Assembly (NCBI GenBank): GCA_013265495.1
Contig: MU057959.1
Coordinates: 75,202 to 139,201 of the forward strand
Direction of reading: 5' to 3'
Origin: Vicugna vicugna
Taxonomy: Eukaryota
DNA: 64,000 nucleotides
Shown: positions 1-64,000 of the stretch, piece after piece
How positions within the stretch are numbered: position 1 is the stretch's first letter
How the letters are laid out: every line of letters begins with the position of its first letter
Made by a program: the position numbers and the translations under genes
The notes under the pieces: model-generated
Database searches by the model: none
The model's input: only the letters and a program-made list of their open reading frames with translations
Told to the model about the DNA's origin: nothing

Positions 1-3000
1 TTGTCTTTCTGGCTTCCTTCACTTACAGTGACCATCTCTAGGTCCATCCATGTTTTTGCAGATGGCCTCATTGTATTCTTTTCTTTGACAGAATAGTATT
101 TCATTGTATAAATATACCACAACTTCTTTATCCAGTCATCTGTTGATAGACATTTAGGTTGTTTCCATATCTTGACTATTATAAATCGTGCTGCTGTGAA
201 CATTGGGATACATGTATCATTTTGCATCATCATTCCTTCCGCATGTATGCCCAGGAGTTGGATTGCTGGGTCAAATGGTAAGTCTATTTTTAATGTTTTG
301 AGGAATCTCCATACTGCTTTCCATAGTCCCTGCACCAAATTGCATTTCCTCCAACAGTTTAGGAGGACTCCCTTTTCTCTACATCCTCTCCAGCATTTAT
401 GGTTTGTGGAGTTTTGAATGATGGCCATTTTGACTGATGTGAAATGATACCTTATTGTAGTTTTTACATTTCTCAGATAATTAGCAATATTAAGCATTTT
501 TACGTATGTCTATTGGTCATTCATATGTCCTCACTGGAGAAGTGCTTGTTTATATCTTCTGCCCACTTTTGGATTTGTTTGTTGTTTTGAAATTAAAGTT
601 GTGTGAAGTGTTTATAAATTCTGTAAATTAAGCCTTTGTCAGTTGCAGTATTTCCAGATGTTTTCTCCCATCTCATAAGTGGTTGTTTTGTTTTGCTTAT
701 GGTTTCCTTTGCTCTGTAGAAGCTGATGAGTTTAATTAGGTCCGATTTGTTTATTTTTGCTTTTATTTCCATTTCTTGGGTAGACAGCTGTTGGAGAACG
801 TTGCCAAGATTTATGTCAGAGAATATTTTGCCTATGTTTTCTTCTAGGAGATTTATTGTGCCTTGTCTTATGTTAAAGTCTTTAAGCCATTTTGAGTTAT
901 TTTTTTGTATGGCATGAGAGAGTTAACTTTGATTTATATTCTCCAATCCTATTTTCCTGACAACACTTGTTGAAGTGACTGTCTTTTCTCCATTGTTTCC
1001 TTTGTCAGAGATTAAATCACCATAGGTCCATGGATTTATTTCTCTGCTCTCTATTCTGTTGTTTTCATCCATATATATGTTTTTATGCCAATACCTTGTC
1101 ATTTTGATTATGGTAGCTCTATAATATTGTCTGAAGTCTGTGAGGATTATTCATCCCGCTTCATTCTTTTTGTTCAATATTGCTTTTGCAATTCTGGATC
1201 TTTTGTGATTCCATATAAAACGTTCTTTCGTTTGTTCCAGTTCTTGAAAAAATATCGTGATTAATTTGATAGGGATCGAGTTAAATCTGTAGATTTCTTT
1301 CGGCAGTATGACCATTTTAATAATATTAATTCTTGCAATCCTAAAGCATGAAATATTTTTGCATTTCTTTATGTCTTTTTAAATTTCATTACCTAGTGTT
1401 TTGTAGTTCTCCATGTATAACTTTTTCACCTCCTTGTTCACATTTCTTCCTAAGTATTTTATTGTTTTTCGTTCAATTTTTAAAGGCATTTTTTCTTATC
1501 CTGTTGATTCATTATTAGTATAAAGAAATGTGTCATCTTTGTGTACATTAATCCTTTACCCTACTTCCTTACCGAGTTCTTTTCTTAGCTCTAGTAGCTT
1601 TTGTGTGGAGCTTTTAGGGTTTTGTAAATATAGTATCATGTCATCACATATGGTGACAATTTTATCTCTTCTTTTCTGATTTTGAGTATTTTTATTTTGT
1701 TTTCTTGCTTGATGGCTGTGGCTACAACTTCCAAGACTATGTTGAATACAATTGGTGAGAGTGGGCAATATTGTCTTGTCCCTGATTTTAGTCAGAAGCT
1801 TTTCAGTTTTTCACCATTGAGTATTTTGCTGGCTAAAGGCTTGTCATAAATAGCTTTTGTTATGTTCAGATATGTTCCCTCTATTCCCAATTTGGTAAGG
1901 GTTTTTATCATATATAGTTGTTGAATTTTATCAAATACCTTTCTTGTGTCTATTGAGATGATTATGTGATTTTTCCTGCATCTTTTGTGGATAAGGTGCA
2001 TCACATTGATTGATTTGTGTATGCTGAATTATCCTTCTTTTCCTGGGATGAATCCAACTTGATCATGGTGTATGATCTTTTTTACATGCCATTGAATTCT
2101 GTTTGCTAATATTTTGTTGAGGATTTTTGCATCTGTGTTCATCGGTGATATTGGCCTGTGATTTTCTTGTTTGATAGTGTCTTTGTCTTGTTTTGGTATC
2201 AGGATGATGGTGGTTCATAGACTGATTTTGTGCATATACCCTCCTTTTCAATTTTTTGGAAGAGTTTGAGAAGGATTTGTATGAGTTCTTCTTTGTATGT
2301 TTGGTAGAATTCCCCAGGCAATCCATCAGGCTCTGGACTTTTATTTGTAGGTAGATTTTTTATTGCTAATTCTATTTCATTTCTGTTGAACCATCTGTTA
2401 AAGTAGTCAACTTCTCCTTGATTCAGTCTTAGTGGACTGTATGTTTCAAGAAACTTGTCCATTTCTTCTAGGTTATGTTTCCCTTGAGTTGTTCATAATA
2501 TTCTCTTAGTATATTTTGCCTTTCTGTGATATTGGTTATAAGTTCTCCATTTTCTTTTCTTATTTTGTTTATTTGTCTTCTCTGTCTTTTCTTCTTGGTG
2601 AACCTGTCCAGAAGTCTGTCAGTTTTGTTTAGTCTTTCAAAAAACCAACTCCTAGTTTGACTGATTTTCAGTTTTGTTTTAAATCTTTATTTTATTTATT
2701 TTCCCTGTGATCTTTGTTATTTCCTTCCTTCTGCTGACTTTTGGTTTCATTTTCTGTTTGTTTTTTTTTTTTTTTTATTTTTGTTTTTTTTTTTTTTTTT
2801 TGAGATTGTTCATGTTTAAGGAAGGCCTGTATTTCTCTGAACGTCTCATTTAGGACAGCTTTTACATCATTACATAGATTTTGTGTGATTGTGTTTTCAT
2901 TTTCTTTTGTCTCAATGTGTGTCTTAATTTCTTCTCTAATTTCATTATTGATTCATTGAATGTTCAGTAGTATGTTGTTTAATTTCCATGCTGAATTTTT

Positions 3001-3545
3001 TTGTCTCCGTTTTTTTTTTTTATGATTGATTTCTGATTTCATGGTGTCATGGTCAGAAAAGATTCTTGAAACAATTTTCATCGTTTTAAATTTTTTGAAA
3101 TAATTTCTATCCTTTTTAAATTTAAATTCTTTTGTGCTCTTGTACGTGATCTATCCTTGAAAATGTTCTATGTGCACTTGAAAAGAATGTATATTCTATT
3201 TTCGGAGGGTGTAATGTTCAGAAAATATTAACCAAGTCCAATTATTTTATCGTGTCATTTAGTTTCTCTCTTCCCTTATTAATATTCTATCTGAAAGATG
3301 TCTCCAATGATATTAATGGAGTATGAAAGTCTCTGACAATGATTGTGTTCCTATCAACTTCTCCCTTTTAATCTGTTACTATTTGCTTTATATGATTAGG
3401 TGCTCCTATATTGGATGCATATATGTAAATAGTTGTAATATCCTCATCATGTATTGCTCCTTAAATCATTATATAGTGTAGTTATTGGTGTTTTTATGAC
3501 CTTTTTAAAAAAGTACTTTGATATCAGTATTGCTACTCCTTTTTT
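1..3545 (-). mobile_element. LINE-1, degenerate ORF2 region; older element, paralogous to the L1s at 38022-43449 and 55830-64000
   Basis: Minus-strand ORF2 fragments, e.g. 1792-2004 [17 protein letters not shown] and 2199-2462 [22 protein letters not shown]; many stops and frameshifts; runs off the window start. Confidence 0.93.
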
Positions 3546-3559
3546 CTCATTTATTTTTT

Positions 3560-6500
3560 GTTTGTGTTTTGTTTGTTTGTTTTAATTGAGTTATACTCAG
3601 TTTACAATGTTGTGTCACTTTCTGGTGTACAGCACAGTTTTCCATTCATACATGAATATAGATATATTTGTTTTCATATTCTTTTTCACCATGAGCTACT
3701 ACAACATCTTGACCAAATTTCCCTGTGCTATACAGTGTATACTTGTTTATCTATTCTATACATACCTTTCAGTATTTGTGAATCTGGAACTCCCAGTCTG
3801 TCCCTCCCCACACTCCACCCCCCATGGCAACCACAAGTTTGTTTTGTATGTCTGGGTCTGTTTCTGTTTTATATTTGATTCATTTGTCTTTTTTTTTTTT
3901 CAGATTCCACACATGAGTGGTATCACATAGTAGTTTTCTTTCTTTTTTTGCCTTTCTTCACTTAGAATGACATTCTCCTGGGACGTCCATGTTGCTGTAA
4001 CTGGCATTATGTTGTCACTTTTTATGGCGAATAGTACTCTATTGTATAAATATATCACAGCTTCTTTATGCAGTCATCTGTCAATGGATATTTAGGTTGT
4101 TTTCATGTCTTGGCTATTGCAAATAGTGCTCCTATAAACATTGGGGTGTAGGTGTCTTTTTGAAGTAGGGTTCCTTCTGGATATATGCCCAGGAGTGGGA
4201 TTGCTGGGTCATACAGTAAGTCTATTCCTAGGCTTTTGAGGACTCTCCTTACTGTTTTCCACAATGGCTGCTCCAAACTGCATTCCCACCAGCAGTGTAG
4301 AAGGGTTCCCTTTTCTCCACAGCCTCTCCAGTATTAGTCATTTGTGGACTTTTGAATGATGGCCATTCTGACTGTTGTGAGGTGATACCTCATTGTAATT
4401 TTGATTTGCATTTCTCTCATTTCTGGTGTAATTAGTGATATTGAACATTTTTTCATGTGTCTATTGGTCATTAATATGTCTTCCCTGGGGAATTGCTTGT
4501 TTAGGTCTTCTGCCTATTTTTGGATTGGGTTTTTTTTTTTTTTTGTATTAAGTCATATGAACTGTATATATACTCTGGAGATCAAGCCTTTGTCAGATTG
4601 GTATTTTGCAAATATTTTTCCCATTCTGTACATTGTCATTTTGTTTTGCTTATGGTTTCCTTTGCTGTGGAAGAGCTTGTAACTTTAATTAGGTCCCATT
4701 TGTTTATTGTTGCTTTTATTTCTATTTCTTGAGTAGACTAATGTAGAAGATTCCTGAGACATATGTGAGATATTTTGCCTATATTTTTTTTCTAGGAGGT
4801 TTCTTAATCTTATATTTAACTCTTTAATGCATTTTAAGTTTATTATTGTGTATGGTGTCAGGGAGTGTTCTAGCTTTATTGGTTTACCTGCTGTTGTCTA
4901 GTTTTCCCAACACCTTTTGCCGAAGAGACTGTCTTTATTCCTTTATATGTTTTTGACTCATTTGTCAAAAACTAACTGAACAAAAGTTTGTGGGTTCATT
5001 TCTGGGCTCTCTGTTCTGTTCCATTGGTCCATATGTCAGGTTTTGTACCAATATCATGCTGTTTTGATTACTGTAGCTCTGCAGTTTTGTCTGAAGTCTA
5101 GGTTTATTTCTCCAGCCTGATTCTTTTTCTTCAGTAATGCTTTGGCAATTCTGTCTTTAGCAATTCCATGTAATTTTTATTATGATTTATACTAGATCTG
5201 TGAGATAAGTCCTGGGTTATTTGATAGGCATTGCATTCAATCTGTAGATTGCCTTGGGCAGTATGACCATTTTGAAAATATTGATTCTTCCAATACAGGA
5301 GCATGGGATATCTTTCCACTTTTTAAAGTCTTCTTTAGTTTCATTAATTAGTGTTTTGTAGTTCTCCATATATAAGTCTTTCATTTTCTTGGTTAGATTT
5401 ATTCCTAGCTCTCTTACTACTTTGAATGCTATTTTGAAAAGGATTGTTTCTTTACTTCCTTTCCTGTTTATTCATCATTACTGTAAAGAAATGTAGCTGA
5501 GTTTTGTACATTAATCTTGTATCCTGCCAAATTGCTGTAATGTTTCATTAGTTCTAGTAGTTTATGTGTGGAAATTTAAAATTTTTCTATGTATAATATC
5601 ATGTCATCTGCGTATAGTCACAACTTTTTACCTCTTCTTTTCCAATTTGGATCCCTTTTATTCCTTTTTCTTGCCTGTTTATTGTGACTAGTACTTCCAG
5701 AAGTGTGTTGAATAGGAGTGGTGACAGTGGAAAACCTTGTCTTGTCCGAGAGTTTATTGGGAAAGTTTTTGGTTTTTTTCAGTGTTGAGTACTATGCTGT
5801 CTGTAGATTTGTCATAAATAGCATTTATTTTGTTCAGATATGTTATTTTTCTTTTTTTTTTAGCTGTTATATTTATTTTTTAAACATTTTTTATTGATTT
5901 ATATTCATCTTACAGTGTTTCAAATTCCAGTGTAGAGCACAATTTTTCAGTTATACATGAATATATATATGTTACTTTTCTACACACTTTGGTGAGAATT
6001 ATTATCATAAATGGGTGTTGAGTTTTATTCAGTACTTTTTCTGCATCTATTGAGATGGTCACAGATTTATTTTTCTTTCTCTTGTTGATGTGGTATATTA
6101 TATTATTAATTTGTGTATGTTGAACCGTCCTTGTGTTCCTGGGATCAACCCATCTTGATTGTGGTGTATGATCTTTTTAATGTCCTGTTGTATTCTGTTC
6201 GGTAATTTTTTTGAGGATTTTTCATCTACGTTTGTTAGTAATATTGGCCTATCATTTTCTTTTTTGTTAGTGTCTTTTTCTGGTTTTGGTATCAGGGTGA
6301 CGGTGGCTTCATAGAATGAGTTTGGGAGTATTCCCTCCTTTTCAGTCTTCTGGCAGAGTTTGAGACGGACCTGTAGGAGTTCTTGGTGTGTCTGGTAGAA
6401 TTCTCCTATGATGCCGTCTGATCCTGGACTTTATTTGTAGGGAGGTTTTTTATTGCTAATTTGGTTTCATTTCTGATGTTCGGTTTGTTCAAGTGGTCAG

Positions 6501-6970
6501 TTTCTCCTTGATTCAGTATTGGTGGACTGTATGTTTCCAGAAACTTGTCCATTTCTTCTAGTTTTTCCATTTTGTTTCCCTATCATTGTTCATAGTATTT
6601 TCTGTTGATATTTTGTATATCTGTGGTATTGTTGTAATTTCTCCATTTTCCTTTCCTAGTTTGTTTATTTGTGCTCTCTGTTTTCTCTTCTTCATGAGTT
6701 TGACAGAGGTTTCTGAATTTTGTTTTGTCTTTCAAAAAACCAGCTGTTGTCTTGATTGATTTTTTTATACTCTGTGTTTTATTTATTTCCTCTTTCATCT
6801 TTATTATTTCCTTCTTTCTGCTGACTTTTAGGTTTTTTCCTCTTATTTTTTAAATTCTTTTAGCTGGTAGGTTAGATAGTTTACTTGAGATTGTACTTCT
6901 TATTTGAGGACGGCCTATATTGGTATAAATTCCCTGTTAGCCCTGCCTTTGCTGCATCCCATAGATTTTG
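3560..6970 (-). mobile_element. LINE-1 (3' UTR plus most of ORF2), a second element abutting or nested in the first
   Basis: A new T-rich tail and L1 3' UTR begin near 3560, then ORF2 is traversed again (cysteine-rich C-terminus ~4000-4450, RT ~5000-6500). Boundaries approximate. Confidence 0.88.
5852..5966 (-). mobile_element. Severely 5'-truncated young L1 3' end nested in L1
   Basis: Matches the 3' terminus seen at 16790-16880 and 50480-50560; flanked by a 14-bp near-perfect TSD, atatgtta(t/c)ttttc, at 5838-5851 and 5967-5980. Confidence 0.85.
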
Positions 6971-9645
6971 AGTAGACCTCTCTATTTCTTAGCCTAGGTT
7001 TAGTCATGCTGAGCTCTTGCAATTTTTGCTTGTCAGTGAAATTCTTTATCTCTCCTACTCTAAAGGATAGTCTTTCTGGATAGTGTATCCTTGTTTGCTG
7101 CTTTTTCTCATTCAGGACTTTGAATCTATCTTGCCACTCCCTTCTCGCCTGCAGTGTTTGTGCAGAGAAATCAGATGAAAGCCCTATGAGGGTTCCCTTG
7201 TAACTACCTCTTTGTTTTTTTCTTGCTGCCTTTAGAATGCTTTCTTCATCTTTAACTCGCTCCATGTTAATTATAATTTGTCTTGGTGTAAGTCTGTTTG
7301 GGGTGTTGTATAGGACCATGTGTGCTTTCCATACTTTGATATCTATTTCCTTCTTTAGGTCTGGAAAGTTGTCAGGTTTTTTTTTTTTTTTCAAATAAGT
7401 TTTCAGGCTTGTTTTCTCTTTCTTTTCTATGGGACCCCTATTGTTTGTTGTTTAGCACCCTTTATATTATCCTATAGGTCCCTTATATTGCTTTCATTGG
7501 TTTTTGACTTGCTCTTCTGCCTGCTGTTCTGATTGCGTGCCTTTTGTTTTCCTGTCTTCTAAGTCACTTATTCATTTCTCTACATTATCTAATCTGCCTT
7601 TGACTGACATTAGCTCATGTCTTACATCAGCCATTGAGTTTCCTGTTTTGAAATGACTCCTGGTTATAGTTTGTATTTCTTTTTGATAGTATTCTCTGCC
7701 TCTATTCATAGAGTCCCCTATTTTTTCAGTGATTTTATCACCCCCTTTTTGAAGACATGACTTATTAGATTGTTGAAGTCCGTCTCATGGTTTTTTTGTT
7801 GGTGGGCTTTGTCTGGCAAAGACTCACCACGCAAGAATGAATTAGTCAAGACTTTATCAAGTTAAGGGAGTGAGAGTCAGCCGCAGGCCCCCTCCAACTC
7901 CGTGAGCTTCTCTGAAATTGTTCTAGTTATGAGAATTGTCAAAAAAAGGATTCAGGTAAAACAGGTCAAAGGAATGTCTAATGGGCATGGTGTACATGCA
8001 GGTATGCATGTCAGCAGTTTTGTGAAAAACAGAAACATTCATCTTAATCTATATGTTTAGGGATAATTTTAGAATTTCTAGAGGGTAGACAATTGATAAT
8101 GGAAACCAGGCAGGCACAAAGACTCCATAAAGATCGAGATCTAACCAAGTAAGTGAAGAATGCTCTCCTGTTTTCAGGAAGGGTAAGTGGTAATGGTTTT
8201 CCAAGAAGCAGGAAGAGCCCTACACCTACAACCTGTGCCTAAGCTCAGCTAGGGCTGTCTTACCCTTTTCAGAAAGACAAGGAACAGCAATTTTCTGCAT
8301 TTGAACCCTACTATTCATTAACCCATGAGTGTGCTCCCACATTCTTTCAGGGGATTTCTCTTGTTCTTTTAATTGGAAGTGGGGTTTTTTGCATCTTTAT
8401 TTTTCTTTTATTTTCCTGGCTCTATAGATTTAGGAGTATCAGTTATCTGCTGTGGTCTTGAGGGGCTGTTTTGTATTTTTTCTTTGTTTCCTTTTATTTA
8501 AGAGTGTTCCTTTATGCATGTTCCTGTACAGATTCTGTACGTGTAATACTTTTATTGTGATGGCCATTCTTAATATGGTTGGTTGCCATATTTTTCCCCA
8601 TGTGTGTTGGCTGTTGTCCCTTTGGTTGGGGGTGTGGTTAGTGTTGTGCAGTTCAGAGGCTGCTCTGATTGTTGTTGTTGAGCTGGACCTCCTTTTTTGT
8701 TCTGTGGTTGTCACAGTCTTGACAGGGGCCTTGTCTGTTTCCCTGTTGCTGGAATAGTGGCTTAAAGACCCGTTTGTAAAATGTGCTGTATAGTAGGCTG
8801 GATTGGAGCATTTCAGCTGGGCTGAAGAGTCCATAGGAGATGTCCACTTGGAAATGTCCTTTATGGTGTTGTCTGTCACTTGTTATGTGGGCTTACAAAA
8901 TACTATTTTTTTGATGCTGCTTTTTTCCCCAGCTTTGCTCTGGGAATGTCAGCCCCCTGTTCTGGTGTCCCCCCCATCACATTCTGAGCCCCAGGAACCA
9001 CCACTGCAGGTATGTCAATGTCAAGCAGTAGGACCCACCATAGCAATCATGCAGTCACACACCTGAGTCTGTGGTTGGCCACAGGATCACTGGAGACCCT
9101 AGCCCCATTTCCGTGTATGGTGGAGTTCAGTACACTGGGCTTAATACCCGTACTCATCCCCACCATTTGCCAGAACTCTACTCACTACCTGTTTGTCCTA
9201 AATGTGTGATTCCACATGGGTCCAGAGAAAGCAAATGTCTGCCTGTGGCTATAAGCAAATCTCAGTATCACCTGTGAAGATGCAGGGCTGCTGGCTCTGG
9301 ATTCAGCTTTCATCCCTTAGTCTGCATAGCATTGATGGCTATGATGTTTCCCCACCTCTCAGAAGAATATAACAAAAATGGAGCCAGGCAACAAATGGCC
9401 TGTATTGTGTCTGTGTTATGCCCGTTTCCCACACTTACATCGACTGTGGTGTTCATTTTATGGGGTCCCAGGCTGTTCTGCTCCACACACTGCTAGCCAA
9501 AGCTCACACTTCCCTCTAGTCCTCTGAGGCTTTCTCTGTTCATCATCTGAGCCCCTGCCATCTGCCTGGGCTCCTCACCAATCTCAAGTACCAGTTCCTG
9601 CTCGAGTCTTGGGCAAGAGATCACTGGGACCTTCCATGCCAGTTT
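6971..9645 (-). mobile_element. LINE-1 ORF1 remnant and 5' region, interrupted by an LTR
   Basis: ORF 6915-7394 encodes the ORF1p C-terminus (TPRQIIINMERVKDEESILKAARKKQ..LQARREW). Sequence jumps from mid-ORF2 to ORF1 near 6970, implying an internal deletion. Right boundary approximate. Confidence 0.8.
7797..8341. mobile_element. Probable solo LTR of an endogenous retrovirus (~545 bp)
   Basis: Non-L1 block starting TG (tgttggtggg) and ending CA (ctcccaca), with short terminal inverted similarity; it cleanly interrupts L1 ORF1, which resumes at ttctttcagggg (compare uninterrupted 22070-22095). Confidence 0.7.
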
Positions 9646-10247
9646 ATCAAGCAAAGAAGAAGGAATCCCATTTTCAGATCATGTGATCTGTGTCTGGAGT
9701 TACAACTTCTCACCTGAGCTGTCAGTCACTTTCTTCCTCCAAGCACCAGGCTGACTTCATGTTGCTGTGGAGGGACCACGTCTCAGCTGCGGCCCCTCTT
9801 TGATGACTAGTGACCCATCAGTAACAATTACCAGTTCTTCAGCTGAACTTGAGACATGCTGTGCTGTAGGAAAAGGCACTTTTTCCTTGATTATTGAACA
9901 TGGCATCTCACATTTTCCCCACAGAAATCTCAGTGAGTCCAACAGACTTTTTTTTCTCCTGGAATGAATAGGATGCTCTTTGGGAACTTCTTCTCGGCCC
10001 CAGTGCCACATCCGTCTGCAGTAAAGTATCCATAGTCTTCTCCCTTTCCCATGATGGGGTAATTCTTTTTTCCCTCTCACCAGCACACTTCGAAGACATC
10101 ACCATGTGACCCTCATCAGACTTGTCTGTGGTCAGACATCTTTCCTATTAAAGGCACACTTTCCTGGATGTTTCACGTGGCTATTTGTAACTTTTAAACT
10201 AGGTGACTTTCTGCACAGATAAACATATACAGAGTACTTACTAAATC

Positions 10248-12788
10248 AATTAATTTAAACCCTCAGAAATAAAATACCACCAAAGAGGACATGGACAGTG
10301 AGTATGAGAGAAAAATTTGAGAAAGGAAATGTCACTTTGGAGAGAGAGAGATGATGTTATGTGGGAACCAGTAATGTTGTCTCCATATTATTGATCTTTA
10401 TTCCATAAGAAGATGACGTGCGTGGTTCTCCCTGACATATTTTGTAGGTGCATAAAATGAGACAGGGTTTAGTTGAGTTGACTGACACATGACAGGTTCT
10501 CAGCCTCAGGGAATAGGATGTTCAAGGGCATGAGAGCTCTTCAGGAAACCAGTTGGCAAATTCTATGTGGAACTTAACACTCCCCATGTCTGTGATGTGT
10601 GGGTGTCCAGTGGGAATTCCCCCAAGGATGTACATGTGGTTGGAGCACTCCTTTGTAGAATTGATTCTCGGAGTTCTGTGGTTTCAGGCTGCATGCTCAT
10701 GGAATGGTTCATCTTAAAATGATTGACAAGATCTGTAATTGAGTTACACTTCTGTTCTAATTTCAAGTTTTGTCTTTAGTGGATGGAAGAATTATATTCA
10801 CCTTTAAGGTAGTGAGGTGTTTTGTTGCTGTTGTTCGTTTGTGTGTGGTTCTAAAGATCTTGCCTTAACAAAATCACCTTCAGAAAGGGGATGGAAATTA
10901 ATGGTGTGTTTTAGGCAGTGTGGTGGTTGGAAGGTTTTGAGTGGGGTAGTCACAGTTATGTGGAATTAAACAAAATTTTTGCAACAATGGTGATATCTCT
11001 CCAAGCCCAGTTCTCCTGGATTCAGGGTGTATGTAGACAACTATGAGGTCAGGACTGATTAAGAAGTTAACCAGTTTTTGTCAACTTTGGCAAGTCTTGC
11101 TTCTCCCTGAGGTCTGTCATCTGCATGAATCCTGCATGATGGTGGTTTATCACCAGAACTGCTCAGCATGAATTGGCCAATCATTAACCTGTAATTTAAT
11201 AAGGCTAAAGAGAAGCAAAATAACCTTAATGTAAGAAAACAAATTCTCTAGTGATACAGGTTAAATGACTTCCACAAAAGACATCATCACTTACAAAAGT
11301 TGGCCCATATGAAATCACAGGTTGTCCCTCCTGATTTATTTCCTAGAGCAGCAGTTATGATAGGTCATTTTTACTTTCACGTAGGTGGTGTTGAAGTCCT
11401 CTTTCATTCGACAGTTACCGCAGCCCAGGGGTAAATCAAAAGGGCAGACATGAAACAACCACCAACTATGACAATTTCCCATTATTTCCAAGGTTTCTTT
11501 TTTTATTTTCAGTAATGTATTTTATAAAAGATTCTTTATTGGCTAATTTTAAATGAAAGAGTTTGTTTCCTGACAGCCTGTTTACATCCTACATGAATGA
11601 TGTATTTATTCATGAACAACTGTACTTCCATTACCAAGACAGAAGACTCTCACAAAGTTTTCTTCTGGAGCCTCCTCCTCCTTCAGCACCTTCTCGTACT
11701 TCTCTAAGAATGCCTCTAATTCTTACTTTGCAATACAATTTCTGTTGCCTGAAAATCACCATGCATAAGCAGAAGTTGACCTGTTAGACCCCTGAAAATT
11801 TCTGAAGACAGAATAAGAAACTGAACATGCAAATCAATTTTATCAGAGTCTCAAACAGATAACCGATGTCTGCTGCATGTCTTCAGAAGGAATCCTAGTC
11901 TGACTCTGAGATTACATTCTCTCTAGCATCAGCACCGTGGCTCCAAAGACTCATCAAGACCTCCATGAATCTTGTGCCCATTTCATCACAAATATAGAAA
12001 CTATTTCCTGTTTTATCAGCTTCCTAAAATCTATGCCTGACATTCAAGCCTCATTGTGGAGCAAACATTCTAGAAACTTGTTCTCACCTCCCAGAGACAC
12101 ATTGACCCTGTTACATAGTCATAGGAGATGGTTTACTCTTTAAGTAAACCACAGTTGACCTCGGTGCCCTTTTGAAATAGACACCTGGTGTCCCAGGGAC
12201 TAGAGCACACCTCTCAGTGAGCCTATGTGGTGATGTCTGCATTCATCAGGACATGGCATTTGAGAAATTGAACAGGATCAAGATTTATTTTCAAATCTTC
12301 AGTTCCAGGGCTTAGAATCCCCTGGAAAAGTGGCATAAAATGAAGACACTGAAGTCAACAAGGTTATAGCAGTGGCTTAAAATTAGTTGACATGTTCAGA
12401 AACTTCCTTAAAAACACTCAATTTTAAAAATTCTTCATTTTTAGCTAATTGGACTTATTTTGAAATGTCAGGTGATGTGTTACTTCCCACTGCTGCCAGC
12501 TCCTCTTTTTTCCTTCCTTGGTAGATCACATCCCAGGATCCTTAATGAACAGAAGGACCTAGGCGCTGTCAATGGATAATGAGCCGTATGTGCACATGCT
12601 GACTTTCTGAATAAAAATGCTGACAGTGAAAGTGTTAACAGACACTGACCATGGAGATATTAGGAAGTGGTACATACCAAATACTTTGACCAGTGTAATC
12701 TCATTGCCTTCTTCATCCACTTTTTTTTTAACAATTACTGTGAGGACACCTTTGGACAGTTTAATCGTTTGCACTTGTATAACATCAT
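10248..12788 (-). pseudogene. OBP/Bos d 2-like lipocalin pseudogene, copy A (exons 4-7 only)
   Basis: Exon 4 ~12788-12678 (VQTIKLSKGVLTVIVKKKVDEEGNEITLVKVF, acceptor lost); exon 5 11748-11635 (114 nt, in-frame TAA at 11725-11723); exon 6 ~11418-11380 (GNCRMKEDFNTTY, acceptor CG); exon 7 from 10441 (acceptor AA); polyA site degenerate. Introns are collinear with copy B. Confidence 0.9.
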
Positions 12789-14136
12789 GTGTCCCACTGT
12801 ACTGAGTGAGAACACCCTAAGTCCTAACTCAGTTTCAGCTGCTCACAGGACACACACAACCTCAGAATCTCTGTCTTTGGTGTCTGACCTTTGAGGAGAG
12901 TACAGTTGAAAGTGGTCTTCAGCCTCCATATTCTGACACCTGTGTTCATACTCACAAGGATGAGCACTGTTCATTTATAGTTGTCTTTCCTTTTTCTGTT
13001 TTATTTTAGTCCTAATATCGTATTTTCTCTTTGTTTCACAGATTCCTCTGTATATTGTACTGTCCAGTCTTTGACTGTGAAGTCTGTGAGAGGGAAGTTT
13101 TTCATATCTCAAAATGTCTTGGAATTTGTTTTCTTACCTCTCTGATTGGGATAATTCTGAGCAGTGTCATGATCCCAGCTGATACTCCTCATTTACCTTT
13201 CTCACTCCCTCCATGTTTGCCCCTTTCACCCCAACATTACCAGATTTTCCTTTTCGAGTCCTACCAATATGTTTCCTGCAGATGTGCACCAAGATTATCC
13301 CATCTTAGGAAGAGCTTTGTAACAGCCAATCAAGAGGAAGTTATATAGTAGTTGCTCTAAGAGATTATTGCAGCAACTTTGTCTTTGGATCCTGTTAATC
13401 CTATTATTTTATACCTGTTAATATTTACATAGCCTTTAATATGTATTGCTTGAGTTCATGTCAGTTACTGTGTGCCTTAACAGTATGGAACTAAAAAAGG
13501 AACCAACAGAAACATTAAGCTTATAACCCCCCTATATTGTTAAGCGAGCCTATGTAGATGTTCCTGGTCTTTCCTTTTCAAATTTGTCCAGGTTTCTGGA
13601 ACCCTGTACCCCATCGCCTAGCTTATCAAGTATTTTATTTCTTATTTGTCTGTTTTCTCTGTGACCATTGTTTTTAAAACTTAGATTCGCAGTTCCTCTC
13701 TAAATAGTGCCAGGAAGCTTTTGAGCCTGGCCACCAGACACATCTGGTTCCCTTCTGAATTCCTAACCATGGTTCCAATGTACTTAGAATCTGAGTTGAG
13801 GTAATTAAACACAAGCCCACTTTCAGAGATCTGATCCTGACGAAATTCTCTCCCCCAAAGTCTCTCAAATGGGGCCAGGCTCAGAGGTCCCCACAGTGTT
13901 TTATTGACGATGCTGGTTCTGATGGATGGTTGTGCTTGGACCCCCATCTTTCTCCCCAGCACTCTGGGAGTTGTCATTGCTCTTGATCGTACAGGACATT
14001 ACCAGAAGACTGTAGAGTCCTCTTCCCAAAGCTTGCCCTGTGTTAAGTGTCCTACAAGACACAGTAGATCTCTGTTCCTAACCAGGAGCTGAGGTTTGAC
14101 CAGATCCAGAAAGGTTTTAGAAGGCTGTTTGAAGGG

Positions 14137-14355
14137 TATTGGTTCTCAACGTGGGGCTACTGTGCATCCCAGGACAGACACTTGACATGAATTTGGACAT
14201 ATTTAGTTGTCCCAGTAGTAGAGGGGGGTGATTACCCCTTCCACCTAGTGGGCAGAGATGAAGCATCCTTGTAGACAGCCTACAGTGTGCAGGACAGCCT
14301 CATACCCAGGGCTATCCAGTCATTTGTCAGTCATGTGGAGGTTGAGAAATGCTAG
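14137..14355 (+). mobile_element. MER20-like hAT (Charlie) DNA transposon fossil
   Basis: Ends ggttctcaac...gaggttgagaaa and internal ctagtgggcagag / cctacagtgtgcaggacagcc match my recollection of the MER20 consensus; paralogue at ~52940-53155. Confidence 0.75.
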
Positions 14356-14514
14356 TTAATAAAAGTTAACAAACTCCTGTCACCCAGAATATAGCATCAG
14401 TCCTTGTGGCGACCTGTACATCCACACAAGACTTGCTTTTTATCCTAATTCCTCTTCAGATCGTCACCCTCTTTCTTACTCTTATTTCTGCCACACTAGG
14501 TTTGTGCTGACTCA

Positions 14515-14554
14515 ATATGGCTTTCTACTTACTCATATGGCTTTCTACTTACTC
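14515..14554. repeat. Perfect 20-bp tandem duplication (atatggctttctacttactc x2)
   Basis: Seen directly; single copy in the paralogous positions ~35560 and ~53320. Confidence 0.9.
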
Positions 14555-16787
14555 TTGTTCACACTGTACTAAAGCCCCACGTTCCTGACAGCTTCCTGCT
14601 TTTCAGTTTGCTGAACTTTTCATAAGCAGTCTTCATCTACTAAAAAGTGACTTCCACTTGGTCATAGTCTTGGACTTTGAAGTTGGCTGCATCTCCAGTT
14701 TGCAGGACTGGTGAATGAATGAGTCATTGTGTGTCCCCAGGGATTTCTGTTCCTGTTGGTCACATGTGGGTAATCATGAATGTAACAGAGACATTTGATG
14801 AATAGAAATCCTGAAGGACCTGTTGAGGGCCTTGTGTCCAGATCCCTGAGTTGGGGTCATTCAGGTACACTCACTGTAGTGTACTTAAAGTAGAAGGTGT
14901 TCTTGTCAGCAGTGTTCTTGACCAGACATACAAGGCTGTAGGTCTGATTGGACTGACTTTGATGTGTTTAGAAGGAAGTCCGAATGGCCAGCATCCCCCA
15001 CTCTAAGGCTAGTTGTTCTCAAAATGTATAAAGTAAGGGAAAGACAGTCATGGTGGGTTCAGTACAGAATTGGTGGTGTTTAAACTGGAGGATACCAGAA
15101 ACTGACTCACAGAGAGTAGGAATTCATGTATTAAATAATTACCCAGATTATATGTTTCACCAAAGCTTCCAAGGATAACTGTAGTCTGTCTCAGGAAAAG
15201 ACCTCCATCTTTCCATTGAATGTCAGTGGTTTGGAAAACACTTTCAGGTGTCAAACAGCCTCAGCAAAAAAGAGCTAAACACTAAGTGTGAGTGACATGG
15301 GCAACATCTACACCTGATGTCAAATTTTCTCACTAGATCTTTTTTTATGTTGTTGTTGTACATTGAAAATCCCTCATTCCCATCCATTTGTGAAGAAAAC
15401 AGACATTAAAGAAAAACAAAAACAAAACTGCCATGCTTTATGACCTCTGATTCCTTCTGGAAGCTTTTAGGCATGTAAATGGTGTTGAACAGGACTAAAT
15501 ATCTTCTCTTACAAATGTCAGAGGATGCTGTTTCCAGGAGAAAAGGTCCCCATTGTCTCTTTCCTGAATTTACCTTTGAGTTGATGTCCCTGTGTTGGGT
15601 TTGGTCAGTTGGTGTCTGTTTGTCCATTGTTTCCATTTCATCATGTGTGTGTGTTTTACTGAATGATGGACACTCCATCTGGATGATATTTCCATCAGCC
15701 TGTCCGTGGACACAGCCCTTGATCAAAATGTTTATTGTCAATGAAATAGGAACATTTTCCATGCCTCCACTCTGCTCTCAGTAATGAGTGAGGATTAGCT
15801 AAGGTCACCTTGAAATCAAAAGGCAAGGAGCAGAACCGAGATTCCCAGACCAGCCATTCTAAAGGTGTGTGCACTCATTTAGAGAGAGACTTATTCTTCT
15901 TTGGGTGACTTGACTTTCCCCTTATTTTCTGGAGTTTTGTAAAATATATGTGCTGTCATCCAAAATAGACGAAACTTTTGTCCATATATGCATAAAAGGA
16001 TGGTGTATTTTGCAAGATTGTTAGTGTCCAATGTTCGGTGTGCATTCAGTTATTATCAGTTTAACACCTGTCCTGTGAGAACCTCACCCAAGTCTCAAAA
16101 TTCATCGGGAACCAGACTGACTGGATTCAGGATCCAGTGAGTTTATCTTCCCATGATAAGAGACAGGACAGAAGTAAGCTCATCATTCTTGCCTAACATC
16201 TCACCTGTTTCTAAGTTCTAGGATGAAAAATAAAGTAATGCAGGACCATGGATTGTATCTGGGTACATTTTTAGATGAAGACAGAATTTCTAGACTAAAG
16301 GATTTTGAGTTAGCTTTGAGGAGAGTTGGACGAGTGAGATGAGTGTGTACCTGGTACAGGAATCTGCTGGGAACAAAAGCTAAAAAGCTGTTTTGGAAGG
16401 TCTTCTCAGTTGTTACTATATCAATATTCTAAAGGTGTGTGCACTTAGGTAAGACATTTCCATTTATCGCAATCATGAACTAATTGAGATATATAAAAAT
16501 TGTTACTAGTATGTTGTTGTGTTAAAACATTTGAATATAAATCTAGTAGTCTTTTAGCTGGACACGTTCATAGTAGGCAGTGGAAGAAATTAAATTCACA
16601 AAGTAGATCTCTTTGAAGTAAAATATGAATAATCTTCAAATTATGACTACCTGAAATGAAGAAAAAATGATTCTCTTGATTTTTTTTCTGCTATATGTAT
16701 AAAACAAAGGTTGCTGTCCAATAAATTAGTATGTTTGTGCATTAATGAAAATGCATGCTTTTATAAAATGTAGACTTTGTACCAATC

Positions 16788-19432
16788 TTCTTTTAAACAT
16801 TTTTATTGATTTATAATGAGTTTACAATGTTGTGTCAAATTCAAATGTAGAGCACAGTTTTTCAATTATACATGAACATATATATATTCATTGTCACATT
16901 CCTTTCTCTGTGAGCTACCATAAGATCTTATATATATTTCCCTGTGCTATACAGTATAATCTTGTTTATCTATTCTACAATTTTGAACTCCCAGTCTATC
17001 TCTTCCCACCCCCCTGCCCCTTGGCAACCACAAGTCTGTATTCTATGTCTATGAGTCTATTTTTGTTCTGTATTTATGTGTTTTTTTTTTTTAGATTCCA
17101 CATATGAGCGATCTAATATGGTATTTTGCTTTCTCTTTCTGGTTTACTTCACTTAGAATGACATTCTCCAGGAGCACCCATGTTGCTGTAAATTGCATTG
17201 TGTTGTTGGTTTTTATGGCTGAATAGTATTCCGTTGTACAGATATACCACATCTTCTTTATCCAGTCACCTGTTGATGGACATTTAGGCTGTTTCCATGT
17301 CTTGGCTATTGTAAATAATGCTGCTATGAACATTGAGGTGCAGGTGTCATCCTGAAGTAGGGTTCCTTCTGGATATATGCGCAGGAGCAGGATTCCTGGG
17401 TCATACGGTAAGTCTATTCCTAGTCTTCTGAGGAATCTCCATGCTGTTTTCCACACTGGCTGCACCAAACTGCACTCCCACCCGCAGTGTAGGAGGGTTC
17501 CCTTTTCTCCACAGCCTCTCCAGCATTTGTTGTTTGTGGACTTTTGAATGATGGCCATTCTGACTGGTGTGAGGTGATACCTCACTGTAGTTTTGATTTG
17601 CATTTCTCTGAGAATTAGTGATATTGAGCATTTTTCATATGCCTGTTGATCATTTGTATTTCTTCCTTGGAGACTTGCTTGTTTAGGTCTTCTGCCCATT
17701 TTTGATTGGGTTGTTTATTTTCTTCATATTGAGTCATATGAGCTGCTTATGTATTCTGGAGATCAAGCCTTTGTCGGTTTCATTTGAGAAAATTTTCTCC
17801 CATTCCGTAGATTGTCTTTCTGTTTTACTTATGGTTTCCTTTGCTGTGCAGAAGCTTGTAAGTTTCATCAGGTCGCATTTGTTTATTCTTGCTTTTATTT
17901 CTATTGCTTGAGTAGACTGTTCTAGGAGAACATTTTTGAGATGTATGTCAGATAATGTTTTGCCTATATTTTCTGACGGGAGTTTTATTGTATCTTGTGT
18001 TATGTTTAAGTCTTTGATCCATTTTCAGTTGATTTTTGTGTCTGGTGTAAGGGAGTGTTCTAGCTTCATTGTTTTACATGCTGCTGTCCAGTTTTCCCAA
18101 CACCATTTGCTGAAGAGACTGTCTTTATTCCATTGTATGTTCTTGCCTCCTTTGTCGAAGATGAGTTGACCAAAAGTTTGTGGGTTCATTTCTGGGCTCT
18201 CTATTCTGTTCCATTGGTCTNNNNNNNNNNNNNNNNNNNNNNNNNNNNNNNNNNNNNNNNNNNNNNNNNNNNNNNNNNNNNNNNNNNNNNNNNNNNNNNN
18301 NNNNNNNNNNNNNNNNNNNNNNNNNNNNNNNNNNNNNNNNNNNNNNNNNNNNNNNNNNNNNNNNNNNNNNNNNNNNNNNNNNNNNNNNNNNNNNNNNNNN
18401 NNNNNNNNNNNNNNNNNNNNNNNNNNNNNNNNNNNNNNNNNNNNNNNNNNNNNNNNNNNNNNNNNNNNNNNNNNNNNNNNNNNNNNNNNNNNNNNNNNNN
18501 NNNNNNNNNNNNNNNNNNNNNNNNNNNNNNNNNNNNNNNNNNNNNNNNNNNNNNNNNNNNNNNNNNNNNNNNNNNNNNNNNNNNNNNNNNNNNNNNNNNN
18601 NNNNNNNNNNNNNNNNNNNNNNNNNNNNNNNGGGATTGTTTCTTTCTTTTTCTGTTGATTCATCGTTAGTGTAAAGAAATGCAACTGATTTTTGAACGTT
18701 AATCTTGTAACCTGCTACGTTGCTGAATTCTTCAATCAGCTCTAGTAGTTTTGTGTGGACCTTTAAGGGTTTTCTATATGTAGTAAACATGTCATTGGCA
18801 TTTCGTGATATTTTTACCTCTTCTTTTCCAATTTGGATCCCTTTGATTTCTCTCTCTTGCCTGACTGCTGTGGCTAGGACTTCCAGGACTATGTTGAATA
18901 GGAGTGGTGATAGTGGGCATCCTTGTCTTGTCCCAGATTTTAGTGGGNNNNNNNNNNNNNNNNNNNNNNNNNNNNNNNNNNNNNNNNNNNNNNNNNNNNN
19001 NNNNNNNNNNNNNNNNNNNNNCATGTGGATTCTTTTTCATGTTGATGTGATGTATTACATTGATTGATTTGTGTTTGTTGAACCAGCCTTGTATCCCTGG
19101 GATGAACCCCACTTGGTCATGATGTATAATCTTTTTTATGTTATGTGTTGNNNNNNNNNNNNNNNNNNNNNNNNNNNNNNNNNNNNNNNNNNNNNNNNNN
19201 NNNNNNNNNNNNNNNNNNNNNNNNNNNNNNNNNNNNNNNNNNNNNNNNNNNNNNNNNNNNNNNNNNNNNNNNNNNNNNNNNNNNNNNNNNNNNNNNNNNN
19301 NNNNNNNNNNNNNATCTGGAAGAAGAAGGACTGGTATGAGTTCTTTGTATGTTTGGTAGAATTCCCCGGTGAAGCCATCCGGTCCTGGACTTTTATTTGT
19401 AGGGAAGTGTTTAATTGCTATTTCTATTTCCT
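16788..19432 (-). mobile_element. Young LINE-1, 3' UTR and ORF2 3' half, broken by assembly gaps
   Basis: ORF 17091-17699 gives a well-preserved ORF2p C-terminus ([37 protein letters not shown]); RT motif [21 protein letters not shown] at ~18860-18940. Confidence 0.95.
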
Positions 19433-20052
19433 TTCCTTTATTGCAAAATCTACTTTTTTCTTTTTTTTTACTATACATATACAGCAGAAGATTTACAAGT
19501 TACTAACAATTGCTGGACCGATGAAATGTTAAGTTCTTAAAAAAGAAAAGGCTTTTATTCTTTCAACGGGTATGATAACTTACAAGTCGCCATCCACCAA
19601 TACTACTCATAAATAGAGTTGTTTCATGTTTGATATGCACGTATTTGACCCTAGGTATTATTAGGAATTCTCAATCCTTAAGATAGTATAACATGCATGT
19701 GAATAGCCTCTCTTAGCAGGTAATTTGAGAAGTAGCAGCTCTTTTATTTCTCAGATTTTAACATGCACATACATCTTTAAATACAATTTTAGAAAGAAAG
19801 TAATATACACAAATTGATTACTGTAATATAATAGATCCCTGCACTGAAAGCTCCCTCTGCTTGTTAAGCATACATATTCTGCATACTCTTGACATGACTT
19901 TTTTCCCACATCTATGTGAAACATCACCTTTTCAGAGAAATGTTTCCTTACCACCCTAACTAAATCTGTACACTCATACTGCCAATAACAACTCTCATAA
20001 ATTGTAACTGTAGATATGNNNNNNNNNNNNNNNNNNNNNNNNNNNNNNNNNN
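18221..20052. other. Assembly gaps: N-runs at 18221-18631, 18948-19021, 19151-19313 and 20019-20052
   Basis: Seen directly; contiguity across this interval is uncertain. Confidence 0.99.
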
Positions 20053-20112
20053 TTTGTGCCCAAGTACACTTTTCAGTGTTAAGAAGATAGAAGTTATCTC
20101 AAGCATCTTTAC

Positions 20113-20322
20113 TGACTGGGATTTCAAAACTGTAGAATAGATAAACAAAATTACACTGTATAGCACAGGGAAATATACACAAAATGTTATGATAACTCAC
20201 AGAGAAAAAAATGTGACAATGAGTGTGTATATGTCCATGAATGACTGAAAAATTTTGCTGAACACTGGAGTTTGACACAACATTGTAAAATGATTATAAA
20301 TCAATAAAAAATGTTTAAAAAA
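20113..20322 (+). mobile_element. 5'-truncated young L1 3' end in plus orientation
   Basis: Reverse complement of the 16790-16990 3' UTR, ending aatcaataaaaaatgtttaaaaa. Confidence 0.88.
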
Positions 20323-23300
20323 TGTATATCCTATTTTTTGGGGGTGTAATGCTCTGAAAATATCCACCAAATCTAATTTTTCTATTGTATTATTTAATTT
20401 CTCTGTTGCCTTATTTATTTTCTGTCTGGAAGATCTGTCTAGTGATGTTAGTGCAGTGTTAAAATCTCCTACAATGATTGTATTCCCATCAATATCGCCC
20501 TTTTTCTGTGTTAGTAATTGTTCTATGTACTTAGGTGCTCGTATATTGGGTGCATATATATTAATGAGTGTAATAGCCTCATCTTGTATCACTCCTTCAA
20601 TCATTATAAAATGTCCTTCTTTATCTTTTTTTATGGTCTTTGTTTTAAAGTCTATTTTGTCTGAAATCAGTACTGCAACACCTGCTTTTTTGGGTTTTCC
20701 ATTTGCATGGAATATCCTTTTCTACCCTTTCTATATGTGTCCTTCTCCCTATAGTGGGTTTCTTGTAGACAGCATATTGAAGGTTCCTGCTTTATTATTC
20801 AGTCTGCCACTCTGCATCTTTTGACTGGAACATTTGATCCATTAACATTTACAGTAACTAATGATAGATGTGTGTTTTGAACTTATCATTACAGTTGTTT
20901 TGGTATTTCCTCTTTGTTCCTTTCTTCTTCCTTTGTGTTATTATGGATTTTATTTAGTTTTTGTGACTCCCTTGTAAGTTTTTGGCTTGTGGTTACCCTT
21001 TTTCATAAATCTATTAGCCCATTAGTGTAAGTTCTTATTAAACTGATAGTAACATGATCTCAAACCCATCCTACCGAGAAGAAAAAATTTAAAAAAGAAA
21101 CAAAAAAAAATTCTTTATTTCCCTGACTCTCTCTCCCACTTTCAGTGATTTGTATGTCTTCTTTTATAATTTTGTGTATATTTTATTTGTATTCCATGAG
21201 TTATCACCTTTCCAGTTGTGAGTTTGTCATTTCTGTAGCATCCTGCTGCTTTTGTATTTAGAGTAGACCTGTCAATATTTCTTTTAGCATGGGTATGGTG
21301 TGGCTAAACTCTTGTAGCTTTTTCTTGTCTGTGAAATTCTTTATCTCTCCTATCCTAAAGGATAGCCTTACTAGATAAAGTATCCTTGGCTGCATCTTTT
21401 TTTCATTCAGGACTTTGAATATGTCTTACCACTCCCTTCTGGACTGTAGTGTTTGTGTAGAGAAATCAGCTGAGAGCCTTATGGGGGGTTCCCTTGTAAC
21501 TCACTCTTTGCTTTTGTCTTGCTGCCTTTAGGATCATTTCTTTATCCTTGACTCTGGCCATCTTGATTATATGTCTTGGTGTGGGTCTATTTGGGTTCTT
21601 CCTGTTTGGGACCCTCTTAGCTTCCTGTACTTGGATATCTGATTCCTTCTTTAAGTTTGGTAAGTTTTCAGTCATGATTTCTTCAAAAACCTTTTCAATC
21701 CCCTTTGATCTTTCTTCCCCTTCTGGGACCCCTCTTATGCAAAGATTGGCTTGCTTTATATTATCCCATAGGTCCCATATGCTATTTTCATTTGTTTTTA
21801 TTTGTTTGTCTTGTAGGTCTTCTGATTGGGTGCTTTCTATTGTCATGTCTTCTAGGTCACTAATTCGTTCCTCTGCATTATGTAGTTGGCTTTGCACAGC
21901 TTTTAGATCATTCCTTATCTCAGTCAATGAGTTTATGCATCCTTCTTGGCTCTTTATAGCTTCAATTTCATTTTTGCCATATTTTATATCTCTAAATATG
22001 ATGTCTTTTAATTCCTTCAGCACTTTGATCACTCCTTTTCTGAAATCTTTATCTAGTAGGCTATTGATGTCTATTTCATTGATCTTTCAGGGGATTTGTG
22101 TTTTTCTTTTAATTGGGGATGGTTCCTCTGCCTCTTCATTTTGCTCCTATGTGTAGCACTATGGCTTATGGAGTATTAGTTATCTAATGTGGTCCTTAAG
22201 AAGTTTATTTATCTACCTGAATTGAATTTAGAAATAAAACTTAAAAAGAGGAAATTTAAAAGAAGAGAAAAAAGAAAAAAGTTTTAAATCTTAGTGTAAT
22301 CAGTAACAGAAGAACAAATTGAGGCAAAATAAAAACTGAGTTGAGACGCTGTTTTAAAACCTTAAAAGAGGAAAATAAAATTTGAAAACTGAGTATAATC
22401 AATAACAGGGGAACAAAGCCAAGAGAATTAAAAATGAAAAAGTAACATTTGCAAATCATAATAATAAAAGTATTTTAAAACAAAATTTTAAAAGAGATTA
22501 AAAATAGAGACTTATAAAATTGTTTAAGAAGTTAAAAAGTAAAAAAGAAAAAAAGCTTGATGGGAGAAAAAAATAAGTAGGTGTGTTCCTGCGGAGACTG
22601 TGCTGTTAATGATTTTGTCGAGAGGTCCTTCTTGAGTATGAGTGGTTGCCAAGTCTTACTTCGCTTTAGTTAGGGGTGTGGCCCTTGAGCTGACAGTCAG
22701 AGCCTGCCCTTGTTACTGAATGGCGCCTCCTTGTGTTTTGTTGTTGTTGCTGCTCTTGCCCTCTCTTTGCTGCACAAACTCAGCTCGCTGTTTCCACAGG
22801 CCGTCTGTTCGCCCCCTGGTCTGTGCTGTTCCCAGTGCAGGTTGGCAGGCAGGTCCTGCCCCCACCCAACACCAAGGTCAGGTGCTGCTCTCCTGCATAG
22901 TAGGTGTGTGAGTCACGCCTTCTCCTGGTGCTTATCACTCCTGTGCTCTGTGCAGCTGTCCGCTGAGCCTTAGGTCCGTGCTCCGCAGACTGGCTTGAGG
23001 AGAATGGCAGAACAGCACTCACCCTTGCTTTGTACCATAACTCTGCTCCTTGTTCATTTGTCTTAAAGGCTCAAGTTCACTGAGGCACCAGGACAGAATG
23101 ATCCTATCTGGCTGAGGTTGTAAACAAGTCTCAGTCCCTCCTATCAGCTAAGCCCCTAGGTATGGATTCAGGTTCTGATACTGCCCCTGCCTTGGGAATA
23201 AGCACCAGAGGATATTGTGGCTAAGGCTGAGCCCTGCATCTCTTCTCAGTAGAACTCTCCATTACTGGTTCCGCGGGTTTTGGAGACAAAGGATATGACA

Positions 23301-23343
23301 CCCTTCCCCCCAGGGCACACCAGCCTTGTTGGGTTTTTTTTTT

Positions 23344-24406
23344 CCTACTTTATGGAGGACCTAGGTTGTTCTGGTCTGTATACCCTTCCAGGTATGATGC
23401 ACAGCACCCTGAGGTCCCCAGAGGTTACCTCAGTGCAATTGCTCCAGTCCTCTGCCCTTCTCCAGCAGCCTTTCCCTTCCCCCAGCTGCTGGCTCTTGTC
23501 TCGGGCTGGGTGTCACAGGGATACTTTGTGCCCTTTTAACTTAGTTCTGTCAGTCAGGGGGTGCTCTGTACAGATCGGAACCTTGGAGGCTCCCCCTCTA
23601 TCCCACTGGCCTCTCCTTTGGAGAAGGAGGGAACCATCGAACCAGCTCTATCCCTCCTTCGCTGCTCCCTCCCCATGGGACTGATCCTGCACTTTTTTGC
23701 TTTTTCTTCTTATTTTCCTGTTCTGTCAGATTCCTGGCATATTTTGTTTTTTGAAAAAAGTGATGTTCTTTCATAGTTCAGCAGGTGCTCTGATTGACTG
23801 GCTGGGTCTGTGGATTTGAGTCGTGGTGTATTTGTGGGAGAGGGTGAGCTATGAGCACCCTTCTACTCCACCATACCTACTTTATGGAGGACCTAGGTTG
23901 TTCTGGTCTGTATACCCTTCCAGGTATGATGCACAGCACCCTGAGGTCCCCAGAGGTTACCTCAGTGCAATTGCTCCAGTCCTCTGCCCTTCTCCAGCAG
24001 CCTTTCCCTTCCCCCAGCTGCTGGCTCTTGTCTCGGGCTGGGTGTCACAGGGATACTTTGTGCCCTTTTAACTTAGTTCTGTCAGTCAGGGGGTGCTCTG
24101 TACAGATCGGAACCTTGGAGGCTCCCCCTCTATCCCACTGGCCTCTCCTTTGGAGAAGGAGGGAACCATCGAACCAGCTCTATCCCTCCTTCGCTGCTCC
24201 CTCCCCATGGGACTGATCCTGCACTTTTTTGCTTTTTCTTCTTATTTTCCTGTTCTGTCAGATTCCTGGCATATTTTGTTTTTTGAAAAAAGTGATGTTC
24301 TTTCATAGTTCAGCAGGTGCTCTGATTGACTGGCTGGGTCTGTGGATTTGAGTCGTGGTGTATTTGTGGGAGAGGGTGAGCTATGAGCACCCTTCTACTC
24401 CACCAT
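23344..24406. repeat. 531-bp tandem duplication of the L1 5' UTR end (23344-23874 and 23876-24406)
   Basis: The copies appear identical by eye; the ORF track shows identical 71-aa ORFs at 23561 and 24093 (offset 532). Confidence 0.95.
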
Positions 24407-24413
24407 CTTGGCC
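24403..24413 (-). promoter_or_regulatory. YY1-type motif (GGCCAAGATGG) at the L1 5' terminus
   Basis: Same core (CAAGATGG) and position as the YY1 site at the start of mammalian L1 5' UTRs. Confidence 0.65.
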
Positions 24414-24420
24414 ATTCCCT

Positions 24421-25002
24421 CTCCTTTGTTCTTCTGTGTTTGATTTCTGATTTCATGGCATCATGGTGAGAAAAGTTTCTTGAAATAATTTCTATCCTTT
24501 TAAATTTGTTTAGGCTTCCTTTGTGGCTAACTAATGATCTATCCTTGAAAATGTTCCATGTGCACTTGAAAATATATATTCTACATTGGGGAAGATGGAA
24601 TGTTTTGAAACTATCAATCAATTCAAATTATTTTATTGTGTCATTTAGTTTCTCTGTTGCCTTATTAATACTCTGTTTGGATGATCTGTCCCACATTTTA
24701 ATGGAATGTTAAGGCCTCCTACACTGTGTTCCGATCAGTTTCTCCCTTTTTATCTGATAATATTTGCTTTATATGTTAAGGTGCTCATATATTGGGTGCA
24801 TACATGTTAATGGGTGTAACATCCTCATCTCACATTGGTCCTTTAATCATTATATGGTTTCCTTCTTTGTCTTTTTTATGGCCTTTTAAAAAATGGTATT
24901 TTGTCTTAAATCAGAATTGCCGCTCCTGCCTTCTTATTTCTGTGTGCATTAAATATCTTTTTCCATCCTCTCACTTTTGATCTGTGTGTCCTTCTCCCGA
25001 AA
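24421..25002 (-). mobile_element. Older L1 ORF2 endonuclease-region fragment
   Basis: Homologous to 3020-3540, 39725-40300 and 59325-59910. Confidence 0.85.
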
Positions 25003-26541
25003 GACTGCTCTCCAATATATTAGTGTGTGCATTAAGGAAAATGTGTGGTTTTGTAAAATGTAGACTTTATACCAGTTTCTTGAAAATACTTAATTGTATC
25101 TAAAGATTAAGGAGTAGATTGGCATATGAAATAATTTACTGTGAAATCATGGTTATGTGTCTGTAGGAATGTTTCTCTAAGTTTAGGTTCTTCTTCTCTA
25201 ATGACAGAATTTCTGTAATAGATGTAAGATAACAGAGATTTTCAGTTTCATCTTGAGTCAATTTTTGTAACATTCTTTTCAGGAAATGTGCCCATTTTCA
25301 TCAAAAGTGTTACTTTGGTCTACAAAATTTAGCTTATTGTTTTTGTATTCTCTTTATTTCTGATGAAAATTCAAATTTGCTTTATAGTACTGATTTCACA
25401 AATATTCACCTCACACATATGTATGTATTTATGAATGTTTCATATTTCAAAATTTCCACTCTTTTTTGTCAGGTCCTGCCTTTCAACATTCCCTGAGTTA
25501 GTATGGTGAGATTCACCCCTCCATTTGTACTCAGTCACCTATCTGTGTATCCATCCTCCAATCAAGCAGTTCCACAAACACTCTGTAAACCAGTGTCAGA
25601 AGCCTCCACACATCCCTTTTATATGAGAGGATAATATGAATATGGCGGCCACATCTCTATTACTTCGGTATAAATCCGTAGTAACCTTCCTTACGAGTGC
25701 CTTTGGCTTTGCCCAGCTGAAGCCCATTTGGAGACTATCTCTATGTATTAACTGAAACATTTATTTTGTTGAGTATCACTGAGGTCTAGATTTATATTTC
25801 CAGACCTCGTGCAGATCTCTGTCCCTTGGCCCCAGATCTAGGGTGCAGGCTCTCTTAGATTGCTAACACCTTGAGGACCATGGGAAGCTTCTCCATGTGC
25901 TCTGCCCATTTCTTGCCAATCCTGTGTCTCTTGCTTTTGGAAGCATAGAGGAAAGAATCCTGTCTTCAGATCCTGTGTTCAGTGTCTGACATTACAACTT
26001 CCCACCTGAGCTCTCAGTCGCCTTCTTCCTATGAGGACTCGGCTGACTTAATGGTGCTGTGGAGGGACCATGTCTCAGCTGCTGCCTGTCTTGGATGACT
26101 AGTGACCCATCAGTAATAATTACTGGTCCTTTTACTGAATTTGAGGCATGCTGTGCTGTCGGAAAAGGCACATCCCCTCAGTGATGGATATGGCATCTCC
26201 CACTTTACCTGCATGTATTTGAGTGAGTCCCACACACGTTTCTTTCCCCACAATGACTAAGGTGCCCTGTGAGGACTCTTTTTTTGACCACAGTGCCCCA
26301 TCCCACTACAATAAAGAGAACATAGTCCTCTTCCATTCCCATGATGGTGTACTTCTTTTTTCTCCCTCTGACCAGGACACCCTGAGGACATCTCTGTTTA
26401 ACCCTCATCAGACTTGTCTCTGGTGAGACGTCTGTCTTATTAAAGGCCCATTTTCCTGGATGTTTAATATGGCTATTTGTGAGTTTTAAATTAGGTGACT
26501 TTCTGCAAAGATACACATGCACAGAGTACTTACTAAATCTA

Positions 26542-26547
26542 TTTATT
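26542..26547 (-). terminator. Polyadenylation signal AATAAA of lipocalin copy B
   Basis: tttatt on the plus strand, ~190 nt downstream of the exon 7 acceptor at 26736-26735. Confidence 0.75.
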
Positions 26548-26732
26548 TAATCTGTCAGAAATCAAATACCACTGAAAAGGACATGAATGCTGAGCAGGAG
26601 AGACAAAGTGGAAAGGAAGTATGATTATGGAGAGAGAGATGGATGATGTTTTGCGGGAACCAGGATTGTTGTCTCCATATTGTTGATCCTGATTCCATGG
26701 AGAAGATGATGTGACTGGTTCTCTGTGACATG

Positions 26733-29700
26733 TTCTGTAGGTGAATAAAACAGGACAGGGGTTAGTTGAATGGACCTTATGCCAAGTGACAGAGCTGAGC
26801 CTCAGGGAGTAGCATGTCCTGAGTCAGAGGAGCTGTTAGTGAATCCTGTGGGCAGATTCCATGTGGAAGTTAGTCTCCCCACGTCCCTGATGTGTGGGCG
26901 TCCATTGGGAATTGCCCCAAGTATTTACATATGGCGGGACCTCTCCTGGGTAGGATTGATTCTAGGGGTCTTGTGATTTCATGATGCATGCTCGTGGAGT
27001 GATTCATCAAAAAATGTTTGACAGGATCTCTGATTGAGTTACGCTTTTCTAATTTTTAAATGTCGTCTTTGGTGGCTTCAGAATTATAATCATTTGGAAG
27101 CTACTATTACTGTCTGGCTTTTTCCTCTCCTTGTTCCTAAAAAATAAGTAAATAAATAAAGCCACAAGTTAGCCTCATTCCAGGTCCTTTTCCTGGGCTA
27201 TCTTCTTCTAGAAACCTTAAACATCCCACTTTAGCAAAATCAGCCTCTGAAAAGGAATATAAAACAAAGCTGTGTTTCAGACAGTGTGGTTGGAAGGTCT
27301 TCAGTGGGGCAGTCTCATTTGTGTGCGGTTCTGTAACTGTAAGCAGCTCAGGATGTGTATGAAGATGCACCAGCTCAGGATTGATGGTGAAATTAATTGG
27401 TTTTCATTAATTTCTGGCAATTCCTGCTTCTCTCTAAGGTCTGTCATCTGCATAAAGCCTGCATGGTGGTGATTTCTCAACAAAACTGCACACAATTAAA
27501 TGGCCAATCATTAATATGTAATTTAATAAGACTCGAGAGAAGTGAAAACTCCTCAGTGTAAGAGAAAAAATTGTGTAGTGACATAATTTCAATGAGTGAG
27601 GCAAAAGACATAGTAACCTACAAAATTTGGCTGATACTAAGTCACAGAATGTCCTTCCTGATTTACTTGCTGGAACAGCAGTAACAAGAGTTCATTTTAA
27701 CTTACAGTTGGTTTTGGCAGCATCTTCTTTTATTAAACAGTCACCTGGGGGAAAATCAAAGAGAAGAATAAAAGAATAGCAGAGCATTACAATTTCCCAA
27801 CATTCCCAAAGTTTCCTTTTTTCAGTTATGGATTTTATAGAAGATTCTTTATGGAAGGAAATTTAAACAAATCAAGTTGTTTCCAGACAGCCTATTTATA
27901 TCCCACTTGAATGATGTATTCAGGATAAAGTGTAGTTTTATTACCAAGGCAGAGGACTTTCTGAAGATTGTTTTCTGAAATCCCCTTCTCCTTCAGCAGC
28001 TCCTTGATCTTCTGTAAGACTTTGTCTGTTGTATCACATACTTTGGCTGAAAATCATAATGCATAAAGCAGAATTGTGACCATTAGAATCCTTGAAAATT
28101 TCTGAACACAGTATATGAAATTGTACGTGCAAATCATATCTTTACTTCATGCAAGTTTAACAGAGTCTCAAATTGACACAGACGTCTGCAGAATGAAACC
28201 TTGTCTGACTCTAACAACATTCTCTCCAGCATCAGCACCTAGGCTGCAAAGACTCCTGAGGACCTCTGTGAGTCTAACTTCTGATTCATCACAAATATGT
28301 AAATTATCTGCTGATTTATCAGCTTCTTGGAAACTCTATCTGACATTCAAGCCTCATTCTGGAGAAAATATTCTGGAAACGTGTTCTCACCTCCCTTAGA
28401 CACTTTGACCATGTTACACATAGTCATGGGAGATGATTTATTCTTTAATCAAACCACAGTTCTCCATAGTGCATTTTTGAAATAGTCACCTGTTGTCACA
28501 GGGACTACAGCACACCTATCAGTGAGTCTGTGTGGTCATCTGTGCTGATGTCTGCGTTCTTCAGAACATGGCATGAGAGAAATTGAACAGGATGAAGAAT
28601 TATTTTATGAACTTCAGTTCCAGGCCTTAGAATGCATTGGGAAGTAGCATAAAATGAATTGACTGAGGTCGATCAGATCATAGCCATGCCTTAAAATTAG
28701 TTGGCAATTTCAGATACTATTTTTAAAACAAGTGAATTTTCAAAATTCTTCAATTTTAACACATGGTACTTATTTTGAAACGTCAGATGATCTGTTACTT
28801 CCCACTGCTACCAGCTCCTCTTTTTACCTTTGTTTCATTGTAGATCACATTTCTGAATCTTGATGAACACAGTGACCTAGGCCTTGTCAATGGGCAATGA
28901 GTCATATGCACACCTGGTGACTTTCTGAATAAAAATGCTGACAGTGGAAGTGTTAACAGACACTGACCATGGGGATGTTAGGATGTGGTACATACCAAGC
29001 ACTTCGAGCACTTTGGTCTCGTTGCCTGCTGCATCCACCTTGACAATAATTACTATCAGGACATTGTCAGATAGTTGAATAGTTTGCAATTCTTTTATAC
29101 AGTCATCTGTGAGGGAACAAGAAAAGACATGTATAGTTACACGTTTTTATTGGTTGTGCGTTAGTATCATCATGACACATTTAGTGGATTACTACCCACA
29201 GTCATGCCTGTGGTGGTCCGTGTGTCACTCCATCAGTGCGGTGACACTACACTTGGTTACAATGGCACGGAAAGTGGGGAAGACCCTCCTTATCACCACC
29301 CTCTCATACAGTTCACCTGTCACACCTTGCAGAATTACTAGCATGTTTCCTAGAACATGTTTTCTACCGCAGTTAACATGTTTGTTTATTTTTTAACCAC
29401 ATGTGCATATTACCATGTGCAAGTTCAAGAAATCTGTATATATACTTTTTTATCCCAGGAATGGAATTGATTTCTCTTTGTGACCAAAAGCAGCTGACTA
29501 TTCATCACTGGTTGTTGAGTGCTGCCCTGTAGCAAGCACCTTCTGCACACTGTGTAAGAATGACTGCATTTCTTCTGCCCTGCACTCTCACTGTGTGACA
29601 TCACAGATGTGCAGAGGACACTTGTATAGGTCAGTGTTAGGACAGGTTTACTTGCCAGTATATAGAGGAAGTGACCACCTCACAGTAAAGTCACCCCCCG

Positions 29701-32700
29701 TGGAGGGGTGCACCTCACCTCTCTGGCTCTGTCCATCCGCCTGCCACTTTCTCTTCAGATGAAGAAACACTGATCTACTCTGTGTTACGTCTAAATCCAT
29801 TCTCACTTCTAGCCCTCCTGACACCTTATTGGAATCACTCATCCAGATCTGATATAAAACTGCCCAGCTGTGTACGCAAAACACAAAAATAGCATCACCC
29901 ATTCTCTGGAACACTGAAACACCATGTGACTGCCAGAGCAATGACTAAGTAAGAGCCAGCACAGCTTCAGAGTTTCAACTGAGTCTTTGTGTCTTGCCCA
30001 AGGCCACTCCAAGGCCATGAACCTTCGGTTCCACTGGGAGCATTTAAATAAGGTTTTATGCATCTCTTCAGATTCTCAGTCCCCACCTAGGTGATACCCA
30101 TCGTTTTACAGAGGAGAGTTTGCACACAATCTCACAATGGGATGTACATGTTTTCAAGGTGAAGGAGACAGAGTGTATCTCCTTGGACCCCTGCTGTGAT
30201 CAAGGCGCCGCTGGTGCTGTGCTGGCCATGCCTGCACATCGTGCCCCCAGAACCACGCTGGGAGGCTGCAACCTCTAGTTCCCAAAGACTTTAGAACAGG
30301 CCAGCTGTTCCTTTCTCTCCCTTCTTAAGTTGCCCTGTCAACATCCAGGTAGAAAAGATTCCCCAAAATGGAGACATTTAAAGGAAGAGTCGTAAAGGCA
30401 GGAATGATTCAGCCAAAGGAGAATGATAATAGGGGAATAAAAAATAAAAACACCCATTTAAATCTCCTGATATAAAAAGTTATTTATGAAAATATAAGGA
30501 AGTCTTTCCAGCATACATTTTATGTATTTGTGTTCATTGAACAACCCCTGTGCTATTTTTTCAATTATACAAGGGTTGGGACCTCATATTGATATATTTA
30601 AGTGTTCACCAATTATGTACCCCATAGACCATTTAAATTTAGGAATGCTGTTTAGGGCCATTAGAAAGAACTTAGAGAGTTAAATCTTAACCACCAACCC
30701 CATTGCTTTGAACACAAACTGTGTTTATGAAGCAATATGCTTGGTGTTTAAAATGACTACTTCGTGGCTGTAAAGTTCTTGGCTATATAGGAATGGATTA
30801 AGATGTTGTGAGGTTGTTTTCAAAAAGTGTATTTTGCTGAATGAGTTTGATATGTAAACTCAAGATAGACTCTTGAGACAGTAGTTCCTAGAGTGGTTTT
30901 AAAGAATATAGAAATAGTTTCATGCACCTGAGAACCTCTTGAAATAACAGTTATATGTATATGTGGTTAGTCTATCATTGACTACACTCAAGATTGAGAA
31001 GGGCCATCCAAGTCATGTGATTTAAGCCTTTGCTCATGACAAAATATCGTGCCTGGAAAGTTTAGGGCCTAGTGCCTGTCTGGTCACACCTCTTCTCTGT
31101 GGTAGAGCTAAAATTATAAAATATGCAGTTCTTGAAAGAATTTGTGGCCAAGATTCCAACCCTAATATGCTTTTTCACATAAAACTGTCATACTTACCTC
31201 CTACAGGATAAACACCGTCTTCTTGCTTTGTTTCCTTGATAATTGTTTGTGTGCTTTTTCCATTGAACCTTGAAGGCAAAACATATTCAAACTGGTGTTT
31301 AAAAATAATGAACAGTTTAACATTTAATTAGGATTTTCTTTGTTTAACCCTCCCAAGTCCCTATGTCACCTATCACCTTTGTGCCCGTAAACAAGGTCAC
31401 ATTCAAAAGAGAAGAAATAAGTCGTCTAAGATCAAGTAACTGTCCAGTGGCCTGAATGCCTGGTTACACATAAAATCTGAGCAGTATTTCACAAGATAAA
31501 CTTTAGAAACCAAAGAGATCATGTTTAAAGCCTAAAGAACATAAATAAATCTAGAATTTGGAGAAAGAAAAGTAAAAAGGCTTTTCTTGAAACTGATAAC
31601 TATCAACACACATTTTAGCTGTGTCACAACTCTGGCCAATAATTTTTAGAGAATATAATGAAAAAACAACAACAAAAAAGGGCAAACGTGTTTAAGTATA
31701 TCCAAAACACAAACTCTTCTATCAAAGCTCTGTGAGAGAATTAAACATTGAAAATCATATGTGTGTGTGTCAAAAAATGTGACTTCATCAACAGTCAGTT
31801 AAATATAGACTATTCAAAGTTACGGAAATAATAAACAGTAAATTAATATGGTCAAACTGTGTGACAGCTGACAGGTATGTTTACTGGGATAGGGTATATA
31901 CGTGTGTGTGGGTGTAATTTGGTTATATGTAAGCTATCAAATATATAATATACAGTCAGGTATATATATTTGTTTATCTTTAAAACAGTCTCTCAAAAGT
32001 TAAAGCTCTTAGTTGACTTCTTAATACTTTTTTTCTTCAAAATATCTCTCTGAGTTTGCATGCTCCTAATAAAACCCCTGCCACGTGGAGAACATTCCCT
32101 GAGCAGCACTGGGAGCTGTGGTGACCTTAATATGTTTAGTGATGATTGTAAATAGCTGAGAGTGAGCCCTTCACGGTTGAGGCCACTTTGTCCTCCACGT
32201 GCCCACATCCTCTGGGGCTCAGGGGTAAGCATGTCCTACAAGTTGGACGTGGACTCAAAGCCCTATGGACTGAAGGGATGGAAGACAGGGCCCTCTATTT
32301 CCTGGTACATTGGTGCTTCTTCCCTTTAAGATTTGACTCCAGTGGAGCATCTGTGACCTTCCCTCTAAGGAAAGGCTCCAGGATGTTCTCTAGAGGCCGA
32401 TCCTGGACCTGACTGAGAAATTCCAGAGACACCTCTAATGCTCACAACCCCAGGAGCTGCAGTGTTCCACCTAACCCAGGTATTTCTCAGCAAGTGTGGA
32501 GGCCAGACCTTTTCTGAGGGTTGGGGATTTATGTGAGTTTTCCCTTTGTGTTATTTTTACTTACCTCTCAAAAATCGTGAAGGTGATTGTGCCTGCTTCA
32601 TCGTCTATTTCAACCTCACAGATGAAAGTTTTACATGGGCACTTACTGGCCTCTGTGTCACTGGCTGAGATGTAAATTGGTTTCCATACTGAATTCTGAA

Positions 32701-33266
32701 AGCAAAATTCCTTAGTAAATGTAGCTCATATCTTTTCATTGTGTCCAGCATCATCCATCATGACTGTCCCTTCACTTCTGCACATCAGCACGGATTACTA
32801 CGTACTTTGCATGGACGAAGCAGGGTTCATAAAAGAATGTGAAAACACAAGTCAAAGGGAAATCATGGAGTTTAGGTTATTCAGAGATCGTTTACCCTCC
32901 ATGAAATGAAAGATTTCAAGTGGGACCCGTTTTGGGGTGACCCCCCTTCACTTGTACAAGAGCAGTAAAGATGCAGGAGAGCCCAAAAATAGGTGATGGG
33001 GAGAAGACGGAGGCAGTATAGAGGTGCGGGTGCCATTTAGAGGAGGAGTTCTGAGTTGGAGCTAGCTGCCCAGGTGACGTTCACAGAAACATCAAAACAC
33101 ATAATCACAATCCAAAAGTACACACACACACACACACACACTTACAGATATACAACCTCCTCCCAGATGAGGCCATCCCAGGTACCTTTGATACAATGTC
33201 CACATCTGAAGTTTCTTGGGCGGTGCAAAGCACACCAAGTACAAAAGTCAGGAAGAGAATCTTCAT
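26733..33266 (-). CDS. Intact spliced secreted lipocalin, OBP / allergen Bos d 2-like, copy B, 178 aa: MKILFLTFVLGVLCTAQETSDVDIVSKNSVWKPIYISASDTEASKCPCKTFICEVEIDDEAGTITFTIFERFNGKSTQTIIKETKQEDGVYPVGDDCIKELQTIQLSDNVLIVIIVKVDAAGNETKVLEVLAKVCDTTDKVLQKIKELLKEKGISENNLQKVLCLGDCLIKEDAAKTN
   Basis: Coding segments 33266-33186, 32695-32565, 31268-31198, 29106-28996, 28046-27945, 27744-27706 and 26734-26733 total 537 nt with no internal stop. All introns are GT-AG with phases 0,2,1,1,1,1. Exon sizes 71/111/102 are lipocalin-like. The signal peptide plus QET resembles Bos d 2; TKQEDGVY, VD..G and EKGISENN resemble artiodactyl OBPs. Confidence 0.92.
27706..27744 (-). CDS. Copy B exon 6 (39 nt)
   Basis: ttcccccag|GTGACTGT...AACT|gtaagt; carries the conserved C-terminal DC motif. 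Confidence 0.85.
27945..28046 (-). CDS. Copy B exon 5 (102 nt, predicted C-terminal helix)
   Basis: ttttcag|CCAAAG...CTTG|gtaat; LQKIKELLKEKGISENNL. Confidence 0.92.
28996..29106 (-). CDS. Copy B exon 4 (111 nt)
   Basis: ctcacag|ATGACTGT...CTTG|gtatgt; overlaps track ORF 28877-29089. Confidence 0.92.
31198..31268 (-). CDS. Copy B exon 3 (71 nt)
   Basis: ttcaag|GTTCAATGGA...GGAG|gtaagt; FNGKSTQTIIKETKQEDGVYPVG. Confidence 0.9.
32565..32695 (-). CDS. Copy B exon 2 (131 nt)
   Basis: tttcag|AATTCAGTATGG...GAGAG|gtaagt; contains the SCR1 Trp (WKPIYI). Confidence 0.9.
33121..33141. repeat. (CA)n microsatellite in intron 1 of copy B
   Basis: Seen directly; an interrupted counterpart lies at ~50165-50210 in copy C. 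Confidence 0.9.
33186..33266 (-). CDS. Copy B exon 1 coding part (signal peptide, MKILFLTFVLGVLCTAQETSDVDIVSK)
   Basis: ATG in acaATGA context, hydrophobic core, donor AAG|gtacc. Confidence 0.93.
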
Positions 33267-33350
33267 TGTGCTTGTTCTTCAAGTTGTGCTGTTGGAGAAG
33301 CTGTGCGTGCTGTGTGTCAGCTGGTGGAGAAAACTTGAATGTGTGCCTCT

Positions 33351-33357
33351 TTTTATA
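33351..33357 (-). promoter_or_regulatory. TATA box (TATAAAA) of copy B
   Basis: 85 nt upstream of the ATG; conserved at the same spacing in copy C (50413-50419). Confidence 0.85.
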
Positions 33358-36300
33358 GGATCCCTCTGGTGTCCTGACCCATAATGAACCAATGGTTGTT
33401 AATCCAAGACCTGGTTACATAGACGTTTTGTTCGGATATCCTGGTTGGCAGGGAGGAGCTTTTCTGGACATTCATTGTGTTTATTTGAGATTGGTTTTAA
33501 GAGAAGCTTAAGTTGATCCTGACACTTGACCTTTAGGGTAAGTGAGAAATCATAGTACATATGAGATGTTTCAAGGACAGTGATAGTTGTTTTCTTTTAT
33601 ATCCCGAGTTGCAGAATGGGATAAGTCCAAGATACATTTCCGCAAATAGAATGTTGTTTCTTTAGCATTGAGGGGATATGTTTAAGCATACTTTGTCAAA
33701 CTAAAGATGCTGCTGTTCAGTATAACAAGATTACAGTGATTCCCTAAGAGACCTTAGGAAAGTCTCCAATCCCTGAGGGCAGGAACAGATCAGCATAAAC
33801 ACGTGTCTCCTCCCCAGACCAGGCTCTGTCATCCTTTTCACTAAGAGGAACTTTCATGCCGATGCCCAACTACCTCTAGTGAGGAAGGCACTTCAGCACT
33901 TCATTGTCATTGGTCTATTTTCCAAAGCTTTTATTACAATCTTTTCTTTAACATGTCATTTACCCATTGACTCAGTTGTTCCTCCAGGTAAGCATGCATG
34001 CGTGACTGCAGTTCTTATGATTTTTACAAATTTGAAAGGAAAAAGCAAACTTCCATTCTTTGTACCTCTGGTTATTTTCAAGGACACTGGAACAGGCAAG
34101 GAACACTTTTTGTTTGTTTTCCTCAAATTTTTATTCATAATCATTTTCTAGTGTTTCATCAGATAAATTCTCAGTTATATTTTGTTCTGACTATAGAAAT
34201 GGTAGTTGGATCATGTCCCGCTCCATCTGAGTGAGATCACCCAGTGACCTGACTGAGTCCCAGCTGCTCCCGGGACACACAGCCTCAGCATTTGTGTCTT
34301 TGTTACCTGACCTTTGAGGGGAGTGGGATTGAAAGTGATCTTCAGCCTCTGTCTTTTCTCTGACTCTTGTCTTCCTGCTCACAAAGACCAATGCTGTTGA
34401 TTCACTGTCGTCTTTTCTCTTTTGTTTTGGTCCCAGTATCATATTTTCTCTTTGTTTCACAGACTCCTCTGTGTATCGGTCTATCCAGTGTTCCATTGTG
34501 AAGTCTATGGGAGGGAAGGTTTTCATGCCTCAGAATGTCTTAGAATTTGTTCTCTTACCTCTCTGATTAGGATAATTCTGAGCAGGGTTGTGATCACAGC
34601 TAACACCCTCATCCACCTTTCTCACTCCCTCCAACTCTGCCTGTTTCACCCCAACATTAGCAGGTTTTTCTTTTGAATCCTGGCAACATATATTCCCTGG
34701 CAATATACACCCAGGGGATCCCATCTTAGAAAGAGCTTTCTAAGTCAATCAAGGGGAAATTAAACAGTAGTCACTCTCAGAGACTTCTGCGGCAACTTGT
34801 TCTTTGTATCCTGTTTATCCTGTTATTTTAGACCTACAAAAATCATATGAGCTTTAATCCCTATTGCCTTGAGTTCATGTCAGTCACAATGTGTTTTAAC
34901 AGTGTGACAGATGGTAAAGGAACCATCCTACACAAACATGAAGCTCTTGTCCCCCTAATGTTGGTAACCCATCCTATGTAGATGTCTCTGGTCTTTCTTC
35001 TCAAATTTGTCCAGTTTCCTAGAACTCTGTGCCCCACCTCCCAGTTTATAAACTAAATTATGTCTTCTTTTTCTATTCTCTCTGTGGTCATTGTTTTTAC
35101 ATCTTAAATTCCATAATTCCTCTCTAAATATTGCAAGGAACATTTCGAGACTCTGCAGCAGACACACTTCACTCCCTCAAGGATTCTGAACCATGATACC
35201 AATGAATTTAGAATCTGACTTGATGTAATTCACCACATGCCCAGTTTTTGAGATCTGATCCTGGTGAAATTCTCTTCCACAATGTCCCTCAAATGACAAG
35301 CTCAGAAATCCCAAGTGTGTTTTATTGATGATGTTGGTCCAGATCTAGGGTGTTCAGTCTTGTGCCTGGACATCCGCCCCTCTGCCCAGCACACCAGGAC
35401 AGGGCATTTCTCCTTGTCTCACAGCACACTTCTCAGCAGAAGGCTGTTGCGCCCTCTTCCCAAAGCTTGCCCTGTGTCAAGATTTTCTCAAGGCCGTGGT
35501 CCCCTTGGTCGATCTCTTCTAAATCTCCCTCTCTCCCTCTGGATTTGTGCTGACTCGGGTGGTTTTCTACTTACTCCTGCCCACAGTGTAGTAAATCCCG
35601 AACACCTGCTTCCCACTTTATGAGCATTTTTTTCTTTTCATAAGCAGTCTTCATCTACTAAAGAGCCACTTCCATAGTGTCATAATCTTTGGTCTTTGGA
35701 GTCGGCTGCATCCCCAGTGCCCAGGACTGGTGAGTGGATTAGTTTGTGTCCCCGGGGATTTCTGTTCCTGATGGGCACATGTGGGAAACGATGAATGTAA
35801 TAGCGAGATTTGGTGAAAAGAAATCCTTAAGGACATTATAATGAACTACAGTCCAGAGCCATGTGCAGGGATCATTCAGTTACACTCAAAGGTGTATGGC
35901 TGAAATAGAAAGGATTGTTTTCACCAGAGTTCCTTGGCAAAAGAAGCAAGGAGCTAGCAGGTCTGGTGGGACTGATTCATGTATGTTTAGAAGAAAGTCA
36001 ATGTTGGACAGCATCCCTCCTCTAGGATAGTTGTACTCAAAATGCACGAAGAAACGGAAACACAGGTATGGCATGTTGAATAATACAGGTGGTGTAGAAA
36101 GAAGGAGGTTCACACTTTAAAACCAATTTACAGAGAATAGGGATTCTGGCGTTACATAATTACCCAGGTTGTACATTTCAGCATAGCTTTTAGGGACCTC
36201 TGTAGTCTGTTTCAGGAAAGGATCACCATATTTCCATGAAAAGTCAAGGGGTTTAGAAACACTTTGAGGTGTTAAGCAGCGTCAGCAAAGGAGAGCTAAA

Positions 36301-38021
36301 CACTTAATGTGAACGACAGAGGCAATGTCTACATCGAATTTCAAATTTTCTGACTTGCCTTTTTTTTTTTAAGTCATTATCTTTGAAAATCCTTCAAACT
36401 CATCCATTGTTGAAGAAATTAGACTGTTAAAAAAATAAGAAAACTTACATGCTCCATCACCTTCTTATTTCTTCTGGAAAGTTCTGGAAAGTTTTCAGCG
36501 TGCAAAAAGATTTGAATAGGACTAAATGTCATATCCTGCAAATGTCAGAGAAGGCATCTTCCCAGAGAAAAGATCCCCATTGCCTCTTTCTTGAATTTAC
36601 CTTTGACTTGCTGTCCCTGTGTTGGTTTTGGTCAGTTGGTGTTTGTTAGTTCATTGTTTCCATTTCATCATGTATGTGTTCTTTACTGAATAATGGGCAC
36701 TCTATTTCTGAGATATATTTCCATCTGCTTGTCTCTGGACATAGTCCTTGATCAAAATGTTTATTGTGAATTAAATAGGATTTTTTCCCAGTGCGTCCAC
36801 CCTGCTCTAAGTAATAAGTGAGGATTAGCTAAGGTTATCTTGGAATCAAAAGCCAATGTGAAGAACAGTGGCTCCCAGACCAGTCCTTCTCAAGGTGTGT
36901 GCACACAGTCAGAGAAAAGTCTCAGTCCTCTGTGGAGTGATGTGAGTTTCCTTTTATTTTCTGCCAACTTAGTTGAATGGAAGTGGTATCAGCCAATATC
37001 CAAGGAACTTTTATCCACATATGCATTAAAAGCACAGTGTGTTCTGTGAGTTAAGTAGTGTCCATTGTTTGGTCTGTGTTCAGTTAATATGGATTTAGCT
37101 CCTGTCATGTGCGAACCTCACCCAAGTCTCAAAATCCATCAGGAACCAGATGGACTGTATTTAGGATCCAGTGAGGTTATCTCCCTGTGAAAGACACAAA
37201 AGATAAGCAAGCTCCCCACTCTTGCCAAATATGTCACCTGTTTCTAAGTTCTAGGATGAAAAATAAAGCAAAGTTAGGACCATGGAGTGTATCTGAGTCC
37301 TTTTTGTGGGAGGAGATGAAATTTTCAAAATGAAGGGCTTATAGTGAAGCTCTAAGGAGAGTTAGAAGAATGAGTTGAGTGTGTATCTGGGATAGGAGTG
37401 TGTGGGAACAGAAGGTAAAAAGGTGTTTTGGAAGGTCCTTTCTATTGTTTCTATCAATATTCTAAAGGTGTATGCCCTTTGTAAGGTATTTCCATGTATA
37501 GAAATCATGTTGAAACATACAGAAATAAGTCTAGCAATCTTGTACCTGGACACATTTATTGTTGGGAGTGGAAGAAATTAAGCTCGGGAATTAGAAGTCT
37601 CTGAATCAACATATGAATAATCTCTAAAAATATGACTACCTGAGAAGAAGAAATGATTCTCTTGATATTTTTATTCTGATATATGTATGAAACAAAGGTT
37701 GCTGTCTGATAAATTAGTATGTTTGTGCATTAATGAAAATGCATGGTTTTGTCAAGTGTAGACTTTTATACCAATCTCTTGAAAATACTTAATTCTATCT
37801 GGTCATTAATGAGCAGGTTGTGATATGAAGTATTTCAATATGAAATCTCAATTATATGTCTCTTGAACTCTTTGTCTGAGTTTAGTTATTTCTTCTTTGA
37901 GTGTTTGATAGTTTTCACTTGGAAAATCTTGTGGATCTGCGACTTCTTTAAGCACAATTTTATGATGACAGATTGAATTTCTTTAATATATATGAGACGG
38001 TAGAAATTTGGTTTCATCATT

Positions 38022-41000
38022 CTTTTTACTTTTAGTATTTTTGAATCTAATTATTTCCTCATTATTTTATTCAATAATTATTTGGCACCTAGTACATGCA
38101 GATTAGTGTCTCTATTTTATTTACTCATTTGTTCATTAATTTTATTGAACTACAGTCAATAACACTGTTGTCAATTTCTGGTATACAGCACAATGTCAGA
38201 GTCTTGTATATACATAGATATATTCATTTTCATATTTTCTTCATTAAAGACTATAACAAGATGTTGAGTATAGTTCCCTGTGCTATACAAAAGAAATTAA
38301 AAAAAATCTTTATATGTGGTAGCTAAGATTTTTATATATCAAAACTCCCAAATGTATCCCCTCCCAGCCCCTTTCCCCAGTAACTATAAGATCACTTACC
38401 AAGTTTGAAAATCAAAAATACCATATGAGATCGCTCATTATGTGGAATCTAAATAAATGAATAACAGCAAAACATAAATACGAATCAGAAACAGACTCAT
38501 AGACATAGAATACAAACTTGTGATTGCCAAGGGGGTGAGAGGTAGGAAGTGAGAGATTAGGATTTCAAAATGTAGACTAGATAAACAAGATTATACTGTA
38601 TAGCACAGGGAAATATATGGAAGATACTATAGTAGCTCTCAGAAAAAAATGTGACAATGAATATATATATGTTCATCTATAACTGAAAAATTGTGCTCTT
38701 CTCTGGAATTTGACACAGCATTGCAACATAATAATAACTCAATAAAAAATGTTAAAAAGAAAAGAAAGTCTGTTCCTGTTTTGTAGATAAGTTCATAGTG
38801 TACCTTTTGTGGTTTTTTTTTTTTGATTTCACATACTCGTGATGTCATATGGTAATTTTTTTCTATTTCTGGCTTCATGTATAATGACCATCTCTAGGTC
38901 CATCTGTGCAAATGGTATAATTTTATTTTTCCCTATGGCAGAGTAGTATTTCATTGTATAAATATACCACATTTCTTTTGGAAGAGTTTGAGAAGGACCG
39001 GTTTGAATTCTTTGTATATTTGGTTGAATTCCCTAGTGGAGCCTGAATTCAACAGTGAAACAATCTGTTCCTGGACTTTTGTTTGCAGGGACGTTTTTTA
39101 TTACAAATTCTATTTCAATATTTTAGTTGATCTGTCTGTTCAAATGGTCAGTTTTTCCATGATTCAGTTTTGGTGGACTCTATGTTTCAAGAAACTTGTC
39201 CATTTCTTCTGTGATTTGTTTCCATACAGTTTTTCATAGGATATTTTGTATTTCTGTGATATTTGGTATAATTTCTCCATTTTCCTTCCTTATTTTGTTT
39301 ATTTGTGTTCTCTCTCTTTTCTTCTTGGTGAGCCTGTCCAGAAGTTTTTCAATTTTGTTACCCTTTAAAAAACCAACTCCTCTTTTTGATGTTTATGAAA
39401 TCTCTATTTCATGTATTTCCTCCTTGATCTTTATTATTTCCTTCCTTCTGCTGACTTATGGTTTTGTTTGCTTTTTTTTTTCTTCCTAATTCTTGTAGGT
39501 GATAAGTCAGGTTGTTTGTTTGAGATTGTTCTTTTTTCAGGAAGGGTTGTATCTCTGTGAACTTTCCTCTTATGACTGCTTTTGTTGCATTCCGTAGACT
39601 TTTTGTCGTTCTGTTTATGTTGACTTTTGTCTCAAAGTGTGTTTTAATTTGTTTTTTGATTTTATCACTGATCCGCTGATTTTTTATTAGCATGTTGTTT
39701 AATCTCCATGCTGTCATTCTGTTCTCCTTTGTTTTACCATGCTTGATTTCTAGTTTCATGGCATCGTGGTCAGTAAATATTCTTGAAATAATTTCTATCC
39801 TTTTAAATTTATTGAGGCTCCTTTCATGCCCGAGTACATGGTCTATCCTAGAAAATGTTCCATGTGCACTTGAAAAGAATGTATATTCTATCTTTTGGGG
39901 ATGTAGTATTCTGAAAATATCAACCTAGTCCAATTATTTTATTGTGTCATTTAGTTTCTCTTTTGCCATATTAATTTTCTATCTTAAAGATCTGTCCAAT
40001 GATGTTAATGGGATGTGAAAGTCTCCCACAGTCGTTGTGTTCCCATCAATTTCTCCCTTTTTATCTGTTAGTATTTGCTTTATATTTTCAGGTGCTCCTA
40101 TATTGAGATCATATATGTTAACAGGTGTAATATCCTCATCTTGTATTGCTCCTTTAATCGTTATATAGTGTCCTTTTTGTCTTTTTAATGGCCTTTTAAA
40201 GGTCTTTTTTGTCTGATATTATTATTACTATTACTGCTTTTTTATTTTTATGTTCATTAAATATCTTTTTCCAACTTCTCATTTTCAATTGATGTGTCAT
40301 TCTTCCCAAAGTGAGTGTTTTATCTACAGCATATTGTATATTCTTTTTTTTATTATGCAGTCTGCCCCTGTATGTCTTTTGATTGAAGCACTTAATCCAT
40401 TTACATTTATGGTAATTATGGATAGATGTGTGTTTATCACAATTTTAAACTAATTTTTCCAGTCGATTTGGTATTTCCTCTTTGTTCCTTTCCTTTTCTT
40501 TTTCTGTTTGTGGTTTGATAATTTTTCTTTGTATTATCTTTATTTCTTTTTGTGTTTTTTTGTTTGTTTGTTTGGTTTTTTGAATGTTGCAAGCTTTTGA
40601 CGTGTGGTTACCCTGGTTTTTAAGTATATTAACCTATTAGTATACTTGTTGTTTTAAATTGATAGTCATAATAGGTCAATTACTTCCTTGAAAGACTGGA
40701 AGAAATGTGTATTTTCTTGCCTCTCTCTCCCACCCTTAATGATACTGATATTTTCTTTTACATACTCATGTTTATTCTATTGTAACTCATTGAAATTTTT
40801 GCCTTTCCAATTATGTTTTTTTTCCTTTCTATAGCATCCTGCTTCTTTTCTGTTTAGATTAGACTTTTCAGTATTTCTTTCAGCAATTGTTTAGTATTGC
40901 TTAATTCTTTTAGTTTTTGCTTGTCTGTGAAATTCTTTATTTATCCTTCAATTCTAAAGGATAGCCTTGCTGGATAAAGTATCCTAGGTTGCAGCTTTTT

Positions 41001-43449
41001 TCATTCAGACTTGGAATGTATGTTGCACCCCCCTTCTGGCCTGCAGTGTTTGTGTAGAGAAATCAGATGAAAGCCGTAGGAAGGGGGTTCCCTTGTAACT
41101 CACTCTTTGTTTTTCTCTTGCTGACTTTAGAAATCATTTCTTTTTCTTCAACCTTGGCCATCTTGATTATTGATATGTATTGATGTATATTTATTTGGGT
41201 TTTTCTTCTTTGGTACCTTCTGTGCTTCCTGTACTTGGACATCTGCTACCTTCTTGACGTTTGGGAAATTTTCAGTCATGATTTCTTAAAATACCTTTTC
41301 AACCCCCCTTGCTTTTTCTCCTTCTGTGACCCCTATTGTGCTTAGTTTGGCGTGCTTTATATTATCTTATAGGTCCCTTAAATTGTTTTCATTGATTTTT
41401 GTTTGCTTTCCTGTCTACTGTTTTGACTGTGTGAGTCCTGTCATTCTGTCTTCTAAAGACACTTATTAATTTCTCTGCATTGTCTAGCCTGCTTTTGACA
41501 GTGTTTAGCTTGGCTCTTGCCTCAGCCATTGAGTTTTCTGTTTTTAATTGGGTCCTCTTTATAATTTCAATTTTTTCATTAAAACATTCTCTTGTTCCTG
41601 TTTACAATCTCTCTTGGTTCCTTCAGTGCTTTAGTCACTCCCTTTTTGAAATCATGGTCTAGTAGACTCTTGAGGTCTATTTCATTATTCTTTCAGAGGC
41701 TTTCTGTTTTTCTTTTAACTAGAAATCATTCCTTTGCGTCATTTTACTCATGCCTATCTGGCATTGTGGATCATTTTGTATCATTTTCTACTTTAGCTGT
41801 AAATTTACTTATTTCCTTATTTAACTTTTTAAGATGTGGAGTTAAAGCAAAACAAAACAAAACAAAAAACTCCAAAACATAAACAGACAAAAAAACAACA
41901 GAGAAGAAAACAGCAACAAAACCAACACAGAAGAAGTTTTTTCAGAAGGAAAATATTTTTAAGTTTAAAAAGAGGAAAATGTTTTAAAAATCATAAAATA
42001 TCAATGAAAAATTAAAGTAAAAACAAAGTAAAATTTTATCAAGATTTTAAAAGAAGAAGAACCATTTAAAAACAATACCAGAACTAACAGAAGAATGAAA
42101 CATAAAAAATAAAAATAAGGATGAAATTTTAAAGTTTTTTGAATATTTAAAAAATGTCAGAGAAAGATAAAATGATAAAAGTGATAAAAAAGCATAGGAA
42201 ATTAAGAAGTAGAAGATAAAAATTGAAAATTAGATTTAAAAAAAGGAGAATGTATTCTCCTGTAGACTGTGCATTCCTAATAATTAGGTCTTTTTTAAGT
42301 ATACATTTTTTCCCAAGTCTTCCTTGCATGCCTTTTGGCTTTGGTTGGAGATTTGAGTAGTGTTATGGTGGCCAGTGCACTCCCTGGCATTTGAGCAGGG
42401 TCTGCTTTTTGATCACTAGTTGTCGATGCACCTGCCCTTGCCCCACTGTGCTAACAGGAGCGCCACTCCCTTCTTCCAGAGGCCCTAATGTCAAGCCCTC
42501 AGATCACACCTCCTTTCAGTGCCACTGCCTGCGCCTGTACTGCGCACAGTAGGCAGTGTCGCAGAAAACGGCTGCACCATCCCTCACCCCTACTGTGCAC
42601 CAAACTCCACTCTTTGCTCGTTTGTCTTATCGATGCCAGTCCACAGAGGCACCAGAGCAGAAAGGTCCCCTCTGCCTGGGGCTGTCGAGAAATTGCAGTC
42701 CCACCTATAAGTTTCCAGAGCCACTGTGTATGGATTTAGGATTCAGCCCTTCCTTTGCCTGGGAGCCACGCACCTTAGAATTCGCCCCACCTCTCTTCTC
42801 CGGAGTGCACCAGCAATGGTGTTGTGGTTCTGCCGAGAGAAAAGCTATGGTGCTCCTCCCCTCAGGGCACGGCAGCACTGTTGCTTTGCTTTTTTAAAAT
42901 AATTTCATGGTGGACCGAGGCTATTCTGTTATGTGTGCCCTCCCAGCCACAGTGCACAGCACACTCCAGTCCCCTGAGTTTGCCTCCGTACAGTGGTCCC
43001 CTATTCTCCGCTGGGCTTGGCAGCCCAGCCCAGCCCACCTCCGCTGGTTCCTGTCTAGGGCTGGGGGTCGCATGGACCCTTTGTGCCCATTTTACCTAGC
43101 TCTGTCGATCAAGGGGTGTTCTTTACAGATCTGAGCCTTGGATGTTCCCCCTCTGTCCCACTGATCTCTCTGCTGGAGAGAGTGAGACCTAGTGGATGAG
43201 CACTATTCCTCTTTTGCTGCTCTTCTCCCCATCGGATAGGTCCTGCACTAATTTCCCGCTTTCTTCTTTCCTTTTCCGTTTCTCTAGCCAGATTTGTTAC
43301 GAGTTTTGTCTTGATGAAGGAAATGTTTTGTCAAATTTCAGGAAATACTCTGAGTGGGTGGGTCTGTGCATGTCTCTCTTGGTGTACTCTTTGGAGAGGC
43401 TGAGCTAAGAGCCTGCCTCTTAGCTCTGCCATGTGGCCGCTTACTCTCT
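38022..43449 (-). mobile_element. LINE-1 with both ends, a large internal ORF2 deletion (~38975) and a candidate 11-bp TSD
   Basis: 3' UTR from ~38150, ORF2 fragments (39409-39759), ORF1 remnant ~40860-41750, GC-rich 5' UTR to ~43440; gtttcatcatt occurs at 38011-38021 and 43450-43460. Confidence 0.88.
38410..38768 (+). mobile_element. Young 5'-truncated L1 3' end inserted antisense into the older L1 3' UTR
   Basis: Matches 62465-62820; absent from the paralogous site at ~56210. Confidence 0.88.
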
Positions 43450-43769
43450 GTTTCATCATTTTGTAACATGTCTTTCAGGAAATGTGTCCATTTTCATCAG
43501 AAGTGTTGTAACTTTGGTTGGCATAACTTTGCTTATTAGTGTTTTTATATTCTCTTTGGAAGTTCCTATCAGTTGTTCATTTCAGCATTCTAAAGGTGTG
43601 TGCACTTTGGTAAAGGATTTCCATGTATAGGGTGTATGAAATAATTGAGATATATAAAAATTGTTACTGATATGTTGATTGTCATGTTGAAACTTTCAGA
43701 AATAAATCTGACTGTCTTATAGCTGGATACATTCATATTAGGAAATGGAAGAAATTAAATTAAGAAGTC

Positions 43770-46700
43770 AGAAAGGAAGTATGATTATTGAGAGAGAGAT
43801 GATGTTATGTAGGAACCAGGAATGTCGTCTCGATATTGTTCGTCCTGATTCCATGGAGAAGATGTTGTTCCTTAGTCTCTGTGACATGTTCCGTAGCTGA
43901 ATAAAACAAGACAGTGATTTGTTGAGTTGACTGTATGACAGTTGGCAGGGCTCAGCCGCAGGGAGTAGGTTGGCGAAGGGCAAGAGGAAATGATAGTGTA
44001 TCCAGTGGGCAGTTTCCACGTGGAACTTAATACTCCCCATGTCTCTGATGTGTGGGTATCCATTTGGAATTCCCCTGAGGATATATATATGGTGGGTCCA
44101 CTCATGTTTAGGATTAAGTCTAGCAGTTTTGTGATTTAAGGATTCATGCTTATGGAATGGTTCATCTGAAAATGATTGACGGGATCTTTGGTTGAGTTAC
44201 ACTTTTTTAGTTTTAAAAGTTTTGCCTTTGGTGGCTTCAGAATTATATTCATTTGGAAGCTACTATTACTGATTGCCTTTTTCCTCCCTTTGTCCTTAAC
44301 AGAAAAGAAGCAACAGTTTAGCCTTATTCAATGTCCTTTTCCACGGCTGTCTACTTTTAGAAACCTTAAAAATTCCACTTTAACAAAACCGTCCTCTAAA
44401 GGGGAAAATAAACTATATGCCTGTTTTAAGAAGTGTGGTTGGAAGGTCTTCAGTAGGGCTGTCACAGTTATGTGCACTTAAACGTGGTTTTTTCAGCCAT
44501 GGTGTGTTATCTGTAAGCCCATTTCTCCTGGACTTGGGCTATATATGTACAGCCATCAGGTTGAGGCAGACTGGAAAATTCGTTAGTTTTCATCAATTTC
44601 TGGCAATTCTTGCTTCTATCTAAATAAATCCTGCATGATGGTGCTTTCTCATCAAAACTGCTCAGCATTAATTGGCCAATAAAATTTGTAACTTAATAAG
44701 ACTCAAGAAAAGCAAAAAATCCTTAATGTAAGAGAAAAAATTGTCTAGTGACTTAATTTAGATGTTTGAGCTAAGAGACATTGTCATGTACAAAACTTCG
44801 CCCATATTGTTTCAGATTGTGTCCTTCGTGATTTAGGTGCTGGAGCAACATTAACAATAGGTCAATTCTACTTACAGTTTGTAGTCAGAATGTCTTCTAT
44901 TGGACACTTAAGACAGTCCTCTGGGGGGAAATCAAAGGGAGAAGAATAAAAGAATAGGGGAATATTACCATTTCCCAACATTCCCAAAGTTTTCTTTTTT
45001 AAGTAATGGATTTTATAAAAGATTCTTTATGGAAAAAAATTTAAACAAATCAGTTTGTTTCCTGACAACCTACTTACATCCCATGTGAATGATACATTGA
45101 GGAAAAAGTGTAGTTCCATTAACAAGACAGAAGACTTTTTCAAGATTTTCTTCTGGAACCTCTTTTCTCTGTCAGCAGCTCCTTGATCTTCTCTAATTCT
45201 TCAGTTTTTATATCACATACTTTGGCTTAAAATCATAATGCATAAAGCAGAATTTCGAACATTAGAATCCCTGAAAGTTTCTGAACAGAGAATAAGAAAT
45301 TGAATGTGCAAATCAGATCTTCACGTGGTACAAATTTAGCAGAACCTGTCATAGACATAGACGTCTGCTGCCTGTCTTTAGAGTGAAACTTTGTCTGACT
45401 CTGTACCTGTGTTCTCTCCAGCATCAGCACCAAGGCTTTGAAGACTCATCAGGACCTCCTTGAATCTGGCCCCAGATTCATCACAAATACGGAAATTAAG
45501 TGCTTTTTTATCAGCTTCCTAGAATCTGTACCTGACATTTATGCCTCATTCTGAACCAAATATTCTGGAAACATGTCCTCACCTCCCAGAGACACATTAA
45601 CAGTTTTAGTCATAGTCATGGGACATGATTTATTCTTTAATCAAACCACAGTTCTCCGCAGTGCCATTTGGAAATAGACACTGATGTCCCAGGGACTAGA
45701 ACACACCTCTCAATGAGCCTGTGTGGTCATCTGTGGTGATGTCCACCTTCGTCAGAACATGGCATAAGAAAAATTTAACAGGATGGAGATATATTTAAAA
45801 AAAAACTTCAGTTCCAGACTTTAGAATGCATTGGAAAATGGCATAAAATTAAGTAACTGAGGCCATTGGATCATAGCCATGCTTTAAAATTAGTTGGCAA
45901 GTTCAGATACTATTTCTTAAGCAAGTAAATTATTAAAATTCTTAAATTTTAAACAGGGATTTATTTTCAATTGTCAGATAATCTATTACTTCCCACTACT
46001 ACCAGCTCCCCTTGTTACCTTTGTTTCTTTGTAGATCACATCTCTAGATCCTTAATGAACACAATGTCCTAGGTCTTGTCAGTGGGTAGTGAGTCATATG
46101 TGCACATGCTGACTTTTTGAATGAAAATGCTGATAGTGAAAGTGTTATCAGACACTGACCATGGGGACAGTAGGATGTGGTACATACCAAACACTTCGAC
46201 CACTTTGATCTCGTTGCCTTCCTCATCCATGCAGACAACAGTTACTACCAGGGGATCTTCAGACAGCTGAGTTATTTCGACTTGGTTTGTGCCATTATCT
46301 GTGAGTGAGTGAGAATAAACATGTATACAGATGTGTCCTCATTGATTGCACTTTAGCCTGAGAAGGGCCGTTTGTCACTTTGTCACTGCGGTAATGGTAC
46401 AGGTGGTTATGATGGCAGGCACAACGGGAAGGCCTTCCAATCACCACCTTCTCATACAGTTAGCCTGGTCACAACTTGCAGTCTTACTAGAATGTTTTTT
46501 TGAGTGTATGTTGTAAGGAAGCCAACATGTTTATTTATTCTTTTTAACAACATGTGCATATCACGACATGCAAGTTCAAGAACTCTCTATATTTCCAGTA
46601 TCCCAGCAATGGAGCTGATTTTTGGGGGGAATCAGTATCAGATTACCATTTGAAACTTGGTGTTATGAGTGCTGCTCTATACCAGGCTACCTTTGGCACA

Positions 46701-49700
46701 TTGTGTAGAAATGACTGTATTTCCTCAGCCTCGGTTCCCGTTATGTAGCAGACATTATGAGGCCACCGCCGTGTGTGTCGGTGTTAAGTCATGTTTACTT
46801 GCCAAGATGTGGAGGAAGTGACAACGTAAAATTGAATGCACATCCCCTGGAGGGGTGCACCTCACCTCGCCTGCTCTGTCCCTCCCCCTGCCATATTTCT
46901 CTTCAGAAGAACAAGAACTGGTCTACTCTGCATTACCTCTAAATCCATTCTCATGTCAAGCTCTCCTGACACCTTATTGGAACCAGTCATCCTCATCTGA
47001 CTTAAAACTGCCCAGCTGCATCCCCAAACCTCAAAAACACCACTACCCACTATCGGAACCCTGAAACATGGTGTGTCCGCCAGAGCAAAGACTAAGGAAC
47101 ACCCAGCACAGCTTCAGAGTTTCAAACAAGTCTGTGCATCTCGCCCAAGTTCACTCAATGTCCATGGGCCTTGGGTTCCACTGGGACCATTTAAGTAGGA
47201 TTTCATGCAGCTCTTCAGGATCTCAGTCACCACCTATGTGATCACCGTCATTTTACAGAGGAGGGTTTGCAAACAATCTCACTATGGGCTGTACATGTTT
47301 TGAAAGTGAGGGAGGCAGTGAGAGTAAGCGCATCTCCTGGGCCCCCTGTTGTGATCAAGGCGCTGCTGGTGCTGTGCTGGCCGTGGCTGCACGTTATGTC
47401 CCCAGAACAACGCTGGGGGTGCTGCAATTTCTTATAAGAATAAAATTAAAACATTCTTTAGGAAATGTCCTGACATATAAAGTTATTGGTGAATATGTAG
47501 AGAAATCCTTAAATCATATATTTTAGTGATTTGTGTCTATTGAACAACCCCTGTGCTACTGCTTATGTTACACCAGGGTTGGGGCCTCATATTGATACAT
47601 TTAAAATTAATCGTGTCATCAATTATGTACCCCTCACACAATTTAAATTGAGCAATGCTGATTATGGCTCTTCAAACAAACTTAAACATTTACATCTTTG
47701 CCACCAATCTAATTGCTTTGAACACAAACTGTGTTTATGAAGCAATAAGCTTGGTGTTTGAAATCAGTATTTTGGGTGTTATTTATGATCATTGGCTGTA
47801 TAGGAATGGATTAAGATGTTCTAAATTTGTTTTTAAAAAGTATATCCTGCAGAATGACTTTTATGTGTAAACTGAAGATGGACCCTTGAGACATTAGTTC
47901 CTAAGGTTTTTGGAAGACTCTAGAAGGAGTTTCATGCAATTCAGAACCTTCTGAAATAATGGTTCTATGTTCATGTGGTTGGGCTGTCATTCAATACACT
48001 CAAGACTGGGAAGGGCCATCCCAGTCATGTGATTTGCATCTTTGTTCATGACAAAATCAGTGCCTGGAAAACTTATGGTATGTAGCTTCTCTATTTTAGC
48101 ATTAGAATTTTAAAATATGGAGTTATCCAAAGAATTTGATACCAAGACTTCAACCCTTATATACTTTTACCAAGACTTCAACCCTTATATACTTTTACCA
48201 TAAAACTGTCATACTTACAACCTATGGTATAAACCCCATCTGCTTGCTTTGTTCCCTGGACACCTTCTATTTTGCCTTCTCCGTTGCACCTTAAAAGAAA
48301 ACATAATCAAATTGGTTGGTTCAAAATAATGAACAATTTGACATTTAATTATGATTTCCTTTGTTTCATCCTCCCTAGTGTCAATGTCACAACTCACCTT
48401 TGTGTCTGTGAACAAGGTCACATTCAGAAGATAAGAAATAAGTCATCTAACATCAAGTTACTTTCAAGTGACAAAGATGCCTTGTAACACATAAAATCTG
48501 AGCAGAAGTTCCAAAGATAAACTATGAATACAAAACAGATCATGTTTAAAGCCTAATAAACATGAAGAAATCTAGAAGTGGGGAAAGGAAAGAAAAGTTA
48601 TGAGGGTTTTCTTGAGACTCATAGCTATCTAGACACACCTTACTTGTTTCACAAGGCTGGGCAAGACTTCTTACAGAATATAATAACTGACAGCAACAAC
48701 AACAAAAGGAGAAAAATGTGTTTGTGTCTCTAAACACAAGCTCTTCTATCAAAACGCCATAAGAGAATTAAACATTGAAAGATAGATAAATGTATGTGTG
48801 TCAAAAAGTGTTGCCACATGAAAAGTCAGTTATGTATAGGGTACAAAAAATTATGGAAATGGTAAACAGGAAGGTAAATGGTGTTCTTGAAATTTCTGAC
48901 AGCTGACATCTACTGGGATAGGATATATACACGTGTGTGTGGATGTAATTTTATTATAAGTAGGCTATCAAATATATATAATATACAGTCAATTATATAT
49001 ATTTGTACATCTTTAAAACAATCTCTTCAAATATAAAGCTCTTAGTTGTCTTCTGAATGCTTTCATTCTTGAAAATACATATCTGTGTTTGCATGCTCCT
49101 AGGAAAACCCCTGCCGTGTGGAGAACATTCCATGATTAGCACTGGGAGCTGTGGTGATCTTAACACATTTAGTGATGATTGTAAGCCACTGAGAATCAGC
49201 CCTTCAGGATAGAGGCCACTTTGTCACCCATGTCCCGGCATCCTCTGGGTCTAAGTGGGGAAGCATGTCGTACAAGTTGGACGTGGACTCAGGGCCCTAG
49301 AACTGTGGGGATTGAGGACAGGGCCCTCTTGTTCCTGCCCCATTGGCCCCTCTTTCGTTTAATGAGTTGACTCCAGTGGAGGCTGTGTGGCTTTCTCTCT
49401 AAGCAAAGGCTCCCAGACGTTTTGTAGAGCCTCATTGTGGACTTGACTCAGAGATTTCAGAGACCCTTCTAAATCCTCTAAATCCAGGGAGTCGCAGTGT
49501 TCCACGTATCCCAGGTATTTCATAGCAAGTGTGGAAGCCCGACCTTTTCTCAGAAATGGGGATTTATGTGAAATTTCCTTCTGTGTTATTTTTACTTACC
49601 TGTCGGAAATTGTGAAGTTGATTGTGTCAGTTTCATCATCGTTTTCATCCTTTCTGATAAAAAGTTGCATGGACAGATCTCAGTGGTCTTCTCTGTGTTA

Positions 49701-50329
49701 CTGAATGCGATATAAATGAGTTTCCATTCTAAAATCTGAAAGCAAAATTCCTCTTAGAAACTGTAGTTTATCTCTTTTCATTGTGTCCACCACCATCCAT
49801 CATGAGTTTCCCTTCACTTCTGCACATCAGCACAAATTACCTACGTTGCATCAACACAGCAGGATTCGTAAAATAATATGAAAACCCAAGACAACAGGAA
49901 AATATGGAGTTGGCAGTTTTCAGAGATCCCTTACCCTCTGTTAAATGGAAGAGCTCCAGTGGGACAGGTCTCTGGCTGACCCCCCCTTTTCTTGTACAAG
50001 GACAGTCAAGATTCAGTAGAGCCAAGTGATTGATGGTGGGGAGAATATGGAGACAGTATGGAAGTGCAGATCCCAGTTAATAGAGCGGTTCTGAGTTGGA
50101 GGTAGGTGGCCAAGTGAAGTGCACAGAAATATGGATACACATAACCACAGCCCCAAAAGGCCTCCCACACCCACACACACACATGCGCACACACACACAC
50201 AATTACACACAGATAAGACCTCCTCCCAGATGAGCCTGTCCCTGGTACCTCTGATGGAGCATGCACATCCAGAGGTCCTTGGGCAGCACAAAGCACACCA
50301 AGTACAAGCGTCGGGAACAGAATCTTCAT
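43770..50329 (-). pseudogene. OBP/Bos d 2-like lipocalin pseudogene, copy C (all 7 exons recognisable)
   Basis: Exon 1 50329-50249 (MKILFPTLVLGVLCAAQGPLDVHAPSE); exon 2 49735-49600 (136 nt, -1 frameshift); exon 3 48289-48219; exon 4 46298-46188 (YNGTNQVEITQLSED..DEEGNE); exon 5 45225-45123 (103 nt, +1 frameshift, donor GT>TT); exon 6 44920-44876 (EDCLKCPIEDILTTN); exon 7 from 43890 (acceptor AG>GG), truncated before the polyA signal. Confidence 0.92.
48141..48200. repeat. Perfect 28-bp tandem duplication next to the exon 3 donor of copy C
   Basis: accaagacttcaacccttatatactttt x2; single copy in B (~31147-31177). Confidence 0.9.
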
Positions 50330-50412
50330 CCTGTCGGTTTTTCTAGTCCTCTTCCTGGGGAAGCTGAGCGTGCCGTGCGTGAGTTGGTGTAGAGAATCTG
50401 TATGTGTGCCCC

Positions 50413-50419
50413 TTTTATA
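50413..50419 (-). promoter_or_regulatory. TATA box of copy C
   Basis: TATAAAA, positionally equivalent to 33351-33357. Confidence 0.75.
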
Positions 50420-50455
50420 GTATCCATCTGTGTCCTGACCCATAATCAACCAGTG

Positions 50456-50651
50456 TGTTTTTTTTTAATTCTTTTATTTTATTTTTTTAACATTTTTATT
50501 GATTTATAATCATTTTACAATGTTGTGTCAAATTCCAGTGTTCAGCACAATTTTTCAGTCATTCATTGTCACATGTTTTTCTCTGTGATTTATCCTAACA
50601 TTTTGTGTATATTTCCCTGTGCTATACAGTGTAATCTTGTTTATCTATCCT
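50456..50651 (-). mobile_element. Young 5'-truncated L1 3' end in the proximal promoter of copy C
   Basis: TSD aaccagtg at 50448-50455 and 50652-50659; empty site in copy B at ~33387-33400. Confidence 0.9.
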
Positions 50652-52660
50652 AACCAGTGGTTGTTAATCTAAGAGCTTGGTTACGTTAACATCTTTTTAG
50701 GATGTCCTGCTTGAGAGGGAGGAGCTTTTTTGTCCATCAGTTGTTTTCATTTGAGATTAGTTTTAAGAGAAGCTTAAGTTGGTCTGGACACTTGACCTTT
50801 AGGGTAAGTGAGAAATCACATTACATTTGAGGTCGTTCAAGGACAGTGGTATTTATTTTCTTTTATATCCTGAGTTACAGAATGAGGTAAGTCCAAGATA
50901 CCTGTCCCCAAATTGGGTGTTCTTTCTTTAATGTTGCGGAGATATGTTTAAAGTTATCTTCTCAAACTAAACCCGGTACTGTTTGGTATAGCAAGATTAT
51001 AGTGGTTTCCTTATAAGACCTTGGAAAAGTCTTCAATCCTCCCTGAGGGGAGAAACAGATCACCACAAACAAGGATCTACCACACCCTCCCCAGAACAGG
51101 AACTGTCATCCTTCTCAGTAAGATAACCTTCCATGCAGATGCCCAACAACCTCTTGTGAAGAAGGCACACCAGCAGTTTATTGTCATTGCTGTATTTCCC
51201 AGACACCTTTGTTACAATCTGATCCTCTACATATTGTTTCCTCATTGACTCAGTTCCTTCTCCAGGCAAGGAAGAAAGTTTGATGGTAGTTCCTCCAGTT
51301 TTTAGAAGTTAGAAAGGAGAAAGCAAATTTCCTATTTTTGTACCTCTGGTTATTTTCCAAGACACAGAATCAGCCAAAGAACCTTTTGTTTGTCTTGTCT
51401 TCCTGCAGTTTTTTTTTTCATGTTCATTTTCTTTTCTAGGAATTTGTCAGATAAATTGTGTAAGATATCTTTTGTTCTGACTCTAGAAATGGTACTTGGA
51501 TGATGTCCCACTGATCTGAGTGAGATCACCCAGAGTCCCGACTCAGCCCCAGCTGCTCCCAGGATACACATAACCTCAGCATCTGTGTCCTTGGTGTGTG
51601 ACCTTTGAGGAGCATGTGGTAGAAAGTGGTTTTCAGCCTCCATCTTCTGTCTGCTGTTTGTCTTCATACACACAGGGACCTACTCCTTTTATTGACTGTT
51701 GTCTTTTCTCTTTTGTTTTGGTCCCAATACCAGGTTTTCTCTTTCTTTCACAGATTCCCCTGTATATTGTCCTATCTTATCTTTGACTGTAAAGACTATT
51801 GGAGGGAACGCTTTCATGTCTCAGAATGTCATGAAATTTGTTCTTGTACGTCCCTGATTGGGATAATTCTGTGCAGTGTCATGATCCCAGCTAACATGCC
51901 TCATCCATCTTTCTCACCCTCTGCAACCCTGCCTCTTTTACCCCAACATTGGCAGGTTTTTCTTCTGGAGTCCTACCGTCATGTGTTCCCTGGGAGTGTG
52001 TGCCAAGATGATCCCATCTTAGAAAAGCTTTGTAACTGCCAATCAAGGGGAAATTAAACAGCAGTTACTCTAAGAGTTTATTATAGCAGCTTGTTCTTTA
52101 GATCCTGTTAATCCTGTTATTTTAGACCTACAAAATTCACATGACCTTTAATCTCAATTGCATTGCATTCATGTCAGTCACAATGTGTTTTAACACTGTG
52201 ACAAACAATAACAGAACCATCCTACACAGCCATGAAATTTTTCATCCCCAGATATTGCTGACCCATCGTGTGAAGATGTTCCTGGTCTTTCCTTCTCAGA
52301 TTTGTCCAGGTTTCTGTCATCTCTATCCACTATCCCAGTTTTTCAACTAAACTTGTTTCTTATTTTTCTGTTCTCTGTGATCATTGTTTTTACATCTTAG
52401 ATTCCACAATTCATCTCTAAATAGTGCAAGGAAGCTTTTGGGCCTGGCCGCCAGACACACCTGGTTCCCTCGAGGATTCTTGACCATGTTTCCAATGTAC
52501 TTAGTATCTGAGCTGAGGTAATTCAGCACGTGCCCCATTATTGAGATGTGATCCTAGTGAAAATCTCTCCCTCAGTGTCTCCCAAATGGGGCCAGGCTCA
52601 GAGGTCCCCAGAGTGTTTTATTGATGATGCTGGTTCTGATGGAGGATGTTCTGCAGGAAC

Positions 52661-52813
52661 AGGTCATTTCTCCTGATCTCATAGCAGGCATCTCAGTAAA
52701 GGCTGTGGGTCTCTCAGTTTCGCATGGACCCCTGCTTTTCTACCTAGTGCCACAGGAAAGGTCATTGCTCCTGATCTCATAGCAGGCATCTCAGTAAAGG
52801 CTGTGGGTCTCTC
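52661..52813. repeat. 55-bp direct duplication (52661-52715 and 52759-52813, one mismatch)
   Basis: aggtcatt(t/g)ctcctgatctcatagcaggcatctcagtaaaggctgtgggtctctc occurs twice; single copy in the A and B flanks. Confidence 0.88.
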
Positions 52814-52939
52814 TTCCCAAAGCTTGGCCTGTGTCAAGATTTATTCAAGGCACTGATCCCCTCAGTACATTTCTCTTTTCCTGACCAGCAGCTGTGGTTT
52901 GACCAGATTTGGGAAGGCCTTCTAAAGCTGTTTGAGGGG

Positions 52940-53155
52940 CATTTGTTTTCAACCAGAGGCCACTGTGCCTCCCAGAAGAGACACTTGACACAAATGGTGA
53001 CATGTTTCATTATCCCAGTGAAACAGGGCTTGACCCTTTCCAGCTAGCGGGCAGAGATGAAGCATACATGTACACACCCGACAGTGTGCTGGACAGCCTC
53101 TCGTACCCAGAGTTACGCAGTCATGTCTCAGTTTCTCAGGAGGTTGAGAAGTGCC
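52940..53155 (+). mobile_element. MER20-like fossil, paralogue of 14137-14355
   Basis: gttttcaacc...gaggttgagaagtgccag; collinear with the copy A flank. Confidence 0.7.
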
Positions 53156-55829
53156 AGTTAATAAAAGTAAACAATGTGCTCTCACCCACAATACAGCCTC
53201 AGTCCTTGTGATGAACTGCACACCCCAGATGATTTGCTTCTTTTCCTAATGTTTCTGGGAGGGAAGTCTTCCTCTCTCCCACTCTGTTCCTAATACACTG
53301 GATTTGTGCTGACTCAGGTGAATTTCTTCTTACTTCTACCCGCAGTGTGGTTGCCAAACCCCCACACTCCCTAACATCTTTCTGTTTCACACTTCATGAG
53401 CATTTTTCCTTTTCATAAACATCCTTCTATCTACTAAAAAAATCACTTCCGCAATGTCATAGTCTTTGCTCTTTGGAATTAGCTGTATCCCCAGTGCTCA
53501 CAACTGGTGAATGAATGAGTCAGTGTGTGTCCCTGGGGTTTTCTGTTCCTGATGGGCACATGTGGGCAACCACACATGCAATAGGGAGATCTGGTGAAGA
53601 GAAATCCTGACGGACCAGATAACGAACTAGAGTCCAGAGCCATATGCAAGGATCATTCATTTACACTCAGTGTAGTATGGTTGAAGTACAAAGGATGCTT
53701 TTAATCATAGTTCCTTGTCCAATGCAGGAAGGCTCTAGAAAATAGGGTGGGACTGACTCACGTGTGTTTAAAAGGAACTCGATGTTGGCCAGCATCCCCC
53801 ACCCTAGGTGTTCTTGTACCTTAAATGTACGAAGAAAGGGAAACAAAGTCATGGTGGGTTCACTAACACGTGTTGGGGTGTTGAAAGGAGGAGGTTCCCA
53901 GCTTGAAACTGATTCACAGAGAATAGCGTCTCTGGTGTTAAATAATTACCCATGTTGTACATTTCAGCATAGCTTGAGGGACCTCAGTAGTCTGTCTCAG
54001 GAAAGGAGCACCAAATTTCCATTTAAAGTCAGGAGACTGGGAAACACTTTGAGGTGTTAGACAGCCTCAGCATAAAAGAGCTAAACACTAAATGTGAATG
54101 GCAGAGGCCACATCTATATCTGATCTCAAATTTTCTCAACTGAGTTTTTTTTAAGTCATTTCTTTTGAAAATTCTAAATACCCATCCGTTGTTGAAGAAA
54201 ATACACATTAAAAAAACAAAACAAAACAGACATACTCTATGTTGTTTTTATTTCTTTTGACAACTTATAGGCGTGCAAATAGTTTGAAGAGGACTAAATG
54301 TCATATCCCACAAATGTCAGAGAAGGCAGCTTCCAAGTGAAAAGGTCCCCATCGTCTCTTTCCTGAATTTACCTTTGACTTGATGCTTCTGTGTTGGGTT
54401 TGGTCATTTAGTGTCTGTTCATTGTTTCCATTTCACCATGTATGTGTATTTTACTAAATGATGGACACTTTGTTTCTGAGATGTATTTCCATCAGCCTGT
54501 CTGTGGCCATAGCCCTTGATGAAAATGTTCATTGTCAGTTAAATAGAATTTTTTTCCCCGTGCCTCCACCCTGCTCAAAATAATGAGTGAGGATTAGCTA
54601 AGGTTATCTTGGAATCAAAAGCTAACATGGAGAACAGTGGCTCCCAGACCAGTCTTTCTCAAGGTGTGTGTCTCTTTTTCACTCATTGAGAGAAAAGTCT
54701 CAGTCCTCTGTGAAGTGACGGGAATTTCCTCTTATTTTCTGGCAACTTAGGAGAATCTAAGTGGTATCAGCCAATATCCAAGAAACATTTATCCACATAT
54801 GCATTAAAAGCTCAGTGTGTTCTGTGAGTTAGCTAGTGTCCAGTGTTTTGTCTGGGTTCAGTTAATATGGATTTCGCACTTGTCATGTGTGAACCTCAAC
54901 CACATCTCAAAATTCATCAGGAACCAGACCGACTGGATTCAGGATTCAGTGAATTTATCTCCCTGTGAAACTGACAGAAGATAAGCATCTTGTCACTCTT
55001 GCCAAATATCTCACCTGTTTCTAAGTTCTAGGATGAAAAATAAAGCAAGGCAGGACCATGGAGTGTATCTAGGTCCTTTTGTGGAAGGAGACAGAATTTC
55101 CAGAATGAAGGGCTTCCAGTGAATCTCTGAAGAGAATTAGAAGAGTGAGTTGGGTGTTGATCTGGTACAGGAATGTGCCAGGAATAGAAAATAAAAAGGA
55201 ATGTCCTTTCCGTTGTTTTGTGAATATTCTAAAGGTGTGTGCACTTTGTAAGGCAGTTCCATGTATAGGGATTATGAAATATTTGAGACATACAAATATT
55301 GTTATCGGTCTGTTTACTGTCGTGTTGAAATATTTAGAAATTAATCTAGGTGTCTTATAGCTGGACACATTCATAATAGGAAATGGAAGAAATTAAATTC
55401 ACAAATTAGGTCTCTCTGAATCAACATATGAATAATTTCTAAAAACATAACCACCTGAAATGAACAAAAACATGCCTTTATGTTTTTACTCCTCTATAAT
55501 TATAAAACAAAGGCTGCTCTCTGATATATTAGTATGTTTTCACATTAATGAAAATGCATGATTTTGTAAAATGTAGACTTCATTGCAATCTCTTGAAAGT
55601 ACTTAATTCTATGTGGGCATTAAAGAGCAGGTTGTGATATGAAACATTTTAATATGAAATCACAGTTATGTGTCTCTGGAAGTCTTTGTCTGACTTTAGG
55701 TATTTCTTCTTTGAGTGTTTGATAGTTTTCACTAGTGAAATCTTATGGACCTGCAGTTTTATCCATGATTGTGCGATGGCACATTGAATTTCTTTGATAG
55801 ATACAAGACAATAAAAATTTTTGTTTTAG

Positions 55830-58800
55830 TATTGCAGATCTTTTTATTTACTCATTATTCAAAAATTACTTTGTATGTACTACATGCAAGTTATTGTCTC
55901 TAATTCATTTATCTATTTAATTGAAGTACAATTAATTAGAATCTGTCAATTTCTGGTGTACAGCACAATGTCCCAGTCATGCATATATGTACATACACAT
56001 ATTATATATATATATGTATATATATATATTCATTTTTTTCATTAAAGATTATTACAAGTTATTGAGCATAGTTCCCTGTGGTATACAAAAGAAATTTTTT
56101 TGAAAATCCATTTTTATATATAGCGGTTAATATTTCTAATATCGAAATTCCCAAATATATCCCCTACCAGCCCCTTTCCTGGGAACTATAAGATTGCTTA
56201 CTAAGTCTGAGGGTCTGTTTCCTTTTTGTAGATAACTTCATAGTGTATTTTTTTATTTTATATTTCACAAAGGAGTGATATTCTATGGTATTTTTCTTTC
56301 TCTTCCTGACTTACTTCACTTATAATGATAATTTCTAGGTTCATCCATGTGGCTGGAAATGGCATTATTTTATTCTTTTCTATTGCAGAACAGTATTCCA
56401 TTGTATGTATACACCACAATTTCTTTATCCAGTCATCTGTCAATGGACATTTAGGTTGTTTCCATATCATGGCTTTTGTAAATATTGTTGCTGTGAACAT
56501 TGGGATGCATGCATCTTTTTATATCATGATTCCCTCCAGATATATGCCCAAGTGTGGGATTGCTCATTTATATTGTAAGTCAATTTTTTAGTTTTTTGAG
56601 ATATCTCCATACTGTTTTCCATAGTGGCTGCACCAAACTGCATTCCCTTGAAAAGTGTCGGACGGTTCCCTTTTCTCTACACCCTCTCCAGCACTTATTA
56701 TTTGTGGAGTTTTGAATGATGGCCATTATGACTGGTGTGAGATGGTTCCTCATTGTGGTTTTGATTTACATTTCTCAGATAATTAGGGATATTGAGGATT
56801 TTTTCATATGTCTATTGGTCATTTCTATGTCTTCACTGGAGAAATGCTTGTTTATGTCATCTGCCCAATTTTGGATTTTTTTTGATATTAAAGTTGTATG
56901 AGCTGTTTATATATTTTGGAATTTAAGCCTTTGTCAGTTGTAGTATTTGGAGATATTTTCTCCCATTTCATAGGTGGTTGTTTTGTTTTGCTTATGGTGT
57001 CCTTTGCTGTGCAAGACCTGATGAGTTTATTTAGGTTCCATTTGTTTATTTTTGCTTTTATTTCCATTGCCTGGGTAGACAGCTGTAGGAGAGCATTGCT
57101 AAGATTTATGTCACAGAATATTTTGCCTATTTTTTCTGTAGATTTATTGTGTCTTGTCTTATATTAAGTCTTTAAATCATTTTCAGGGTTTTTTTTTTTT
57201 TTTTTTGGTATGGAGTGAAGGATTTCACAGAGAAGTTTTAACTTCATTGATTTACATGCACCTATCCAGTTTTCCCAGCACCACTTGCTGAAGAGACTGT
57301 CTTTAGTCCATTGTTTCCTTTGTCAGAGATTAAATCACCATAGGTCTATGGATTTATTTCTGGGCTCTCTATTCTGTTGTTTTGATCCATGTGTCTGTTT
57401 TTATGCCAATACCATGCTGTTTTGATTAGGATAGCTCTGTAATATTGTCTGAAGTATGCGAGGATTATCCCTCCAGCTTCATTCTTTTTCTTCCATATTG
57501 CTTTTGCAATTCTGGGTCTTTCATGATTTCATATTTATCTTAGAATCATTTGCTCTAATTCTGTAAAAACTGTGCTAGTTTATTTGATAGAGATAGCATT
57601 AAATCTGTCAGTTGCCTTGGGCAGTATCACCATTTTAACAATATTAATTCTTCCAATCCAAGAGCATGGGATAGTCTTCCATTTCTTTATGTCTTCTTTA
57701 ATTTCCTTACTCAATGTTTTGTAGTTCTCTCTATATAAGTCTTTCATTTCCTTGGTCAGATTTCTTCCAAAGTAGTTTATTGTTTTAGGTATAATTTTAA
57801 AGTGATTTTTTTTCCACTTTCTTTTCCTTTTGATTCATTATTATTGTAAAAATAAAATGAAACTTCTTTTTGTATGTTAATTCTGTACCCTGCTACCTTA
57901 CTGAATTCTTTTCTTAGCTCTCGTAGTTTTTGTGTGGAGCTTTTAGGGTTTTGTAAATATGGTATCATGTCATCTGCAAATGGTGAAAATTTCACCTCTA
58001 CTTTTCTGATTTGGATCTCTTTTATTTCTTTTTCTTGCCTGATTACTGTGGCTAGGACTCCCAAGACTGTGTTGAATAGAATTGGTGAGAGTGGGCAAAG
58101 TTGTCTTTTCCATGATTTTAGTGGGAAGGTTTTCAGTTCTTCACTATGAAGTATTATGCTGGCTGTAGGTTTGTCAAAATTAGCTTTTATTATGATGAGG
58201 TATGTTCCCCCATACCCAGTTTGGTAAGTGTTTTTATCATAAATTGGTGTTTAATTTTATCAAATGCTTTTTCTGCACCTATTGAGATGTTCATGTAATT
58301 TTTGTCCGTTCTTTTGTGGATGTGGTGTATCACATTGATTGATTTGTGTATTTTGAATTATCCTTGTTTTCCTAGGATGAATCCAACTTGATCATGGTGT
58401 ATGATCTTTTCTATGTCCTTTTGGATTCTGTTTGCAAATATTTTCTTAAGGTTGTTTGCATCTATGTTTATCAGTGATGTTGGCCTATAATCCTGTTCTT
58501 TGGTAATGTCTTTGTCCGGTTTTGGTATTAGGGTGATGGTAGCTTCGTTTGAGTTTCCTTCCTTTTCAATCATTTGGAAGAATCTGAGAAGGAGCAGTAT
58601 GATTTCTTTGTATGTTTGGTAGAATTCCTAAGTGAAGCCATATAGTCCTGGACTTTTGATTACAGGGAGGTTTTTATTGTTAATTCTATTTCATTTCTGG
58701 TGATCGGTTTGTTCAAGTAGTCAGTTTCTCCTTGATTCTCTCTTGGTGGACTGTATGTTGCAAGAAACTTGTCCATTTCTTCTAGGTTATCCATATAGTT

Positions 58801-61800
58801 GGTCACAGTATTATCTTAGGATATTTTGGATATCTGTGATATTGGCTGTAATGTCTATATTTTCCTTTCTTATTTTGTTAATTTGTGTTCTCTCTCTTTT
58901 CTTCTTGTTGAGCCTATCCAGAGGTTTGTCAATTTTGTTTACTCTTTTAAAAGACCAGCTCTTGGTTTGGTTGATTTCTTCTTTTGTTTTTTTTATCTCT
59001 ATTTATTTCCTCCCTGATCTTTATTCTTTCCTTCCTTCTTCTGATTTTTGGTTTTGGTTGCTCTTCTGTTTCTAAATCTTTTAGTATGATTGGTGAGGTT
59101 GTTTATTTGATATTGTTTTTGTTGTTGTTGTTTTGAGGAAAGCCTGTATCGCTGTGAACTTCCCTTTTAGGACTCCCTTTGCTGCATCCCATAGAGTTTG
59201 TGTGGTTGTGTTTTCATTTTCTTTTGTCTCAGGGAATGTTTTAATTCCCTCTTTGAGCTCATTTTTGACCCATTGGTTTTTTGCTAGCATATTGTTTAAT
59301 TTCCATGCTGTCTTTTTTTTTTCCTCATTTGTTCTTCTGTGGTTGATTTCTATATTCATGGCATCGTGCTGAGGAAAGAGTCTTGAAATCATTTCTATCC
59401 TTTTAAATTTCTCGTCACTTCTCCTGTGACTGAGTACATGATCTATCCTTAAAAATGTTCCATATGCAGTTGAAAAGAATGTATATTCTATTTTTGGATG
59501 ATATAATGTTCTGAAAATATTAACCAATTCTAATTGTTTTGTTGTATCATTTAGTTTCTCTGCTACCTTATTAATTTTCTTACTGGAATATCTTTGCAAT
59601 GATGTTAATGGGGTATTAAAATCTCCTAAAATGATTGTCTTCCCATCAATTTCTCCCTTTATATCTGTTAGTATTTCCTTTATGTTTAGGTGTGCCTATG
59701 TTGGGTGCATATATGTTAACAAGTGTAATATCCTTATCTTCTATTGCTCCTTTAATCATTATATAGTGTCCTTCTTTGTCTTTTTTATGGCCTTTTTAAA
59801 AAGTCTATTTTGTCTAATATCACTATTGCTATTCCTGCTTTCTTATTTCTATGTGCATTAAATATCTTTTTCCATCCTTTCACTTTCAATTTATGTATGT
59901 CATTCTTCCAAAAGTGGGTGTTTTGTATGCAGCATAGTGTAGGTTCTTGTTTTATTATCCAGTCTGCCACTCTGCGTTTTGATTGGAGCATTTAATCCAT
60001 TGACTTTTTCGATAATTATTGATAGATGTGTGTTTATTGCCATTTTTAACTTCGTTTTCCAGTTCATTTGGTATTTCCTCGTTGTTCCTTTCTTTTTCAT
60101 TTTGTTTTTGTGTTTTGATAATTTTCCTTTGTATTCTCTTTATTTCTCTGTGGTTTTTGTGACTCTATTGTAAGCTTTTGACTTGTGTTTAGCCTGTTTT
60201 TTAGGTATATTAACCGATTACTGTATATCTTTACTTTAAGCTGAGAGTCACATAGGCTCAACTGAATCCTTAAAAGGAAGAAAAACATCTGTATTTCCTT
60301 GCTCTTCTCTCTAATCCTTAATTATATTGATGTCCTCTTTTACATCTTCATGTTTATTCTGTGGTAACTCATTGTTATTGCCTTTCCAATTACAGTTTTC
60401 TCCTTTCTATAGCATCCTGCTTCTTTTCTATTTAGAATAGACCCTTCAGTATTTCTTTTAGCATAGTTTTAGTAATGCTGAATTATTTTAGTTTTTGCTA
60501 CTATGAAATTCTTCATCTTTCCTTCAATTCTAAAAGATAGGCTTGCTGGATAAAATATCCTAGGTTACAGCTTTTTCTCTTTCAGGAGTTGAATTATGTC
60601 TTACCACTGCCTTCTGGCCTGCATTGTTTGTATAGAGAAATTAGCTGAAAGCCTTATGGGGGTCTTGTTGTAACTAACTCTGTTTTTTTCTGGCTGTCTT
60701 TAGAAGCATTTCTTTCTCTTCAACCTTGGCCATCTTAAATATAATATGTCTTGGTGTCGATCTATATATCTTCTTGTTTGGGACACTGTGCTTCCTGTAC
60801 TTGGATATCTGTTTCTCTGTTAGGTTAGGGAAATTTTCAGTCATGATTTCTTCAAATACCTTTTCAATCCCCCTGGCTGCTGCTTCTCCTTCTGGGACCC
60901 CTATTATGCATAGGTTGAAATGCTATATATTGTCCCATAGGTCCCTTATATTGCTTTCATTGATTTTTATTTGCTGTTCTGTCTACTGTTCTGATTGGCT
61001 GAGTTGTATTATCCCGTCTTCTAAGTCACTTATTCATTCCTCTGCATTGTCTAGTCTGCTTTTGACAGCCTTTAGCTTGGCTCTTATCTCAGCCATTGAG
61101 TTTTCTGTTTTTAATTGGCTCTGCTTTATAGTTTCAATTTTCGTATTGATGCATTCTCTGTTTCTATTCACAGTCTGTCTTAGTTTCTTCACTACTTTAA
61201 TCACTCCCTTTATGAAATCATGATCTAGTAGTCTGTCTAGTCTATTTCATTAATCATTCTTTCAGGGTCTTTGTCTCATTCTTTTAATTAGCAGTGGTTC
61301 CTGTGCTTCTTCATTTTAACTTATATCTCTCTGGCACTATGAATTATGTTGTATCAACTATTTATTATGGTGTAAAGGGATTTATTTACTTATTTATTTT
61401 TTTAAAGAGAATGTGGAAATAAAACTAAAATAAAAACACCGAAAAAACCAAAATACAAACAAAACAGCAAGAAAACCAACAAGAAAAAGGTTTTAAAAAT
61501 TAGAAATATTCTTGTTTAAAAAGAGGGAAAATTTGAGGAGTCTCCGTACTGTTTTCCACACTGGGTGCACCAAACTGCATTCCCACCAGCAGTGTAGGAG
61601 GGTTCCCTTTCCTCCATTATGAACAGTTTTTTAACAGGCTAGAGTGGCAGCATATTTTTATGCCGTGTGGACATCTCCCTTACACAAATGATGTAAGGGT
61701 TCCCCTTTCTCCACAGCCTCTCCAGCATTTGTCATTTGTGGGTTTTTGAATGATGGCCATTCTGACTGATGTGAGGTAATACCTCACTGTAGTTTTGATT

Positions 61801-64000
61801 TGCATTTCTCTGATAGTGATATTGAGCATTTTTTCATGTGCCTAGTGATCATTTGTATGTCTTCCTTGGAGAATTGCTTGTTTAGGTCTTCTGCCCATTT
61901 TTGGATTGGGTTGCTTATTTTTTTCTTATTAAGTCGTATCAGCTGCTTATATATTCTGGAGATCAAACCTTTGTCGGTTTCACTTGCAAAATTTTTTCCC
62001 ATTCCTTAGGTTGTCTTTTTGTTTTACTTATGGATTCCTTTGCTGTGCAGAAGCTTGTAAGTTTCATTAGGTCCCATTTGTTTATTAAGAACATTTTTGT
62101 ATGTCAGATAGTGTTTGGCCTATATTTTCCTCTAGGAGGTTTATTGTATCTTGTCTTATGTTTAAGTCTTTGATCCAGTAGTCTTACCATATGACCCAAG
62201 AATCCCGCTCCTGGGCATATATCCAGAAGGGACCCTACTTCAGGATGACACTTGCACCCCAATGTTCATAGCAGCATAATTTACAACAGGCAAGACATGG
62301 AAACAGCCTAAATGTCCATCAACAGATGACTCGATAAGGGAGAGGTGGTATATTTATAGAATGGAATACTACTCAGCCATAAAAACTGACAATATAACGC
62401 CATTTGCAGCAACATGGATGTCCCTGGAGAATGTCATTCTAAGTGAAGTAAGCCAGAAAGAGAAAGAAAAATACCATATGTGATCGCTCATATGTGGAAT
62501 CTAAAAAAAAAACCCCAAACAAAACAAAGCATAAATACAAAACAGAAATAGACTCAGAGACATAGAATACAAACTTCTGGTTGCCAGCTGGGCAGGGGGT
62601 GGGAAGAGATAGAGTAGGATTTCAAAACTGTAGAATAGATAAACAAGATTATACTGTATAGCACAGAGAAATGTATACAAGATTTTATGGTAGCTCACAG
62701 AGAACAAAATGTGACAATGAATATATATATGTTCATGTATAACTGAAAAATTATGCTCTACATTGGAATTTGACACAACATTGGAAAATGAGTATAAATC
62801 AATAAAAATATTTGAAAAACAAATAAATAAATAAGAGAGGGAAATTTTTTAAAATAATAAAAGAAAACAATAACAACAATTTTAAAAAATTTATCCAAAT
62901 CTTAAAAAGAAAAAGACTAAAAACAATATCATGAGAAACAGAAGAAAAAAACATTAAAAATAAGAAACAAATTAAAATAAATTTTAAATAAAAAGTAAAA
63001 TTTTAAGAGATTAAAAAAAGAAAAAGAATAAGCTGTTAGGGAATAAAAAATTAAAATTAAGTATTAGAAAATAAAGAACGTATAACTCTGTAGACTGTGC
63101 ATTCCTAATAATTAGTTCTGTTTTAAGTATGGGTTTTTGCCAAGTTTTTCTTGCATGCTTTTTGGCTGTTATCCCTTTGGTTGGGACTTTGACTAGTGTG
63201 GTGTTCAGAGCCTGCCTTCGCTATTGAACAGAGCCTCCTTTTTGTTCTGTGGTTGTAGCCTCATTCTGCCCCTGCCCCACTGTGCTAACTGGAGCTCCAC
63301 TCTGTTCTTCCAGAGGCGTTCGAGTCAAGCCCTAACATCACACCCCCTTTCAGTGCCTTTCCCTGCACCTGGGCTGCACATAGTAGACAGGCTTGCAGAA
63401 AATGGCTGCACCATCCCTCACCCCTCCTCTGTGCCAGACTCCACTCCTTGCTCATTTGTTTTAGAGATGTGAGTCCACAGAGGCACCAGTGTAGTAAGGT
63501 CCCCTCTGACTGGGGTTGTAAACAAATCTCAGTCCCACCTATGAGCTTCCAGAGCTACTGTGTATGAATTAAGGTTTCATCCTGACCTCTGCCTGGGTGC
63601 CAAGCACCTGGGAATGTGGCGGCTGTGACCAAGCCCCACCACTCTCTCCCAAGAGTGCACCAGCAATGGTGCCATGGTTCTGCTGAGACAATACTATGGC
63701 ACCCCTCCCACCAGGGCATACCAGCAGAGTTGCTTTCGATTTCTTTTTTAAATTTCATGATGTATCCAGGCTATTCTGTCATATGTACTCTCCAAGACAC
63801 AGTGCAGAGCACACTCCAGTCCCGAGGTTGCCTCTGTACAATGGACCCCAGTCCTCTACTCGGCTTAGCAACTCATCCCATCCCAGCTACAATTGTTCTC
63901 ATCTAGGGCTTGGGGGGTCACAGGGACCCTTTGTGCCTGTTTCACTTAGTTCTGTCAGTCAAGGGCTATTCTTTACAGATCCCAGCTTCCAAGGTTCCCC
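55830..64000 (-). mobile_element. Near full-length degenerate LINE-1 (3' UTR, ORF2, ORF1, 5' UTR running off the window)
   Basis: ORF2 fragments 56258-56500, 57777-58064, 58358-58573, 59081-59599; ORF1 region ~60430-61310; 5' UTR homologous to 42260-43150. Same insertion context as the L1 at 38022. Confidence 0.92.
61535..62835 (+). mobile_element. Young L1 insertion with 5' inversion (twin priming) inside the older L1 5' UTR
   Basis: 61535-62177 is inverted and 62178-62835 is forward with an A-rich tail; TSD-like agagggaaa(a)ttt at 61522-61534 and 62836-62847; empty site at ~41965-41985. Confidence 0.88.

Follow-up and report, generated by a model that had tools for sequence, protein, structure and literature searches.

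What kind of protein remains when an odorant-binding protein (OBP) has lost one partner of its canonical disulfide and carries a whole set of other cysteines? This question is raised by gene B, which lies on the minus strand of the window, the complete 64,000-nucleotide stretch of Vicugna vicugna contig MU057959.1 analysed here. The GxW motif, the YxxxYxG motif and a two-cysteine disulfide joining strand D to the C-terminus are listed family features (PMC8474896, in excerpt). As laid out below, gene B is a real and unusual variant of the known lipocalin/OBP family.

We rebuilt gene B from the window and obtained six coding exons (33266–27706), which encode a 178-aa precursor (Table 1). The exons measure 81/131/71/111/102/39 nt, followed by exon 7, and the internal exon borders are AG/GT throughout, so that 10 of 10 internal splice sites are canonical. 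The acceptor of exon 7 at 26734 joins a T to AA and completes a TAA stop. Seven exons of such sizes and phases are typical of lipocalin genes, and the layout of B fits them; exons 2–6 of the canonical OBP gene on the same contig (unit 1) are 137/71/111/102/48 nt long. Taken together, the canonical splice sites, the TATA box, the CCAAT-like box, the TAA stop of exon 7 and the AATAAA signal speak for the integrity of the gene. Mammalian OBPs are released into nasal mucus or scent secretions, where they bind small hydrophobic ligands; in B, the N-terminus resembles a signal peptide, and the mature chain would comprise about 160 residues.

Table 1. Features of gene B and of its two neighbours in the array (positions of the window).
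Feature	Position	Strand	Remarks
B promoter CCATTGG (inverted CCAAT-like box)	33389..33395	-	also in other array units
B TATA box TATAAAA	33351..33357	-	~90 nt upstream of ATG
B exon 1	33186..33266	-	ATG and signal peptide, 27 codons, Cys14; donor GT
B exon 2	32565..32695	-	Trp31 (GxW region, S-V-W); CPC; Cys53; Phe69 (TTT)
B exon 2 codons	Cys46 32641-32639; Cys48 32635-32633; Cys53 32620-32618	-	
B exon 3	31198..31268	-	Phe72 (TTC), NG turn, Ser76 (AGC, 31255-31253)
B exon 4	28996..29106	-	Asp95; Cys97 (29101-29099); one N-glycosylation sequon, Asn123-Glu-Thr
B exon 5	27945..28046	-	hinge Cys135 (28038-28036, KVCD), alpha-helix, strand I, Cys164 (27951-27949)
B exon 6	27706..27744	-	Cys168 (27739-27737), C-terminal extension; phase 1 end, GTAAGT donor
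B exon 7 (3' UTR)	26530..26734	-	acceptor ..CCTACAG/AA; AATAAA 26547-26542; 3' end approximate
Gene C (array unit 4), pseudogene	44876..50329	-	keeps CPC, KVCD, CLEDC; has Cys72
Gene A (array unit 6), fragment	11340..12788	-	exons 4-6 only; keeps Cys164, Cys168 equivalents

The precursor contains cysteines at positions 14, 46, 48, 53, 97, 135, 164 and 168, with Ser at residue 76. Cys14 falls within the putative signal peptide and would be cleaved off, leaving the seven mature cysteines that a preliminary description of this DNA had reported. This count depends on use of the exon 6 donor, because unspliced read-through of exon 6 would give an eighth cysteine (..NCKLK-stop); the spliced form is supported by the conserved acceptor at 26734, which supplies the TAA, and by a camel protein with the same terminal residues. 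When the precursor is aligned by MAFFT with that of pig OBP (P0015), Ser76 of B stands in the column of pig Cys63 and Cys168 in that of pig Cys155. The barrel cysteine is hence lost, as had been claimed, while its C-terminal partner is retained, and the canonical disulfide from strand D to the C-terminus is missing. The Ser76 codon, AGC, is a single step away from TGC. Loss of this bond is real in B but has a precedent, since bovine OBP (bOBP) lacks it too (PMC4841237, in excerpt). Of the other two family motifs, GxW keeps its Trp (Trp31) but has Ser in place of Gly (S-V-W), and the canonical OBP of the array, S-D-W, likewise has no Gly; YxxxYxG is not conserved in B, which reads Y91-P-V-G-D95-D-C97, with Cys97 at the Gly position. 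The latter motif is only partly conserved in dog OBPs as well (PMC8474896, in excerpt).

Pig OBP (1A3Y; P0015) and array unit 1 share with B the fold, the promoter boxes and the seven exons (71, 111 and 102 nt among them). They possess two cysteines, the disulfide from strand D to the C-terminus and an intact YxxxYxG, whereas B has Ser76, YxxxDxC, seven cysteines and a C-terminal extension of 10 residues. Cys164 and Cys168 form a CX3C that starts the C-terminal segment, predicted to be helical in the model of the camel orthologue. A CX3C also occurs in rodent OBPs and aphrodisin as an additional disulfide, Cys38-Cys42 (PMC8476925, in excerpt). The rodent motif, however, sits at the B-C hairpin on top of the canonical disulfide, in columns corresponding to positions 57 and 61 of B, where we find Ile57 and Ala61; the CX3C of B is C-terminal and incorporates the canonical C-terminal cysteine. 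Among 21 OBP-type representatives outside the camelid group, the lipocalin domain holds 0–5 cysteines, most often 2, and none of the 21 has a cysteine at 46, 48, 97, 135 or 164. The pattern of B is absent from all 21, which supports the preliminary description. Since seven cysteines cannot all pair inside a monomer, one unpaired thiol per chain is arithmetically unavoidable, and from the sequence a new disulfide topology with a free thiol is plausible.

Protein searches gave no RefSeq-style model of B, and the only full homologue they returned has a different first exon. This is the automatically annotated Camelus dromedarius 'Odorant-binding protein' KAB1253562.1 (P0001), the orthologue of B; its differing first exon is probably a mis-annotation. 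Over 151 aligned residues the two proteins differ at 10, and a single 2-aa indel keeps the frame, P0001 having two extra residues right before CPC; they end in the same C-terminus, with CLDVC in P0001 against CLGDC in B. All seven mature cysteines of B are identical in P0001. At the measured divergence, however, neutral change would leave 7/7 in place about half the time (P about 0.48), which weakens this retention as support for the preliminary interpretation.

P0001 scores 34.7 bits against the Pfam Lipocalin family PF00061 (cut-off 23; E = 2.5e-8). Its best 8 sequence matches in the PDB are bovine, pig and rat OBPs, with bovine and pig OBP closest (1e-17 to 7e-15). That the best solved relatives are OBPs and that the gene lies inside an OBP array places B in the OBP family. 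The AF2 model, a single chain made for P0001 and not for B, comprises strands A–H and a helix at 125–137 (mean pLDDT 81.9, pTM 0.75). It superposes on the monomeric OBPs 2hlv and 1a3y with TM 0.67–0.73 and rmsd 2.8–3.0, and a Foldseek comparison with solved OBPs and lipocalins gave TM 0.67–0.76; the ESM Atlas holds its own P0001 model (pTM 0.70), with the AMBP cluster among its structure neighbours (TM 0.59). The predicted fold of P0001 is that of a monomeric OBP.

The best match in both sequence and fold is bovine OBP (1OBP; deswapped mutant 2HLV), with 1.1e-17, no gap and TM 0.67/0.73. In this ungapped HMMER alignment Cys48 of B corresponds to bOBP Phe36, Asp95 to Tyr83 and Ser76 to Trp64, and Cys135 is the first residue past the hinge. 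Phe36 and Tyr83 are the named "door" residues of the bOBP cavity (PMC3127118, in excerpt), so that Cys48 and Asp95 stand at the door positions of B. Like B, bOBP has no strand-D cysteine; unlike bOBP, B keeps the C-terminal cysteine, a long hinge and six further cysteines. In the P0001 model, Cys46 and Cys48 map to the last part of loop 1 and to the residue that opens strand B. Cys53 is placed on strand B by the pig OBP alignment, presumably at an outward-facing or bulge position.

The contig carries a tandem array of ten lipocalin units, with gene B as unit 5 and the canonical OBP gene (unit 1) ~80 kb away from it. Three of the ten units are intact, namely the canonical 2-Cys OBP, a 6-Cys paralogue called E, and B itself; the other seven are pseudogenes. 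The preliminary description had compared B with two neighbouring genes, A and C, and its motif readings are confirmed: CPC, KVCD and CLxDC are common to B and C, A has a CL-G-N-C equivalent by homology, and C has Gly at 76 together with a Cys immediately ahead of NG. Two of these three genes are, however, pseudogenes. C has an exon 2 of 136 nt and an exon 5 of 103 nt (two frameshifts), a premature stop in exon 3, TT as exon 5 donor and GG as exon 7 acceptor. The fragmentary A has lost exons 1–3 by deletion and the acceptors of exons 4 and 6, and contains a stop within exon 5. That the motifs are old in the subfamily nevertheless holds, because they recur across the ten-unit array and in Camelus proteins.

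Within the array, Cys135 is found in 4/4, Cys164 in 4/4 and Cys168 in 3/3 of the copies retaining exons 5/6; these counts include two rows of one lineage, the independent counts being 3, 3 and 2. The divergent exon 5 of a D-type unit still has a Cys at both ends. Among array lineages, the remaining cysteines of B recur less uniformly: Cys48 in 5/6, Cys46 in 4/6 (it is absent from E and H), Cys53 in 3/6 and Cys97 in 1/5. Averaged over the seven Cys columns of B, identity to B is 0.74, compared with 0.46 across the 147 columns as a whole (P = 0.014 by permutation). No subfamily copy for which there are data lacks a Cys adjoining the vacated site, whether on strand C (69 or 72) or in the E-F loop (97). 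The copies that lack Cys76 carry it at 69 (E), 72 (C, G and F), 69 and 72 (H), 69 and 97 (D) or 97 (B). Only B has no Cys at either 69 or 72; its one adjoining cysteine is Cys97. The array units form star-like trees from intron flanks, so the order of the Cys gains and losses cannot be set.

With a confidence only slightly above even, we favour the reading that gene B is an intact, probably functional secreted OBP-type lipocalin whose old staple was replaced within a Cys-rich camelid subfamily. The bond from strand D to the C-terminus would have given way to a new Cys set, in which, as our best guess, Cys135-Cys164 closes a module of helix and strand I. Cys168 would be bonded to a barrel Cys that hopped between neighbouring sites and is Cys97 in B. 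This would leave Cys46, Cys48 and Cys53 at the cavity mouth and strand B; as at most one bond (Cys46-Cys48) can form among them, at least one would be a free thiol. These pairs derive from co-occurrence and ideal beta-sheet geometry. Applied to the intact paralogue E, the same scheme leaves Cys48 and Cys53 unpaired, and E is better fitted by others, for example with 48 bonded to 69, 72 or 97.

Could B instead be a relic of the decaying array that is not yet disabled, unexpressed or unused, with a Cys pattern that is historical noise? We regard this as rather unlikely. Besides the seven pseudogenes, paralogue dN/dS values of 0.75–1.25 point this way, as does the lack of a RefSeq-type B protein model in the searches. 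Three RNA-labelled runs contained no spliced B transcripts and no splice joints at the B exon borders, introns and exons being covered alike. The evolution of B is near neutral: its orthologue shows 10 differences where 14.1 ± 3.6 are expected neutrally, a deficit that is not significant (P = 0.16). Against this stand the open reading frame with its ten canonical splice sites, intact promoter boxes and poly(A) signal, the Cys columns conserved above average, and the fact that exons 2–6 are open in both camelid lineages, the sole indel being in frame. A stop-free B frame has P 0.14–0.06 under neutral substitutions alone (terminal branch 0.10–0.14 from intron-flank trees, indels uncounted). A domain-swapped dimer like that of bovine OBP is far less probable still, and we give it very little credence. 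bOBP, the best PDB relative, has zero Cys and hence no disulfide, exchanges its helix between chains and has a hinge one residue shorter (PMC4841237, in excerpt), and Ser76 of B aligns with its Trp64. The swap of bOBP depends on its shortened hinge too, however, whereas the hinge of B is full length, as in pig OBP and the Gly121+ mutant; HMMER needs a gap only against native bOBP and none against this mutant (2hlv). Moreover, B keeps the C-terminal cysteine, and the P0001 model lies at an rmsd of about 3 A from monomeric OBPs against 13.8 A from swapped bOBP chains, although a single chain could not reveal a swap.

Two further readings concern the surplus thiols. Six cysteines may pair within the chain while the seventh forms an intermolecular bond, giving a covalent homodimer or a coupling to another protein, which we consider improbable. 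The odd count is real, the orientation we assume for Cys53 would suit it, and lipocalins with a functional unpaired cysteine exist, such as alpha-1-microglobulin (A1M) with Cys34 (PMC7965949, in excerpt). Yet the intact sister E has six cysteines, an even number, so that an odd count is not a feature of the subfamily. As a slightly longer shot, Cys46 and Cys48 of the CPC could form, with Asp95 and Glu129 (taken from pig OBP to face the cavity), a ligand site new for an OBP, which binds metal or sulfur/electrophilic odorants or in which a redox-active CPC gates the door. Extracellular cysteines are usually oxidised, which argues against such a site, as does the lack of Cys46 in E and H; the site is, moreover, deduced purely from aligned positions. 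In its favour, Cys48 and Asp95 replace the door residues of bOBP, Cys48 is widely kept across the lineages, and Cys-Pro-Cys is a redox-active disulfide in Mia40 (PMC4951193, in excerpt). Additionally, A1M has its free thiol at the open end, in loop 1 (PMC7965949, in excerpt), and Cys46 and Cys48 of B map to where loop 1 ends and strand B begins; A1M is only distantly related and, unlike B, keeps its canonical disulfide C72-C169.

In summary, a camelid genome carries, next to a canonical OBP gene, a tandem array in which a Cys-rich subfamily first expanded and later decayed for the most part, and gene B is an intact member of this subfamily. In the boldest version, to which we assign a low probability, the subfamily would have rebuilt its door from Phe/Tyr to Cys/Asp, the CPC at the cavity mouth would take up its ligands, be they metal ions, thiols or electrophilic odorants, either reversibly through its thiols or as a redox-gated disulfide, and the CX3C helix and the hinge cysteine would serve as the new staples in place of the universal lipocalin disulfide. 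If this were true, such an OBP would capture its ligand by thiol chemistry rather than by hydrophobic enclosure.

Gene B, the fifth unit of the tandem lipocalin array, is a minus-strand gene of seven exons with its body at 27706-32695. Exons were found from stop-to-stop frames together with splice signals and then spliced by coordinates. The resulting product has 178 residues, with Cys at positions 14, 46, 48, 53, 97, 135, 164 and 168 and Ser at 76, so that the cysteine numbers and the Ser76 of the preliminary description are reproduced exactly. Signal-peptide cleavage likely takes place three residues after Cys14, and the odd cysteine number claimed there is borne out as well, with seven in the mature chain of the spliced product. 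This count depends, as the sequence well supports, on the predicted exon 6-7 splice, because read-through of exon 6 would give B an eighth Cys (..NCKLK, then stop). The C-terminal residues of P0001 (KAB1253562.1), the Camelus dromedarius orthologue, are those of B. A CCATTGG and a TATAAAA box precede the ATG in all array units examined, and B retains both. Adjoining exon 1, intron 1 of B holds a (TG)n/(GT)n microsatellite, which is also found in intron 1 of units 2, 8 and 10; reads and contigs break at this repeat.

Exons of gene B, units of the array and neighbouring features (window positions unless contig C1129 is given)
Feature	Position	Strand	Description
B exon 1	33266-33186	-	from frames and splice signals
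B exon 2	32695-32565	-	from frames and splice signals
B exon 3	31268-31198	-	from frames and splice signals
B exon 4	29106-28996	-	from frames and splice signals
B exon 5	28046-27945	-	from frames and splice signals
B exon 6	27744-27706	-	ends one base into codon, at GTAAGT donor
B exon 7 (3′ UTR)	26530-26734; first base 26734; AATAAA at 26547-26542	-	acceptor ..CCTACAG/AACATG, ~1 kb beyond exon 6, gives AA for a TAA stop
B intron 1 microsatellite	~33110-33155		(TG)n/(GT)n
Unit 1		-	intact canonical OBP, two Cys
Unit 2 exon 5 (D-type)	C1129:165412-165546	-	GNGDC...IIICP
Unit 3 (E)	C1129:140729-152816	-	intact paralogue, 193 aa; outside window, upstream of gene C
Unit 4 (C)		-	frameshifts (exon 2 136 nt, exon 5 103 nt); exon 5 donor TT, exon 7 acceptor GG, early exon 3 stop
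Unit 5 (B)		-	intact
Unit 6 (A)		-	exons 4-7 only; stop in exon 5; acceptors lost
Units 2, 7-10		-	stops, frameshifts, missing exons or lost splice sites
N runs	18221-18631, 18948-19021, 19151-19313, 20019-20052		between units A and B; 682 bases, AT-rich stretch
~200-nt repeated element	53361-53573, 35628-35792, 14583-14777		2.5-3.2 kb upstream of C and B; third copy directly upstream of fragment A

B is a lipocalin of the odorant-binding protein (OBP) type in its sequence, its fold, its gene structure and its genomic neighbourhood. Exon 2 alone matches bovine OBP in the PDB and a single database protein, P0001, which is named 'Odorant-binding protein' and is 87% identical to this exon. Over exons 2-6 P0001 shows 10 differences in 151 aligned residues, and an indel of 2 residues lies directly before the CPC motif; all seven Cys of B are present. 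Its Pfam Lipocalin score is 34.7 bits (cut-off 23), and it matches 21 distinct PDB sequences, the best being the deswapped bovine OBP mutant 2hlv (1.1e-17, ungapped), followed by native bovine OBP and pig OBP. When 1.84 billion representatives were searched exhaustively with HMMER, 41 matches had E <= 0.001 and only three of these reach 1e-30, namely P0001 itself and the chimeric camelid gene models P0002 (Camelus ferus) and P0003; word-index protein searches found nothing beyond these three. An AF2 model of P0001, built on a 25-sequence alignment (mean pLDDT 81.9, pTM 0.75), has strands A-H, a helix at 125-137, a short strand I and a C-terminal helix at 150-163 of lower confidence. Foldseek places it with the monomeric OBPs 2hlv and 1a3y (porcine) at TM 0.67/0.72-0.73 and rmsd 2.8-3.0, while domain-swapped bovine OBP chains match badly (rmsd ~13.8). 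Two family signatures are absent from B, the disulfide pair and the YxxxYxG motif.

We aligned 24 rows, comprising B, P0001, a paralogue cut from P0002 and 21 outside OBP-type representatives. Here Ser76 of B falls in the column of pig Cys63 and Cys168 in that of pig Cys155 (pig OBP precursor), and the strand-D Cys is found in 16 of the 24 rows, the C-terminal Cys in 19. Among these rows, a Cys at 46, 97, 135 or 164 is seen in no sequence other than B, P0001 and the paralogue from P0002, and Cys48 is confined to B and P0001. The outside sequences contain 0-5 Cys per lipocalin domain, and none of the 21 has a Cys at 46, 48, 97, 135 or 164. Pig P0007 and yak P0016, which in this alignment lack Cys76 and have a Cys at position 53, were considered as precedents for a bond from Cys53 to the C-terminus and rejected because their C-termini are aberrant (a 10-residue strand I deletion in one, a read-through tail in the other).

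Many of these positions are telling in terms of known OBP structures. In the P0001 model, Cys46 ends loop 1, Cys48 begins strand B, Cys53 lies in the middle of this strand, Cys97 ends the E-F loop, Cys135 is in the hinge, and the first part of the C-terminal helix carries Cys164 and Cys168, separated by a single turn. The ungapped alignment with bovine OBP (bovine number = P0001 number + 2) puts Ser76 of B at Trp64, whose replacement by Cys restores the disulfide in GCC-bOBP, according to passages of PMC4841237. Cys135 aligns with the first post-hinge residue of the bovine protein; the hinge of B has the length found in pig OBP, the bovine one being shorter. Cys48 aligns with bovine Phe36 and Asp95 with Tyr83, two residues that control cavity access in the molecular-dynamics study excerpted from PMC3127118. 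Cys97 takes the place of the Gly of YxxxYxG, described as a signature motif in part of the text of PMC8474896.

Within the subfamily, counted over copies read in homologous frame with pseudogenes included, the residue of B is shared at Cys135 (4/4), Cys164 (4/4), Cys168 (3/3), Cys48 (5/6), Cys46 (4/6), Cys53 (3/6) and Cys97 (1/5). For exons 5 and 6, the row labelled camel D paralogue in fact represents the orthologue of E in camel, so that independent lineages for these exons are one below the denominators. In the 147 columns where at least three other lineages are represented, mean identity is 0.74 over the seven Cys columns versus 0.46 over all columns (permutation P = 0.014). The C-terminal, hinge and second C-terminal Cys are subfamily-wide. 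All copies without Cys76 and with readable exons 2-4 have a Cys flanking the vacated site, at 72 in C, G, H and F, at 69 in E, D and H, and at 97 in B and D; B alone among them has Phe at both 69 (TTT) and 72 (TTC), each codon being one step from Cys. The divergent D-type exon 5 of unit 2, seen twice in camel P0003, has Cys at both ends, although the remainder shows only ~66% DNA identity to B exon 5. The order of gains and losses was not recovered from three trees of unit exons with 200-nt flanks, which are star-like: their well-supported inner branches number 2, 1 and 0. We conclude that the cysteine pattern is real, conserved within the subfamily and placed at functionally telling positions.

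The canonical disulfide, from strand D to the C-terminus, cannot form in B. In its place we would favour a Cys135-Cys164 bond, because these two always co-occur, flank the module made up of the helix and strand I, and have their codons at opposite ends of a single exon. Cys168 may then be bonded to whichever Cys adjoins the old strand-D site, which would be Cys97 in B; ideal sheet geometry puts positions 69, 72 and 97 at an estimated ~6-8.5 Å (Cα) from position 76. Among Cys46, 48 and 53, only 46 and 48 could pair, as a CPC disulfide of the kind that is redox-active in Mia40, as stated in an excerpt of PMC4951193. Alternative pairing schemes suit some copies better. Were Cys48 paired with 69, 72 or 97 and Cys53 with a tail Cys, all six Cys of paralogue E would be used. 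An internal Cys164-Cys168 CX3C bond would resemble the Cys38-Cys42 bond of rodent OBP that passages of PMC8476925 describe. With the favoured Cys135-Cys164 and Cys97-Cys168 bonds, at least one free thiol would remain at the mouth of the cavity or close to it. The door position of the cavity is occupied by a Cys, and the cysteine number of B is odd.

A survey of contig C1129 (1-219,201, the window being C1129:75202-139201) with the exons of B revealed a tandem series of ten units, spaced 15-20 kb apart and every one of them on the minus strand; seven are damaged. Paralogue E has AG/GT at every splice site and a T+AA stop as in B; its mature chain contains six Cys, at B positions 48, 53, 69, 135, 164 and 168. 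An 11-residue insertion in its exon 4 region is present too in the Camelus models P0002 and P0003; protein searches gave no clean protein model of E. In unit A, exons 1-3 are deleted, as is shown by the ~200-nt element directly upstream of the remaining fragment; they are absent from the N runs at 18221-20052, and no lipocalin exon similarity was found beside the four runs. This element is a marker of the duplication unit, and camel models contain its translation, 'MVVHMCPS..'. Exon 7 is 80-92% identical among units versus 66-83% for coding exons, which suggests that the coding exons of the array evolve faster than the 3′ UTR exon. The translation of exon 7 (..SSPWNQDQQ..) appears as a C-terminal tail in the artiodactyl gene models P0017 (buffalo) and P0003, suggesting alternative use or mis-annotation. 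Public gene models of the locus are chimeric or missing: the camelid models P0002, P0003, P0005 and P0013 join exons of several units, with exon 4 in repeated copies, introns read through (..GNETTLFPEYII..) and upstream ORFs of repeat origin (MVVHMCPS..).

Is B a working gene? We consider this quite probable. Its ORF is open, its splice sites are canonical, promoter and poly(A) signal are intact, and exons 2-6 are open in Camelus as well. In a neutral simulation, with indels uncounted, a terminal branch of 0.10-0.14, as in the flank trees, stayed free of stops with a probability of 0.14 to 0.06. Against a working gene stand the dN/dS values, 0.75 for B-C, 0.81 for B-E, 1.25 for B-unit 1 and 1.03 for E-unit 1. 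Introns diverge by 4.4% from those of the related species, a value taken from contigs of run X17 assumed to be of the P0001 lineage, an assumption that their exon differences support. B and P0001 differ by 10 amino-acid changes versus 14.1 +/- 3.6 expected at neutrality (P = 0.16). Neutral evolution at 4.4% divergence retains all seven Cys 48% of the time, and therefore their conservation in the orthologue alone is no evidence.

For expression we examined the RNA-labelled runs X17, X18 and X19 and the DNA run X12 (4 of 24 runs; 20 of the 24 hold part of the window, and 2 are on record as RNA). X17-X19 were deposited as RNA-seq data from a 'reproductive system metagenome'; over 25000-34000 they are unspliced and ~4.4% divergent. 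They cover introns evenly, and exons too, at ~95.6% identity (X17: 243 differing letters among 5,506 bases), no joints occur at B exon borders and no spliced transcript of B was seen in them, and their exon differences agree with the camel protein (K140E, N109D, T125S). These runs are thus uninformative on expression and look like host genomic or pre-mRNA/unspliced background of a related species.

The disulfide from strand D to the C-terminus is among the few near-universal features of lipocalins, and to our knowledge bovine OBP is treated as the lone OBP exception. Bovine OBP, the one known precedent for the loss, gave up both canonical Cys and shortened its hinge, as passages of PMC4841237 relate, whereas B did neither. 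For the free thiol, alpha-1-microglobulin offers a precedent with its functional Cys34 at the open end, according to an excerpt of PMC7965949. Literature searches, covering open-access main texts, found among the papers listed neither a camelid OBP nor the cysteine pattern of B described: OBP mention in PMC5327394 is limited to yak OBP2b, the main text of PMC8474896 has no mention of camel, alpaca or Vicugna, and a term search of PMC3507732 returned no passages.

In summary, the array shows a second route to disulfide loss, in which the barrel partner disappears but the C-terminal Cys stays, and additional Cys arise at neighbouring sites, in the hinge and at the cavity door. If B were unexpressed, it would be a mere curiosity of a decaying array. 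Three intact natural variants, with 2, 6 and 7 Cys, occur at this one locus and form a ready-made series suited to asking how a lipocalin barrel tolerates re-stapling, whether an unpaired thiol at the cavity mouth alters the binding range of an OBP, and how families of chemosensory carriers undergo birth-and-death evolution.
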